From: Macrostomum lignano
Lineage: Eukaryota
Direction: 5' to 3'
Assembly (NCBI GenBank): GCA_002269645.1
Contig: NIVC01000109.1
Span: 372,001 to 436,000, forward strand
Length of the DNA: 64,000 bases
In this document: positions 1 to 64,000 of the stretch, piece by piece
Position numbering within the stretch: the stretch's first letter is position 1
Layout: the number at the start of each line of letters is the position of its first letter
The notes under the pieces: generated by a model
Told to the model about the DNA's origin: nothing
What the model saw: the letters and a program-made list of their open reading frames with translations, nothing else
The model's database searches: none
Translations under genes and position numbers: made by a program

Positions 1-169
1 GTCCGCTGTCCTGTTGTCCAGCCGCTTCGGTATTGTCCTGAGCGGCGGCAGGGGCTGACTGGGAGGCACCGGGGGTTCCAGTGTTGCGAATGTCCGGCTG
101 GGCCGCGGTACCAACCTCGGTTGGTGCTCCAGCAGCCTCGGACGTGTCGGAGGTAAAAGAATGCTCCAT
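1..169 (-). CDS. Start of an ORF running off the window (MEHSFTSDTSEAAGAPTEVG...), possibly the element's gag-like ORF
   Basis: ATG at 169-167 followed by 56 stop-free low-complexity codons to position 1, inside the same GC-rich block as the YR. Identity is inferred only. Confidence 0.35.
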   Translation of the reverse strand, partial: MEHSFTSDTSEAAGAPTEVGTAAQPDIRNTGTPGASQSAPAAAQDNTEAAGQQDSG

Positions 170-776
170 GAGTCGCTGAAAGACGAATGGGGACTAAAGG
201 TGAGAAGCTGTTGACCCGTAACCCCAAACCCACCAGCCAGGCCAAGAGGTAGCGACCAGAGGGTGGCTTAAGCCCTTACCGGCCCGACCGCTAGCAAACG
301 AGAAACTCCCCGGCTAAGAGCCCGGCTTAGAAAAACCAGAGGCCGAACTAAAGGACCATCAGCGCGGTACTACACTGGGCCCTTGAGGGAAGCAGGAGGA
401 CTGCCTCCGGAGCCTGCGGACTGGCCGCATACCCTGTTAAGGTCAGAGGGTGATACCTGTTCCTCAGAGCCGTGGCCAGAGGTACCTGATACGCACAGGT
501 TCACTTTCGGGCGGAGCCCGTACCCAACTTGGCCAACGAGCCACAGATGGGTTGCCGCCGCCGAAGCTCAGTCAGTCCAGCAGCCCTAGAGCTGCCTTGA
601 ACACATGCGGGGCGTTAACCCCTGGGTCGGCTTGTGAGTCAGCTTGGAGAGAGTTCTCCTGCCATTCCTACACCAGAATAGAGGGGGTGCAGGTGTGTAG
701 GATCGCAGACCTAAGCTCGTAGACCTGGTCTGTCTCATGCTACACAGGCGTGCTGAACCCACCATGCATGCCTTAG

Positions 777-1820
777 AGAGCACACCCTCTCGCCAGCCAC
801 CTGCGAATTTCTCGCCCTACAGATCGCCCGCCTCAAGTCCCGAGCGCGAACTTCAGCAAGCGCTACCGCGAGCTCTGCCACCTAGCCTTCGCTGAGACAA
901 CCGCGCGCTCTTACCGCTGCCAGATCGACTCCTGAAAGCGGTTCTGCAAGCAGATGCGCATCGACAGCACCAGACCGTCTCTGCAGCAGATCGCGCTCTA
1001 CATCATCGCGCTGTCCGACCGCCTCTCCTCGCATGCCAGCGTCGGTGCGTACATTAACGCCGCAGACCTGCACTGCAAGCTCAAGACCGGCCGCGGCCTT
1101 CCTCGCGACCCCCGTATCGACCTGCTCCTCTGCGGTGTACAGCGCAAACTCGCCAAACCGCCGGCGCGCAAGGCGCCCATCACTCCGGGTGACCTCCTCA
1201 AACTGCGAGGAACCCTGCGCCTGCAGCAGCCTCAAGATGCAGCCTTCTGGGCGGCGGTCCTGGTCGGATTCTGGGGCCTCCTGCGCCGCGCCAATCTGTG
1301 CTGCTCGAAACCGTTCCCACCAGCTGGCAAGGCGGTCACCTGCGGCGACCTGCAAGTATCACCGGATCTGGCCATCCTGCACATTCGGCGCTCCAAGACG
1401 AACCAGTTCCGCCAGCGAGTGCACCGCGTTGTCCTGCCGCGCCTCCGGCACGCGGCGCAGCACCCGCTCTGCCCGGTGGCAGCGCTAGTTCACCACCTGC
1501 GCATCAACCCGCCCGACCGCGCCGCTGCTGCCCACATCTTTGCCTACCGAAGCAGCGGCGGCATGACGCCTCTGACCGGCACCCGGTTCTGTCGCCTGTT
1601 TCAGCACGTCATCCACAGTGCCGGCCTGGCAGACCGGTCTCTGTCTCCTTACAGCCTTCGACGCGGCGGCGCCTCGCTGGCCTTCCGCGCCGGTGTGCCG
1701 CTGCCGGTCGTCAAGGCCCTGGGCGACTGGCGGAGCTCGGCGGTTGAGGTGTACCTGGGGCTGGAGAAGGGCTTCGACCTCCAGCTGGCGGCTGTTCGCA
1801 AACTGTCTCAATGCCTTTAA
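777..1820 (+). mobile_element. Tyrosine recombinase ORF of a DIRS-type retroelement; in-frame TGA at 933-935, intact ORF 954-1820
   Basis: C-terminal catalytic motif YSLRRGGASLAFRAG...ALGDWRSSAVEVY, plus LVGFWGLLRRANL and HIRRSKTNQF. The frame is open upstream as AFAETTARSYRCQIDS*KRFC, the typical DIRS YR N-terminal helix, back to a TAG at 774. Confidence 0.85.
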
Positions 1821-2782
1821 TTTTTCGTTTGCCTGCTCTGGGTAGAGGCTGGTGTGCTGTCTGCTTTCTTTTTCCACTGGCTTGGACTCAAATGCTCTGA
1901 TTTTTTTTCTTCTCAACTCGTGTTTTTTCTCTTATTTCGTATTTTATCTTTTTCTTGCAATGATGACTGTTTTTTTATCGATTAAGTGCCGTTTTAATGA
2001 CTGTTTATTTATTTTGCTTGCAAGCGTGTCTCAGCATCCTGCCTGCCCCCCGTTTTTCTTTCACTATTTTCCCATCCTTTTTCGGATTTTGGACCGTTGT
2101 ATCCACTCGCTCTGTACTCGATACTCGCAAACACTCGCGTCCGCCTTCCCTTTCCTTGGGGTGCGGTGTTTATGACAGGATAAGGTACCAAAGATGCATT
2201 TTTATGCCCTTAAGGCGAAGTAAGTACCTTGTACGATTAAATGTACGAGTGTGAATGTGCAGTGTAGTGGCCAGAGCAGCGCGCCACTTCTATAAACAAT
2301 CTTGACGTAAAAATTGAACTCTCATGTGCACAAGTGAGCCGTACGTAGGACACTTAGTTACGAGATGAGAGAAACAAAAATAAAGAATTTGTGCATACTT
2401 CTTGTGTATATTTATTCCATGCAATTCAACACAAAATGATCACAAAAAAAATTGTACGAGAGAATATTATTCGTTCATGAAAGGTCAATTTTATCAGCAA
2501 CTCAATACACGATCGCCGACCATTGCTACTCACATAGAAGATTCTAGGCAGGCAAACAAACAGCTCAATGATTTAGGCAACAATGAGTTCGAATCTAATC
2601 GAACCAGTGAAAAAATATCATACGAGCTAGTAAGAGTATTTATAGCCAGCTCATTTATTGGTTGAAAAATGAAATTCAACAAAGCAATTTTTCATGGCTA
2701 CGAGTATTCAAATTTCGGAAACTGGTGCAATTTACAGGTGGATTCTGGGCAGTTGAACGAAGCCTTCAGCTCAGCAGCAGTG

Positions 2783-5367
2783 TCAACTTGACCGCGCTCT
2801 CTTCAGAGAAGTCCCAGATTCTGCAAAAACCCGAGAGTTTATTGAGTGAAAGAATAAATATTCGAGCACAAAATGATTAATTTTAGACGTTCTCAAATGC
2901 ACAAGAACGTACGTGAAGGTATTCCGGGGTTCCCCTTGGAGCTGTTGGCCTGATCTCTTACGAAATTAATGCTGAGCTCTTCACTCTTCCATTCGTGGCT
3001 GTGGACAACAACCGAACATTTTTGCCGCTCACTGACATTTGCATATCTCCAATCGGGAGTCCTCACCTGAAGTAGGTGCTGAAGATCAAACGTGTCAAGA
3101 CCATTTCAAAAGTCAGCTACTTCTTGACCTGACAGCATTAACTGGCATATTAAAATGCACGTGAGGGCATTTAAAACTATACAACTTTAGGATGGTGCAA
3201 ACGCTACATCCTCATTGAATAGGCAGGCCAAATTTCATTTCTGTACTTTCTACGAACGTAGATCCGGGAAGCCCATTACCTTTTTAACAGCATCGACATC
3301 GACCACGAACTCAGTTCGGTCTCTCGTGAGTTCATTGATGACTGTGAAATGTACCTTTATGTCACTCTTCTGAATTCCTGAAATTCAAATAGTATGTGTT
3401 AGCAGCATATGTATTTAGCGTGATTAATTCAGTTGAAAATTTGTTTTTAAATATAGTGTTTAAACCGAGCGCACCTGTTGTAGGGGTCCTGGTGTGGATC
3501 GCCAGCATGCTGCCGCCCTTCTTTGGCACTTCCGCTGGGTTCAGACAATCGACCTGTACAGTCTTATTTTCCTCTGAAAAGGATGAAACGCATTGACAAA
3601 TGACCATTATTGACTGAGAGTTCAGAACGAAACTGAGACACTCACTCTCACTGACGATCGGGTCGCTAAACACAGTGCTCAGCTGCCCTTCTCTACCAAA
3701 GAAATCGACGAATGAGAGCGAGAACGCCAGTCGAATGCGACCAAAGTTTTTGGTTGTGTATTGAGTTGACGGAGCTGTGGGACCTGAAACAGCGCCAAGT
3801 TTGTACGTAGTAAGCTTCTTTAACTCAGACTTTAACAGCAAAAAACGAGGCAATATGAGAACATATCAGTTTTTAAAGGATCACGAAAAACTGAATTCTC
3901 ACAATCTGGAAGCTGAGGAACATTTCTGCGTCTGGCTTCCATGCCGTCTTCGATGTCTTTCTTGGTCTTCCTGAGGACGCAGATGACAGCCAGTCGCTCA
4001 AAGCTGAAGAGTATAATCATGCATTATCACTACTTTAATTCGAAAATAAAACTCTCTCTGTGCGATTAAATCTGACAATTAATAAATTAAATATTGTCGC
4101 CAACAAATATTGAATTGACCTTTCATGTGTCAGCCATGAATTTTTACTCACGTGATCTCCCATTCACCACCAGAATCTCTCGATGCATCAACAGACTTCT
4201 TCAGCTGGAAATATCCGTTGCTGCAGTGGTCTCCGTGCAGGTAGTACGGATGAGGAGCCTTCTCCTCGGCGCTCACGGTGCACACAGTCAGCTGCAGCTG
4301 CGAGTGCACAGCTGGGTCGATGCCGCTGACGCGAACTCTCACGAAGCTCTTGTTGCCATCGGTGGAGCTCCTGCCGTCTAGCAGGCGGCCAAGTTCGTAG
4401 CTGTTTCTTCTCTGAGACTCGTAGCGAAATCCGTAGAACCGAACCGGCTGCTCTTCGATGGTCAGCGACGGCGGCTGCAGCTCTTTCAGACTGAGGAGCT
4501 GGGGCTCCGCTTGAAGCAGAAAGTCTCTGCCATTCACCTGAGTTGCGTCTGAAGCTGCTACAGTTCCAGAATATTCGCAGTACTCCACTTCACTTGCTAC
4601 GATTTCATTTAGAAACTAAAATCGCATTGACAATTTCGGAAAAATATATTTCACAGAGCGAGAGGTGCAGATAAGATGACTTGATCTAACTGGTGCCTTC
4701 TTCAAAAACTAATGAAGACGAAAATATCCAAAGGACAACTAAAGTAACATGGATATAGGACGCGACACTCACGTTTCCTGGTGAAAAAGTTTTGAAGGCT
4801 AATTTCTATAAATATTTTGCTGAATACTACCGCTTTGCAATTAGCATTTATTTATACTGTTTACAGATTATACACGGCTAATCGAAACCTTTCGGAGAGT
4901 TAGAAATGGAGTTTAAGGTACCTAATTTTAGATAGTAAGGCATACCTTGTTGAAAAAATGGGTTGCCTTTAGACGCGAATGCTATTTTATCTTAAAGGGG
5001 AATAAATTTCGAAGGTCCCAGCGAAAAAAGACATTTCCACGGGCATCCATTCAAAAGTGAAATTGTTGGGAAAGGTGGCCTTTAAAACATTTTTTATAGA
5101 TTTCGAGTGTTGCCTCCTTCTACTTTAGTAGTCCTTGAAATATCCTGGAGTAATGTTACAAAATACGAACGCACTGAAAGTCGCTTCTAGATATTAAATC
5201 TTTTTATAGCATAAAAACTGGGTTTAGAGTCGTGTGCTCACCGCTTGCGTGCTTGTAGCCGCAATCATTGGGTTCCGGTCAGGCTCATGAGGCAACGGAT
5301 ACTTAGCGCTGCCTCCTTCGGACTCATGCTGCCCCAGAGCTGACGAATGAAAGAGCAGCTGTTGCAT
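2783..5367 (-). CDS. Rel/NF-kB-like gene 1 (RHD + IPT, about 383 aa). Exons 5367-5242 (tentative), 4537-4152, 4003-3903, 3783-3646, 3573-3475, 3377-3280, 3078-2913, 2820-2783
   Basis: LTIEEQPVRFYGFRYESQ, PHPYYLHGDHCSNGYF, FERLAVICV, RIRLAFSL...VFSDPI, IPT segments LNPAEVPKKGG / IQKSDIKVHF / HLLQVRTPDW, and end SLKRARSS*. GT-AG phases are consistent throughout; the first exon is uncertain. Confidence 0.85.
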
Positions 5368-6989
5368 TGTGACCTGTAAATTTATCCGGATGGAATGCTA
5401 AACAAGTTAGGGCTCATTTTTCTAGGTAAACGGACTGCTGACATGGAGAAATTTTCGCATCGGCACACAAAATGCAGCCTTGATGTTATGGACCGCACCC
5501 AGAGTGCAGAGTACGTGCAGTCTTTGAATCGCGTGTACTCATGAACACAACTGACAGCATTCAGTCATATCTCAGCATGTATCAAACAGCTCTTCATAAT
5601 TCACTTTTTACTTTTAATTTACTTTACTTTCACATAAAAACTTGTCTGCCTGAACTCTAGCACTGTCCTGACCAGTTTATAAACTAGTGACTGGAATCTT
5701 TTTAATGCTGAACTTGGCAGAAAATTCTCGAGCTCCTACATCACATGAATTAGCTAGAAAAAAATGCGCACATAATATTGTAAATAGGTTAAACTTACCC
5801 ACTTTCGAATTCCAATGCAATCAAATATTTATTAATTGATAGACAGTTGCAAGTTGCAGAAAATCGAATACAATATGCAGTGAGTTGGTATCCAAGCACT
5901 CTGCTGTATTAATGCACTAAAAATGATAGTACCTTGTAAAGACTGTACATAAAGCTTTCTAAATTACACTCAGTGTGCTGAACAGCTCAACCGAGTGCAG
6001 CTTTGCTTTTGGCCAACCAAGGGAAGAGAAGCTTGATTCATACAGACTTAGTCTCTCTCTTTGCTGTCTGCTTACAGATAGATTCAACAAGATTTTAGTT
6101 TAGATGCATTTGTGTTCTTGTACTTTTTGAAGGGTATTATCTTAGCATACATAGAGTTTCATTCTACTCTGTAGGTTTGTAGCTTCTGCACTGTTGAGTG
6201 TAAATGTTCGTGAACTGTACATGTCTGTGACTGTACATGTTGAAAATAATATCTGGCTTTGAGCTCCGGTGCAACACAAACTCGGTGGGCCCTTTTCTAG
6301 CGTCTTGTGTATGGTCTGCCTTTGTAGATGGCAAACGCTTTGGTGCACATCGCCTTCTTGTTTGAACCATTTCTTGTCACCGCAGAGCTCGATCTGTCGT
6401 AGTCATGGCTCTTTCAGGTGACTCATTTAATTAAGGTGACCATGCAGGTGACTCGTTCAGGTGACTTATTTAGTTTAGGTGACCAGGTGACTTGAACGTT
6501 CAGAATATCAGGTGACTCGTTTAGGTAACACATCCCTGAATCATTCCTATGGCAGTCAGATAACTAAAAAATTATTTTGATGATTCCAAAGTCCAAACCC
6601 TATTTCATATGAGTACTTTGCACATACTCATCATTAGGTATGATAGACCAATGCAGATGAAGCGCCTAGGAGACCAACAGGCTCAGAGCAAGTCTTAGCA
6701 AATACGAGGATATGCAAAGTGTAATTGCTCTAAAAGCGGTGAAGAGTGCAAAAACGAGTCAACAGTGAGACTAAGATGTTTTTCCTCGAATTTTGATTGA
6801 ATTTTAAAGCTTCTTATTGGGGTTCATGTTTTAAAATATATGCATCAATACTCATATGCTCGTAACATAAAAAGTTTGAAACAAAAAATGTACATAGTCA
6901 AGGTTGGCAGAGTACATTTAGTTCTACATGCATATCACTCATCACACAGGTTTTTCAACACTATAGCTTTTTTTCTTTTTAAAAGGCAA

Positions 6990-9127
6990 TCACTTTTGCA
7001 AAGGCCTTTTCAGAGCGCGGGAACCTAAAATGTAGAAAGGCGATGGGAGACTGTCAGGTTGCTCAGAAATGGTATAGTCCCAGCTTATTACGAGCGTAAA
7101 AGCGTTATATCTACCTTGAATTTGCTCTTGCATCGACGTCTTAACCAAAATGATATTTATCTCTTCACTTTCGAATCCATTGCTACAGACGGTGACGGAG
7201 CATTTCTGGCGGTCACTGACAGACGCTTGGCTCATGTCAGGTGCCGTGACCAAGAGGATATGCTGAGGGCAGATCATGTACTCATGTCAGAAAATCAAAT
7301 TGAATTATCAATTGGAGATCTTCTTCTGATCAACGCACTTTTGTATTACCTTCTTCATTACGTCCACGTCACGAACATAAACAGCTTTCTGTTTCGTGTC
7401 AACATTGGTGACAATAAAGTGCACTTTCACATCCCTCATCGGGATACCTGTGGTAGGGTTGCTTGAATGAATGGCAATCATACACCTGCCCTTAATCGGC
7501 ACTTCCACTGGATTCAGAGAGGTGATTTCAATGTTCTTCTTTTCCTCTGGAGAGCAACTGTGTGGAATGTGTTACAGGCGCTACATTAGCAAAATGGAAG
7601 ACCAGCAAGATACTTACTGGCACTGCTGATCTTGTCGCTAAACTCAGGGTTGTTCAGCTGCCAGTTCTGACCGTTTGTATCAGTGAACTCGAGACAGAAA
7701 ACCAATCGAATTTCATTCAATTTGTCTGTGGCGTAGTCTTTACCTGATGTTCGAAAACATGATCAAATAACAGCTTCCCTTAGCATAAACCAGATGCTGC
7801 AGAGTGCTCAAAATTTGACTAATTGTGAGCATATTGCATAATATAAAGCTTTTACTTACAGTGTAGAAAAGCAGGCAAGTTATTGCGTCTCGCTTCCATG
7901 TCCATCTCGGAGTTTTTGTTCTTTTGCTTGGTCACGCGGATGACTGCCAGCCTGTCAAAGCTGATTATAAAAGGTCGAAGGTGCCGAATTCTGTTCTGCT
8001 GAAAAAAATTATCGATAGCAATCCAAGGGGTATTTACCTAACATCCCAGAAATCTTTGCTAGTGACAGACTTATTCAGCTGAAAATATCCGTTGCTGCAG
8101 TGGTCTCCGTGCAGGTAGTACGGATGAGGAGCATTCTCCTCGGCGCTCACGGTGCACACAGTCAGCTGCAGCTGCGAGTGCACAGCTGGGTTGATGTCGC
8201 TGACGCGAACTCTCATGAAGCTCTTGTTGCCATCGGTGGAGCTCCTGCCGAGCAGCAGGCCGCCAACTCTGCCGCTGTCCTTCTCGATCTCCGACTCGTA
8301 GCGAAATCGGTAGAACCGAGCCGGCTGCTCCTCGATGGTCAGCGTTGGAATTTGCACATCGGCGGGCTGGTCGAGTGCATCAAGGAGATGCACGGATTCG
8401 CTGCCGCTGAGTAGCTCGACTCCCGGCTGCAAGTTTGGCTTGAGTTGATGAATTTAAACAAAGACGATTTCACACTTTTCACAGAAACGCATGCATAATG
8501 GTCAAATTGGCAAAATCTTTATATGCTCTAGGGTGGATAAACATTCCCTTTTAAATGAGATGAATTATTATAGAGTCGGTAAAACCTGCTCTCTGAAGTC
8601 ATTAATTTAAGATTAATGTAAAGATTTAGGGGGTGTCATTTTGGCAGAAAAACTCTATTTACACTTCTGCCCTGTCTGTATTCAATTAAGTACAGCAGTG
8701 TAGCTAAAAAAAACTGTAGATTCACGGGAAAACCGTGTGATTGCCGCGGACTTTCCATCTAGCTTTAAAAGTTGTTGAGATTGATACGCTTGTAGGCTCG
8801 TATTCAACTTAAATGTGGATAATTTCTGTTGTTCGATTGTGTGACAGTCCGAATCCCAAGATCAAAGCACTTCGGCGTCACTTAAGTATCACCGATGAGA
8901 TTTTAGCGCCAATTAAGATTCACTAATGAGATTCATATCACTAATGAGTCAGCGCCCATTAAGCGTCACCGATAAGCGTTTAGCGCCACGGCAGTGCCTC
9001 CATCTCAATGCCCAATGCCAGCACCTGCTTGCTGCAATGTCCAAATTGAGTCACTTACGAATCCGGCCACCAGTTGATGTGGCTGCAAAGAAGCTGGGGT
9101 CTCACGGAGCTGGACACTGTGAAGCAT
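6990..9127 (-). CDS. Rel/NF-kB-like gene 2 (354 aa). Exons 9127-9059, 8426-8038, 7960-7860, 7743-7618, 7546-7350, 7262-7115, 7024-6990
   Basis: EEQPARFYRFRYESE, HPYYLHGDHCSNG, FDRLAVIRV, EIRLVFCLEF, LNPVEVPIKG, HILLVTAPDM, and end ALKRPLQK*. Exon lengths sum to 1065 nt in frame. Confidence 0.85.
8726..8756. promoter_or_regulatory. Rel-type sites GGGAAAACC (8726-8734) and GGACTTTCC (8748-8756) in intron 1 of Rel-like gene 2
   Basis: Motif match to kB/Dorsal-type consensus; function untested. Confidence 0.35.
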
Positions 9128-9278
9128 GATTTTCAATTTCAACTTGTCAATTTTATTCACTCAACTCGTATCAGTCCGTTCTATCGCCTCTGTCGTACTG
9201 TACACCAGTTTCAGGCATACAAGATCTTATGAATATACCGCACAATCTCTCTGGGGGGCTAATCCGTGGCCAGCCCGT

Positions 9279-9383
9279 GGGAATTCCGCAAAGCAAGCAA
9301 GAGTTATTGTACACTCCACGTGTCTTCATTGTTAGTTTAGTACATATAATTAAAAGTAGAACTACCAAGAGGGGGGGATTCCC
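9279..9383. promoter_or_regulatory. kB-like sites GGGAATTCC (9279-9287) and GGGGATTCCC (9374-9383) upstream of Rel-like gene 2
   Basis: GGGGATTCCC is a full match to GGGRNWYYCC; the two sites lie 150-260 bp upstream of the predicted ATG. Confidence 0.4.
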
Positions 9384-9450
9384 GCCTCCCCTGACAATTT
9401 GTTTTCTGCGCCGTATTGGAGCAACGCTTGCACAGGGAATTTAAGAAAAC

Positions 9451-10039
9451 GGGCTTAATATTTGTTGTGCACCTTCTCAAACAAGAATTAAGTCGCCAGC
9501 CCTCCGGACCGTCGAAATATATGACGGTTCTGCCAGAAGGTCGGATTTTTCCCATTAGCGCCAGCGTATTCAGTACACCCTCTGCGTCAGCTCTGACTAT
9601 GAACAACCTGATACTAATTTCTCGAGTTTCGCTGATCAAGCCTCGACAGTGGGCAAGCCTCAATTGCTGGACATCCTCAGCTAGTCTCTCGAGCATTCCG
9701 TCATCACCCGGACGCCGTCGGCACCTTGAACAGATTACACCAGGCGACTGTGGACATGCAGTTGATGCAGTTTATGGACATGGAGCCACCTGCTGAAGGT
9801 CCAGAAGCTCTGTCTGGGTGAAGGCCAGTGATCAAGAAAGCCGGAGCTGATGCAAGCACATGTGGTCGACGTGCTGATGAAATTTGGAGGCTTGGCAAGG
9901 CTGCACTGAGGCGCTGCTGATTGGCACACAGGGCTGAACTGAATACACTGGTAGAATCGTCGAATACACCCACGGTCTGGGGGGCTGGCGACTTACATGT
10001 AATTCTTGTTTGAGAAGTTGCGCAACAAAAATTTAGCCC
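9451..10039. repeat. Imperfect inverted repeat; arms about 9451-9590 and 9920-10039
   Basis: gggcttaatatttgttgtgcaccttctcaaacaagaattaagtcgccagccc on + matches gggctaaatttttgttgcgcaacttctcaaacaagaattacatgtaagtcgccagccc on -. Confidence 0.7.
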
Positions 10040-10206
10040 ATGTTGCATTCCAGCTTGTGTCATGCCTTTGATGAAGTTTTCCTTTTGGTTGAACAGAACC
10101 ATTGAAGCTGTAGTAAAATTGAACTGGCGTATGCTTGACTTGGCTTATTTTAGCTTGTATTGGTAAACTCTTATTACTTCATCTTTCCTCATTAGGATTT
10201 TCCAAA

Positions 10207-10665
10207 GAATCATCATTATGATCTCCCAGCATCATCATTTTGATCTCCCAGCATCATCATTGGGATCTCCCAGCATCATCATTATGATCCCCCAGCATCA
10301 TCATTATGATCCCCCAGCATCATCATTATGATCTCTCAGTGTTTTCAATGGGATCTCCCAGCATCATCAATGGGATCTCCCAGCATCATCATTATGATCT
10401 CTCAGCATCATCATTATGATCTCCCAGCATCATCATTTTGATCTCCCAGCATCATCATTGGGATCTCCCAGCATCATCATTGGGATCTCCCAGCATCATT
10501 ATTGGGATCTCCCAGCATCATCATTATGATCTCTCAGCATCATCATTATGATCTCCCAGCATCATCATTGGGATCTCCCAGCATCATTATTGGGATCTCC
10601 CAGCATCATTATTGAGATCTCCCAGCATCATCATTTTGATCTCTCAGTGTCTTCATCGAGATCTC
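10207..10665. repeat. 22-bp minisatellite (atcatcattatgatctcccagc)
   Basis: Visible tandem units. Confidence 0.9.
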
Positions 10666-11099
10666 CAGGATTTTTTCCAGCATCACCAAAGCGCATTTTT
10701 CAGCATCATCTCAATTGAATTTCTGTAAGTACCTTAGATGATGACCTTAGAAGATGAGTACCTTAGTTATCAAAGAAAAGAATCGTTGATGTCGATATTC
10801 AATTTCAATTTTATATATTTGTGAGAATAGGCAAAAACATTTCCGATTAACACTCTCCTGTAGCATAAGACTGCAATCTTTACAATGCTGTAAACAATCA
10901 CACAGAAAATTCTGGAACATAACTGTTACGTTCTTTCTGATATAATAAATAATTCAAAATTAATACACCTGTTAATAATAAAAATATTACTCGGTAAAAC
11001 CATGCAATTTTACCATGACTTCGAATAAGATTCAGTCAGAACTAGAAATCTGCAGAGGAGTTGTTAGAAAATAAAATTTATTAAACTTATTCCAGATTG

Positions 11100-14000
11100 T
11101 CAAGTTTGCTGCCGAGGTCTTTTGCGCGAGTTTCGCGTGTCTGAAAGCGGGTTTTGGAGTAAATAATATCATCTTTATTGATCTTAGATTTTTTGATATT
11201 TTGATTTCATGAACGTAAATCCCGATTCCCCAATAAAAAATTCCTCAATCCCAGATTCCTCAATCCCAGATTCCTCAATCCCAGATTCCTCAATCCCAGA
11301 TTCCCCAATCCCCAGATTCCCCAATCCCAGATTTCCCACTACCAGATTCCCCAATCCAAGATTCCCCAATCCCAGATTCCCCAATCCCAGATTCCTCAAT
11401 CCCAGATTCCTCAATCCCAGATTCCTCAATCCCAGATTCCCCAATCCCAGATTCCTCAATCCCAGATTCCTCAATCCCAGATTCCCCAATCCCAGATTCC
11501 TCAATCCCAGATTCCTCAATCCCAGATTCCCCAATCCCAGATTCCCCAATCCCTGATTCCCCAATCCCAGATTCCCCAATCCCAGATTCCCCAATCCCAG
11601 ACTCCCCAATCCCAGATTCCCCAATCCCAGATTCCCCAATCCCAGATTCCCCAATCCCAGATTCCCCAATTCCAGATTCCCCCAATCCCGGATTCCCCAA
11701 TCCCAGATTTCCCAGTCCTATATGCCCCAAATCTCTAATTCCCTATCACAAATTCCCCAAAGCTGGATTTCATGCTCCCCAATTTATTCTAATCCCACAT
11801 GCCGCATCACCTGCAGAGCCGACATTGCCGCACTCTTTGCCAAAGAAGACAATTTCCAAATCTTCGCTTTCGAACCCGTTGCTTCGAACTGTCAACCGGC
11901 ATTTCAGCCGGTCATTTCTGGTGATGGAAGTCATGTCCGGCGTTCTCACAACCAGCAGATGCTGCAATTAATCATTTAGAAACGATGAAGGTCATATTAT
12001 AATCAGACAGCTTATCGCAAAATATCTCTGAGAAAATAAAACTTGCCTTTTTCAGTTCTACAATCGAACACGAACGAACAAAGTTACGAAGTGAACCCGT
12101 CGATTCAGCAGATGCAGATCCGGCACTTGATTGGCCGTGTAATGTTTGCAGATCAACTTTTATGTCGTTTTTGTTGATTCCTGAAGTATTTTTACACTTA
12201 CTATGTATAAATCTGTTGGTGGGTGCCTGTGCAGTGAGGTGCGTGTCGGTGGAGTGAGGTGGGTGTGGGTGGAGTGAGGTGGGTGTGGGTGGAGTGAGGT
12301 GGGTGTGGGTGGAGTGAGGTTGGTGTCGGTGAAGTGAGGTGGGTGTCGGTGGAGTGAGGTGGGTGTCGGTGGAGTGAGGTGGGTGTGGGTGGAGTGAGGT
12401 GGGTGTCGGTGGAGTGAGGTGGGTGTCGGTGGAGTGAGGTGGGTGTGGGTGGAGTGAGGTGGGTATCGGTGGAGTGAGGTGGGTGTCTGTGGAGTGAGTT
12501 GGTGTTGGTGGAGTGAGGTGGGTGACGGTGGAGTGAGGTGGATGCCGGTGGAGTGAGGTGGGTGCCTGTGGAGTGAGGTGGGTGTCGGTGGAGTGAGGTG
12601 TGTGTGAGTGGAGTGAGTTGGTGTTGGTGGAGTGAGGTGGGTGTTAGTGGAGTGAGGTTGGTGTGGGTGGAGTGAGGTTGGTGTGGGTGGAGTGAGGTTG
12701 GTGTGGGTGGAGTGAGGTGTCGGTGGAGTGAGGTTGGTTTCGGTGGAGTGAGGTTGATGTCGGTGGAGTGAGTTGGTTTTGGTGGAGTGAGGTGGGTGTC
12801 GGTGGAGTGAGGTGGGTGTCGGTGGAGTGAGGTGGGTGTCGGTGGAGTGAGTTGGGTGCAGGTGTCTTTAGACTGAGATGGGTGCCTTTGGGGAAAGCAG
12901 ACGTCTGTAGTAAAGTAACCAATCAATAAATCAATCTACCTGTCGTTGGCGTCTTGGTCAGAATGGCCACCAGACTGCCACCAGTCAGGGGCACCTCTGC
13001 CGGATTCAAGCGCTCAACCGCGATGGATTTCTTCTGTTCTGAATGGTGAATTTTTCAATTAATAGGTAATAAATTAAATCAGATATTTTGTAAAAACTTT
13101 GAAATTTTCCCGTAAGTCTTAGCATATACTTGAACATAGATTCCGAGTTCTACATTCCGAATTCCAGATAACAAGCTCCAGATCCCAAATCTCACATTTA
13201 GAAACACAGATCCCGAATCCCAGATCCCGAATCCCAGATCCCGAATCCCAGATCCCGAACCCCAGAATCCCAGATCCCGAACCCCAGAATCCCAGATCCC
13301 GAACTTTAGATCTTGCATCCTAAATCTCGAATCCCAGATCCCGAATCCTAAATCTCGAATCCCAGATCCCGAATCCCAGATCCCGAATCCCAGATCCCGA
13401 ACCCCAGAATCCCAGATCCCGAATCCCAGATCCCGAACCCCAGAATCCCAGATCCCGAACTTTAGATCTTGCATCCCAAATCTCGAATCCCAGATCCCGA
13501 ATCCTAAATCTCGAATCCCAGATCCCGAACCCCAGATCTTGCATCCCAAATCTTGAATCCCAGTTCCCGAATCCCATATCCTGAATCCCAGATCTCGAAT
13601 CCCAGATCCTGAATCCAAGATCCCGAATCCAACATATGAGTCCTAGACTTCGAATTCTACGAGCGTAGATACCGAGTCCCAGATCCATAAATCCCAATTA
13701 CCAAATCCCAAATCCCAAATCACTTAAATTTAACCCCAGACCAGCAATGAGTCACAGACCATCTTGAACTTACTGTCATCATTAATAGGATCACTGTACA
13801 CCGTGCTCTGCCACCAGTGCATGCCTCTGGTGTCCGTGAATTGCAATGAAATTGCCAGCCGAATCGAACCCATGCTGCGGCTGGTGTATTCCACTTTGGA
13901 ACTTTCCACTGCTGCACACAAAGTCAAATGCGAGTTTTTAATATAGTAAAAAAAAGTGGCAACATTACTTAAAGTAGTACAATAATAATAGTACTAATAG

Positions 14001-16731
14001 ACTCACCATCAGGCAGACTGGGGACATTTGCGCGCCTCAGCTCCACTGCTCTCTCAATGTCCTTCTGACTTTTCCTGGTCACGCAGATCACGGCCAGGCG
14101 GTTGAAGCTGCATTGGTGTTGGGGGGGGGGTCTTGCGAATGCGATATGTAGCTGATGGCTATGATAGTGCTTCGGGATTGGCTTTGAGATTGGCTTTGAG
14201 ATTGGCTTTGAGATTGGCTTTGAGATTAGCTTTGAGATTGGCTTTGAGATTGGCTTTGAGATTGGCTTCGGGATTGGCTTTGAGATTGGCCTTGAGATTG
14301 GCTTTGAGATTGGCTTTGAGATGATTGGCATTGAGATTGGCTTTGAGATTGTTTTAGGGATTGGCTTTGAGATTGGCTTTGTGATTGGCTTTGAGATTGG
14401 CTTTGAGATGATTGGCATTGAGATTGGCTTTGAAATTGTTTTAGGGATTGGCTTTGAGATTGGCTTTGTGATTGGCTTTGAGATTGGCTTTGAGATTAGC
14501 TTTGAGATTGGCTTTGAGATTGGCTTTGAGATTGGCTTCGGGATTGGCTTTGAGATTGGCCTTGAGATTGGCTTTGAGATTGGCTTTGAGATGATTGGCA
14601 TTGAGATTGGCTTTGAGATTGGCTTTGAGATTGGCTTTGTGATTGGCTTTTAGATTGGTTATGTGATTGGCTTTTAGATTGGTTATGTGATTGGCTTTTA
14701 GATTGGTTTTGAGATTGGCTTTGAGATTGGCTTTGAGATTGGCTTTAACATTGGCTTTGAGATTGGCTTTGAGATTGGCTTTAAGGTTGGCTTTAACATT
14801 GGCTTTGAGATTGGCTTTGAGATTGGCTATGAGATTGGCTTTGAGATTGGCTTTGAGATTGGCTTTGAGATTGGCTTTGAGATTGGCTTTGAGATTGGCT
14901 TTGAGATTGGCTTTGAGATTGGCTTTGAGGTTGGCTTTGAGATTGGCTTTGAGATGATTGGCATTGAGATTGGCTTTGAGATTGGCTTTGAAATTGTTTT
15001 TGGGATTGGCTTTGAGATTGGCTTTGTGATTGGCTTTGAGATTGGCTTTGAGATTAGCTTTGAGATTGGCTTTGAGATTGGCTTTGAGATTGGCTTCGGG
15101 ATTGGCTTTGAGATTGGCTTTGAGATTGGCTTTGAGATTGGCTTTGAGATGATTGGCATTGAGATTGGCTTTGAGATTGGCTTTGAAATTGTTTTTGGGA
15201 TTGGCTTTGAGATTGGCTTTGAGATTGGCTTTGAGATTGGCTTCGGGATTGGCTTTGAGATTGGCTTTGAGATTGGCTTTGTGATTGGCTTTTAGATTGG
15301 TTATGTGATTGGCTTTTAGATTGGTTATGTGATTGGCTTTTAGATTGGTTTTGAGATTGGCTTTGAGATTGGCTTTGAGATTGGCTTTAACATTGGCTTT
15401 GAGATTGGCTTTGAGATTGGCTTTGAGGTTGGCTTTAACATTGGCTTTGAGATTGGCTTTGAGATTGGCTTTGAGATTGGCTTTGAGATTGGCTTTGAGG
15501 TTGGCTTTAACATTGGCTTTGAGATTGACTTTGAGATTGGCTTTGAGATTGGCTTTGAGATTGGCTTTGAGATTGGCTTTGAGATTGGCTTTGAGATTGG
15601 CTTTGAGATTGGCTTTGAAATTGGCGTTGTGAATTCATCTCAGAGTAACAGCAGATCAAAGGGGGGCCGTAGCCCAGCGGTAGCGCAGCTGCTCTGGTGT
15701 GCCAGCGACCCAGGCTCGATTCCAAGTGCAGTCACATTAATTTGGGGCTAAATTGGAAACTCGGCTTGGCTCTGCTCGTGCAATTAACAGCCTTGAGAGC
15801 CAACCCCCCAAGGCGCAGTGAAGCGTACATGCCTAACGATAAAATAAAGTTAGGGCCGCTGTACACTCCTGTGTGAGTGTGTGCCTGCGTATCCGCGCGC
15901 TTGTATGCCTGCTCAGGGAAGTCGGCGGAATGGGCAGTAATGCCTCTCGCCGGTTGTGTGCCTATGTCGCTTAAAGTGCGCCAGGGTGCACACAACCCCC
16001 CTGCATCTAAAAAATGAAAAAAAACAGCAGATCAATGAAGCTCACGTGATCTCCCATTCACTGCCCCCAATAGCTGAGTCCACGGTCTTCTTCAGCTGGA
16101 AATATCCGTTGCTGCAGTGGTCTCCGTGCAGGTAGTACGGATGAGGAGCCTTCTCCTCGGCGCTCACGGTGCACACAGTCAGCTGCAGCTGCGAGTGCAC
16201 AGCTGGGTCGATGTCGCTGACGCGAACTCTCACGAAGCTCTTGTTGCCATCGGTGGAGCTCCTGCCGAGCAGCAGGCCGCCAACTCTGCCGCTGTCCTTC
16301 TCGATCTCCGACTCGTAGCGAAATCGGTAGAACCGAGCCGGCTGCTCCTCGATGGTCAGCGACGGCGGCTTCGGCAGCGGCTGAGGCTCGTGCAGAACCA
16401 GGATCCGAGGCTGCTCTGGCAGCAGAACGTCCCTGCCAATCAACTGGGTTGTCGTCGCCTGCAGAACGATTTGAGGCTTGATTGAATTTCTGACAGCCAG
16501 AAATGCGTTCGCTTCTTTCTAGTTCATGTCTGTAAACAGCTATTTTGACAGTGAATGCGATTCTGTAATTTGCTTATTCCCACTTAATTATCACTTTCCG
16601 CCTGGGGACTGGGGACTCCACTGGGGTGAAGAAGACTGCAGGATTCTGACCATAGCTGTTTCGGGCTGGTATAGGTGGATCCCAACAGTGATTCGTGCCA
16701 TAAAACTGAAGAACACACAAGATCTTACCAT
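11100..16731 (-). CDS. Rel/NF-kB-like gene 3 (359 aa). Exons 16731-16729 (ATG only, tentative), 16458-16046, 14107-14007, 13911-13774, 13038-12940, 12180-12047 (GC donor), 11961-11811, 11140-11100
   Basis: EEQPARFYRFRYESE, FNRLAVICV, SIRLAISLQF...YSDPI, LNPAEVPLTGG, HLLVVRTPDM, and end NSRKRPRQQT* followed by AATAAA. Phases are consistent (1080 nt). Confidence 0.85.
11232..11715. repeat. 15-bp minisatellite (cccagattccycaat) in the last intron of Rel-like 3
   Basis: Tandem units; source of the spurious GESGI/LGNLG ORFs. Confidence 0.92.
12230..12860. repeat. 20-bp G-rich minisatellite (ggtggagtgaggtgggtgtc)
   Basis: Tandem units within the Rel-like 3 intron 12181-12939. Confidence 0.92.
13208..13720. 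repeat. 14-bp minisatellite (cccagatcccgaat)
   Basis: Tandem units, intronic. Confidence 0.9.
14168..15625. repeat. 12-bp satellite (gagattggcttt) with a 642-bp higher-order duplication
   Basis: Tandem units; a variant block recurs at 14701 and 15343. Confidence 0.92.
15660..16022 (+). mobile_element. tRNA-derived SINE, about 360 bp, with A-rich tail and 13-bp TSD
   Basis: A box TAGCCCAGCGG and B box GGCTCGATTCC in the head; tail aaaaaatgaaaaaaaa; AACAGCAGATCAA at both 15647-15659 and 16023-16035. Confidence 0.8.
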
Positions 16732-16968
16732 GGTAGAGAGTTGCTTTTTTAGAATTAGACCTCAACGCGAAGTAAAAAAGGAACTTGGGGGAACGCTTTG
16801 AAATGTATTTTTTAAATGGATTTTTTTTTTTAATGACTTTGCTCAAGTTAAAGTGGCCTGTTGGAATGACAATAAGCCACAAAATATCTGATTCTCTGAA
16901 TATCTGAATATGTCAAATCATGTGGTCCTAGCTTTACTAAGCTTAGCTAGCAAAAAATTTGAAACCAA

Positions 16969-16998
16969 AATTTTCCCGGGACATTCCCCGGTTTTCCC
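16969..16998. promoter_or_regulatory. Cluster of Rel/kB-type sites about 240 bp upstream of the Rel-like 3 start
   Basis: GGGACATTCC (16978-16987) matches GGGRNWYYCC; it is flanked by reverse-strand GGGAAAATT and GGGAAAACC. Confidence 0.45.
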
Positions 16999-17707
16999 GG
17001 GGCGCTGCCGCCAGTGCAAGTGTGCAAGCTTGTAGCTTGTAGCCTGTTTCTAAAAATAGAAACAGGCGCACATGTGCATGAGGAGTGGCGGCCCGTACAT
17101 CCACAAGTGAACTTGGGCTTACGAACGGAAAATCCCTAAGAGTCATTTGATCAAAAGCTAAATGAGCAATTCCTCACAAGAGTTAAGTCCTCAATTTCTC
17201 AAAATTAAGACGTCACAAGTTTGAAATCCACAACAGTGAAAATTGTTTTATGTCATTATTCAGCTATGGGATTTGGGAAGCTAAATGATGAAGTTATCGA
17301 GAGGATGTGTCTCGAGCGCCACTACATGATTACTCCATGATTAATTTTATCGTAATCCGTAGTGTAGTCGCACCGGAAGAGATCAAATTAAAAATTCATA
17401 AATAAGCTATTGCGTACACTGTAGTTTCGGGTGTTTTCTGCTTTCGAGTTGGGATTTAAAAATAGGACATATGTTAGTTCTAAGTCGTGACGCATGACAA
17501 CAGCTGATCTGTATTGATGTGTATTGAAATCAAATGCGTACATGTAGGAAAGGCATGCTATAAAAAAATCGTTTCAAAACAGATCCCTCAACAAGGTTAC
17601 CACTTACCTGGTAAAATTAGGGCCATCTACCCACTGAAAATCAGGTAGGACTGAATTTCAGTCTAGTGAGAAGGTGACTGTGAACTTTATGAAAGCATTG
17701 ACTTTGC

Positions 17708-17825
17708 ATGCCAATCGGCGCTGAGAACAACTATTTGAGCAACGATGATGGCATGACCTTCGACTGCTGGAAGCCGGTGCTCCGCAACGATTCCGGACGT
17801 GGAGCCGTCGTCCGAACCACCGGCT
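17708..17825 (+). pseudogene. Relic of the FDCWKP family gene
   Basis: DDGMTFDCWKPVLRNDS, then a frameshift within gagccgtcgtccg; lacks the Gly/Ala region and the C-terminus. Confidence 0.65.
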
Positions 17826-18523
17826 GTGTTGACTGCAATGCCAAAAGTCATTTTTGCATCATTTTCAATATGATTAAGCCTCTTTTAAAGATATCCGTTC
17901 GGGGTTTAAGCGCCTTGCATGCCTGCTTGTTTGATCAGTCCGATGGAGATACATTTCAGGCTCGTAGGCTAATGTGTTGTCTCATATTGCTTACCTGTCG
18001 CTTAAGTATTCATAGCAAAATTGTTCGCGTGAAATGATGCAATAAGCGAGACGAACCCAAGTTAAATATATGCATTGCACTTATCTATCTATCTTGTCTT
18101 TAATGAATGTGGCGGATCCACAATTTTTCATTGCCGTAATAGTTTGTAAGTTAATCAAATTCTCTGCCGTTGAAACTGGGGAAGTCAAGTTTCGAGCCTG
18201 CAAAGTTGCCAGATGGAATCGATGCTGGTGTTTCAGAGACACTTTACGACTCATCATGCTCAAATTTAGACATTGGACTAATTGACACGGAGTGGTTGTC
18301 TCTGGAAGTGTTCAAAGCTCAAATGGATAAAGTGAAACCAAACTGAGAAAAAATTCTAGTCTAAAATGTTTGATCGGCTACTGATTTATTCATTAGAAAA
18401 TGTTCAACTTCTTACGAGTAAAGCGCAAACCAATTAAGGAATAAATTTGTAATCAAACAATACGACTAAAAAGTTGCCTATGAAACACCAGCAATCATCA
18501 CTGAGCGGTCAGATGCGTATCAG

Positions 18524-19205
18524 TCAGCACTGCTCAGCGTGAGCAGCCAGCCGACCGCTCCTCAGCCTCACGAAGTCGATGCGGAACCGATCGCCCCACG
18601 AGTTCTCCAGCATCAGCAGCGGCAGCCGCAGGGACGACTCGTCGCCTGCCTTGAAGGTTGACGCCGGCAGCTCGACAACTCCGAGGACGTCGACTCGAGT
18701 CACCCTCGGGTCCGACACGACGTCGCCGAGCGGACGGCCGGACGACGGCTCGACGGAGTCGTCGCGGAGCACCGGCTTCCAGCAGTCGAAAGTCAAGTCT
18801 CCGTCAGCGGCTCCGAGAACAATCCAGCCGACGGGACCGAGGGCCACTGTTGTGGCGGCTGCGCCAGCCGCTGTGGAAGACGCCCCTGCAGCCCCAGCGC
18901 CTCCCAGAGCCGCCCCGATGGCCGCTCCCTCAGCCGCGCCGGCAGCGGCCGCGCCAGTCGCAGCGCCGCCAGCGATTCCAGAGGCGGCCGACGCCGCTCC
19001 ACCAGCGATCGGGGCCGCGGCGCCACCCGTGGCGACAACCGCTCCGATGGCAGCAGCAGTGCCGAGAACCATGGCTGTAGCTTGGCTGAAGAACTTTAAA
19101 TCCTTTTCTGGAAGCTCTGAAGCTGTCTTGAAAGAAATTTTCAACTCACTCTGCCCTATTTATGCTGCTGCTGCTGCCAGTTGTTCCTTGTAGGTCATTC
19201 AGCAT
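18524..19205 (-). CDS. Unknown Gly/Ala-zipper + GPxGW-FDCWKP protein, copy 1. Exons 19205-19150 and 19085-18524
   Basis: ATG CTG AAT...GCA GA|gtgagt and ttcttcag|C CAA GCT join in frame across a 64-nt intron; GC-rich; clear paralogy with copies 2 and 3. Confidence 0.8.
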
Positions 19206-19572
19206 CGCCACTGTCTTTTTGTAAGTTGTGAAACCTGGCGGAAAAACTCTTCAACTCACTAGGCTACTACATTGTGCACCATTTTTCAGTTTTCAATTTT
19301 CGATTATCTAACAATAAGAACAATTGCCAGAATAACACGGTTGTACCTGTTGCTCTGCGAAGTACAAGCTAAGCAGCAATTTTCATTTTCCATTTTTCGT
19401 TTTGCAACAAAAGCACAATGGGAGCCCATTGAGGGCTTTTATTGACCTGTTTTGGACTTACAAGGAACCAGAGACAGCATAAATACGAGGCTGCCGGACG
19501 GACAATTTTGCAAGACTTCTCAGCCCATAAAGAATCAAGAAGCAAGCAGAGCACAAACTGACCTGCAGCAGC

Positions 19573-20139
19573 ATGCTGATCATCGGAGCACTCAGCGGAG
19601 CCTGGCTCACCTCGGGAGCGGCCAGCGCGGCCCTGGTGGGACTGGCGACGGGCGCCGGTCTGGGCGCCGGGGCGCAGCTGGCCGGCTCGGGAGCCGCCGG
19701 AGCCGCCGGCGCAGCGGCCGGGGCCGCCTCGGCTGCGGCCATCCTCGGAGCGGCCATCGGAGGCGACGTCTCGTCGGCGGTGGCGGGCGGCGCGGCGTCG
19801 CTGCCGGCCTCCTGGGCGGTGGCATCGCCGGCGCTGATGTCGGGCCCGCTCGGTTGGTTGCTGGTCGGCTGCTCGACCGACACCGCCGCAGCCGCCGCAG
19901 GTTCAGTCAGCTTCGACTGTTGGAAGCCGCTGGTGCGCGACCTCTCGGCCGAGCCGTCAGCCGGCCGGCTGCTGCGGGACCTCGCCGCCGACCCGAGGAT
20001 CGCCGAGGTGGCCGTCAGGGCTGTCGGAGCGTCGCCGCAGATCCGCCTGCGCAACGTCTGGGGCGAGGCGTTCGGCCTGCGACTCATCGAGCTGCCTGGC
20101 AGTCGGGTGGCGGCGCACGCCGAGCCGTTGCTGGAGTGA
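19573..20139 (+). CDS. Unknown Gly/Ala-zipper + GPxGW-FDCWKP protein, copy 2 (5' end uncertain)
   Basis: 188-aa ORF containing GPLGWLLVG...SFDCWKPLVRDLSAEPSAGRLLRDLAADPRI...RVAAHAE. Confidence 0.8.
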   Translation: MLIIGALSGAWLTSGAASAALVGLATGAGLGAGAQLAGSGAAGAAGAAAGAASAAAILGAAIGGDVSSAVAGGAASLPASWAVASPALMSGPLGWLLVGCSTDTAAAAAGSVSFDCWKPLVRDLSAEPSAGRLLRDLAADPRIAEVAVRAVGASPQIRLRNVWGEAFGLRLIELPGSRVAAHAEPLLE

Positions 20140-20345
20140 CTTTCAGACACTTGCTGAGCCATTTTGCTGTGGGACGGTTTGGTCCGCTTCAATTTAAATT
20201 ATACATCGACTTAATACTTTAATTGGGCTGTCTTTGTTGGCTCATTTTTATTACTCAACCAGGCCCATTGTATTGGATTTTCAGTTAGGCATCAGTTCTG
20301 GATCTAACCTGAGATATAAGTAGGTTTAATCTTCTACAATTGCAG

Positions 20346-20991
20346 CCAAGCGGGTTTAACCATGGTGGCTGCCACTGCCGTTGCTGTCGGAGCCATCGTT
20401 GCCACAGGTGGCGCCGCTGCGGCAGCTGGAGCCGGTGCGGCCACTGCTAGCGGAGGAATCGGAGCAGGTGCGTCAGTTGCAGGGGCGTCAGCTGCAGCTT
20501 CCACCGCAGGAAGCACGGCTGCTGGCATTGCGAGCGGTGCGCTGACAGGCGCTGCCGCTGCTGGAACTCTTGAAGGAGCGGCCGTAGGGGCCGCTGTGGG
20601 AGGCGCTGGCGCTGCCGGCGTGTCCTCGAGTGCAGCTGGCGCAGCCGGGGCTGCCACAGCAGGCGGACTGGCCCTCGGTCCGGTCGGCTGGATCGTTCTC
20701 GGAGCCGCTGACGGAGACTTGACTTTCGACTGCTGGAAGCCGGTGCTCCGCGACGACTCCGTCGAGCCGTCGTCCGGCCGTCCGCTCGGCGACGTCGTGT
20801 CGGACCCGAGGGTGACTCGAGTCGACGTCCTCGGAGTTGTCGAGCTGCCGGCGTCAACCGTCAAGGGAGGCGACGAGTCGTCCCTGCAGCTGCCGCTGCT
20901 GATGCTGGAGAACTCGTGGGGCGATCGGTTCCGCATCAACTTCGTGAGGCTGATGAGCGGTCGGCTGGCTGCTCACGCTGAGCAGTGCTGA
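20346..20991 (+). CDS. Unknown Gly/Ala-zipper + GPxGW-FDCWKP protein, copy 3 (acceptor at 20345, ATG at 20362)
   Basis: 209-aa ORF; same acceptor context (cag|ccaagc) as copy 1; C-terminal half nearly identical to copy 1. Confidence 0.8.
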
Positions 20992-21599
20992 CTCCACACT
21001 TGACTGTCTAAACATCGTACATGATTCATGTATTTTTTTAATTCAACGAATTGCTTGGAGAACAGACTGAAAATCCATTGCTCCGCCTGTAATCTCAACT
21101 TATGCCGGTACATGCAGGTCCCACAATGCTTATGTAGATTTTAGATTTAAAAAAAATTAAATTGATTGCACAAAACTCTGAGTCACTAATTTTGAGTAGA
21201 TAAATATTTTAAATATACTAACAACGAAATTACGAGTGTACATGTCTAAATTAGGAAAAATCAAGACATCAAGACAGCTCTACTTCTGCCCTTGAAGATG
21301 TCTTTAATAACAATTTCCGGCTTCAGATAGAATTTCTGTTTCCGTGCATATCACACTACGAGCGTCCTGTATCGAATACGAAAAAAAAGATTGAATAAAA
21401 ATTGCAGGTGTTTGTCTCTACACATCTGCTAGCTGTTTAATTCTTTTAATTAATTAAAAGACGAAAAATTGCTAATTTATTTTTGAGCTTTTGTGGAAAC
21501 GAATTTTTGAACCTCCAACTGGGCGATGATTGCGTATTTGTTGAAAACCGTAACTGTTCTTCTCATTGTTGGATAAACTTGGAAAACTGAAAAGTGATG

Positions 21600-22075
21600 T
21601 AATGTACAGCCAAGCTACAGCCGAGCAATAGCCAGGTACAGCCTAGCTACAGCCAGGTACAGCCAAGCTACAGCCAGGTACAGCCAAGCTACAGTCAGGT
21701 ACAGCCAAGCTACAGTCAGGTACAGCCAAGCTACAGTCAGGTACAGCCAAGCTACAACATCCTACAGCAAGCTACAGCCAATCTACAGCCAAGCTACAGT
21801 CAGGTACAGTCAGGTACAGATAAGCTACAGCCAAGCTACAACTAGCTACAGCCAAGCTACAGCAAACTACAGCCAAGCTACAGCTAAGCTACAGCCAGCT
21901 ACAGCCAAGCTAGAGCAAGCTACAGCCAAGCTAAAGCCAAGCTACAGCCAAGCTACAGCCAAGCTACAGCCAAGCTACATCGAAAACTACAAGCTACAGC
22001 CAATCTACAGCCAAAGTTACAATCTACAGCCAAGCTACAGCCAGGTACAGCTAAGCTACAGCCAGCTACAGCTAC
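21600..22075. repeat. 11-bp minisatellite (ctacagccaag)
   Basis: Degenerate tandem units. Confidence 0.85.
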
Positions 22076-23439
22076 AGGTTTTCGGGTCCCGCGACGGTGA
22101 TTGCGCATTTCACCGTATTGGCGCTCAACTTCTTTTTTCACTAGCTAAATGATATAAAGTACCAGCGTAAACAATTTTAATTGTCTGCTTTATGTACTTC
22201 AAGTGATTGCTGAACCGCTAAGACAGTCAATATTTGTGATATTGACCAACCCCGCTGCCGGCCTGCCCCACCCCACCTCATTTCTGTCGGGGTATTTAAA
22301 GTGCAAAAGCTTTATTCCAACTTTTTGAATATTCGGTAAATTCGCACTGATGTTGGGACAATGACAGAAACCGATCTTACTCACTCCTAAATTAACCCAA
22401 TGAGCGTCAGAGCACGAGAGCTCAAGGCACCTTCAGCAGTCCTCTGGCCGGATCCACTTCTAACTCTGTACGGAAGATCTCGACCCGTCCCTAAGAAGAC
22501 AATAGAGTACGAACCTCCAACCCTCTTAGAAATAACGCAGCTCACTCAAGATGCTCTTGAATTCCACAAGTCCGACAGGCAAACGACGGGCCAGGCTGCA
22601 CTGGAGCGTCAGGCTGCTCTCGATCTTTTGAGTTAATCTGAGCATCTGAGTCTGAGTAGACTCTGCGCACCACCTGTGCCATCAACCTCAACACACAAAT
22701 GATATAAATATTGTGCACTGCTTCATCCTTGGGTACACCGACCATGAGCAGTTCGCTTTCTGATGCCAGAAGGACTGCAGTGCCACTACTACTCGCTACT
22801 TTGAAGTCACAGATCGAACAGATCGAATGCCACTGCAAAGATCTGGAAGCAATTGGACGTAAAGTCAGTTCACAATATTATGTGATTACAAGTGTCCTGG
22901 CAATCAAAAGCAGATCTGCGGTGCTTCTTACTTTATGACTGTGTACGAGCAGCCCGCCATAATCAAGTCTTAGTTCGTTCGTCAGAGACGCAACTAACTG
23001 ACAAATTTATGAGAACTTTGAACAAGAAAAGCGTTAGCTGAATATCAAAAATCATGAGGATTCTGATAAATCTACAAAATTACTTCATCGGTGTTCTCTA
23101 TTGTCCATGTTTTCTCAAACAATACTGTTCATGGACAGCAGTAGAACAGAAATGTTTGCCTTAAAAAGTTCTGGAACATAGCGCACTGTAAAAATGTTTG
23201 GAATTTGAAGAAGCACCCTAAGGACCATCCAGTGCCGTTGCTTTTGTCAGTTTTTTTCTGAGAATTTGTCAGAAACCGATTGGCTGACGTTTTAGTGAAT
23301 AATTATTTATTTATTTTCAAACAAAACACGCATTTAGCATTAATGATGAAAACTGGTGCACACTAAATATCAAAAATGCACAGAGATTTGTAGTTGCTTA
23401 GCTTGAATTACAGATTAGATCTATTACTAGAAATCTCAC

Positions 23440-24162
23440 ACTAGAACACACGAAATCTCACACTAGAACACACAAATCTCACACTAGAACACACGAAATC
23501 TCACACTAGAACACACAAATCTCACACTAGAACACACGAAATCTTACACTAGAACATTGGAAATCTCACACTAGAACACACAAATCTCACACTAGAACAC
23601 TGGAAATCTCACACTAGAACACACGAAATCTCACACTAGAACACACGAAATCTCACACTAGAACACACGAAATCTCACACTAGAACACACGAAATCTCAC
23701 ACTAGAACATTGGAAATCTCACACTAGAACACACAAATCTCACACTAGAACACTGGAAATCTCACACTAGAACACACGAAATCTCACACTAGAACACACG
23801 AAATCTCACACTAGAACACACGAAATCTCACACTAGAACACACGAAATCTCACACTAGAACACACGAAATCTCACACTAGAACACACGAAATCTCACACT
23901 AGAACACACGAAATCTCACACTAGAACACACGAAATCTCACACTAGAACACACGAAATCTCACACTAGAACACACGAAATCTCACACTAGAACACACGAA
24001 ATCTCACACTAGAACACACGAAATCTCACACTAGAACACACGAAATCTCACACTAGAACACACAAATCTCACACTAGAACACACGAAATCTTACACTAGA
24101 ACATTGGAAATCTCACACTAGAACACACAAATCTCACACTAGAACACTGGAAATCTCACACT
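23440..24162. repeat. 22-bp minisatellite (aaatctcacactagaacacacg) directly after the MRPL39 stop
   Basis: Tandem units. Confidence 0.92.
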
Positions 24163-24169
24163 AGTCATT

Positions 24170-27100
24170 TCAACGCGCAGCAGCAGCAGCAGCAGGTTTC
24201 GAAGCCGCTGCCCCAATCTGCGGCTGCTCAGACGGCGGGAAGGTGGAGTTGAGCTCGGACGCCTTCTCCAAAGCGGCATCAGCCCAGTCGGCCACCTCAG
24301 CTGGCGACATGCCGGCGGCAGCGGCGATGCCCTGCACCCGAGCAAGGCTGCCATAATCTGCAGACTCAATCCGGTGCACAGCCGCGAACAGCAGGCTGGC
24401 GATCTGGCCAGTGCGACTCAGAAGGGGTCCTTGGCCAAGCAGGTCTACGAAGTCGCCGACTTTGTACACCGCGACTGAGGCTGCTGGCTGCTGCTGACGC
24501 TGGGGTCCGCTGACCGAGTGAGCGGCAGCTGCAGAAAGACAAGAGTTTGGACGGAGCATGCATGCATGAATTGCTCAAACTGATAATTACTCAATGGGGA
24601 ACTGCTCAAACTGCTAATTACTCAATGGGGAACTGCTCAAACTGCTAATTACTCAATGGGGAACTGCTCAAACTGCTAATTACTCAATGGGGAACTGCTC
24701 AAACTGCTAATTACTCAATGGGGAATTGCTCAGATTAGCAAAGGATAAATGAGGGATCGCTTAAAATGGCTAAATAGTTCATTGGGGGACATCGCTCAGA
24801 AATCCCAATCGATGGGAAGTCTCCCATATCGCACAACAGCAGAGAATTTAAAAACCCACCAGCGGAAGCGCTGGCGGCCCTCTTGGCGGCGGCCAGCTTG
24901 AACGGATTGTGCTTGAACATGTCAAGGGCGACAGGCAGTGGCAGCTCCAGCCATTCGAACGGCGCATCCGCTGACAGCAGCGGCAGGGCGGCGCGGCTCA
25001 GGGCGCGCAGTTCGGCGCGACTCGGCGCCCAGGCGGAGAGGCAGTGACCGCCAGTGAGCTGCAGTACGCTGTGCTGCAGGGCTTGGTCCTTTGTTACCTG
25101 AGCAGGCCGGGTAGGGGTTGTTCCATAGTTAATCCCTTGTTTGAGATGCTCAAAGTGTCACATCATCGAATACTGACATGCTCAAAGTGTCACATCATCG
25201 AATACTGACATGCTCAAAGTGTCACACAATCGAATACTGACATGCTCAAAGTGTCACATCATCGAATACTGACATGCTCAAAGTGTCACATCACTGAATA
25301 TTGACATGCTCAAAGTGTCACATCACTGAATATTGACATGCTCAAAGTGTCACATATTGAATATTGACATGCTAAAAGTGTCACATCATCGAATACTGAC
25401 ATGCTCAAAGTGTCACACCATCGAATACTGACATCCTCAAAGTGTCACACCATCGAATACTGACATCCTCAAAGTGTCACACCATCGAATACTGACATGC
25501 TCAAAGTGTCACACCATCGAATACTGACATCCTCAAAGTGTCACACCATCGAATACTGACATCCTCAAAGTGTCACACCATCGAATACTGACATGCTCAA
25601 AGTGTCACACCATCGAATACTGACATCCTCAAAGTGTCACACCATCGAATACTGACATCCTCAAAGTGTTACACCATCGAATACTGACATGCTCAAAGTG
25701 TCACATCACTGAATATTGACATGCTCAAAGTGTCACATATTGAATATTGACATGCTAAAAGTGTCACATCATCGAATACTGACATGCTCAAAGTGTCACA
25801 CCATCGAATACTGACATCCTCAAAGTGTCACACCATCGAATACTGACATCCTCAAAGTGTCACACCATCGAATACTGACATGCTCAAAGTGTCACACCAT
25901 CGAATACTGACATCCTCAAAGTGTCACACCATCGAATACTGACATCCTTAAAGTGTCACACCATCGAATACTGACATGCTCAAAGTGTCACACCATCGAA
26001 TATTGACATGCTCAAAGTGTCACATCATCGAATATTGACATGCTCAAAGTGTCACATCACTGAATATTGACATGCTCAAAGTGTCACATCATCGAATACT
26101 GACATGTTCAAAGTGTCACACCATCGAATACTGACATCCTCAAAGTGTCACATCATCGAATACTGACATGTTCAAAGTGTCACACCATCGAATACTGACA
26201 TGCTCAAAGTGTCACATCATCGAATACTGACATGCTCAAAGTGTCACATCATCGAATACTGACATGCTCAAAGTGTCACATCATCGAATACTGACATGTC
26301 CAAAGTGTCACATCATCGAATACTGACATGCTAAAAGTGTCACATCATCGAATACTGACATGCTCAAAGTGTCACACCATCGAATACTGACATCCTCAAA
26401 GTGTCACACCATCGAATACTGACATCCTCAAAGTGTCACACCATCGAATACTGACATGCTCAAAGTGTCACACCATCGAATACTGACATCCTCAAAGTGT
26501 CACACCATCGAATACTGACATCCTCAAAGTGTCACACCATCGAATACTGACATGCTCAAAGTGTCACACCATCGAATACTGACATCCTCAAAGTGTCACA
26601 CCATCGAATACTGACATCCTCAAAGTGTTACACCATCGAATACTGACATGCTCAAAGTGTCACATCACTGAATATTGACATGCTCAAAGTGTCACATATT
26701 GAATATTGACATGCTAAAAGTGTCACATCATCGAATACTGACATGCTCAAAGTGTCACACCATCGAATACTGACATCCTCAAAGTGTCACACCATCGAAT
26801 ACTGACATCCTCAAAGTGTCACACCATCGAATACTGACATGCTCAAAGTGTCACACCATCGAATACTGACATCCTCAAAGTGTCACACCATCGAATACTG
26901 ACATCCTTAAAGTGTCACACCATCGAATACTGACATGCTCAAAGTGTCACACCATCGAATATTGACATGCTCAAAGTGTCACATCATCGAATATTGACAT
27001 GCTCAAAGTGTCACATCACTGAATATTGACATGCTCAAAGTGTCACATCATCGAATACTGACATGTTCAAAGTGTCACACCATCGAATACTGACATCCTC

Positions 27101-28744
27101 AAAGTGTCACATCATCGAATACTGACATGTTCAAAGTGTCACACCATCGAATACTGACATGCTCAAAGTGTCACATCATCGAATACTGACATGCTCAAAG
27201 TGTCACATCATCGAATACTGACATGCTCAAAGTGTCACATCATCGAATACTGACATGTCCAAAGTGTCACATCATCGAATACTGACATGCTCAAAGTGTC
27301 ACATCATCGAATACTGACATGCTCAAAGTGTCACATCATCGAATACTGACATGCTCAAAGTGTCACACCATCGAATATTGGCATGCTCAAAGTGTCACAT
27401 CATCGAATACTGAAATGCTAAAAGTGTACTAACCCGACAGTCGTACACAAAGCTTCCAGTTGAGAAGTGAGGTGGCGGACTGCTAACGAGTTGCACTCTG
27501 TACTCCTCCTTGAATGCGGTCTCGAACACGGAGCCGAGTAGCATTGCTCCGGAGCGCCACAGGGCGTTGTTACCCGCTTTCATGTCTGTTCGGTTTAGAA
27601 AGGGAGGATGCCAGGAAATCAGGATGCACAAGTGCCTTAACAAGTCGCCGTGAATGCTTGGTTAATTCCACCTGTAGAGTTAAAACTGCAGCTCAGCTTA
27701 ATTTTTTTGCTTAACCCTCTGCGGCTCTATATTGCCCAATGAAAACCGTACATAGGCCAAGAAGCGTCCCAGACTCTAAAGGAGAGAAGTGACTTAAGAC
27801 GACTCCGTCTAAGGCGACGAGATGTCACCAAAAAGTCGCCTAAAAGTCGATTTGAGGCGTTTTATTGTCTGCAACACTGAAAGACCCAGGGGCCGAAGAG
27901 AGTTGCTTTAGTATCACTGAGTTGCATTTGTGCAACTTTATGAATTAGAATCGCATTTACATTTATGACAACTCTATTTAATCTACTCGAGTTAGTAGAA
28001 AGTTTAAGCACTAACAAGACTCTTGGACGACTTTTACGTGAGTCTTTTACGATTCTACAAATCACGCGATGCACTCTTGACTCAACAGTCGTCTCTACGC
28101 CGCATTACAATTGCTTGAGTCGTTAAAAAGTCACGAGAGTCACTATAGATTCACCAGTGGGTTGTTTGCAATGACTCTAGCGATTCTTGTCACGGTAACG
28201 TTTTCAAAGGGCTGAATTCAACGATGCCGTCTGCTCAGAGGTCAGCGAACTAATGTATGTTATTAAACACACTACTCATGAACCCACCAACAGCCTCTTG
28301 CCGACTAGCTGGACTGCCCCTCATGAGTGGAACAAATCTCAGAAGGCAGGACTTTTTCAGCGGCCTGCGCATACTCCAATAGTACTGCTCGTCAACAACT
28401 GCCAGGGCCGAGTCGCGCACTAAGTTACCACCGCCTCCATCCTGAGCAGCCTCATCCAACTGCTTGGCAACATCCAAAGGCGTTGACGCGGCGTTCAACT
28501 TCAAAGAGACCGACTTTGACAACTTGTCAGCCGTGGATACTTCAATAGCAGCCTCAGTTGCCGCAGTCTTGGTACTTCTCTGACGCTCTTGCTCGGCTAA
28601 GAAGACTGACAAGCGATGCTGACGCTGCTCTTTGTTGGTTGCTAAGGAAGCCACAGCGCTACTACCTGGTCTCCAAGGCTGAGTTTGTAGCAGTAGTTTC
28701 TTTACTGTAGGTAGTTGCCGATGCAATGTTACTGGTAACGACAT
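24170..28744 (-). CDS. MRPL39: Mitochondrial ribosomal protein mL39 (ThrRS-like fold). Exons 28744-28288, 27585-27434, 25097-24860, 24528-24170
   Basis: LNAASTPLDVAKQL...ALAVVDEQYYWSMRRPLKKSC, ALWRSGAMLLGSVFETAFKEEYRVQLV, PFEWLELPLPVALDMFKHN, VYKVGDFVDL..GPLLSRT; about 401 aa with consistent phases. Confidence 0.85.
24575..24735. repeat. 31-bp tandem repeat in MRPL39 intron 3
   Basis: actgctcaaactgctaattactcaatgggga, about 5 copies. Confidence 0.85.
25145..27415. repeat. 32-bp minisatellite filling MRPL39 intron 2, with a 959-bp higher-order duplication
   Basis: Unit ctcaaagtgtcacatcatcgaatactgacatg; rare variants recur 959 bp apart. Confidence 0.93.
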
Positions 28745-28797
28745 TTTTAATCAAAGCTTTGAACAAATAACTGCATGCATTGAATGCACGAGTAGCC

Positions 28798-29455
28798 GTC
28801 AGAATCTGCCAAACCTAGCTCATCAACAACTGTCAGAATCTGCCAAACCCAGCTCACAAACATCTGTCAGAATCTGCCAAACTCAGCTCACAAGCATCTG
28901 CCAGAATCTGCCAAACCCAGCTCACAAACAACTGCCAGAATCTGCCAAACCCAGCTCACAAACATCTATTAGAATCTGCCAAACCCAGCTCACAACAAAT
29001 GCCAGAATCTGCCAAACTCATCTCACAAGCATCTGCCAGAATCTGCCAAACCCAGCTCACAAGCATCTGCCAGAATCTGCCAAACCCAACTCACAAACAA
29101 CTGTCAGAATCTGCCAAACCCAGCTCACAAACATCTATTAGAATCTGCCAAACCCAGCTCACAACAAATGTCAGAATCTGCCAAACCCAGCTCACAAACA
29201 TCTATTAGAATCTGCCAAACCCAGCTCACAACAAATGTCAGAATCTGCCAAACCCAGCTCACAAACATCTATTAGAATCTGCCAAACCCAGCTCACAACA
29301 AATGTCAGAATCTGCCAAACCCAGCTCACAAGCAACTGTCAGAATCTGCCAAACCCAGCTCACAACAAATGTCAGAATCTGTCAAACCCAGCTCACAAGC
29401 AACTGTCAGAATCTGCCAAACCCAGCTCACAACAAATGCCAGAATCTGTCCAACC
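28798..29455. repeat. About 33-bp minisatellite (cagaatctgccaaacccagctcac...) between LIPT2 and MRPL39
   Basis: Tandem units. Confidence 0.9.
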
Positions 29456-29701
29456 AAGCATATAAAAAACTGCATACAAGCACGTAACAGAACAAAAAGA
29501 TATATTTGCAAAAATAATATTCTAGCAAAGTATTTGAATAGGTAGACATTCAAGATCAAGACTACTAATGTCATACTGTAAGAACAGTAAAGCTTTCAAC
29601 TTTATATTTGGTAGACACAATCATTACAAGTGTAAACCTGATACAGCTACAGAAAGACAGATAAAAATAACTAGTAGATGAAATAATTCTAAACCAATCA
29701 A

Positions 29702-31157
29702 TCATTCCACACAGAAGTCAGCAGTAGCAGCTCTAGTCAGCTGCACTTCGCAATTGAACTCGGCGCTAAAAGAATCTAAAAACTCTGGCAACACCGACTC
29801 CACTGACACGTCGCGGCCCAGCTCGTTGGTTAGCGAGGTCACGGACTTGCCTAGCAGGCCGCAGGGAACGATATGTTGGAACCAGGCCAGGTCTACGTTG
29901 CAATTGATGGCCACACCGTGCGAGGTGAGGTAATTGGCCGCGTGAACTCCTAGTGCTGCTACCTGAGGATTGGGGAGTGGCATCATGGGAACTGGGAATC
30001 ATCTCAATAGCTAAGTATCAGGCAGAATCGAGGATCAGGGGGAATCGAGGGTCAGGGGGAATTGAGGGTCAGGGGGGATTGAGGGTCAGGGGGGATCGAG
30101 GATCAGGGGGAATCTAGGGTCAGGGGGAATCGAGGGTCAGGGGGAATCGAGGGTCAGGGGGAATCTAGGGTCAGGGGGTATCGAGGGTCAGGGGGAATCG
30201 AGGGTCAGGGGGAATCCAGGGTTAGGGAAGAATCGAAGGTTAGGGAAGAATCGAAGATCAGGGAGAATCGAGGGTTAGAGAAGAATTGAAGGTCAGGGAG
30301 AATCGATGGTTAGGGAGAATCGAAGGTCAGGGAGAATCGAGGGTTAGGGAAGAATCGAAGGTTAGGGAAGAATCGAGGGTTAGGGAAGAATCGAAGGTCA
30401 GGGAGAATCGAGGGTTAGGGAAGAATCGAAGGTCAGGGAGAATCGAAGGTCAGGAAGAATCGAGGGTTAGGGAAGAATTGAAGGTCATGGAGAATCGAGG
30501 GTTAGGGAAGAATCGAAGGTCAGGGAGAATCGAAGGTCAGGGAGAATCGAGGGTCAGGCAGATTCTATAATATTAGGAAGCTGTGATCGTGGTGAATCTA
30601 ATCTAGAGACAATGGGAAGTCAAAGAAAGAGGGTCCAAATACAGAAAAGTGAAAGCAGCAAAATAAAAACTACAACCACAGCTCACCTTCCGGTCGGCAA
30701 TCCACACGCCCACATCCTCAGTAGTGCGCGCGTCCCCAAGCCCGTAGCCCCTGGCGCACAGATCCACAACAGTTCGCTGCAGCCGACACACGTAGTCCCT
30801 GAGACTGCGGCCGTGGTTCCTCAGGTCCAGCATCGGGTAGGCCACCAGCTGGCCGGGCCCGTGGAATGTCAGCAGGCCGCCGCGGTCGGCGCGATGAAAC
30901 TCGGCGCCAATTGAGCGCAGCCGAGCCGCCAGCTGGTCGGTGTCGCCGTCGGCCGAATTTGCCGGATCGACGCCGCGAATGCCGACGGTGTACACTGGGC
31001 GATGCTCGAGCAATAGCAGACAGTCTGCTTTCAGGGGCCGACTGCGCAGCAAAGCTGAGTGAAAGCGTTGCAATAATAGGCCTTCCTTGTAGCTGAGGCG
31101 GCCGTGCCAGATGGCCCGGATCAGCCTCCTGGGACTGGGGCCAGCAGCAGCTGACAT
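29702..31157 (-). CDS. LIPT2: Mitochondrial octanoyltransferase (LipB-like). Exons 31157-30687 and 29962-29702, 243 aa
   Basis: LLLLEHRPVYTVG, DRGGLLTFHGPGQLVAYP, GVWIADRK|VAALGVH..LTSHGVAINCNVDLAWFQHIVPCG. Confidence 0.93.
30022..30560. repeat. 18-bp purine-rich minisatellite (gggagaatcgagggtcag) in the LIPT2 intron
   Basis: Tandem units. Confidence 0.88.
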
Positions 31158-32899
31158 GCAGCAGGGTGGGCTAACATATTAGTGATTTATAATTCATCTC
31201 ATGCTTCAATTATATGCTCTATAGATGGTTATCTATCTAGCTCACAGCTGTGTGCCAGATGGGAGGGGATAGAGGAGAGAGAAGATAAAATGAGATGAGA
31301 TAAGAAGGGGAGAAAGAGAAAAGAGAAGAGGGAACAAAGGAAAGAGAGCTGAGAATAGACACAAACCTTGAGCAGGCCAGGTTAATATTGTATAGAAGCT
31401 TTGCAGGCCCATGTAGTCCATGGGTTGGAGTTTTTGACCCCTGGCCTGGCAGCTTGAAAATTGCCATATAGTTAAGGCTTATTCACACTGCTATTAAATG
31501 AGCCACTAAATCACATGACCTATGTACAAAAGAATCTAGTGGCCATCTAAGAGCCAGCTATACTTAACTGATACTTTGAGAAGGCAAAATGAGACTGATA
31601 AAGTTGATAGCTAGATTTATTAATCATTAGGATTGTAGCATAGCTAAGGCAAAATCTGAGCCAAAATTTTATTAAAACTAATAGATTAACAAATAAGTAT
31701 GCTTTATAACAAAATTTATAATTTTTAGAGTCATATAGCTATAGCTTATGCTAGCAAAGTTGCATACGTCTATGCCTATTATACACCTTTGAGAACTTTA
31801 ATATGTACTATTCAAATAGACACAAAACTCTTAAAACCCTTTTATCTATTTATTAATATATACTATGGACCCTAATATCCCTAGTATATATACCTTATGC
31901 ATGTACACTAAGGACTCCTTTATAAATCTGAATGTTCTTTGGCAAAGACCACTTTGACTAGCTTATGATATAACATGGTATAAAATAGCCATATGATAAT
32001 AAATAACAATATAGAAAAATAAAGAAAGGCTTTAGACCCTACAGAGCAGCCATAGACATCTGTATCTACCTATAAAACACCATGGCATTAAATTAAAAAA
32101 ACCTGCTATCTATAGTATATTTTTAACTAGGCCTATATGTATTTTGAGTTGAGTTTAGTAATAAGCAGCCATAGCAACAGCCTTATTAGGAGCCATAGCT
32201 CTATGTGTTGCTTAGTGTTTTTTGTGTAATGGCATAGCAACAATTATTGGTTTAACTACAGCTATACTTTGAGGTTATACATTGTACTCACTGATTAGAC
32301 TAAACTACTGTAAGCTTATATTCTATGTTTTTTGCTCAACTATTAATTTTTCTATGCCTTTTATATATATTTTTATTGTTTAAATGTATTGTTTATCTGG
32401 TCATTAATTCAAATTAAAAAATTAATTCAAATATTCATTTACTAATAAACTCATGAATATGAAAATGGGTACTAGGCCTAGGCATTTTGACCAAAATGGT
32501 GATTGTGTAATTTAGAGATATAGCCATATATGTATCTTCATTTTCTTTTTTTCAATGCTAATTTTTAGTTTTCATGTGTAATAAAATATGATCAAAATTG
32601 TTGCTACAATAATTGTGTTATTGCATTATTGTGATTTTGTTTGTTATAATTATGAATTATTATGAGTTTTTAAAAGTCATTCCTTCAATTAAAGCCAACT
32701 TAAATAATTAGAGGGTAAAAAAGAGAAAGGGTTTGGCCTGGAATGAATTGACTTAAATTGAAGACTGAAGTTACAATATACAGTATAATACATATATAAT
32801 TATTTCTAAGTCAATCAATAATAAAATACATTGTCATTACTATTCTCTTTTCTTTTACTTTTAAGTTACTTTTCTCCAAGTTTGGGCAATACCTTGGCC

Positions 32900-33285
32900 A
32901 AACTGGGGCAATTAGAGGCAAGATGGTCCATGGCCAAAATTGTCTATACTCAGCAACAGCTAAACCCCCCCCAACTTACACTGTCACATGGCCCAAAAGT
33001 TTTGTATGCCATCGGTGACTCAGAAATGTGTGAAGGCTGCTGCTGCCAGATGCGAGCGCAAAGTGCGGCATGGGGGATTTGGGGAGGGGGTGGCGAAACT
33101 CAACCTACTAGTGGGAATTAAAGACATTGCTTAACCTTTGTGCCCGTGTGACAGCGTGAGTTGGAGGGGGGGGTAGCTGTTGCTGAGTATATATATATAT
33201 GGGTGAAATAGTCTAGGCAAAATGGTCTGGGGCAAAATGTCCATGGTCAAAATGGTTTATGGGCGAAATGACTGGTTACCACCTT
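32900..33285. repeat. Fold-back / MITE-like segment
   Basis: tatactcagcaacagcta...caacttacactgtcacatggcccaaaag (about 32946-33000, +) matches about 33137-33192 (-); ggcaaaatggtc-type short repeats lie outside the arms. Confidence 0.55.
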
Positions 33286-35385
33286 GGCACTCAACAGAAC
33301 AGAATGCATAGATATAGACTAAGAAAGCAATATATTTAGCTTGCTAAGTTGGCAATATTTCTTAGAATAGCAACAAAAAATGAGTTATTGATAACAGATC
33401 AAAACAATAAAAGATAGGCCTAGTAGCAAATTATGATTAGTTGAAAGTTACAATGGCACTAATAAAAATTATCAATTGGCTACAATTTTTTTGCTAATAC
33501 ATAAATAATTAATCTATAAATAAGCAAATCTTTTAAATCTTTTGGTTTTGCTTTTATGTTTGCATATGCCTATCACTTACTTAGAATTAAGGAAGCCTAT
33601 TGCCCAGCTTCGGTATGACATAATTCATAAGAATGCTCAGAACTTAAAGCTTCATATTATATTAGGCTAATATATACATTTATAAAAGTGTGCGCAATGA
33701 TTTTTTCTGGGGAATACTAGACTATACAGACAGATTTCAGATGGTAAATTTTAGTTTCGAGTCAAAAATCGTTTTACATTCAAGTTTTTTTTGCTAAATC
33801 GATCTTTTTGTTATTTTTATCTTATCGGGAACTGGAACTGAAAAACCGGTCATCACTTATAAGCCAATCAAAAAATGCCATAGTTAAAATTTAAATATGC
33901 AGAAACGTTTCCTGGGAATGAAAGTTTAAACAATTTTTAATTATGCTAATATTATATCAGCTCTTACTACACCTAATTGTTTTAAATGTCCGCAAAAGTA
34001 CTGCAACTGATAAAGATGAACCAGAAGTAAAAACTGGGTGTTTATAGGCCCTAGTTCATTTCATGCTCATTCTCGTTTCTAGTAAATCACTCTCCAAGTG
34101 CGTGATATCAGGTCTTGCGACGGGGCTCGCCTTAGACAAGGGTCAAGGTGTCAAGGTGTCGCCTTAGACACAGCTGATTTTTATTCTAGTTTGCATCAAA
34201 ACTTGGAACCTATGGACCTATTATAGTTGTTTTTTTCAAACAGAATCCAAGTTTTTGTTGCAAATGGCACCGTGACATGGCTGCCCCGTGACATGACAGA
34301 ACAGAACAATCTACAATGTATGTAGGTTCAACAGTTGATGTTGAAGATCGTTTCGACTGCTGCTAGTTCGTCTTCCACTCTTTCATTTACAAAAATACAA
34401 TACAATATCGATAATCATTTTGTCTGTCACAAAATATTACATACGAGTGTACGACGTCGTCAATAGGCCATATTATATATTATATAAATTATAAAATTTA
34501 AAGGAAATAGGGCCTATCTGTATCTTCAGCTGCTGTCATAATTTTTGAGATAGTGATAGGATAGGCCTAGGATATTAAGATGACAATCAAAATCTTCATC
34601 TTGATGCTTTGAATTTCTAGGTCTGGGATCCCATTGTATAGGCCTAGCCTAATTTATAAACCCTGGGATCCTTGGATAAAATGACAACTTTCTAAATCTA
34701 AAGCTCTAGATTCTAGTTTAGAATTAGCCCTTTAAGCAGGTTAGATTCAGCCTAGGGCCTAGCAGCCCTTGCTAGAGATTTATGAGATGAAAGAAGGCCC
34801 CCCAAATAATAAAAACTCTAAATAATAAATTATAAGACAGAAAAATAGTCTTTAAATTTAAAAATCATAGGGCCAGGCCTAGGCCTAGTTTAAGAATAAA
34901 TTTAGATCACTTTTAAGAAATTAATATTTTTTAGTTTAAACCTATTTAATTTAACCTATTAAACATAGAAAATAAATGATTTGGCTCTTGGGTTTCTTCT
35001 ATCTAGGCCTAATGCATCTTTGTTTTATAATTTTTTTTATTCTAAATTTATAATTTTTTTTAAATTTAGATTGACTATAATATAATAAATTTTAATTGTT
35101 TTGCCTTCAAACTGTTTTAGCCATGGATGATATTTCACCCTAGATCATTTTATCCATAGTCCATTTCACCCCTAAACCAATTTAGCTTTTTAGCATTTTG
35201 GCCAAAATGGTAATTATGTAATTTAAAGGTATAGGTATATATGTATCTTTGAATACTTGTCTCATTAAAATTTCTAATAGGAAGTTTAATTTTGAGCAAA
35301 CTGCAAACAAGATGCATCATTAGGTTTGATAGCAATAAAATGTATTTTTAGGTTGCGTCAAAAACAGAACTTCAAGCTCTATATA

Positions 35386-35399
35386 GTTGCCATGGAAAC
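35386..35399. promoter_or_regulatory. RFX X-box-like motif GTTGCCATGGAAAC
   Basis: Near-palindromic X-box consensus, 235 bp upstream of the aralar ATG. Confidence 0.4.
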
Positions 35400-35633
35400 T
35401 AATTTTTGGGAGATCAGTATAGTAAAATTTATTAAAGCTTAGTAAAGTTATCACTAGTTCAAATTCAAAACCATACAAACCATTTGAAGTAAATAGCTAT
35501 TTTTTAACCATTCTAAATTAGCATGAAAATATCATTAAGAAAAATGTTCAATGTCACTACAAGCACCATAATATAAATTTGTTTTACAATATTCATGGCT
35601 GACATATTCAACATTCGTAGGCTAAGCAGCCGC

Positions 35634-38600
35634 ATGCCATTGTTTAGTGCTGCACATGTGCACTGTGAATCGGCTAAGAAGGTAAGTCATTAACAGGTGC
35701 CCAATTGCTCAATTCTCCTTATTGAATTTTTAGCTGATTGTGTTTCTCAACTTCTCATATTTTAGTTCTCAACAAAGCGAGCAGATCGAGAAAACTTGGA
35801 GTATGTTTTTCAGAAGGTAATGTTGGGTCTTTGCAATATTTTTTATGATCTTTTCAATTCACATAGCTTGTCAGAATCTGCCCTCAGCTGTCCCTAAGAA
35901 TCTTGTCAGAATCTGCCCTCAGCTGTCCCTAAGGATCTTGTCAGAATCTGCCCCTGAGGATCTTGTCAGAATCTGCCCTCAGCTGTCCCTAAGGATATTG
36001 TCAGAATCTGCCCTCAGCTGTCCCTAAGAATCTTGTCAGAATCTGCCCTCAGCTGTCCCTAAGGATCTTGTCAGAATCTGCCCTCAGCTGTCCCTAAGGA
36101 TCTTGTCAGAATCTGCCCCTGAGGATCTTGTCAGAATCTGCCCTCAGCTGTCCCTAAGGATCTTGTCAGAATCTGCCCCTGAGGATCTTGTCAGAATCTG
36201 CCTTCAGCTGTCCCTCAAGAATCTTGTCAGAATCTGCCCTCAGCTGTCCATGAGAATCTTGTCAGAATCTGCCCTCAGCTGTCCATGAGAATCTTGTCAG
36301 AATCTGCCCTCAGCTGTCCCTGAGAATCTTGTCAGAATCTGCCCTCAGCTGTCGGTGAGAATCTTGTCAGAATCTGCCCTCAGCTGTCGGTGAGAATCTT
36401 GTCAGAATCTGCCCTCAGCTGTCGGTGAGAATCTTGTCAGAATCTGCCCTCAGCTGTCGGTGAGAATCTTGTCAGAATCTGCCCTCAGCTGTCCCTCAAG
36501 AATCGCATTAAGAATCGCCCTTTCTCATGCCTTACAGTTCGCCAGCGTGCACAAGAACGGCTCCCTGTACATGACCTATCCGGACTTCGTACAGAAGTTT
36601 CTCGGCCTCTACTGTTTCGAGAATGCCAATGAGGACACCGTCAAACAGCTAGGCACCATCGCAGACTACGACAAAGACGGCTTAATCAGCTTCGAAGAGT
36701 TCGAAACATTCGAAGGCTTGCTTTCCTTGCCCGATCACGCATACAGAATTGCATTCGATCTGTTCGATGTTAACGGCAATGGATACGTCTCTTTCTGTTA
36801 GTGTTTTGTTTGAGATTCGCATGCTTGCTGTCCGCCTCTTCCTCAGGTTGCTGTCTGCCCCTTCCTCAGGTTGCTGTCTGCCCCTACCTCAGGTTGCTGT
36901 CCGCCCCTACCTCAGGTTGCTGTCCGCCCCTACCTCAGGTTGCTGTCTGCCTCTTCCTCAGGTTGCTGTCTGCCCCTTCCTCAGGTCGCTGTCCGCCCCT
37001 TCCTCAGGTTGCTGTCTGCCCCTTCCTCAGGTTGCTGTCTGCCCCTTCCTCAGGTTGCTGTCTGACTCTTCCTCAGGTTGCTGTCTGCCCCTTCCTCAGA
37101 TTGCTGTCTGCCCCTTCCTCAGGTCGCTGTCTGCCCCTTCCTCAGGTCGCTGTCTGCCCCTTCCTCAGGTTGCTGTCCGCCCCTTCCTCAGGTTGCTGTC
37201 TGCCCCTTCCTCAGGTTGCTGTCTGCCCCTTCCTCAGGTTGCTGTCTGACTCTTCCTCAGGTTGCTGTCTGCCCCTTCCTCAGGTCGCTGTCTGCCTCTT
37301 CAAGTTGCTGTACGCCCTTACCTTAGATTGTCCCCTCTCTCCAGGTTACTTCCTGCTTTAACTAAAAATACTTGTAAGAAGTACATAAAACACGTTTTTA
37401 ACAAAAATACTTTCAGCCGAATTCAAATCGGTCATCACGGTCACCACGCTGCATCGGCAATATCCGTTTAATTTTGATTGCGATTTTATTGATTTGCACT
37501 TTGGAAAAGCTCGCGATCAGATTGTCAGTTATGAGGAGTTCACCCAGCTCATCCACGTGAGTATTTCTTATCGAGGCTATGTATATTTATAAAGTTACAA
37601 CAATATCCTTTAGCATTAGACTTAATGGACACAACGCGTACACTATCCAGGACTTTCACGAAGAGCACGCTTTGCAAGCTTTTCAACGCAGCGACAAACG
37701 CAACGAGGGCAAAATTCGCGCTATGGACCTTATCAACATTATGGTGCAGCTGAAATCCAATCTGCTGACTCCGTTCCTGCGCGACCATCTCATGCAGGTG
37801 AATTGAGATCTCTGGGGTTTGTTGCAACTTCTTAGTAACTTTTCTCCATCTTTCATCACTACATAATCCCATTAAACTCCCCAATGTACACTCCCCCTAT
37901 CCACCCTAATGTACACTCCCCTATTCACCCTAATGTACACTCCTCATATCCACCCCAATGTACATTACATTCCCTCCTATCCACCCCAATGTACATTCCC
38001 TCCTATCCACCCCAATTTACACTCCCCCTATCCACCTCAATGTACACATCCCCTATCCACCCCAATGTACACACCCATATCCACCCCAATGTACATTCCC
38101 TCCTATCCACCCCAATTTACACTCCCCCTATCCACCCCAATGTACACCCCTATCCACCCCAATGTACACAACCCTATCCACCTCAATGTACACTCACAAT
38201 ATCCACCCCAATGTACACCCATCTATTCACCTAATGTACACCCCCCTATTTACCCCAACGTACACTCCCCACGCCCTCCAGAATACATTCGGTCTCACAA
38301 AAACCCATATACACCCCATCCAACTACACCCAAGTCCTCACCCACCCCACAATCGTTTTAGGTGGTGTTCGGCGCTGAGCACGGCAGCCACATCAGCTTC
38401 TCCTATTTCAATGCGTTCATCTCGCTGCTCAACAACATGGAGCTATTGAAGAAACTTATCCAAGCCCGCACTGGCAACGATGTACACGCCGCGGTCACTC
38501 GCGAGGAGCTCACCAACGATGCCATGAGCTACAATCAGCTCACTCCGCTGGAGGTGGACATCCTGTTCCAACTCGCCAAGTTTCTTCGCGAAGACGACTG

Positions 38601-41600
38601 CATCTCCTACTACGACGTGAAGCGGATGGCGCCATTCGATGAGTACACCAGCAAGTACGCCCCGGACACCGCCGCCCGCCGGGTGCAGGACGCTGTGGAG
38701 ACCCGGGCTGAGGGCCGCGGCCGGACATTCCTGCTGTCCATACTGGAGCAGGTGTACCGCTTCTCGCTGGGCGCCATCGCGGGCGCCATCGGAGCCACGG
38801 CCGTGTATCCCATCGATCTGGTGAAGACCCGGATGCAAAACCAGCGCACCTCCACGGTTGGCGAGGTGCTGTACCGCAACTCCTGGGACTGCTTCAAGAA
38901 GGTCATCCGCTTCGAGGGCGTGTTCGGACTCTACCGAGGTGAGTGATGGGAGATCCTCCCTCATGGAGATCCTCAGTTGCTGGGCCAGCCTCCCAGATCC
39001 TCAGTTGCTGAGCCAGCCTCCCAGATCTTCAGTTGCTGAGCCAGCCTCCCAGAGTGTCAGTTGCTGGGCCAGCCTCTCATATTCCCAGTTGCTGGGCCAT
39101 GCAGCCCCCCAGATCCCCAGTTGCTGGGCCAGCCTCCCTGATCCCCAGTTGCTGGGCCAGCCTCCCAAATCCCCAGTAGCTGGGCCAGCCTCCCAGATCC
39201 CCAGTTGCTGGGCCAGCCTCCCAGATCCCCAGTTGCTGGGCCAGCCTCCCAGATCCCCAGTAGCTGGGCCAGTCTCAGCTAACCATAGATCTTTAATTAA
39301 ATATGTAATCTTCCTATATTTATCTACTAATTTTTGTGTGCTCGTGTTTCAGTTCCCAAATAATTTGCATGGTCTGTCCATCCTACTAACAGCAGTAGCC
39401 TTCACCGCTTCTCATCAAAACCCCTTTTTGCCCCCCAGGCCTGGTGCCTCAGCTGGTAGGCGTGGCGCCTGAGAAGGCCATCAAGCTGACCATGAACGAC
39501 TTGGTCAAGGATCAGTTCCGCGACAAGAAGACCGGCTTCATACCCCTGTGGGCGGAGATTCTTGCTGGCGGCTGCGCCGGCGGCTCCCAGGTGATTTTCA
39601 CCAACCCGCTCGAGATTGTGAAGATCCGGCTGCAGGTGGCGGGCGAGATCGCCACCGCACAGAGGGTCTCCGCGCTGCATGTGAGTTTCTGGCGTGGGCG
39701 GGTGAATTTGATTGACAGGTTGAGATGACTGGTCTCTGAGTTCGTGAATAGAAACTCCTTGGAAGGTTGCTCTACGTTATAGAAGATTCTTGGAGGAGTC
39801 ATACAGGCATAAGAGGAGTCATGCACAGGCATAAGAGGATTCATGCTCAGGCATAAGATGAGTCATGCACAGGGCATAAGATGAGTCATGCACAGGGCAT
39901 AAGATGAGCCATGCACAGGGCATAAGATGAGTCATGCACAGGGCATAAGATGAGTCATGCACAGGGCATAAGATGAGCCATGCACAGGGCATAAGATGAG
40001 TCATGCACAGGGCATAAGATGAGTCATGCACAGGGCATAAGATGAGCCATGCACAGGGCATAAGATGAGTCATGCACAGGCGTAAGATGAGTCATGCGCA
40101 GTCATAAAGGGACTCATTAACGGCCATAGAGAAGAAGGCTGATAAACAGGTGAGATATTAATAAACAAATGAATTATAATACCCGCTCTCCCCCAGGTGA
40201 TTCGCGACCTCGGCTTCTTCGGCTTGTACAAAGGCGCCAAGGCTTGCTTCCTGCGCGACATACCATTCTCGGCGATCTACTTCACCGCCTACAATCATCT
40301 GAAGATGCGATTCGCCGATAGCGAAGGCTACAATAATCCCGGCTCACTGCTGCTTGCCGCCACTCTGTCTGGCGCCCCAGCCGCCGGTCTGACAACGCCT
40401 GCGGATGTGATTAAGACTAGGCTGCAGGTGAGTAGCACTAGACTTTACACCTGGCGGCGGGTTACAGTTATTTGAGCTGTTTATTGTAGGCTTCAGGTAT
40501 CTCCCTAATTATCTAATTAATCATTTAATTATTTTCTACCTAGTCTCCCTAATTATCCACCCTGTTTCCTTAAATTACGTTGTCTCCTTAGTTATCTACC
40601 TTGTTTCTCTAATTATCTACCCTGTCTCCCTAATTATCTACCCTGTCTGCCTTATTATCTACCATGTCTCCTTAATTATCTACCTTGTCTCCCTAGTTAT
40701 CTACCTTGTCTCCTTAGTTATCTACCTTGTCTCCCTAGTTATCTACCCTTATCTCCCTAATTATCCACCCTGTCTCCCTAGTTATCTACCCTACCCTGTC
40801 TCCCTAATTATCTACCCTGTCATCTAACTATCTACCCTGTCTCCCTAATTATCTACCCTGTCTCCCTAATTATCTACCCTGTCTCCCTAATTATCTACCC
40901 TTGTCTCCCTAATTATCCACCCAGTCTCCCTAATTATCCACCCTGTCATCTAACTATCTACCCTGTCTCCCTAATTATCTACCCTTGTCTCTCTAATTAT
41001 CTACCCTGTCTCCCTAATTATGTACCCTTATCTCCCCAATTATCTAACCTGCCACCTAATTATCTACCCCGTCATCTGATTATCTACTCAGTCTCCCTAA
41101 TTATCCACCCTGTCATCTAACTATCTACCCTGTCTCCCTAATTATCTACCCTGTCTCCCTAATTAATTGTTCTATCTGTCTAATTGTCTACCCTCTTGTA
41201 ATGGTCCAATAGCAGCTTTTCATTCACGAGTGCATATATTGTTACAACTGCATCTCCCCCGGCAGGTGGTGGCCCGATCTGGCCAGACTACTTACACCGG
41301 CGTGTTCGACGCATTCGGCAAGATCCTTCGCGAGGAGGGACCCCGGGCCTTCTGGAAAGGCTCCATGGCCAGAGTGTTCCGTTCGAGTCCGCAGTTCGGC
41401 GTCACCCTCCTCACCTACGAGATGCTGCAACGGGCTTTCTATATTGACTTTGGCGGCAGGTGGGTCATTATCTTGCAGCCTCTGAATGCCCCAGACTCAT
41501 CCTCTATCACAATATACTAAATCTCTTAGATCCGACCGGTATTTCAGTCTAAAGCCTGAATGCCTGAAATTGAATCCTAAAATTTCCCCAACCAGTCCTA

Positions 41601-42071
41601 AATTTTCTCAAACCAGTCTCCTAAAATTTCCCAAACCAGTCCTAAAATTTCCCCAACCAGTCCTAAATTTTCTCAAACCAGTCTCCTAAAATTTCCCAAA
41701 CCAGTCCTAAAATTTCCCCAACCAGTCTGCTAAAATTTCCCCAATCAGTCTCCTAAAATTTCCCCAACCAGTCTCCTAAAATTCCCCGAACCAATCTCCA
41801 AAAATTTCCCCAAAACTTTCTTAAATTCATTTGAACCGCGGCCTTAAATTTCCCTACAAGTTTCCCACAAGAGGCTAACCTGCTCCCAATTTCACTCCGC
41901 AGCAAGCCATCTGGCTCGAACATTCTCAAGCGACCCGAGGAGGCCATGCCAACCAACCCGGATCACATTGGCGGTTACAAAATTGCCACCCTGTCGTTCG
42001 ATGAATTGGAGTCGCGATTCGGCCTGTGCCTGCCCAAGTACAAGATTGCCGCCGGGTCTGGCAGCGGCTGA
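35634..42071 (+). CDS. SLC25A12: Ca2+-binding mitochondrial aspartate/glutamate carrier (aralar/citrin type), 685 aa. Exons 35634-35681, 35766-35816, 36538-36796, 37417-37556, 37651-37797, 38362-38938, 39439-39680, 40197-40427, 41266-41459, 41903-42071
   Basis: EF hands ([23 protein letters not shown]), carrier motifs [25 protein letters not shown] and [11 protein letters not shown], and C-terminal NPDHIGGY. It is probably co-orthologous to SLC25A12 and SLC25A13. Confidence 0.95.
35868..36505. repeat. 35-bp minisatellite (agaatctgccctcagctgtccctaagaatcttgtc)
   Basis: Tandem units, intron 2. Confidence 0.9.
36825..37310. repeat. 23-bp minisatellite (cctcaggttgctgtctgcccctt)
   Basis: Tandem units, intron 3. 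Confidence 0.9.
37880..38300. repeat. About 24-bp minisatellite (tatccaccccaatgtacactcccc)
   Basis: Tandem units, intron 5. Confidence 0.88.
38965..39275. repeat. About 28-bp minisatellite (cccagttgctgggccagcctcccagatc)
   Basis: Tandem units, intron 6. Confidence 0.88.
39803..40090. repeat. 23-bp minisatellite (ataagatgagtcatgcacagggc)
   Basis: Tandem units, intron 7. Confidence 0.88.
40535..41190. repeat. 21-bp minisatellite (ctccctaattatctaccctgt)
   Basis: Tandem units, intron 8. Confidence 0.88.
41575..41815. repeat. About 22-bp minisatellite (aaaatttccccaaccagtctcct)
   Basis: Tandem units, intron 9. Confidence 0.82.
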
Positions 42072-42364
42072 GTGAACTGATGAGCGACTTCACTGCCGGG
42101 AGCTGCACGTCTGTCATATTTGACCTTTATTATGCAGATCGCCTTTTAAAATGGAATTTTATAATACTAATCTATATGTAGTAATACTAAAGAATGTGTA
42201 TTAGTTTCAGACTTTGATAAGAGTGTGAATTATCATTTATCCGTAGTTTAGTACGAGTATCTGTAGTTAAGTATTAGGCTTCAAAAATAATTCCTCCTTC
42301 CAAAAACTGGGGAATTCCCTCTTAAAAATATACCCTATTGGCAGGGAAAGGAAATTTCTTTTTG

Positions 42365-43090
42365 TCGCAGAATACCCCTATCGCTAGGGAATTTCGTTCT
42401 GTCGGAAAATACCCCTATCGCTAGGAAATTCCGTTCTATCGGAGAACACCCCTAGCGCTAGGGAATTCCGTTCTATCGGAGAACACCCCATCGCTTGGGA
42501 ATCCCGTTCTGTCGGAGAATACCCCTATCGCTAGGGAATTTCGTTCTGTCGGAAAATACCCCATCGCTTGGGAATTCCGTTCTGTCGGAGAATACCCCAT
42601 CGCTTGGGAATTCCGTTCTGTCGGAGAATACCCCTATCGCTAGGAAATTCCGTTCTATCGGAGAACACCCCTAGCGCTAGGGAATTCCGTTCTGTCGGAG
42701 AATACCCCATCGCTTGGGAATTCCGTTCTGTCAGAGAATAACCCTATCGCTAGGGAATTCCGTTCTATCGGAGAACACCCCTTTCGCTAGGGAATTCCGT
42801 TCTATCGGAGAACACCCCTATCGCTAGGAAATTCCATTCTATCGGAGAACACCCCTAGCGCTAGGGAATTCCGTTCTGTCGGAGAATATCCCATCGCTTG
42901 GGTATTCAGTTCTGTCGGAGAATACCCCATCGTCAGGGAATTCCGTTCTGTCGGAGAATGCCCCATCGTTAGGGAATTCCGTTCTTTCGGAGAATACCCC
43001 ATCGCTTGGGAATTCCGTTCTTTCGGAGAATACCCAATCGTTAGGGAATTCCGTTCTGTCGGAGAATACCCCATCCGTAGGGAATTCCAT
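42365..43090. repeat. About 36-38-bp minisatellite containing GGGAATTCC in most units
   Basis: Unit resembles gctagggaattccgttctgtcggagaataccccatc. Confidence 0.9.
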
Positions 43091-43734
43091 TTTTAATGGC
43101 TTTTATATGGCTTCTATATAGTGGCTTCTATATTCCTATTGGAATCTATGCAAACCTTTTTATAGTAGGGCTTGGAGCGCTTCTGTTTGCAATCATACAT
43201 AAGATTGATTAATCATATTTTCTTTACATAAACATTTTGGCTAATGTATTTTAAACAATTTCTCGCTCAATGACCAGACCAGACAGAAGTCAGATCATTA
43301 TAGTATTATTGGTAGAATATTTCATTCAAAATAAATGACAAAATTTAAAACTTGTTCTTCAAAGTGTGGCCTCCGAACTGCTCCTGCCTTATCATTGGTT
43401 TGCTAGTTGCTAGAACACTCTTAGCACATGCACTCAATTTAGCAACTTTAAATATTACTATAATTACTACTTGTTAGTAGACATTTCATTTGGACGCAGA
43501 ACCAACTTCATAACTTGTGGCATGTTAGTCTGCAACAATTCGTTTTCTTAATTTTTCTGCTGCTTCTCCTGTCTGCCTGTCCTTATGGTAGGATAGCAAA
43601 ATAGAAATCTAAAAAACAGACCTTGTCCCCCATTTTTTGTGTTTATTGCCACTTTTTGACTTAAAAAATGCGCTTTGCCTGCACTGCTTTTGTTAATGGT
43701 AGATTGGTAGTTTGATAAACTGAGGACATTGTCT

Positions 43735-44410
43735 CATTTTGCGTAAATTGAGGTGCCATTTTGAATTCAATTAAGATGCCATTTTGCGTAAATTGAGGTG
43801 CCATTTTGCGTAAATTGAGGTGCCATTTTGAATTCAATTAAGATGCCATTTTGGGTAAATTGAGGTGCCATTGTGCGTAAATTGAGGTGCCATTGTGCGT
43901 AAATTGAGGTGCCATTTTGAATTCAATTAAGATGCCATTTTGCGTAAATTGAGGTGCCATTTGAATTCAATTAGGGTGCCATTTTGCGTAAATTGAGGTG
44001 CCATTTGAATTCAATTAAGGTGCCATTTTGCGTAAATTGAGGTGCCATTTGAATTCAATTAGGGTGCCATTTTGCGTAAATTGAGGTGCCATTTTGAATT
44101 CAATTAGTGGGCCGTTTTGCGTAAATTGAGGTGCCATTTTGAATTCAATTAGTGGGCCGTTTTGCGTAAATTGAGGTGCCATTTTGAATTCAGTTCGAGT
44201 GCCATTTTGCGTAAATTGAGCTGCCATTTTTAATTCGATTAGTGGGCCGTTTTGCGTAAATTGAGTTGCCATTTGAATTCAATTAGGGTGCCATTTTGCG
44301 TAAATTGAGCTGCCATTTGAATTCAATTAGGGTGCCATTTTGCGTAAATTGAGTTGCCATTTGAATTCAATTAGGGTGCCATTTTGCGTAAATTGAGGTG
44401 CCATTTTGAA
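43735..44410. repeat. About 45-bp composite minisatellite (gccattttgcgtaaattgaggt / gccattttgaattcaattag)
   Basis: Tandem units. Confidence 0.88.
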
Positions 44411-45074
44411 TATGAAATTTTGAATACAATATTCTTCACTGAACCATCATTACAGCAGTAGCAACAACGCTTAGAATAATGCACTACTCATTTTTCGAAT
44501 TTTTGTTTTCTAGTATAAATAGAAATAGATAAAGAAAGAGTCTAGAATTATTTATAATTTGGTAAAAAAAGTTGTAGTAACACATACTTTTGTGCTTGAG
44601 TATGTAATTTTGCTGACGCGTAAAAGATACGGTTGTCATGGAAGCGTTTAGGCGCAAAGATCCTCGACAATTGGTTCAATTATTATTAGAATATTTTTGC
44701 CTAGGGTGCTGTCCCAGTTTGTAGTAACATTGGCTTGCTATATGCGTTCACCAAGTTTTTTTTTGAGTTTTGTGTGCCCGTGCGAGTTACGGTACTTTTC
44801 TTTAGTTTACAGCAGCTGGTGCAGCGCCGCATTCAGTGCACTGACTAGCTTCTAAAAGTACTGAGGCACAACTTCTATATTAGTGGTAATTTTTTCTGCT
44901 AAGACAAGCAAGCACCTTTAGTTTTTTTGCCGAAAAATATATAAATCTTTACCATATACACTTAGCAGGTTTTCTCTATTAATACAGTCCAACATCTGAA
45001 CTGAAGTTTTGGCGTGCGTGTTCATTGTTCGTTTTTAATTATCATGCAGGTCATTGATTATAGAGTTCTCAGAC

Positions 45075-46135
45075 TCTGTCCCGTCTCTCTGCCCCTCTAC
45101 CCCTGCCCCTCTGTCCCTCTACCCCTGCCCCTCTATCCCTCTGTCCCTCTACCCCTCCCCTTCTATCCCTCTGTCCCTCTACCCCCTGCCCTTCTATCCC
45201 TCTGTCCCTCTACCCCCTGCCCTTCTATCCCTCTGTCCCTCTACCCCCTGCCCTTCTATCCCTCTGTCCCTCTACCTCCTGCCCTTCTATCCCTCTGTCC
45301 GTCTACCCCTCCCCCTCTATCCCTCTGTCCCTCTACCCCTCCCCTTCTATCCCTCTGTCCCTCTACCCCTGCCCCTCTATCCCTCTGTCCCTCTACCCCC
45401 TGCCCTTCTATCCCTCTGTCCCTCTACCCCTGCCCTTCTATCCCTCTGTCCCTCTACCCCTGCCCTTCTATCCCTCTGTCCCTCTACCCCTGCCCTTCTA
45501 TCCCTCTGTCCCTCTACCCCCTGCCCTTCCATCCCTCTGTCCCTCTACCTCCTGCCCTTCTATCCCTCTATCCCTCTACCCCCTGCCCTTCTATCCCTCT
45601 GTCCCCCTACCTCCTGCCCTTTTCTCCTGCCCCTCTACCCCTCCCCTTCTATCCCTCTGTCCCTCTACCCCTGCCCCTCTATCCCTCTGTCCCTCTACCC
45701 CCTGCCCTTCTATCCCTCTGTCCCTCTACCCCTGCCCTTCTATCCCTCTGTCCCTCTACCCCTGCCCTTCTATCCCTCTGTCCCTCTACCCCCTGCCCTT
45801 CCATCCCTCTGTCCCTCTACCTCCTGCCCTTCTATCCCTCTATCCCTCTACCCCCTGCCCTTCTATCCCTCTGTCCCCCTACCTCCTGCCCTTTTCTCCT
45901 GCCCCTCTACCCCTCCCCTTCTACCCCTCTGTCCCTCTACCCCTGCCCCTCTATCCCTCTGTCCCTCTACCCCTCCCCTTCTATCCCTCTGTCCCTCTAC
46001 CCCTGCCCCTCTATCCCTCTGTCCCTCTACCCCTCCCCTTCTATCCCTCTGTCCCTCTACCCCTGCCCCTCTATCCCTCTGTCCCTCTACCCCTGCCCCT
46101 CTATCCCTCTGTCCCTCTACCCCTGCCCCTCTATC
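45075..46135. repeat. About 30-bp pyrimidine-rich satellite (ccctctgtccctctaccccctgcccttctat)
   Basis: Tandem units upstream of the NNT ATG exon. Confidence 0.92.
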
Positions 46136-46286
46136 TTAGCCTATTCATCCCCTTTTGTTATGTCTTTCTATTAGAAAAGCCCCCTCACAATTCTAACCTA
46201 TTTAGCTCATTAATTGCAATCTCGATGTCCATCTTTACCATTATAAATGGCAAACGGCACAACCCGCAGGTCAGTGGCCAGCAGCA

Positions 46287-49200
46287 ATGTTGTCTCTACT
46301 CAAACCCGACGCCGCTGTTCGAGCCAGCGCGCTCACCTTTCGCCTGCTGACAACGTCTGCGCCTTTGCATCGGCCGCCCGCCGCCGCTGCCGACGCCGCT
46401 CCGCAGGCAGCCGCCGAGCCGGTCCGCGGTATCGCCTACAGCCAGCTGACCATCGGCGTGCCCAAGGAGTCCTGGCAGAATGAGCGCCGGGTGGCGCTGA
46501 GCCCCGCCGCTGTCCAGGTGGGGAGTTGCCGCAGGTTTTATTAGCTCTGCGTTGATCTGCGATATTCTTCTATACAGTTTTCTAGGAATCGCCCGTGAAT
46601 ATTGTGCTCGTAATAATCACATTCTAGGGGTGTTAGAACCCCTTCGAAATCTCCATAATGATAATAATTGATTACACCTGCCCTAATGGCCAGATGTGCA
46701 ACAGACAGCTCAGCTGCAGCTATTGCGGCTGTGCAGTCCATGGAGACATGGACACACCATCAATTACCCCAGCTAACGCGGGCACCCATTTTTCAGCTGG
46801 GTGAACTAAAGTAATGCAGAGTTAAGTGTCTTGCTCAAGGACACAAATTGTTCGAGTTGGTTAATAATCTTGATAATTGTTCTTCAATAACATTCAACAG
46901 TGTATTGAGAACCGGTTTTTAAAGGCTTGCTGAGAACCAGCCTTCAAAACTTCATTAAGAGCCGGCCTTCAAAAGTTTATTGATAACCGGCCTTCAAAAC
47001 TTTATTAAAAATCGGCCTTCAAAACTTCATTAGGAACTGGCCGTTAAAAGTTTATTGAGAACCGGCCTTCAAAAGCTTATTGAGAACCGGCCCTCAAAAC
47101 TCCATTAAGAACCTGCCATAAAAACTCCATTAAGAACCTGCCATAAAAACTCCATTAAGAACCTGCCATAAAAACTCCATTAAGAACCGGCCTTCAAAAC
47201 TTCATAAAAAACCGGCCTTCAAAACTCCATTAAGAACCTGCCATAAAAACTCCATTAAGAACCTGCCATAAAAACTCCATTAAAAACCGGCCTTCAAAAC
47301 TCCATTAAGAACCTGCCATAAAAACTCCATTAAGAACCGGCCCTCAAAACTCCATTAAGAACCGGCCATAAAAACTCCATTAAGAACCGGCCTTCAAAAC
47401 TTCATAAAAAACCGGCCTTCAAAACTCCATTAAGAACCGGCCTTCAAAACTTCATAAAAAACCGGCCTTCAAAACTCCATCAAGAACCTGCCATAAAAAC
47501 TCCATTAAGAACCGGCTATCAAAACTTCATAAAAAACCGGCCTTCAAAACTTCATAAAAAACCGGCCTTCAAAACTCCATCAAGAACCTGCCATAAAAAC
47601 TCCATTAAGAACCGGCTATCAAAACTTCATAAAAAACCGGTCTTCAAAACTCCATTAAGAACCGGCCATAAAAACTCCATTAAGAACCGGCCTTCAAAAC
47701 TCCATCAAGAACCTGCCATAAAAACTCCATTAAGAACCGGCTATCAAAACTTCATAAAAAACCGGTCTTCAAAACTCCATTAAGAACCGGCCATAAAAAC
47801 TCCATTAAGAACCGGCCTTCAAAACTCCATTAAGAACCTGCCATAAAAACTCCATTAAGAACCGGCCTTCAAAACTCCATTAAGAACCTGCCATAAAAAC
47901 TCCATTAAGAACCGGCCTTCAAAACTTCATAAAAAACCGGCCTTCAAAACTCCATTAAGAACCGGCCTTCAAAACTTCATAAAAAACCGGCCTTCAAAAC
48001 TCCATCAAGAACCTGCCATAAAAACTCCATTAAGAACCGGCTATCAAAACTTCATAAAAAACGGCCTTCAAAACTCCATTAAGAACCTGCCATAAAAACT
48101 CCATTAAGAACCGGCCTTCAAAACTCCATTAAGAACCTGCCATAAAAACTCCATTAAGAACCGGCCTTCAAAACTTCATAAAAAACCGGCCTTCAAAACT
48201 CCATTAAGAACCGGCCTTCAAAACTCCATTAAGAATCGGCCATAAAAACTCCATTAAGAACCTGCCATAAAAACTCCATTAAGAACCGGCCTTCAAAACT
48301 CCATTAAGAACCTGCCATAAAAACTCCATCAAGAACCGGCCTTCAAAACTCCATTAAGAACTGGCCTTCAAAACTTCATCAAGAACCGGCCTACAAAACT
48401 TCATTAAAAATCGGCCTTCAAAAGTTTATTGAGAACCGGAATTCTAAAGTTTATTGAGAATCGATCTTAAGAGCATATTCAAAATCACTCTAGCAGTCGC
48501 CGTTTAACCAGCGTTATCTTAATGCTTGTTATGACCTAAAGTGCATCTCAGTCCTTAAAAAGTTGCTTCTTGACCCCTGCCCGCCAGCTGCTGTCTAAAA
48601 AAGGCTTTCGCATCAACGTGGAGAAAGGCGCCGGAGTTGGCGCCGAATTTCTCGACGGCGACTTTCAACAGAACGGCGCCAGCATCGTCGACCAGATGGC
48701 CGCTTTCCAATCGGACATTGTGCTGAAGGTTAGGGCTCCGTCAACCTCGGAGGTCGACTTGCTGAAGCCCGGCAACACTCTGGTTTCGTTTCTGTACCCG
48801 GCGCAGAATACCGACCTGATCAAGGCGCTGCAGACCAAAGGCGGCAACGTCATCGCCATGGACTGCGTGCCCAGGATCTCCCGAGCCCAGGTGTTCGACG
48901 CCCTGTCCTCCATGGCCAACATTGCCGGTGAGAGCTGTGCGGATTATATTGGCCCCAATTCTACTTGAGAATCGCCCCCAATTCTACCTGAGATTCGCCT
49001 CCAAACCTACCTGAGAATCGCCCCCAATTCTACCTGAGAGTCGCCTCCAAACCTACCCGAAAATCGCCCCCAATTCTACCTGAGAATCGACCCAATTCTA
49101 CCTGAGAATCGACCCAATTCTACCTGAGAATCGCCCCAATTCTACCTGAGAATCGCCCCCAATTCTACCTGAGAATCGCCCCCAATTCTACCTGAGAATC

Positions 49201-52200
49201 GCCCCCAATTCTACCTGAGAGTCGCCTCCAAACCTACCCGAGAATCGCCCCCAAACCTACATGAGCATCGTCACTAAACCCACCTGAGAATCGCCCCCAA
49301 ATCTATCTGAGAATTGACCCAAACCTACCTGAGTATCGTCACTACTCCTACCTGAGAATCACCACTAAATCGTTACCTCTTATCCCACGCAGGCTACAAG
49401 GCGGTCGTCCTCGCCGCCAACAATTTCGGCCGATTTTTCGCCGGCCAGATCACTGCGGCTGGCAAGATCCCGCCGGCCAAAGTGCTGGTCATTGGCGGCG
49501 GCGTGGCCGGCTTGTCATCCATTGGCGCGGCCAAAAATATGGGGGCTATTGTCAGGGCCTTCGACACCAGGGCTGCCGTTAAAGAGCAGGTGCGTTTGTA
49601 TTGTCTTGGGGTATGTTATGTTGTGTGTAGGTAAAAAAATTGTTGGCAATATTCTTAGTTCAAATAGAGATTTGTACAGTTTGAATGAGGATTTTTACAG
49701 TTTAAATGGGGACTTGTACAATGTGAATGGGGATTTGTACAGTTTGGATGGGCATTTGTACAGTTTGAATGGGGATTTGTACAGTTTGAATGGATATTTG
49801 TACAGTTTGACTGGAGATTTGTACAGTTTGAATGAAGATTTGTACAGTTTGACTGGAGATTTGTACAGTTTGAATAGGGATTTGTACAGTTTGACTGGAG
49901 ATTTGTACAGTTTGAATGAAGATTTGTACAGTTTGACTGGAGATTTGTACAGTTTGACTGGAGATTTGTACAGTTTGACTGGAGATTTGTACAGTTTGAA
50001 TAGAGATTTGTACAGTTTGAATAGGGATTTGTACAGTTTGAATGGAGATTTGTACAGTTTGAATGGGGATTTGTACAGTTTGAATAGGGATTTGTACAGT
50101 TTGACTGGAGATTTGTACAGTTTGAATAGGGATTTGTACAGTTTGAATGGGATTTGTTCAGTTTGAATGGGATTTGCTCAGTTTGAATGGGATTTGCTCA
50201 GTTTGAATGAGGATTTTTACAGGTTTAGAGGGGATTTGTACAGTTTGAATGATGATTTTTTGCAACTAAAACTAACCCATTCCCCGCAGGTCGAGTCATT
50301 CGGCGCGCAGTTCCTGGAGGTGTCGCTGAAGGAGTCGGGCGAAGGCACGGGCGGCTACGCCAAGGAGATGTCACCGGAGTTCATCAAAGCCGAGATGGAG
50401 CTGTTCGCCAAGCAGTGCCGCGAAATCGACATCCTCATCACCACCGCGCTGATCCCCGGCAAGCCGGCTCCCAAGCTCATCTCCCGCGAGATGGTCGAGT
50501 CCATGAAGCCTGGCTCCGTCGTGGTGGACCTGGCCTCCGAGGCCGGCGGCAACATCGAGACTACGAAGCCTGGCGAGCTGTATAAGTACAAGGATGTGGT
50601 GCACATCGGCTACACCGACCTGCCGTCTCGTCTGCCCACTCAGGTTTCTTTACTGATAGAATTCTAATCCCCTTGCTCAGAATCCTAATCCCCTTGCTCA
50701 GAATCCTAATCCCTTTGCTCAGAATCCTAATCCCTGTGCTCAGAATCCTAATCCCTTTGCTCAGAATCCTAATCCCTGTGCTCAGAATCCTAATCCCTGT
50801 GCTCAGAAGCCTAATCCCTTTGCTCAGAATCCTAATCCCTCTGCTCAGAATCCTAATCCCTGTGCTCAGAATCCTAATCCCTTTGCTCAGAACCCTAATC
50901 CCTGTGCTCAGAATCCTAATCCCTGTGCTCAGAATCTTAATCCCTGTGCTCAGAATCCTAATCCCTTTGCTCAGAAGCCTAATTCCTATGCTCAGAATCC
51001 TGATCACTATGTTTAGTATCATGATCCCTATGCTCAGAATGCTGATCCCTATGTTCAGAATCGTAGCTAATCTCTAAGCTCAGAAACTAATCACTAACCT
51101 CATAATGCTGATCGCTAAGCTCAGAATTTTATAATCCCTAAGCTTAGGGTACTAATCCTTAGCTCAATCTCAATCCCAAAGATGATGATAAATTCTACTC
51201 CAGGACTCAATTAAAATCCCTGATTCCCCTATTGCTCAGGCTAGCACTCTGTACGCCAACAACGTGTCCAAACTGCTGCTGTCCATGGGAGCCAAGGACC
51301 ACTTTTATTTGGACATGAACGACGAAGTTGTCCGTGGCTCCTGCGTCATCGACTCCGGCAAGCTCATCTGGCCGCCGCCGCCGCCGCCGGCTCCGCCCGC
51401 TGGCGCTGCAGCTCCAGCAGCCAAGGCGCCCACACCGAAGGAGCTGGAAGCCAAGGAGCCCGACTACTTTGGCGACACGTTGAAAAGTGCAAGCGCCTAC
51501 GGTGCTGGGTTGGGCACCCTGCTCGGTCTGGGCTACGTGTCACCCAATGCCGCCTTCTCTGGAATGGTGAGTCGGTTAGAAGGGTTTTTCACTAGCTTTG
51601 TCCCTGAAGTTATCAGTGTCCCTGAAGTTATCAGTGTCCCTGAAGTTATCAGTGTCCCTGAAGTTTTAAGTGTCCTCTGAAGTTTTTAGTGTCCCTGAAG
51701 TTATCAGTGTCCTCTGAAGTTTTTAGTGTCCTCTGAAGTTTTTAGTGTCCCTGAAGTTATCAGTGTCCTCTGAAGTTTTTAGTGTCCCTGAAGTTATCAG
51801 TGTCCCTGAAGTTATCAGTGTCCTCTGAAGTTTTTAGTGTCCCTGAAGTTATCAGTGTCCCTGAAGTTATCAGTGTCCTCTGAAGTTTTTAGTGTCCTCT
51901 GAAGTTTTTAGTGTCCTCTGAAGTTTTTAGTGTCCTCTGAAGTTTTTAGTGTCCCTGAAGTTATCAGTGTCCTCTGAAGTTATCAGTGTCCTCTGAAGTT
52001 ATCAGTGTCCTCTGAAGTTTTTAGTGTCCCTGAAGTTATCAGTGTCCTCTGAAGTTTTTAGTGTCCCTGAAGTTATCAGTGTCCCTGAAGTTATCAGTGT
52101 CCTCTGAAGTTATCAGTGTCCCTGAAGTTATCAGTGTCCCTGAAGTTATCAGTGTCCTCTGAAGTTTTTAGTGTCCTCTGAAGTTTTTAGTGTCCTCTGA

Positions 52201-55200
52201 AGTTTTTAGTGTCCTCTGAAGTTTTTAGTGTCCTCTGAAGTTTTTAGTGTCCTCTGAAGTTTTTAGTGTCCTCTGAAGTTTTTAGTGTCCTCTGAAGTTT
52301 TTAGTGTCCTCTGAAGTTTTTAGTGTCCTCTGAAGTTTTTAGTGTCCTCTGAAGTTATCAGTGTCCTCTGAAGTTTTTAGTGTCCTCTGAAGTTTTTAGT
52401 GTCCCTGAAGTTTTTAGTGTCCTCTGAAGTTATCAGTGTCCCTGAAGTTATCAGTGTCCCTGAAGTTATCAGTGTCCCTGAAGTTATCAGTGTCCCTGAA
52501 GTTATCAGTGTCCCTGAAGTTATCAGTGTCCCTGAAGTTATCAGTGTCCCTGAAGTTATCAGTGTCCCTGAAGTTATATTTCCCTGAAGTTTAAAAAAAT
52601 TAATTAGTGTTATACTTACATTATATACGAAAATACTCTTGCATTTCTACTTTTAAGTAGTCACTAAACGTCAATTAAAAAGCGCCAAAACTTTCTTCAA
52701 TTTCGCCTCAGCTGACCACATTCTCGCTGTCGACCCTCGTTGGCTACCACACTGTCTGGGGCGTCACCCCGGCCCTGCACAGCCCCCTGATGAGCGTGAC
52801 CAACGCCGTTTCCGGCATCACGGCAGTTGGCGGCCTCCTGCTGATGGGCGGCGGCCTGACGCCATCGAATGTGCCGCAGTCGCTCGGCGCAGTGGCTGCC
52901 TTCATCTCCAGCATCAACATCGGCGGCGGCTTCTTGGTTACCCAGCGAATGTTGGACATGTTCAAGCGGCCTACTGATCCGCCCGAGTTCAACTATCTGT
53001 ACCTGGTGCCCGGGGCCACGCTGGTTGGCGGCTACGGCGCTCTGCTGTACCAGGGCGGCGGTCACGACCTGCACCAGTTGGCTTATCTGGGCTCCTCGCT
53101 CTGCTGCGTTGGGGCGCTGACCGGACTGAGCTCGCAGAAGACCTGCCGCCTGGGTGAGCGGGATTGCTGTTGATCTGTTGGCAGGTAGGGAATGGTTGAT
53201 TGACGGGTAAAGAATATTGATTGACAGGTAGGGAATGGTTGATTGACATGTTGGGAATTATTGATTGTCAGGTAGGGAATCGTAGATTGTCAGGTAGGAA
53301 TGGTTGATTGACGAGTAGAGTATTATTGATTGACAGGTTGATTAATTGACAGGTTGATAGGTTGATCTCAAATGGTTGATTGACAGGTCGGGAATGGTTG
53401 ATTAATAAAGGTAGATCATAATTGACAGTTGAGAATTGATGAATTGATAGATGATTGATTGACAGATAGGAATGATTAATTGGCAGGTAGGGATAGTTGA
53501 TTGACAGGTCGGGAATGGTTGATTAATAAAGGTAGATCATAATTGACAGTTGAGAATTGATGAATTGATAGATGATTGATTGACAGATAGGAATGATTAA
53601 TTGGCAGGTAGGGATAGTTGATTGACAGGTAGGGATGGTTGATAGGTACGCTAGTTCAGATTGGCAGTCTGCAAGCAAGCCCTAACACCCCGCTCCCACC
53701 CCACCCGCAGGCAACGCACTCGGCATGATCGGCGTGTCTGGCGGAGTGACGGCCACCCTTGGCATCCTGCAGCCCGAGCCGTCCGTGCTGGCCCAGATGG
53801 GCGCCGTCTGCCTGACCGGCGCCAGCATCGGCGGAGTCATGGCCAAGCGGATGGAGGTGACGGACCTGCCGCAGATGGTGGCCCTGTTCCACAGCCTGGT
53901 GGGCGCCGCCGCTGTCATCACCTGCGTGGCCACCTACATTCACGAGCAGCCGCACTTTGCCGCTGGCGACACCGCCGCTGCCAACCTGTTGAAGACTGTC
54001 GCCTTTCTTGGTACCTACATTGGCGGCGTGACCTTCACCGGCTCCCTGGTGGCATTCGGCAAGCTGCAAGGCCTGCTGAAGTCCGAGCCGCTGATGCTGC
54101 CCGGTCGCAACGCCCTGAATGCCTCCATGTTCGGCGCCAGCCTGGCTTCTGGCGGCGCTCTGGTGGCCCTGCCCGAGATGAGCTCCGGCCTGGCTGCCCT
54201 GGCCGCCACGACTGGCCTGTCCTCCGTGATGGGCGTCACCCTCACCGCTGCCATCGGAGGTGAGTCTGGGGATCCAAGGGCATCCCAGGGTTCGATTCCT
54301 GGCGCGTCCTGTCGTTAATTTGAGACTTGTGAATTATCATTTAGCTTGTGCAATGTGCGATGTACAAGGGGTGTGCAATAAGTTTCCGGATGTGTAAAGA
54401 AATAGTTAGAGAGCAACTGACAGTCATTTTTTCAAGGTACTCTCCAGAAGAGTCTATATGCAGCCGGACCACTCTGAACTTGGCACTTGACCCCATTGAC
54501 ATGCTTGATGAAGGCCTTGACTGCAGCTTCCGGCGATGAATAGCGAATGCCACGCATCTTCCGCTTGATTTGCGGAAACTAAAAGAAGTCGCACGGGGCC
54601 GAGTTCTTGAATGTGTTTTGTAGCCAGGAATTCGACCACTTGCCTGGACTTGTGGGCGCCCAGTCAGTCGATCGACAACAAAAGTGGTAACTCGGACCAA
54701 TATTCAACCAAATTTCATCGTCTCAGAAGGACGCCATAATCTGATCGATTTTTAACTGAAAATTTAACACACACAAACAAACAAACCAGATGAAATTCTA
54801 AACGATAACAGTCGTCATACGACTTTTATCTGTTTTAGTCGACCGATTTTTTCAAATCAAATCATTTTTTGTACGTAATTCAACGATTTTAAGGGTAAAC
54901 CGTAACGACAACTCAGATATTTACTCGTCAGAACTCCGACTTTCATCTGTAGAAAATCGTGCCGAAAAAATGAAGCGTTTTTGCCCAATTTTTCTCCGCA
55001 AATGAAGGACCGAATTTCAACTATTTTCAACGCCTTTGTCTCATCGATTAATGTCCGCTTTTCTCCGCAAATGAAGAACCGAATTTTAACGATTTTCAAC
55101 GCCTTTGTCCCATCGATTAATGTCCGCTTTTCTCCGCAAATGAAGAACCGAATTTTAACGATTTTCAACGCCTTTGTCCCATCGATTAATGTCCGCTTTT

Positions 55201-58200
55201 CTCCGCAAATGAAGAACCGAATTTTAACGATTTTCAACGCCTTTGTCCCATCGATTAATGTCCGCTTTTCTCCGCAAATGAAGAACCGAATTTTAACGAT
55301 TTTCAACGCCTTTGTCCCATCGATTAATGTCCGCTTTTCTCCGCAAATGAAGAACCGAATTTTAACGATTTTCAACGCCTTTGTCCCATCGATTAATGTC
55401 CGCTTTTCTCCGCAAATGAAGAACCGAATTTTAACGATTTTCAACGCCTTTGTCCCATCGATTAATGTCCGCTTTTCTCCGCAAATGAAGAACCGAATTT
55501 TAACGATTTTCAACGCCTTTGTCCCATCGATTAATGTCCGCTTTTCTCCGCAAATGAAGAACCGAATTTTAACGATTTTCAACGCCTTTGTCCCATCGAT
55601 TAATGTCCGCTTTTCTCCGCAAATGAAGAACCGAATTTTAACGATTTTCAACGCCTTTGTCCCATCGATTAATGTCCGCTTTTCTCCGCAAATGAAGAAC
55701 CGAATTTTAACGATTTTCAACGCCTTTGTCCCATCGATTAATGTCCGCTTTTCTCCGCAAATGAAGAACCGAATTTTAACGATTTTCAACGCCTTTGTCC
55801 CATCGATTAATGTCCGCTTTTCTCCGCAAATGAAGAACCGAATTTTAACGATTTTCAACGCCTTTGTCCCATCGATTAATGTCCGCTTTTCTCCGCAAAT
55901 GAAGAACCGAATTTTAACGATTTTCAACGCCTTTGTCCCATCGATTAATGTCCGCTTTTCTCCGCAAATGAAGAACCGAATTTTAACGATTTTCAACGCC
56001 TTTGTCCCATCGATTAATGTCCGCTTTTCTCCGCAAATGAAGAACCGAATTTTAACGATTTTCAACGCCTTTGTCCCATCGATTAATGTCCGCTTTTCTC
56101 CGCAAATGAAGAACCGAATTTTAACGATTTTCAACGCCTTTGTCCCATCGATTAATGTCCGCTTTTCTCCGCAAATGAAGAACCGAATTTTAACGATTTT
56201 CAACTTCTTTTTGAAAATAAAATGAGACCGGACATGAAGAACTGCTTTCTTTATACAAAGAAGTCTAAACGCATGGACTTGCGTTACGTAGAATAATATA
56301 GGCGAACTGGGTGTATTTACTGTACGTTCGTAAGTGCCGTATAAAAGCAATAACTGTGCTTTTACATGAATTGCAAATACATGAACAGCTATAGAAAAAA
56401 TTATTGAGCAAAGTAGTTTTATAAACAATTGTAACTGCTGAATGAACGCTAGAACGATAACTGCTAAAAAGAATTGCATCGCTTGCTAATACATGGATAT
56501 AAAAAGTTTAGTAAGCAAAACTAGCAATCAGCGCCGCTGCTTGGTCTGCCCCGCTTTGCGGTTGCCGGCGACTTGGCTTTCTGCTGTCGCTTTCGACGCT
56601 GTGAAATAGCGTCAACGCAGCGTGCGAAAGCGATGCCAAGGTCTTTTCGCGCAATCTCAATTCCGTTGTTGGTCAGATTACTAATTATTATGTCAATTTT
56701 AACTTCATCTGCGGCATGGCGAATCTCGTCCCCGTTGTAGTGAAAGCATTCGAATAAAGCCACGTAGAAGCAAGCCCATTTTCTTTGCTTTCGTATCAGC
56801 GCCGTGAGCCTCTTTATATTCCTTGATGTTCTTCGACAGCGTGTTGCGATCTACCGAGCGCACGTGCACGCCAGACAAGCTCTCGGATAGTGGCACGAGA
56901 AAATTGGTGACTTAATTTTTCAATCTGGACGGTCTTGCTTTTGGCAGAAAAGCTGCCGCAAAAGCCACTTGCAGATGCCACCGTCGAACTGGTGCAGGAA
57001 GCAGGGAGGGCATCCAGCAGTGAAATCGAAGCCGTTTAACTGCTCCAAAGGTGATACGGCATACACCTGTAACAAATTTCAAAGAGGAAACTTTAAAATA
57101 ACATAAAGCTAGGGCGAAAAGCTCAATAAAATTCCTGTGTGCGGGAATATTAGGGGCTAATTGAAGTGTGTCTCTTTTGGTGCGAACACCGGGTGAAGTG
57201 CAACCAGCTCGCTGTGCTGCCCGCTTCATGCGGTCGGTGACTTGAACAGAATAGTAGCGGCCTCCTGCAGTCGGTTGCGCTTCGTTTGTACATAACATTT
57301 ATCGCAGCCATAGGTGGCGTTGTAACGCTTCACTCCGATTACATCGGCGCGAACTGGGGCATCAAAAATTGCGATCAACGGATGCAAATGCAGACGCCGC
57401 GGTAGTCCCTTTTCGTCAACAACTGTAATTCCCACCTCGCGAAAATCGTTTAGCACAGGAACAACCATCTGGAGAAATTGCGAAGCTTTTAGTTTACGTT
57501 TTCCCGTCCACAAAGCGCATCTTAAATTTGTCATTAACTTTGTTTATGACAAGATAAACGGGATAGACTTCGGCAGGGGATGTCCTCGAAATAGAGAAAC
57601 CGTCCGTACACAAAGTTTAACTTAATCGCGGCGGTCTTGCGGTTTAATTGTCTGCAGAAACCGCTAATATGCTATGCTTCCAGCAAAACTTAGACAACCA
57701 GGCTTGTACACTAGATCGCAAGCAAATGTTACAAACCGCAGCATATTATATTCTTTGATCATCGTAAGCAATTGCGTGCGAACGTCCAGAACCCAAAACT
57801 TAACAACCGCCGAATGACAATCTGGACAGCACTCGTCAGCTGCTACTGCTTCAACGCGGCTCACATTAAACGTACTACACACAAAGTCGCACGTAGCATT
57901 CTTCGGACGAAATGGGCTTTTGCAAGGTTGAATTCCGATAACTTTATCAAGTTGGCGCAGACTTATGGGGACGGAGTTTGCCCTGGTCAGAAGACGTTGC
58001 AACAGATCAAGCAATCGCTTTTTTGGTTGTCGGCGCAACTTGCTTTTTATGGCGAATTCTTAAATCTCGGTAGCAGCCTGCTTAATGCTTAGACAGGCAC
58101 CCAAAAAAATGGATTCTCTAGCAGCATGGCATCGTCATCCGATTCATGGTTGGAGTCATCAGTCTCGGATTCGTCAGCGTTGGACTCAATATCGCTGATG

Positions 58201-61200
58201 GGGGGGGGCTTGCTCATGATTGGCGTCAGAGTCATCGCTGGACTCATCGCTGATGGGGGGCTGCTGCTCATGATTGGCGTCGGAGTCATCGCTGGACTCA
58301 TCGCTGATGGGGGGCTGCTGCTCATGATTGGCGTCAGAGTCATCGCTGGACTCATCGCTGATGGGGGGCTGCTGCTCATGATTGGCGTCGGAGTCATCGC
58401 TGGACTCATCGCTGATGGGGGGCTGCTGCTCATGATTGGCGTCAGAGTCATCGCTGGACTCATCGCTGATGGGGGGCTGCTGCTCATGATTGGCGTCGGA
58501 GTCATCGCTGGACTCATCGCTGATGGGGGGCTGCTGCTCATGATTGGCGTCAGAGTCATCGCTGGACTCATCGCTGATGGGGAGCTGCTGCTCATGATTG
58601 GCGTCAGAGTCATCGCTGATAGGGGGCTGCTGCTCATCATTGGCGGCGGCGTCATCTCTAGACTGCTGCCTCATTTTCTTTTTAGATTCCCTGAGTCGCT
58701 TTTTTGCCGCTTTCTGTTCGTCTGTGGCATCACGGAAGCTGAAGGTATTGAGGAGTAATGTTGCATCATGATTAAAAAATAAATTATATTACGCAACAAT
58801 CTAAGTGCCGACTTTTATACAGGAATGCTATGGACACCTAAGTTACCCAACTACCAACTTATTTAACCGTAGTCGATAAAAAAACAAAGTAACAACTCGA
58901 AATTAAGTTCAACATTCATCATTTTTATAATTTAATGAAATTCGGAGGAACACGGATAAACAACGGATCAACACAACTCAAGATTCAGTTCGACTTTCAT
59001 CGTTTTTTAAATGGGCGGCAACTGGGGAGAGCACTTAGAACTTCTGGCAGGCAGTAGTCGGTACACCAGTTGCCAATGACTGCGCTGCTGCACAAGTGAG
59101 ACGGTCACAATACATGTAGATGATCAGCTTTCGTCACAAAAACGGCCAACATCTGCTTTGCAACGCTGCGCTCTCACTGCAGCTTCAATGATGGGGCGCC
59201 TCCAACTGGTGTCCACTGGGCCGACTGCTGCTTGGTCTCTGGGTCAAAACTGTAGATCCAGGATTCGTCACCACTGACGATTTCCCAGACCGAGTTTGAG
59301 CGGCCATCATCGAATCTGTAGAGCATGGCATGGCACCAAGCCACCCGAGCCTCCTTTTGCTCCTCCGTCAGGTGATGAGGCACCCAGCGTGCAGAAATCT
59401 TGCTCAGGTTGAGCCTTGAGTGCAGGAATCGTGCGGATGGCTGCCGATGAGATGCCGCTTCTGCCTCTATCTGGGCCACAGTTGCCCTGGCATCATCCTC
59501 AATCATGGCCCGAATAGCAGCAACATTCTCATCCCTTGCTTCTGCAGTCATCATCATCCAGACTCCGTCGGCCATGTCGAAATTCAGCAAACCACTCAAA
59601 AACTGTGGACCTGGAAGGTGCTTCATTACCAAAGTTCCAAAGCTTAAAGTTCCTCAAAGCTATTCTGATTGCCTTAAACAGCAGCGCAGGCTTTATAGAG
59701 TGAATTTGTCTGAAATTGCACAACTGTAATCACAAGATAATTGTACATAATATCTGCTATGCCGAATTGTATACATCTCCTTCCCAATTTGTGCCTCCGA
59801 AAGCTTATTGCATACCCCTCGTAGCCTACTGAAGGATTAGGGATAGCCTACTGAAGGATCAGGGATAGCCTACTGAAGGATCAGGGGTAGCCTACTGAAG
59901 GATCGGGGTAGCCTACTGAAGGATCGGGGTAGCCTACTGAAGGATCGGGGTAGCCTACTGAAGGATCGGGGTAGCCTACTGAAGGATCGGGGTAGCCTAC
60001 TGAAGGATCGGGGTAGCCTACTGAAGGATCAGGGATAGCCTACTGAAGGATCAGGGGTAGCCTACTGAAGGATCGGGGTAGCCTACTGAAGGATCGGGGG
60101 TAGCCTACTGAAGGATCGGGGTAGCCTACTGAAGGATCGGGGGTAGCCTACTGAAGGATCAGGGATAGCCTACTGAAGGATCAGGGGTAGCCTACTGAAG
60201 GATCAGGGATAGCCTACTGAAGGATCGGGGGTAGCCTACTGAAGGATCAGGGATAGCCTACTGAAGGATCGGGGGTAGCCTACTGAAGGATCAGGGATAG
60301 CCTACTGAAGGATCGGGGGTAGCCTACTGAAGGATCAGGGGTAGCCTACTGAAGGATCAGAGATAGCCTACTGAAGGATCGGGGGTAGCCTACTGAAGGA
60401 TCGGGGGTAGCCTACTGAAGGATCAGGGGTAGCCTACTGAAGGATTGGGGTAGCCTACTGAAGGATCAGGGGTAGCCTACTGAAGGATCAGGATAGCCTA
60501 CTGAAGGATCGGGGTAGCCTACTGAAGGATCGGGGTAGCCTACTGAAGGATCAGGGTAGCCTACTAAAAGATCGGGGGTAGCCTACTGAAGGATCGGGGT
60601 AGCCTACTGAAGGATCGGGGGTAGCCTACTGAAGGATCAGGGATAGCCTACTGAAGGATCGGGGTAGCCTACTGAAGGATCGGGGGTAGCCTACTAAAGG
60701 ATCAGGGTAGCCTACTGAAGGATCAGGGGTAGCCTACTGAAGGATCGGGGTAGCCTACTGAAGGATCGGGGTAGCCTACTGAAGGATCGGGGATAGCCTA
60801 CTGAAGGATCAGGGGTAGCCTACTGAAGGATTGGGGTAGCCTACTGAAGGATCAGGGATAGCCTACTGAAGGATCGTGGGTAGCCTACTGAAGGATCGGG
60901 GGTAGCCTACTAAAGGATCAGGGGTAGCCTACTGAAGGATCAGGGGTAGCCTACTGAAGGATCAGGGGTAGCCTACTGAAGGATCGGGGTAGCCTACTGA
61001 AGGATCGGGGGTAGCGTACTGAAGGATCAGGATAGCCTACTGAAGGATCGGGGTAGCCTACTGAAGGATCAGGGATAGCCTACTGAAGGATCGGGGGTAG
61101 CCTACTGAAGGATCGGGGTAGCCTACTGAAGGATCGGGGTAGCCTACTGAAGGATCGGGGTAGCCTACTGAAGGATCGGGGTAGCCTACTGAAGGATCGG

Positions 61201-62782
61201 GGTAGCCTACTAAAGGATCGGGGTAGCCTACTAAAGGATCGGGGTAGCCTACTAAAGGTCTACGGAAAGATCAGTGAGCATTGGAAGTCTGACCCGATTC
61301 CCCTCGTCGCCACTGCACCGCAGGCGCGGACATGCCCGTCGTAATCACGGTGCTGAACTCCTACTCTGGCTGGGCCCTGTGCGCCGAAGGCTTCATGCTG
61401 GACAACAACCTGATGACCGTGGTTGGCGCCCTCATCGGGTCCAGCGGTGCCATCCTGTCCTACATCATGTGCAAAGCTATGAACCGCAGCCTGCCCAATG
61501 TCATCTTCGGCGGCTACGGCACTAGCTCTTATGCCGGCGGCAAAGCTATGGAGATCACCGGTACTCATACTGAGGTGAGGCGATTCTTGTCTTGTCACAG
61601 AGTTCTTTGACCTCGAATGACCCGCTTTGATCTCAAATTACCCACTTTGACCTTAAATCACCCATTTTGACCTTAAATGACCCCTTTGACTTCAAAGAGC
61701 CCAGTGGCTTAAGATGACATACTTTGACCTCAAATGACCCACTTTGACCTCTGATAAGCCATTTTGACCTTAAATCTAGTTTGAACTCAAATGATCTATT
61801 TGACTTCAAAGAACCCAGTGTGGCTTTAAATGACATACTTTGACCTCAAATGACCCACATTGACCCCAAATGACCCAATTTGACCTCAAAAAACCAACCT
61901 TGACCTTTTGACTCAATTTCATCTCAAATAGCCAATCTTGACTTGAGCCTCAAAGTTACTTGTTACTTGGTAACAAAGTACGACTATGCTGGTATAATCG
62001 ATCTTTTGTAACCCGAATGACCCTAAATGACCCTTATTATATTATCGCCGGTTGTCATCAGGTTAACGTCGACCAAGTGGCCGACTGGGCGGTGAACGCT
62101 CGCAACGTGATCATCACTCCCGGCTACGGCCTGTGCGTGGCCAAGGCCCAGTACCCCCTGGCCGAGCTGGTCACCCTGCTGCGCAAGAAAGGCGTCAACG
62201 TTCGCTTTGGAATCCACCCGGTGGCCGGCCGCATGCCCGGACAGCTCAACGTGCTGCTGGCCGAGGCCGGCGTCCCCTACGACATTGTGCTGGAGATGGA
62301 CGAGATCAATCACGACTTCCCGGAGACAGACCTGGTACTGGTCATCGGCGCCAACGACACGGTGAACTCAGCCGCTGAGGAGGATCCCAACAGCATCATT
62401 GCGGGTGAGCCCTGACTGTCAGTGCATTAATTTGCACTTCGTGGCACTCGCAAGTGTACAGTGTAGGAATGTAAAATATGTACACTGTAGGATATACAAT
62501 TTTGTGTACAGCGTAGGAACGTAAAAAGTGTTGGCGACCATAAGTCAGTACAATGCCTAACCTGCACCCCCATTAACCCGCCACCCACACTCAGGCATGC
62601 CGGTGCTTCGCGTGTGGAACTCCAAGCAGGTGGTGGTCGTCAAGCGCACCCTTGGCGTTGGCTACGCCGCCGTGGACAACCCGATTTTCTTCAAGGAGAA
62701 CACCGGCATGCTGCTCGGCGACGCCAAGAAGATGTGCGACGGCCTGCTGTCCAAGGTCAAGGAGTACTATGGCGACAACTGA
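46287..62782 (+). CDS. NNT: Mitochondrial NAD(P) transhydrogenase, 1073 aa. Exons 46287-46517, 48588-48927, 49393-49589, 50290-50643, 51240-51566, 52712-53153, 53711-54259, 61324-61574, 62062-62404, 62595-62782
   Basis: [113 protein letters not shown]; fused single-chain eukaryotic domain order; phases consistent. Confidence 0.97.
46655..46846 (-). mobile_element. 5'-truncated SINE fragment with a CORE-like central domain
   Basis: Minus strand reads tgtgtccttgagcaagacacttaac...ttcacccagctgaaaaatgggtgccc, resembling the CORE consensus from memory, and ends in an (att)n-like tail. Confidence 0.5.
46905..48460. repeat. 25-bp minisatellite (aagaaccggccttcaaaactccatt)
   Basis: Tandem units, NNT intron 1. 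Confidence 0.92.
48955..49370. repeat. About 23-bp minisatellite (gagaatcgcccccaattctacct)
   Basis: Tandem units, intron 2; related to the array at 62872. Confidence 0.88.
49665..50255. repeat. 21-bp minisatellite (gatttgtacagtttgaatggg)
   Basis: Tandem units, intron 3. Confidence 0.9.
50660..51060. repeat. 21-bp minisatellite (ctcagaatcctaatccctgtg)
   Basis: Tandem units, intron 4. Confidence 0.9.
51598..52590. repeat. 18/19-bp minisatellite (ccctgaagttatcagtgt / cctctgaagtttttagtgt)
   Basis: Tandem units, intron 5. Confidence 0.92.
53175..53645. repeat. Degenerate repeat (gattgacaggtagggaatggtt)
   Basis: Degenerate tandem units, intron 6. Confidence 0.75.
54990..56205. repeat. Near-perfect 69-bp tandem array (about 17.5 copies) inside the CMC element
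   Basis: ttttctccgcaaatgaagaaccgaattttaacgattttcaacgcctttgtcccatcgattaatgtccgc repeated without spacers; internal copies look identical. Confidence 0.95.
58195..58625. repeat. 60-bp coding-type tandem repeat ([18 protein letters not shown]...) at the 5' end of the CMC transposase
   Basis: About 7 copies with two alternating variants (gtcaga/gtcgga). Confidence 0.85.
59820..61258. repeat. 21-22-bp minisatellite (gtagcctactgaaggatcggg) starting at the mariner TIR
   Basis: Tandem units, NNT intron 7. Confidence 0.93.
61615..61900. repeat. Degenerate repeat (tttgaccttaaatgaccc)
   Basis: Degenerate tandem units, intron 8. Confidence 0.7.
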
Positions 62783-62871
62783 GCTCTTGGACTGCGCTTT
62801 GGGGTGGGATACCGTCTGACCTGTGCTGCCGTTTGTTGGGGACTTCGGTTTCGGATTTTATCGGTTGCCAC

Positions 62872-63292
62872 CCTGAGAATCGCCCTAAATCTCACCCTGA
62901 GAATCGCCCATATTCCAGTCTGAGAATCGCCCCAAATCTCTTACCCTGACAATCGCCCCGAATCCAACCTGAGAATCGCCCTAATCTCACCCTGAGAATC
63001 GCCCCGAATCCAATCTGAGAATCGCCCCAATTTCACTCTGAGAATCGCCTCAAATCTCACCCTGAGAATCGCCCCGAATCCAACCTGAGAATCGCCCCAA
63101 TTTCACTCTGAGAATCGCCTCAAATCTCACCCTGAGAATCGCCTTAAAACTCACCCTGACAATCGCTCTGAATCTCACCCTGACAATCGCCCTAAATCTC
63201 ACCCTGACAATCGCCCTAAATCTCACCCTGACAATCGCCCTAAATCTCACCCTGAGAATCGCTCCAAATCTCACCCTGAGAATCGCTCTAAA
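62872..63292. repeat. 24-bp minisatellite (ctgagaatcgccctaaatctcacc) 3' of NNT
   Basis: Tandem units; same family as 48955-49370. Confidence 0.88.
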
Positions 63293-64000
63293 ATCCACAC
63301 AGCTGTGGCTGAACTTTGCCCCTATTCGCTGCCAGACGTTCTCTATCAACAGGGTCTAGAATTGATTGGCACCTGAAGTTCTGAAAACTGTTTTTTGTTG
63401 TATGATAAGCCGGTTAAATTGTAACACGTGTTCAAGGTGCCGCTAGTTTAGTAGACACTTAGATAGGCTCATTTTCTATGGTTCTAATATTCTCATATCT
63501 GGGTCTCTGAACTCTGTCCCTTCCCCTGTTTGTTTATGATAAACCCAGTAAAATCGTGCTGTCTGTCAGATCATACTATATTTATTAATAATTAGTATTG
63601 TTCAAGTGTGTGTTTCACTTGCTTTAGCTTATTTTTAGATTTTTTTTATAGTTAGGCGTGTTCGAATTTGCCCAAAATATCAAGATAGCAAATTTATTAA
63701 TTCAATGTGCTTTTGTATCTCAGAATCAAGCACTCAAAAAAACCATTGATTCGTTCGGCTGTTAAACAAAAATTTAAATTATGAAGCAAAAATTTTCTCT
63801 GGTTTTTTCACGCTACTGTAAGTAGCTTTCAAATTCTACGTCTGCGTATAGAAAAATAGTGTACGTGTTTCTATTTATCCAAGTGATGAAATAAACTTGG
63901 CTTGGCCTTATTAACTCTCTAATTTCTCTGCTTCCTGCTCTAACTATCAGATAGACACTTCAGTTCAATTACACTAATCCCTGTCATTGCTGGGCTCTCA

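Follow-up and report, generated by a model that had tools for sequence, protein, structure and literature searches.

Very short Rel/Dorsal-like genes in a tandem array of the flatworm Macrostomum lignano

Three RHD genes and their models

The DNA analysed is a 64 kb stretch of Macrostomum lignano contig NIVC01000109.1 (372001-436000), called here the window, and positions are given in its own coordinates. Hand-built models with canonical splice sites define three Rel-homology-domain (RHD) genes with introns, lying head to tail at a spacing of 1.6-2.7 kb. Their products are unusually short kin of the NF-kB/Rel transcription factors of immunity.

2783..5367, minus strand: gene A, 409 aa, 8 exons (5367-5242, 4615-4152, 4003-3903, 3783-3646, 3573-3475, 3377-3280, 3078-2913, 2820-2783), absent from the GenBank annotation
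6990..8426, minus strand: gene B, 331 aa as encoded, with no genomic ATG, 6 exons (8426-8038, 7960-7860, 7743-7618, 7546-7350, 7262-7115, 7024-6990), absent from the GenBank annotation
8427..8680, minus strand: region upstream of exon 1 of gene B, a candidate outron with trans-splice acceptor, or a promoter, ending in ...cttgcag before CCG, phase 0
11100..16731, minus strand: gene C, GenBank BOX15_Mlig011721g1, 359 aa, 8 coding exons (16731-16729, ATG only; 16458-16046; 14107-14007; 13911-13774; 13038-12940; 12180-12047, GC donor; 11961-11811; 11140-11100)

The outer ends, 2783 and 16731, are exactly those of the original prediction, which was right as well in seeing three RHD genes with a common intron-phase pattern and basic ends. 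The phases are 2,1,1,1,0,1 in all three, and B has lost, precisely, the intron that separates homologous exons 4 and 5. The final mini-exon of each gene encodes a basic motif and the stop codon, 11-13 aa in size. The model of C is identical to the transcript-derived BOX15_Mlig011721g1 (P0001; 100% over 359 aa), with the same span of 5632 bp. The N-terminal exon of A was recovered through UniProt A0A1I8II91 (P0002) and the paralogs P0004-P0007, and its C-terminus matches the transcript-derived paralog P0005.

Gene models of M. lignano in GenBank rest on RNA-seq together with poly(A)-site data, and the set left out weakly expressed and repeat-overlapping transcripts (PMC5730564). C, C' and A' have a model there. 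A and B have none, although the annotation is based on transcripts. Their expression may be nil or very low.

An expanded array under gene conversion

The genes had been described as a trio. The number is correct; the implied closed unit is not, for A-B-C belongs as one unit to a duplicated array that counts at least seven genes and runs on past window coordinate 1. About 24 annotated RHD genes of M. lignano belong to the family. A family profile was run against 1.84 billion representative proteins, and the 15 representatives matched at E<=1e-30 either belong to the window family or, as far as they were looked up (all but P0020 and P0022), come from M. lignano. P0023 (1.5e-18) is also from M. 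lignano. The first matches beyond this species are insect Dorsal-like proteins and squid Rel, at 5e-14 and weaker. Judged by these matches, the RHD family is a lineage-specific expansion in Macrostomum, as had been predicted, and this short Rel-type family was previously unstudied.

The array members resemble one another very unevenly along their length, and the part they share most closely includes the loop that in Rel proteins recognizes DNA.

4412..4441, minus strand: recognition loop of gene A in degenerate form, RFYGFRYESQ
8070..8344, minus strand: gene-conversion tract in gene B; identity 98.2% with C, 91% with A 4191-4467, 97.5% with the A' exon in L003
8289..8318, minus strand: recognition loop of gene B, RFYRFRYESE, as in C
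16087..16361, minus strand: gene-conversion tract in gene C, corresponding to the core of its first RHD exon, with 98.2% DNA identity to B 8070-8344
16306..16335, minus strand: DNA-recognition loop of gene C, RFYRFRYESE (RxxRxRxxS-E), placed by alignment to RelB and c-Rel and by the family alignment

B and C have a dS of 0.016 within the tract, against saturation in the other exons. Array members in general show dS of 0.016-0.105 in the core exon and saturation elsewhere, with amino-acid identities of 82-96% in the core and 39-53% outside it. The recognition-loop exon is homogenised by gene conversion. Since the tract is alike in B and C while the remainder diverges, shared DNA specificity with different partners would be expected. 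In A the middle Arg of the loop has become Gly and the Glu has become Gln, and the next loop is rewritten and one residue shorter. Two base-contacting residues are lost, and DNA binding by A is probably altered or weakened.

The start of gene B is peculiar. No conserved upstream ATG exon was found 5' of exon 1, and no AATAAA lies within 400 nt of the stop. The spliced leader of M. lignano ends in ATG (PMC8629364), and a trans-spliced leader probably supplies the AUG of B. The 250 bp or so immediately 5' of B are 100% identical in its duplicate B' (in L003), as against about 88% for the whole duplicated block.

It might be held that A, B or both are non-functional duplicates, either unexpressed or decaying pseudogenes, beside C as the sole working gene. 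The gap in a transcript-based annotation would fit such a view, as would the missing ATG and AATAAA of B, the Arg and Glu lost from the loop of A, and a dN/dS of 0.62 between A and A'. The annotation, however, excluded transcripts that were weakly expressed or overlapped repeats, and the reading frames of A and B are intact over 8 and 6 exons with canonical splice sites. Both loop changes of A recur in the copy P0010. B and B' differ at 2.7% of coding positions within a block diverged by about 12%, with a dN/dS of 0.18 and no indels or stops, and the 250 bp in front of them are identical. Gene B is under constraint. I therefore regard the pseudogene view as unlikely.

Proteins that end at a basic motif

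All three proteins end in a terminal mini-exon.

2783..2820, minus strand: terminal mini-exon of A, (Q)SGTSLKRARSS and stop, with K-R-A-R, the same in transcript-derived paralog P0005
6990..7024, minus strand: terminal mini-exon of B, (G)SRALKRPLQK and stop, a weaker basic motif, kept in B' as ...KRPLQE and stop
11100..11140, minus strand: terminal mini-exon of C, (D)TRNSRKRPRQQT and stop, with a monopartite NLS-like K-R-P-R at the aligned position of the KRKR NLS in Dorsal-like proteins

Protein C ends ...NSRKRPRQQT, and throughout the family the NLS column aligns with the KRKR of Dorsal-like proteins. The stop had been put about 12 aa after the IPT domain, a figure that corresponds to the size of the mini-exon; between the final beta-strand of the C-terminal Ig-like domain and the stop lie about 21-28 aa, largely basic or polar. 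The claim that the proteins carry neither ankyrin repeats nor a long C-terminal tail has fared well. In C and in five paralogs the RNA-seq-derived models end at the homologous mini-exon, the short end of A follows from the homology of its last two exons to a transcript-derived paralog, and the stop codon of B is kept in B'. No ankyrin core motif occurs in any of the six frames of the 64 kb window, and its intergenic ORFs give no Pfam match.

The original prediction called the proteins p50-like. This is apt for their architecture and not for their sequence, which lies nearer RelB, p65, c-Rel and Dorsal (1e-11 to 4e-7). With the family profile against PDB (HMMER), RelB scores 1.4e-11, p65 7e-11, c-Rel 1.2e-10 and Gambif1 4e-7, but p50/p105 just 4e-4 to 9e-3. 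RelB, itself a Rel protein, has an activation region at its N-terminus. One could then suppose, from this affinity and this precedent, that A, B and C are full activators of the Dorsal or RelA kind, with the activation function in an N-terminal extension or in the short tail. A-type proteins do have an N-terminal extension of about 90 aa whose acidic/hydrophobic stretch, FLNEIVASEVEYCEY, could conceal such a function. In B and C, on the other hand, just about 30 residues precede the RHD, and the short tail is largely basic or polar. An acidic/hydrophobic tail 3' of the NLS is present in the more distant paralogs P0011, P0018, P0019, P0021, P0023 and P0051, and it is precisely this tail that the A/B/C clade lacks. 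That the three are full activators seems doubtful.

Longer isoforms might also bypass the mini-exon stop into further exons, in the extreme case as the B+A read-through fusion of UniProt A0A1I8II91, an older prediction that joins B exon 4 to A exon 1. The close head-to-tail order of the genes would allow it, and M. lignano does produce polycistronic precursor transcripts (PMC5730564). But A0A1I8II91 was predicted on an older assembly and has the second half of A garbled, C has AATAAA 18 nt 3' of its stop, and the transcript-derived ends just described speak against extension, as does the lack of an ankyrin motif in the window. Such isoforms are very unlikely.

Protein class and a proposed role

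The expectation of two Pfam domains held for one of them. RHD_DNA_bind is matched in 10 of 10 family members, with 44.5 bits for A, 59.4 for B and 59.3 for C against a gathering score of 27; RHD_dimer reaches threshold in no member (best E 0.033), so dimerisation rests on the predicted fold. The AF2 model, made from an alignment of 8 sequences, has a mean pLDDT of 67.5, with block means of about 80-87 in the second, Ig-like domain, bar a low-confidence insert at residues 268-282. In Foldseek, two-domain Rel/NF-kB chains take all of the first 30 places (E from 6.6e-17 to 6e-12, over 313-351 aligned columns). Membership of the NFAT family, regulated by calcineurin or tonicity, can be given next to no credence: the loop RYESE/RYETE is superficially like the NFAT HYETEG and Foldseek finds NFAT chains at 1.6e-11 to 3e-9, but all 30 Rel/NF-kB chains outrank these (17-22% identity vs 14%), the profile finds no NFAT chain in PDB at E<=10 where Rel chains reach 1e-11, the segment ...GRSSTDGNKSF pairs with c-Rel GEHSTDNNKTF, an NFAT-type loop occurs in 0 of the 150 best representatives, and the 30-90 residues before the RHD hold no N-terminal NFAT homology region. 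By sequence and predicted fold, the proteins are of the Rel/NF-kB type, as foreseen, and within it Rel/Dorsal-like and no nearer p50.

Class II Rel proteins (insect Dorsal/Dif; vertebrate RelA, RelB, c-Rel; molluscan Rel) are thus the best matches in sequence and fold. They share with A, B and C the two-domain RHD, the loop RxxRxRxx(C/S)E, the segment G..S-T-D/E-x-N-K-[ST]-F, a basic NLS right after the second domain and the absence of ankyrin repeats. The Macrostomum proteins differ in having no C-terminal transactivation region (331-409 aa vs 450-1000 aa), in carrying Ser for the redox-sensitive Cys, as do several other invertebrate RHD proteins, in a dimerisation domain too diverged for Pfam, and in their tandem array with gene conversion. 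They differ also by a 5-residue insertion, IEKDS in gene C, that follows the loop; this insertion and the low AF2 confidence of the loop leave DNA binding by the family unproven. In mature form p50/p52 offer another parallel, an RHD and an NLS with no activation domain, and the NF-kB of the cnidarian Nematostella is naturally ankyrin-less. By that analogy, proteins of the A/B/C type would be expected to repress as homodimers or to rely on other subunits. Besides their distance in sequence from p50/p105, A, B and C have no GPSHGG-type loop, glycine-rich region or ankyrin precursor, and their short form is encoded in the genome, not processed.

I propose that A, B and C are genuine genes of a family of very short Rel/Dorsal-type factors that is specific to Macrostomum and has been amplified in tandem, an explanation that I consider probable as a whole. 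Each protein consists of four parts: an N-terminal RHD with the loop RxxRxRxxS-E, an Ig-like (IPT-type) domain that occupies the position of the Rel dimerisation domain, a short linker, and a basic motif where Rel/Dorsal proteins have their NLS, at which the protein ends. They would enter the nucleus by means of this putative NLS and bind kappaB-like DNA as homodimers or as heterodimers with family members. With no apparent activation domain of their own, they may act as subunits that repress or compete, or may pair with the tail-bearing paralogs. Gene conversion keeps the loop exon nearly identical between array members, whereas the remaining RHD and the dimerisation domain drift apart.

The host is a flatworm, as the original prediction had supposed, and NF-kB is indeed reported to be elusive in flatworms (PMC11432056, PMC13563047). 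M. lignano lacks Toll-like receptors (PMC8609888). Schmidtea mediterranea has seven divergent RHD transcription factors (PMC13563047), which by their published description are similar: long-branch flatworm proteins that cannot be placed as clear NF-kB orthologues, in a phylum without Toll-like receptors. The best profile score outside Macrostomum was 5e-14.

Further relatives lie within M. lignano itself, in a second RHD cluster and singleton paralogs (BOX15_Mlig028098, Mlig000125g1/g2, Mlig020664, Mlig027515, Mlig026896, Mlig011617). A neighbour-joining tree unites them with the window genes in a single clade (bootstrap 43), and they are similarly short (340-390 aa) with the NLS in the same position, but they are just 26-36% identical to gene C, and in most of them the NLS is followed at a distance of 15-45 aa by an acidic/hydrophobic motif. 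The motifs in the tails of the paralogs are DEFLQIV, DLSDLLTSF, EEDFMAFL, MDELLGTFLD, IGQLFQEVLLD and DLDMMEISKFMEE.

Three tandem genes and their models

The base composition of the window and its absence of long ORFs point to a eukaryotic, intron-rich source. A tblastn search with the whole family as query finds exactly three genes in the 64 kb that encode a Rel homology domain (RHD), called here A, B and C. They were modelled by reading and splicing the minus strand by hand, with a bacterial-style ORF list serving only to locate exons:

16731-11100, minus strand: gene C, eight coding exons, span and protein identical to those in GenBank
8426-6990, minus strand: gene B, six exons
5367-2783, minus strand: gene A, eight coding exons, the ATG exon (5367-5242) located via paralogs

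The spliced product of gene C is 100% identical over 359 aa to GenBank's hypothetical protein BOX15_Mlig011721g1 of Macrostomum lignano, and the reverse complement of window 1100-26731 matches the GenBank locus base for base, which places the window at 372001-436000 of contig NIVC01000109.1 (assembly Mlig_3_7), so the guess that the host might be a flatworm was correct. Neither A nor B has a GenBank gene call. Acceptors and donors are canonical in all three models, except for one GC donor in gene C, and intron phases are equal at homologous introns. One intron is precisely missing from B, which reads an uninterrupted TTGIPMRDVKVHF where A and C are split. Each gene finishes with a terminal mini-exon of 35-41 nt, encoding ...LKRARSS (A), ...LKRPLQK (B) or ...RKRPRQQT (C) and then the stop. 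The hand-spliced models thus reproduce exactly the coordinates and C-terminal peptides of the original prediction.

The GC donor (AAAAAG/gcaagt) follows exon 6 of gene C (window 12047-12080, minus strand) and is used in the transcript-based GenBank model. P0003, a UniProt isoform, splices instead from a GT donor lying 33 nt upstream; it thereby lacks VRSCSIVELKK, a segment containing the KK before HLL that is conserved family-wide. Four introns of gene C (11184-11730, 12201-12926, 13079-13697 and 13969-15632) and the spacer at 10186-10666 are full of long minisatellites, with units such as GGGATT/CTGGGATTCG, CACCCACCTCACTCCACCGA and a 'PISKPISK' repeat; these account for marked GC and AT skews in this stretch and for numerous spurious ORFs of repetitive sequence.

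Gene B has no in-frame genomic ATG. A start-exon search gave two candidates, both rejected: 8758-8663, because its ATG is AAG in B', the counterpart of B in a duplicated block beyond the start of the window, and 9127-9059, because it is unrelated to any paralog. The 250 bp up to the acceptor cttgcag/CCG are 100% identical in B and B'. The M. lignano spliced leader is CGGTCTCTTACTGCGAAGACTCAATTTATTGCATG (PMC8629364), so trans-splicing at 8426 would give ATG-CCG-GGA..., or M-P-G-V-E-L, in frame. The predicted spliced-leader junction at window 8426 would read ...TTGCATG/CCGGGAGTC, and I infer that the leader supplies the start AUG of gene B. Use of the terminal AUG of a flatworm spliced leader as initiator is documented in other flatworms.

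Class assignment and protein ends

All three proteins match the Pfam DNA-binding domain RHD_DNA_bind (PF00554), at 44.5 (A), 59.4 (B) and 59.3 bits (C) against a curated cut-off of 27 bits, covering profile positions 1 to 166-168 of 169; the domain is matched in 10/10 family members. The Pfam profile for the second domain, RHD_dimer (PF16179), gives at best E 0.033 and 14.7 bits, in A only (cut-off 28.3), and matches 0/10 other family members. The AlphaFold2 model of C has a mean pLDDT of 67.5, with recognition loop and termini disordered. In it, residues 226-336 form a beta-sandwich of eight strands at block-mean pLDDT ~80-87, except for a low-confidence insert at 268-282. Foldseek aligned this model over 313-351 columns, spanning both domains of Rel/NF-kB chains, which fill ranks 1-30 (E 6.6e-17 to 6e-12, 17-22% identity). 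NFAT chains come next, at 1.6e-11 or weaker and 14% identity. By predicted structure an Ig-like (IPT) second domain appears to be present, with a predicted role in dimerisation.

The recognition loop of B and C, R-F-Y-R-F-R-Y-E-S-E, keeps the three Arg, the Tyr and the Glu of RxxRxRxxC+Glu, with Ser in place of Cys as in several other invertebrate RHD proteins. In A the loop, R-F-Y-G-F-R-Y-E-S-Q, has lost the Glu as well as one Arg. Five inserted residues come after the loop. GRSSTDGNKSF nearly repeats the c-Rel segment GEHSTDNNKTF. Among PDB chains a single-sequence search matches RelB (7.8e-15), c-Rel, p65 and p52, and a family-profile search places RelB, p65, c-Rel and Gambif1, a Dorsal homologue from mosquito, at 1e-11 to 4e-7, with p50/p105 at only 4e-4 to 9e-3.

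I reject membership in the NFAT group, the outcome that the original prediction named as fatal to it. The PDB family-profile search returns no NFAT chain even at E<=10, NFAT ranks behind Rel/NF-kB by fold as well, and the NFAT-type loop (R-A-H-Y-E-T-E-G) is absent from the family and from the top 150 representatives. The region ahead of the RHD is only 30-90 aa long, and an NFAT-type N-terminal regulatory region is not found there. The label 'p50-like' survives in part: it suits the architecture, but by the E-values of the PDB profile search the sequences of the family sit nearer the Rel/Dorsal class than p50.

The proteins differ from both known classes. Class I NF-kB (p105/p100/Relish) is set apart by its ankyrin repeats and GPSHGG-type loop, both missing from the window proteins. 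Class II Rel (RelA/RelB/c-Rel/Dorsal/Dif) contains their nearest sequence relatives but carries beyond the NLS a C-terminal transactivation domain, whereas the window proteins end 3-5 residues past a basic motif. This motif comes right after the RHD, as RKRPR in C, KRAR in A (K-K/R-x-K/R) and a weaker KRPLQK in B, in a column that aligns with KRKR of Dorsal-like proteins; judged by sequence it is the basic element expected of Rel proteins, a predicted NLS. In architecture they parallel p50/p52 homodimers, likewise an RHD without an activation domain, and by analogy repression or competition may be expected.

Could the genes run on into ankyrin or activation exons? The GenBank BOX15 models were assembled from RNA-seq data with the genome as guide, and reads of spliced leaders and poly(A) sites fixed the gene ends (PMC5730564). 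In gene C the stop is followed 18 nt later by an AATAAA. Five paralogous BOX15 models (P0004-P0008) have homologous ends (...KRARPS, ...KRARSS, ...KRARPI, ...LKSLRR); the C-terminus of P0005 is reproduced almost residue for residue by the last two exons of A, and the stop of gene B is kept in B'. No Ank Pfam match occurs on the A, B or C proteins, a crude regular expression for the ankyrin core motif (G-x-T-P-L-H and variants) finds none in six frames of the 64 kb, and the intergenic ORFs of the window give no Pfam match. The proteins, with their stops in transcript-derived models, are as free of ankyrin repeats as had been claimed, though the distance from the IPT domain to the stop, put at 12 aa, is ~21-28 aa from the last strand. 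An older UniProt model that fuses B to A (A0A1I8II91) is an evident prediction artefact. Intramolecular ankyrin inhibition is not possible. Nor does the window hold an IkB-like or ankyrin gene by Pfam on ORFs and the motif scan of the 64 kb.

Family, array and exon-restricted conversion

A profile search of 1.84 billion representative proteins gives 231 matches at E<=1e-3. The 15 at E<=1e-30 are window-family proteins or, where looked up, come from M. lignano (the short fragments P0020 and P0022 excepted), and a further match at 1.5e-18 is from M. lignano too. After these, starting at 5e-14, come Dorsal-like proteins of insects and Euprymna REL/NF-kB, the nearest matches outside Macrostomum, along with unnamed environmental sequences. 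When a profile covering all subfamilies is used in a word-index homology search, only M. lignano proteins and one metagenome protein are returned. M. lignano has a further tandem cluster (PAA90847-90851; homeologous copies PAA91487-91497 and PAA86477-86482) as well as singletons. In all there are ~24 BOX15 gene models of some nine sequence types, all 330-450 aa, a count that is partly redundant in a duplicated assembly. A neighbour-joining tree of 141 RHD sequences, built without an NFAT outgroup, gives 100% bootstrap to the clade of the window genes (the window clade). It also places all M. lignano RHD sequences in one clade at only 43% bootstrap, which is not relied on.

In most of the more distant paralogs from M. 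lignano, a KRKR-type NLS is followed by a short motif of acidic and hydrophobic residues: VVNMDEFLQIV, DVDLSDLLTSFANQ, LEEDFMAFLSNP, MDELLGTFLD, IGQLFQEVLLD or DLDMMEISKFMEE. It resembles the TA1 motif at the C-terminus of RelA. Proteins of the window clade end ahead of any such motif.

In UniProt these genes bear automatic 'RHD domain-containing protein' labels. No mention of them or their identifiers was found in the searchable literature or in the supplements of PMC5816591, and no expression data in either. Flatworms are usually described as without clear NF-kB and Toll-like receptors (PMC11432056, PMC13563047, PMC8609888): one survey finds no p50/p105 in Platyhelminthes (PMC11432056), a 2026 study of Schmidtea describes seven RHD genes, all of them highly divergent, without a clear NF-kB (PMC13563047), and M. 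lignano reportedly lacks Toll-like receptors (PMC8609888).

Just past the window start, a second block (L003; NIVC01000109.1, 341403-363910) runs collinear with window 15049-2710 and is ~88% identical to it with introns and spacers included. This block holds four more array genes: C' (annotated, 359 aa), B' (unannotated), A' (BOX15_Mlig008833g1) and a further A-like gene. On a homeologous contig (L002; NIVC01000475.1, 59303-82404) at least four more genes of the same clade stand in tandem: P0004, P0006, one unannotated and one P0008-like. The array thus extends well beyond three genes, and several of its copies are unannotated. The duplicate block served to check whether A and B are decaying copies. 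Mapped through the block alignment, B' has no indel or stop and differs from B at 27/996 coding positions, with dN/dS = 0.18; the intact frame and this ratio argue that B-type genes have been under purifying selection since the duplication. For A and A' dN/dS is 0.62.

The spacer between the two duplicated C-B-A units contains a 288-aa ORF (window 954-1820, plus strand) in a GC-rich stretch (1-2000; 61% GC vs ~42% around). It weakly resembles tyrosine recombinases (E 0.021 to Pfam Phage_integrase; ...GDWRSSAVEVYL close to the C-terminus), and a fragmentary Crypton- or DIRS-like mobile element is the probable source.

DNA similarity among A, B and C is confined to the core of the first RHD exon, which takes in the DNA-recognition loop. 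There, B and C are 98.2% identical over 275 nt, A and B 91%, A and C 84%, and the core of B is 97.5% identical to the A' exon. Core dS is 0.016 for B-C and 0.085-0.105 for A-B and A-C; across the rest of the RHD and across the Ig-like domain, synonymous change is saturated (pS 0.49-0.84). At the protein level the genes are 82-96% identical in the core vs 39-53% elsewhere. Old paralogs with one young exon argue for gene conversion confined to the exon for the recognition loop and first sheet. The array offers a clean natural case of exon-restricted conversion among transcription factors, the DNA-contact exon being homogenised and the partner-contact domains left free to diverge.

The differences of A within the core exon cluster in the loop (RFYGFRYESQ-RRNSYELGR vs RFYRFRYESE-IEKDSGRVGG) and remove the Arg and Glu that contact DNA in Rel proteins; the variant recurs in another copy, P0010. 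A-type proteins also have in common an N-terminal extension of ~90 aa that is missing from B and C (in gene A, window 5242-5367 and 4480-4615, minus strand), with a conserved NP(M/I)IAATS motif and an acidic/hydrophobic stretch, FLNEIVASEVEYCEY, which could be an activation motif. 'NPMIAAT' was considered as a calcineurin PxIxIT site, but its fifth position fails and the likeness is taken as chance.

A proposed role for minimal Rel proteins, and the surrounding sequence

A, B and C are real genes, one supported by transcripts and one under measurable constraint. Their products consist solely of an RHD, a second domain of Ig-like type and, where Rel proteins have their NLS, a terminal basic motif. 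I propose that the basic motif would direct nuclear import and that the proteins would bind kappaB-like DNA as dimers. Having no activation domain of their own, they may repress or compete as p50/p52 homodimers do, or serve as partners of the tail-bearing paralogs. B and C would have a common DNA specificity, because conversion keeps their recognition exon identical, and would choose different partners. In A the contact with DNA would be altered or weakened.

A bolder reading, which I consider unlikely, is that Macrostomum, with no Toll-like receptors and no canonical NF-kB, rebuilt its Rel system from many minimal subunits that work in combination (a family of ~24 or more genes), with conversion-locked specificity, diversifying dimerisation domains and tuning partners that lack a transactivation domain (TAD). 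Conversion would then fix one DNA specificity in the recognition-loop exon across the array as the dimerisation domains diversify. The TAD-less members, including the window clade, would be built-in dominant-negative or tuning partners of paralogs with mini TA1-like tails, so that regulation would act through dimer composition and transcription, with no part for masking by IkB or ankyrin repeats. In gene B, the spliced leader would supply the whole start codon of a transcription factor.

Animals have in NF-kB/Rel their central transcription system for immunity and stress, and here a flatworm that is early-branching and genetically tractable has its own large family of stripped-down Rel proteins, with transcript support for at least one window gene. 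What RHD proteins do where the canonical upstream and inhibitory components are missing becomes a testable question, and transgenesis is possible in M. lignano (PMC5730564). What is new is a minimal Rel-type format, ankyrin-less and tail-less, tandemly amplified in an early-branching flatworm, with conversion restricted to one exon. In practical terms the value is modest: since the genes already bear automatic RHD labels in UniProt, this is a refinement with hypotheses, and no novel kind of system has been discovered.

Directly upstream of gene C lies an uncharacterised M. lignano gene family of four GC-rich single-exon ORFs, arranged head-to-head and in tandem:

17708-18037, plus strand: GC-rich ORF
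18524-19144, minus strand: GC-rich ORF
19573-20139, plus strand: GC-rich ORF
20362-20991, plus strand: GC-rich ORF

They have in common a domain (...TFDCWKPVLRDDSVEPSSGRPL...RLAAHAEQC) behind an Ala/Gly-rich N-terminus and give no Pfam match; two are annotated in GenBank (188 and 197 aa). The rest of the window is ordinary in gene content; its features, located at 30603-31157 (minus), 38362-38946 (plus), ~48570-62415 (plus), 59174-59632 (minus) and 54857-56479, are a lipoyl(octanoyl) transferase exon (LplA-B_cat, 9e-20), a mitochondrial carrier protein exon (Mito_carr, 3e-18), NAD(P) transhydrogenase-like exons and a mariner-like transposase fragment, both judged by eye, and a long tandem repeat with a unit of ~75 nt that reads as a 540-aa repetitive ORF.

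What the first reader, a model, noticed from the sequence alone, without database searches (positions are those of the whole stretch)
17708..20991. Unrecognised Gly/Ala-zipper protein family clustered next to the Rel genes
Seen: three genes and a relic encode 70-100 aa of almost purely G/A/S/T hydrophobic sequence with many GxxxG/AxxxA motifs. This ends in GP(V/L)GW, followed by a conserved about 90-aa domain (FDCWKP..RD.S.EPS.GR.L.D...DPR...N.WG..F......SGRxAAHAE). There is no obvious signal peptide. Known: glycine-zipper hydrophobic hairpins occur in pore-forming toxins, bacteriocins and amyloid-forming signalling motifs. Inference: a candidate membrane-disrupting or amyloid immune effector family, possibly controlled by the adjacent Rel cluster. 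Linkage alone does not prove this.
Basis: partly seen in the sequence, partly recalled or inferred. Interest (0 to 1): 0.8.

Follow-up and report, generated by a model that had tools for sequence, protein, structure and literature searches.

The report
Uncharacterised eukaryote-wide hydrophobic-tail protein family
Three small intronless flatworm genes belong to an unnamed protein family, found patchily in animals, fungi, protists and giant viruses, that joins an almost uncharged Gly/Ala-rich hydrophobic N-terminus to a small C-terminal domain unlike any known fold; nothing I could test links it to the neighbouring Rel genes or to immunity.

Summary
The window is Macrostomum lignano (flatworm) DNA. 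It holds three intact single-exon genes (A 18524-19072 minus strand, B 19573-20139 plus, C 20362-20991 plus) and a frameshifted fragment of about 75 nt. Each gene encodes a 78-105 aa Gly/Ala/Ser/Thr-rich region with one charged residue, then GP(V/L)GW and a domain of about 100 aa.

The family is unrecognised: no Pfam, PDB-sequence, PADLOC or NCBIfam match, and nothing in the literature. It is not lineage-specific. An exhaustive HMMER search finds 352 cluster representatives. Named members come from molluscs, rotifers, Daphnia, an ostracod, sciarid flies, a nematode, a tardigrade, many ascomycetes, a dinoflagellate, a foraminiferan and a choanoflagellate, plus two giant-virus contigs. None was found in bacteria or archaea.

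A confident AlphaFold model of the C-domain (pLDDT 88.8) has no Foldseek neighbour. D-C-W-K, two Ser, Gly, Asn, Phe and His are invariant across kingdoms.

The Rel/immune reading gains no support. There is no kappaB consensus site in the cluster, and Rel linkage is absent from the eight other loci examined.

My best guess, at low confidence, is a membrane-embedded N-terminal anchor holding a novel Cys/His-bearing domain. Function remains unknown.

The parts
18524..19072 (-). Gene A: single-exon CDS, 182 aa plus stop. N-terminal hydrophobic Gly/Ala-rich region 18842-19072; C-terminal domain 18527-18841.
   Evidence: ORF and translation; alignment with B, C and homologues. A homeologous copy is annotated BOX15_Mlig005449g3 in M. 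lignano.
19573..20139 (+). Gene B: single-exon CDS, 188 aa plus stop; a divergent paralogue, 44-48% identical to A and C. C-terminal domain 19840-20136.
   Evidence: The exact product is on record in GCA_002269645.1 contig NIVC01000109.1. A homeologue is annotated BOX15_Mlig026522g2.
20362..20991 (+). Gene C: single-exon CDS, 209 aa plus stop. N-terminal region 20362-20673; C-terminal domain 20674-20988.
   Evidence: AlphaFold models of its C-domain.
17750..17822 (+). Relic: a gene fragment of about 75 nt (..MTFDCWKPVLRNDS..) with a 4-nt insertion that breaks the frame. It has no N-terminal region and no recognisable 3' part.
   Evidence: 42-nt core 93% identical to A and C; DNA alignment; weak tblastn hit.
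18522..18846 (.). Left arm of the inverted duplication (C-domain of A), 98% complementary to 20669-20993. Homology ends at the stop codon.
   Evidence: The 3' flanks after the stop are unrelated in an ungapped comparison (29% identity); the 200-nt 5' flanks were only printed and read by eye, and show just a short shared CAGCCAAGC string upstream of the ATG.
20669..20993 (.). Right arm of the inverted duplication (C-domain of C).
19073..19572 (.). Divergent intergenic region between A and B. TATA-like boxes CATAAATAG (19156-19164, minus strand) and CATAAATAC (19478-19486, plus strand) lie about 85-95 nt upstream of the respective ATGs.
   Evidence: Read directly from the sequence. The assignment as promoters is inference.
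20140..20361 (+). Upstream region of C, with GATATAAGT (20313-20321) about 45 nt before the ATG. A YAG followed by CAGCCAAGC just upstream of the ATG is shared with gene A.
   Evidence: Inference.

Best explanation
SHOWN. A, B and C are native, protein-coding, single-exon Macrostomum lignano genes produced by local duplication; A and C form an inverted pair around B. They belong to an old, patchily retained eukaryotic family that giant viruses also carry. No database names the family.

The family architecture has four parts:
(i) A conserved start, M-[V/T]-[V/A/I], running straight into a hydrophobic stretch.
(ii) A variable (43-185 aa, median 90) Ala/Gly/Thr/Val-rich region that is almost free of charge. 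It often contains a lone acidic residue in an (A/L)-E-G-h-h-h-G motif.
(iii) GPxGWxVLG followed by a short acidic linker.
(iv) An alpha/beta domain of about 85 aa with invariant D-C-W-K, DxS, (P)S-x-G, N-x-W/F, F and H.

INFERRED MECHANISM. The N-terminal region inserts into a membrane as one or more weakly hydrophobic, small-residue-packed helices, possibly self-associating. It holds the C-terminal domain at the membrane surface. That domain is the functional head. Its invariant Cys lies immediately before a short helix, and the invariant His lies on the last beta-strand. With invariant Asn, Asp and Ser, this suggests a thiol-based catalytic, self-processing or metal/ligand-binding site rather than a passive module.

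Whether the outcome is membrane permeabilisation, lipid or protein modification, or something else is not known.
For: Real genes and native origin:
- The window is M. lignano.
- GC3 of the C-domains is 0.82-0.88, at the top of or slightly above the 0.65-0.83 of neighbouring host exons; whole genes run 0.65-0.86 and the N-terminal region of C is 0.47.
- Host genes flank the cluster.
- Homeologous copies are annotated in the genome record.

Family size and spread:
- 352 cluster representatives at E<=1e-3, 236 at E<=1e-10.
- Named members come from molluscs, bdelloid and monogonont rotifers, Daphnia, an ostracod, Bradysia, Plectus, a tardigrade, 12 or more ascomycete genera, Gymnodinium, Nonionella and Acanthoeca.
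- Two giant-virus MAG contigs with dense intronless ORFs, including an Rpb6 homologue, carry full-architecture members.
- A motif scan of 185,579 prokaryotic species confirmed none.
- Introns are present in Bradysia and Rotaria and absent in Daphnia, the tardigrade, Biomphalaria and fungi.
- A rough NJ tree groups animals together, with taxon-coherent subclades.

Domain:
- AlphaFold2 with 123 sequences gives pLDDT 88.8 and pTM 0.79. Cys20 sits just before helix 21-25 and His101 lies in strand 98-104.
- The same residues are invariant in three independent alignments.

N-terminal region:
- Median one charged residue.
- 80% of 248 full-length members have at least one 19-aa window with Kyte-Doolittle hydropathy >=1.6.
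- The linker before DCWK is net acidic.
- 4 of 123 members weakly match Pfam glycine-zipper models.
- GEGA is invariant in fungi.
Against: - No experiment or predictor here shows membrane insertion.
- Mean hydropathy of the middle of the region (about 0.7-1.3) is below the usual transmembrane threshold.
- AlphaFold places GPxGWxVLG inside the globular fold, not in a membrane helix.
- Some protist members begin with a classical signal-peptide-like sequence, and one fungal member is named 'Secreted protein' by its source. A secreted or luminal protein is therefore possible.
- The catalytic reading rests only on residue identity and secondary-structure position. I could not inspect coordinates, and Foldseek finds no thiol-enzyme fold (best E 0.45, TM <=0.36).
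- B versus A/C gives dN/dS of about 0.6, with dS near saturation, so constraint outside the invariant positions is weak.
Confidence: 0.4

Rival explanations
1. The proteins are membrane-disrupting (glycine-zipper pore) or amyloid-forming immune effectors, with the C-domain as regulator, and they are transcriptionally controlled by the adjacent Rel genes.
For: - The N-region is uncharged, small-residue-rich and slightly enriched in small-xxx-small spacing.
- A few relatives weakly match Pfam glycine-zipper models.
- The cluster abuts the 5' end of a Rel-homology gene.
- Some homologues lie near immune-type genes: TRAF in Mytilus, HET and NACHT-ANK in Stachybotrys, Fibrinogen_C in Bradysia.
- Local duplication, fast divergence and patchy distribution are typical of effector and toxin genes.
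Against: - No kappaB consensus site occurs in the cluster.
- Rel linkage is not seen in any of the eight other loci.
- The Mytilus TRAF 'fusion' is a gene-model artefact.
- There is no match to HeLo, HELL or any known pore-former by sequence or fold.
- Presence in a choanoflagellate, a foraminiferan, a dinoflagellate and giant viruses argues against a Rel-dependent animal immune role as the family's core function.
Confidence: 0.15
2. The protein is secreted or luminal. The N-terminal hydrophobic start is a signal peptide or anchor, and the Ala/Gly/Thr/Ser-rich stretch is an extracellular low-complexity, possibly O-glycosylated or self-assembling spacer. The C-domain is an extracellular binding or cross-linking module that uses its Cys.
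For: - Dinoflagellate members start with a signal-peptide-like sequence that has a charged n-region.
- A source names one fungal member 'Secreted protein'.
- The acidic flank after the hydrophobic region fits translocation of the C-domain (inference from the positive-inside rule).
- Automatic names such as 'fibroin heavy chain-like' and 'GPI-anchored protein 23' reflect the composition.
Against: - Only one Cys is invariant, so there is no conserved disulfide pair.
- The region is not built of regular repeats.
- Its Val/Ile/Leu content and near absence of Pro and charge are unlike typical mucin or silk spacers.
- Giant-virus members are hard to fit with a structural secretion.
Confidence: 0.2
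3. The ORFs are not functional genes in this genome. They would be chance ORFs in GC-rich low-complexity DNA, contamination, or a recent giant-virus or foreign insertion.
For: - The cluster is more GC-rich (56% in 18-20 kb) than its flanks.
- Long ORFs also occur on the opposite strand.
- The genes are intronless.
- Giant-virus homologues exist.
- A versus C shows 5 nonsynonymous and 2 synonymous differences.
Against: - The invariant residues are kept in all three genes.
- GC3 is broadly host-like.
- Host genes lie on both sides within one 973-kb contig.
- Homeologous copies lie on other contigs.
- The genes group with animal sequences, not viral or fungal ones.
- The viral copies are AT-rich and only 31-38% identical.
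Confidence: 0.03

Closest known systems
Pfam glycine-zipper membrane families (Gly-zipper_YMGG PF13441, Gly-zipper_OmpA PF13436, Rick_17kDa_Anti PF05433)
   Same: Small-residue-rich, nearly uncharged hydrophobic segments. Four of 123 relatives give weak hits, best E 8e-5.
   Different: The window proteins and their isolated N-regions match none of these models, even at E<=10. GxxxG spacing is not clearly enriched. Those families have no counterpart of the C-terminal domain.
Small membrane-anchored thiol enzymes of the NlpC/P60-LRAT (PLAAT) type and papain-like hydrolases (an analogy from my own knowledge)
   Same: A domain of about 100 aa tethered by a hydrophobic segment. A conserved Cys lies at the start of a helix and a conserved His on a beta-strand. 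The Cys-Trp and His-Ala dipeptides recall papain.
   Different: No sequence or fold similarity (Foldseek best E 0.45, TM <=0.36). The residue order is Cys...Asn...His, and the anchor is N-terminal. This is only a 'may work like' analogy.
Fungal and animal N-terminal glycine-zipper cell-death domains (HeLo, HELL, MLKL-type) and amyloid signalling motifs
   Same: A hydrophobic, glycine-rich N-terminus. In Stachybotrys a family member lies 6-10 kb from HET and NACHT-ANK genes.
   Different: No Pfam match to HeLo or HeLo-like domains in 123 members. The gene is not adjacent to an NLR. No short C-terminal amyloid motif is present; there is a folded alpha/beta domain instead.
ISG12 / IFI6-16 family (PF06140) of small Gly/Ala-rich membrane proteins (recalled from memory as a lead)
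   Same: Similar composition and size of the hydrophobic part. Occurs in invertebrates.
   Different: No HMM match in any of 123 members or in isolated N-regions. ISG12 proteins lack the DCWK...AAHA domain.

Membership tests
Pfam glycine-zipper families (PF13441, PF13436, PF05433) | Significant match to the family HMM | tested here: not met
   No hits for A, B or C at E<=1 or for eight isolated N-regions at E<=10. Only 4 of 123 relatives give weak hits.
Pfam glycine-zipper families (PF13441, PF13436, PF05433) | GxxxG / small-xxx-small periodicity beyond what composition gives | tested here: inconclusive
   Small-xxx-small counts are 46, 44 and 63 against 40.7, 40.6 and 58.5 in shuffles (z 1.5-2.9). 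GxxxG counts are 5, 6 and 6 against 3.7, 3.2 and 5.5.
Papain-like / NlpC-P60 thiol hydrolases and acyltransferases | Papain-like alpha+beta fold | tested here: not met
   Foldseek of the pLDDT 88.8 model against 350,542 PDB chains: best E 0.45, TM <=0.36, no thiol enzyme among the hits. Profile against PDB sequences: best E 0.55.
Papain-like / NlpC-P60 thiol hydrolases and acyltransferases | Catalytic Cys at a helix N-terminus with His on a beta-strand, close in space | tested here: inconclusive
   Invariant Cys20 precedes helix 21-25 and invariant His101 lies in strand 98-104.
NF-kappaB/Rel target gene | kappaB site (GGGRNNYYCC) in the promoter | tested here: not met
   None between 17.7 and 21.3 kb; nearest at 16978 and 17127. 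These divergent flatworm Rel proteins may bind a different site.
NF-kappaB/Rel target gene | Expression depends on Rel or on infection | not testable with these tools
   No expression data found. Gene ids are absent from searched papers and supplements.
Conserved Rel-linked gene cluster | Synteny with Rel genes in other genomes | tested here: not met
   No RHD gene is called near homologues in eight other loci.
Fungal HeLo/HELL-type or amyloid-motif cell-death effectors | HeLo or HeLo-like domain, or a short amyloid motif paired with an adjacent NLR | tested here: not met
   No such Pfam hits in 123 members. In Stachybotrys the NLR is 9.5 kb away with three genes between; in Magnaporthiopsis there is none.
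Secreted cysteine-stabilised antimicrobial peptides | Cleavable signal peptide and conserved disulfide pairs | tested here: inconclusive
   Only one Cys is invariant, so there is no conserved pair. The signal-peptide question could not be tested because no predictor was available.
Silk-like / fibroin-like repetitive proteins | Regular tandem sequence modules | tested here: not met
   TRF finds only 2-4-copy, low-scoring arrays in the coding regions.
ISG12 / IFI6-16 (PF06140) | Match to the family HMM | tested here: not met
   No hit in 123 members or in N-regions alone.

The most novel reading that the evidence does not exclude
This would be a previously unrecognised class of membrane-acting effector, ancient and spread among eukaryotes and giant viruses, possibly in part by horizontal transfer. 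A glycine/alanine-rich hydrophobic N-terminal module would permeabilise or remodel membranes. It would be controlled, processed or armed by a C-terminal Cys/His domain with a new fold. Cells would use it for defence or regulated cell death, and giant viruses would have captured it.
Probability: 0.15. Interest if true: 0.85.

Novelty: categorically new. Interest (0 to 1): 0.6.

Why it matters
The family has hundreds of members from fungi to flatworms and giant viruses, a confidently predicted fold with no structural neighbour, and an invariant Cys/His/Asn/Asp/Ser set. It has no name, no Pfam entry and no literature, probably because it was not found among named hits from the standard model animals and yeasts.

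It is experimentally tractable. M. lignano, Daphnia and several of the fungi can be manipulated genetically. If the C-domain is an enzyme or a self-processing switch, that would add a new fold and possibly a new membrane-directed activity. The patchy distribution, with viral copies, is also a good case for studying gene loss versus transfer.

For the original question, the result removes the presumed functional link to the Rel cluster.

Tried and rejected
Searches that found nothing:
- Pfam on the three proteins, on 123 relatives and on isolated N-regions.
- PADLOC and NCBIfam.
- phmmer and profile searches against PDB sequences.
- Foldseek of two models against PDB, and of the better model against BFVD; best E 0.28-0.45.

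A first word-indexed protein search with one sequence found a single metagenomic homologue and would have suggested an orphan. The exhaustive profile search overturned that.

A motif scan of 185,579 bacterial and archaeal genomes gave 16 pattern matches, none confirmed.

Literature searches were all empty: locus tags, LOC ids, the motif DCWKP, 'fibroin heavy chain-like' with Daphnia, and the Mlig gene ids, including supplements of three M. lignano papers.

The kappaB motif scan found none in the cluster.

The Mytilus TRAF2 'fusion' (P0124) looked like an immune-domain fusion. It is a gene-model artefact, because the genomic ORF continues to ..IVCHAKQM.

Rejected ideas:
- Recent horizontal transfer or viral insertion: broadly host-like GC3, animal grouping in the tree.
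- Silk-like repeats.
- Chance ORFs, given conservation across kingdoms.

dN/dS between A and C rests on only seven differences and is uninformative. A codon-level comparison of the N-regions failed when the protein-alignment step returned no output.
Full report
WHAT IS THERE

The window is eukaryotic DNA, rich in micro- and minisatellites. Gene B's exact product is on record in assembly GCA_002269645.1, contig NIVC01000109.1. Papers cite NIVC00000000 as the Macrostomum lignano Mlig_3_7 genome. Near-identical homeologous copies on other contigs are annotated 'hypothetical protein BOX15_Mlig026522g2' and 'BOX15_Mlig005449g3 [Macrostomum lignano]'.

Between 17.7 and 21.0 kb lie three intact single-exon reading frames:
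- A: 18524-19072, minus strand, 182 aa.
- B: 19573-20139, plus strand, 188 aa.
- C: 20362-20991, plus strand, 209 aa.

Each gene has a TATA-like box 45-95 nt upstream of an ATG. In A and C the ATG sits in an ACCATGG or GCCATGG context, and a YAG lies shortly before it. Reading these as promoter and splice or trans-splice signals is inference.

A and C are an inverted duplication. Their C-terminal halves are 98% identical over 325 nt and their N-terminal halves about 76%. Homology stops at the stop codon: the 3' flanks are 29% identical in an ungapped comparison. The 5' flanks, read by eye, share only a short string just upstream of the ATG.

The 'relic' is a fragment of about 75 nt (17750-17822) with a 4-nt frame-breaking insertion.

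GC3 of the C-domains (0.82-0.88) sits at the top of or slightly above the range of neighbouring host exons (0.65-0.83). Over whole genes it is 0.65-0.86, and the N-terminal region of C is only 0.47. I read the genes as native.

THE PROTEINS

The N-terminal 78-105 residues are 71-84% Gly/Ala/Ser/Thr with exactly one charged residue each. Small-xxx-small spacing is only modestly above what composition predicts, and GxxxG itself is not clearly enriched. The coding DNA is not a regular tandem repeat.

HOW FAR THE FAMILY REACHES

A word-indexed search with one sequence found a single metagenomic relative. An exhaustive HMMER profile search of 1.84 billion cluster representatives found 352 at E<=1e-3 and 236 at E<=1e-10. 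Nearly all are 100-250 aa with the domain at the C-terminus.

Named members:
- Molluscs: Biomphalaria, Mytilus, Mercenaria.
- Rotifers: Rotaria, Adineta, Brachionus.
- Arthropods: four Daphnia species, the ostracod Notodromas, two Bradysia flies.
- Other animals: the nematode Plectus and the tardigrade Paramacrobiotus.
- Fungi: at least a dozen ascomycete genera, including Colletotrichum, Bipolaris, Stachybotrys, Magnaporthiopsis, Exophiala, Orbilia and Arthrobotrys.
- Protists: the dinoflagellate Gymnodinium smaydae, the foraminiferan Nonionella stella and the choanoflagellate Acanthoeca spectabilis.

Every source calls them uncharacterised or gives a composition-driven misnomer such as 'fibroin heavy chain-like', 'GPI-anchored protein 23' or 'FAM71B'.

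Two IMG/VR giant-virus MAG contigs carry full-architecture members. These contigs are AT-rich, densely packed with intronless ORFs, and one encodes an Rpb6 homologue.

A motif-plus-tblastn scan of one genome for each of 185,579 bacterial and archaeal species confirmed none.

The genes are intronless in Daphnia magna, the tardigrade, Biomphalaria and fungi. They have one intron in Bradysia and Rotaria.

A rough neighbour-joining tree groups the animal sequences together, with taxon-coherent subclades. The fungi form one clade, and protist and viral sequences fall between. That fits old ancestry with much loss, perhaps with some transfer. It gives no sign that the flatworm genes are a recent acquisition.

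SHARED ANATOMY

Among 139 members that begin with Met plus two small or hydrophobic residues and have DCWK 60-200 residues downstream, position 2 is Val or Thr in 127.

In a separate set of 69 full-length-like members, the N-region runs 43-185 aa (median 90). It is 31% Ala, 18% Gly, 12% Thr and 11.5% Val, with a median of one charged residue.

80% of 248 members have at least one 19-residue window with Kyte-Doolittle hydropathy >=1.6, and 35% have two or more. The 16 residues before DCWK are net acidic.

A lone acidic residue in an (A/L)-E-G-h-h-h-G motif recurs from fungi (GEGA invariant) to the flatworm (AAEGAAIG, TLEGAAVG) and a giant virus. I cannot explain it.

In the C-domain, D-C-W-K, the Ser of DxS, the Ser and Gly of (P)S-x-G, the Asn of N-x-W, a Phe and the His of A-A-H-A are invariant. 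This holds in 44-, 123- and 18-sequence alignments spanning kingdoms.

STRUCTURE AND COMPARISON WITH KNOWN FAMILIES

With four sequences AlphaFold2 gave pLDDT 75. With 123 sequences it gave pLDDT 88.8 and pTM 0.79. The model has these elements in order:
- a short helix over GPVGW;
- a beta-hairpin;
- the invariant Cys immediately before helix 21-25;
- a second short helix;
- a four-stranded antiparallel meander, with the invariant His in the last strand.

Foldseek finds nothing significant in PDB (best E 0.45, TM <=0.36) or in BFVD. Sequence and profile searches of PDB, Pfam (123 members and isolated N-regions), PADLOC and NCBIfam are negative, apart from four weak glycine-zipper hits. Literature searches for locus tags, LOC ids, Mlig ids and the motif returned nothing. 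As far as these resources go, the family is unrecognised.

THE REL CONTEXT

Three tandem, divergent Rel-homology genes lie on the minus strand upstream of the cluster. Their RHD_DNA_bind exons are at 4148-4588, 8034-8432 and 16042-16443, with paralogous downstream exons.

The kappaB consensus GGGRNNYYCC is absent from 17.7-21.3 kb. None of the eight other loci inspected has a Rel gene nearby. Neighbours there are:
- Daphnia and Biomphalaria: nothing of note.
- Tardigrade: HlyIII, a GPCR and a second family copy.
- Bradysia: a fibrinogen-domain gene.
- Rotaria: an integrase and an F-box gene.
- Stachybotrys: tyrosinase, FMO, HET and NACHT-ANK.
- Magnaporthiopsis: an RBR ligase.
- Mytilus: TRAF exons. 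The annotated fusion is a gene-model artefact, because the genomic ORF continues to its normal ..CHAKQM end.

Several of these neighbours are immune-type genes. They belong to very large families in those genomes, and I could not compute a background rate.

MOST LIKELY MECHANISM

Shown: these are real, native, duplicated genes of an old eukaryote and giant-virus family with a conserved two-part architecture and a strictly conserved residue set.

Inferred, confidence about 0.4: the N-region embeds in a membrane as a weakly hydrophobic anchor packed through small residues. It presents a new alpha/beta domain whose Cys (at a helix start) and His (on a strand), with Asn, Asp and Ser, form a catalytic, self-processing or metal/ligand-binding site.

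Rivals:
- A secreted or luminal protein, about 0.2.
- Non-genes or foreign DNA, about 0.03.

The remaining probability is 'something else'.

VERDICT

The claim of an unrecognised family is confirmed and greatly widened. The immune and Rel interpretation is unsupported by every test available here, but it is not excluded. The interest lies in a sizeable, cross-kingdom, unnamed family with an apparently new fold and a candidate active site.

Noticed in passing
window 2900-16443, minus strand: Three tandem, divergent Rel-homology genes. RHD_DNA_bind first exons at 4148-4588, 8034-8432 and 16042-16443 (E 4e-7 to 9e-11). Each is followed by paralogous downstream exons, e.g. 3365-3865 and 2896-3105; 7589-7762, 7311-7571 and 6993-7286; 13733-13993 and 11773-11967. 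A lineage-specific Rel expansion in a flatworm may merit its own look.
   Followed up: partly
window 10262-10601: A tandem array carries eight copies of the palindromic kappaB-consensus decamer GGGATCTCCC, between Rel copies 2 and 3. This array alone explains the window-wide excess of GGGRNNYYCC (27 found, 14.4 expected). It could be chance in a satellite or an autoregulatory element.
   Followed up: no
window 954-1820, plus strand (surrounding 1-2000 is 61% GC): A 288-aa ORF with a tyrosine-recombinase-like C-terminus (..SLRRGGAS..LGDWRS..) and no Pfam hit. Probably a Crypton- or DIRS-type mobile-element remnant.
   Followed up: partly
N-regions of family members (window 18842-19072, 20362-20673; L009 4698-5264; fungal alignment A8): A lone acidic residue in an (A/L)-E-G-h-h-h-G motif is conserved inside the otherwise uncharged hydrophobic region. 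It is seen in fungi (invariant GEGA), the flatworm (AAEGAAIG, TLEGAAVG) and a giant virus (ATEGAAA, MAEGIAAG). Unexplained.
   Followed up: partly
L009 4698-5264 and L010 4728-5276 (IMG/VR giant-virus MAG contigs): Giant-virus metagenome contigs encode full-architecture family members among dense intronless ORFs, including Rpb6, DnaJ-like, VWA and a CRT-like transporter.
   Followed up: partly
L004 8125-8412, minus strand (Paramacrobiotus metropolitanus): An uncalled second family copy lies 1.6 kb from the annotated tardigrade gene, in divergent orientation. Local duplication also occurs outside the flatworm.
   Followed up: no
L014 15940-16248 (Mytilus edulis): The annotated 'TRAF2' protein CAG2227439.1 is a chimeric gene model. 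It joins a truncated family member to TRAF exons up to about 14 kb downstream.
   Followed up: yes
window 21557-22093; also 11.2-15.7 kb, 36.7-38.4 kb, 45.0-46.2 kb, 49.5-51.1 kb, 54.9-56.5 kb, 58.1-58.8 kb: Numerous minisatellite arrays, for example a 21-nt unit just downstream of gene C and a long array at 54.9-56.5 kb. They generate long spurious ORFs on both strands.
   Followed up: no
window 59174-59632, minus strand: A mariner/Tc1-like transposase remnant (..[19 protein letters not shown]..) lies inside the NNT gene region.
   Followed up: no
window 24-63 kb: Ordinary housekeeping genes flank the cluster: a lipoyl(octanoyl)transferase-like exon at 30603-31157 (minus strand; Pfam LplA-B_cat), aralar-type mitochondrial carrier exons at 36.4-41.5 kb, and NAD(P) transhydrogenase exons at 48.5-62.9 kb.
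   Followed up: partly
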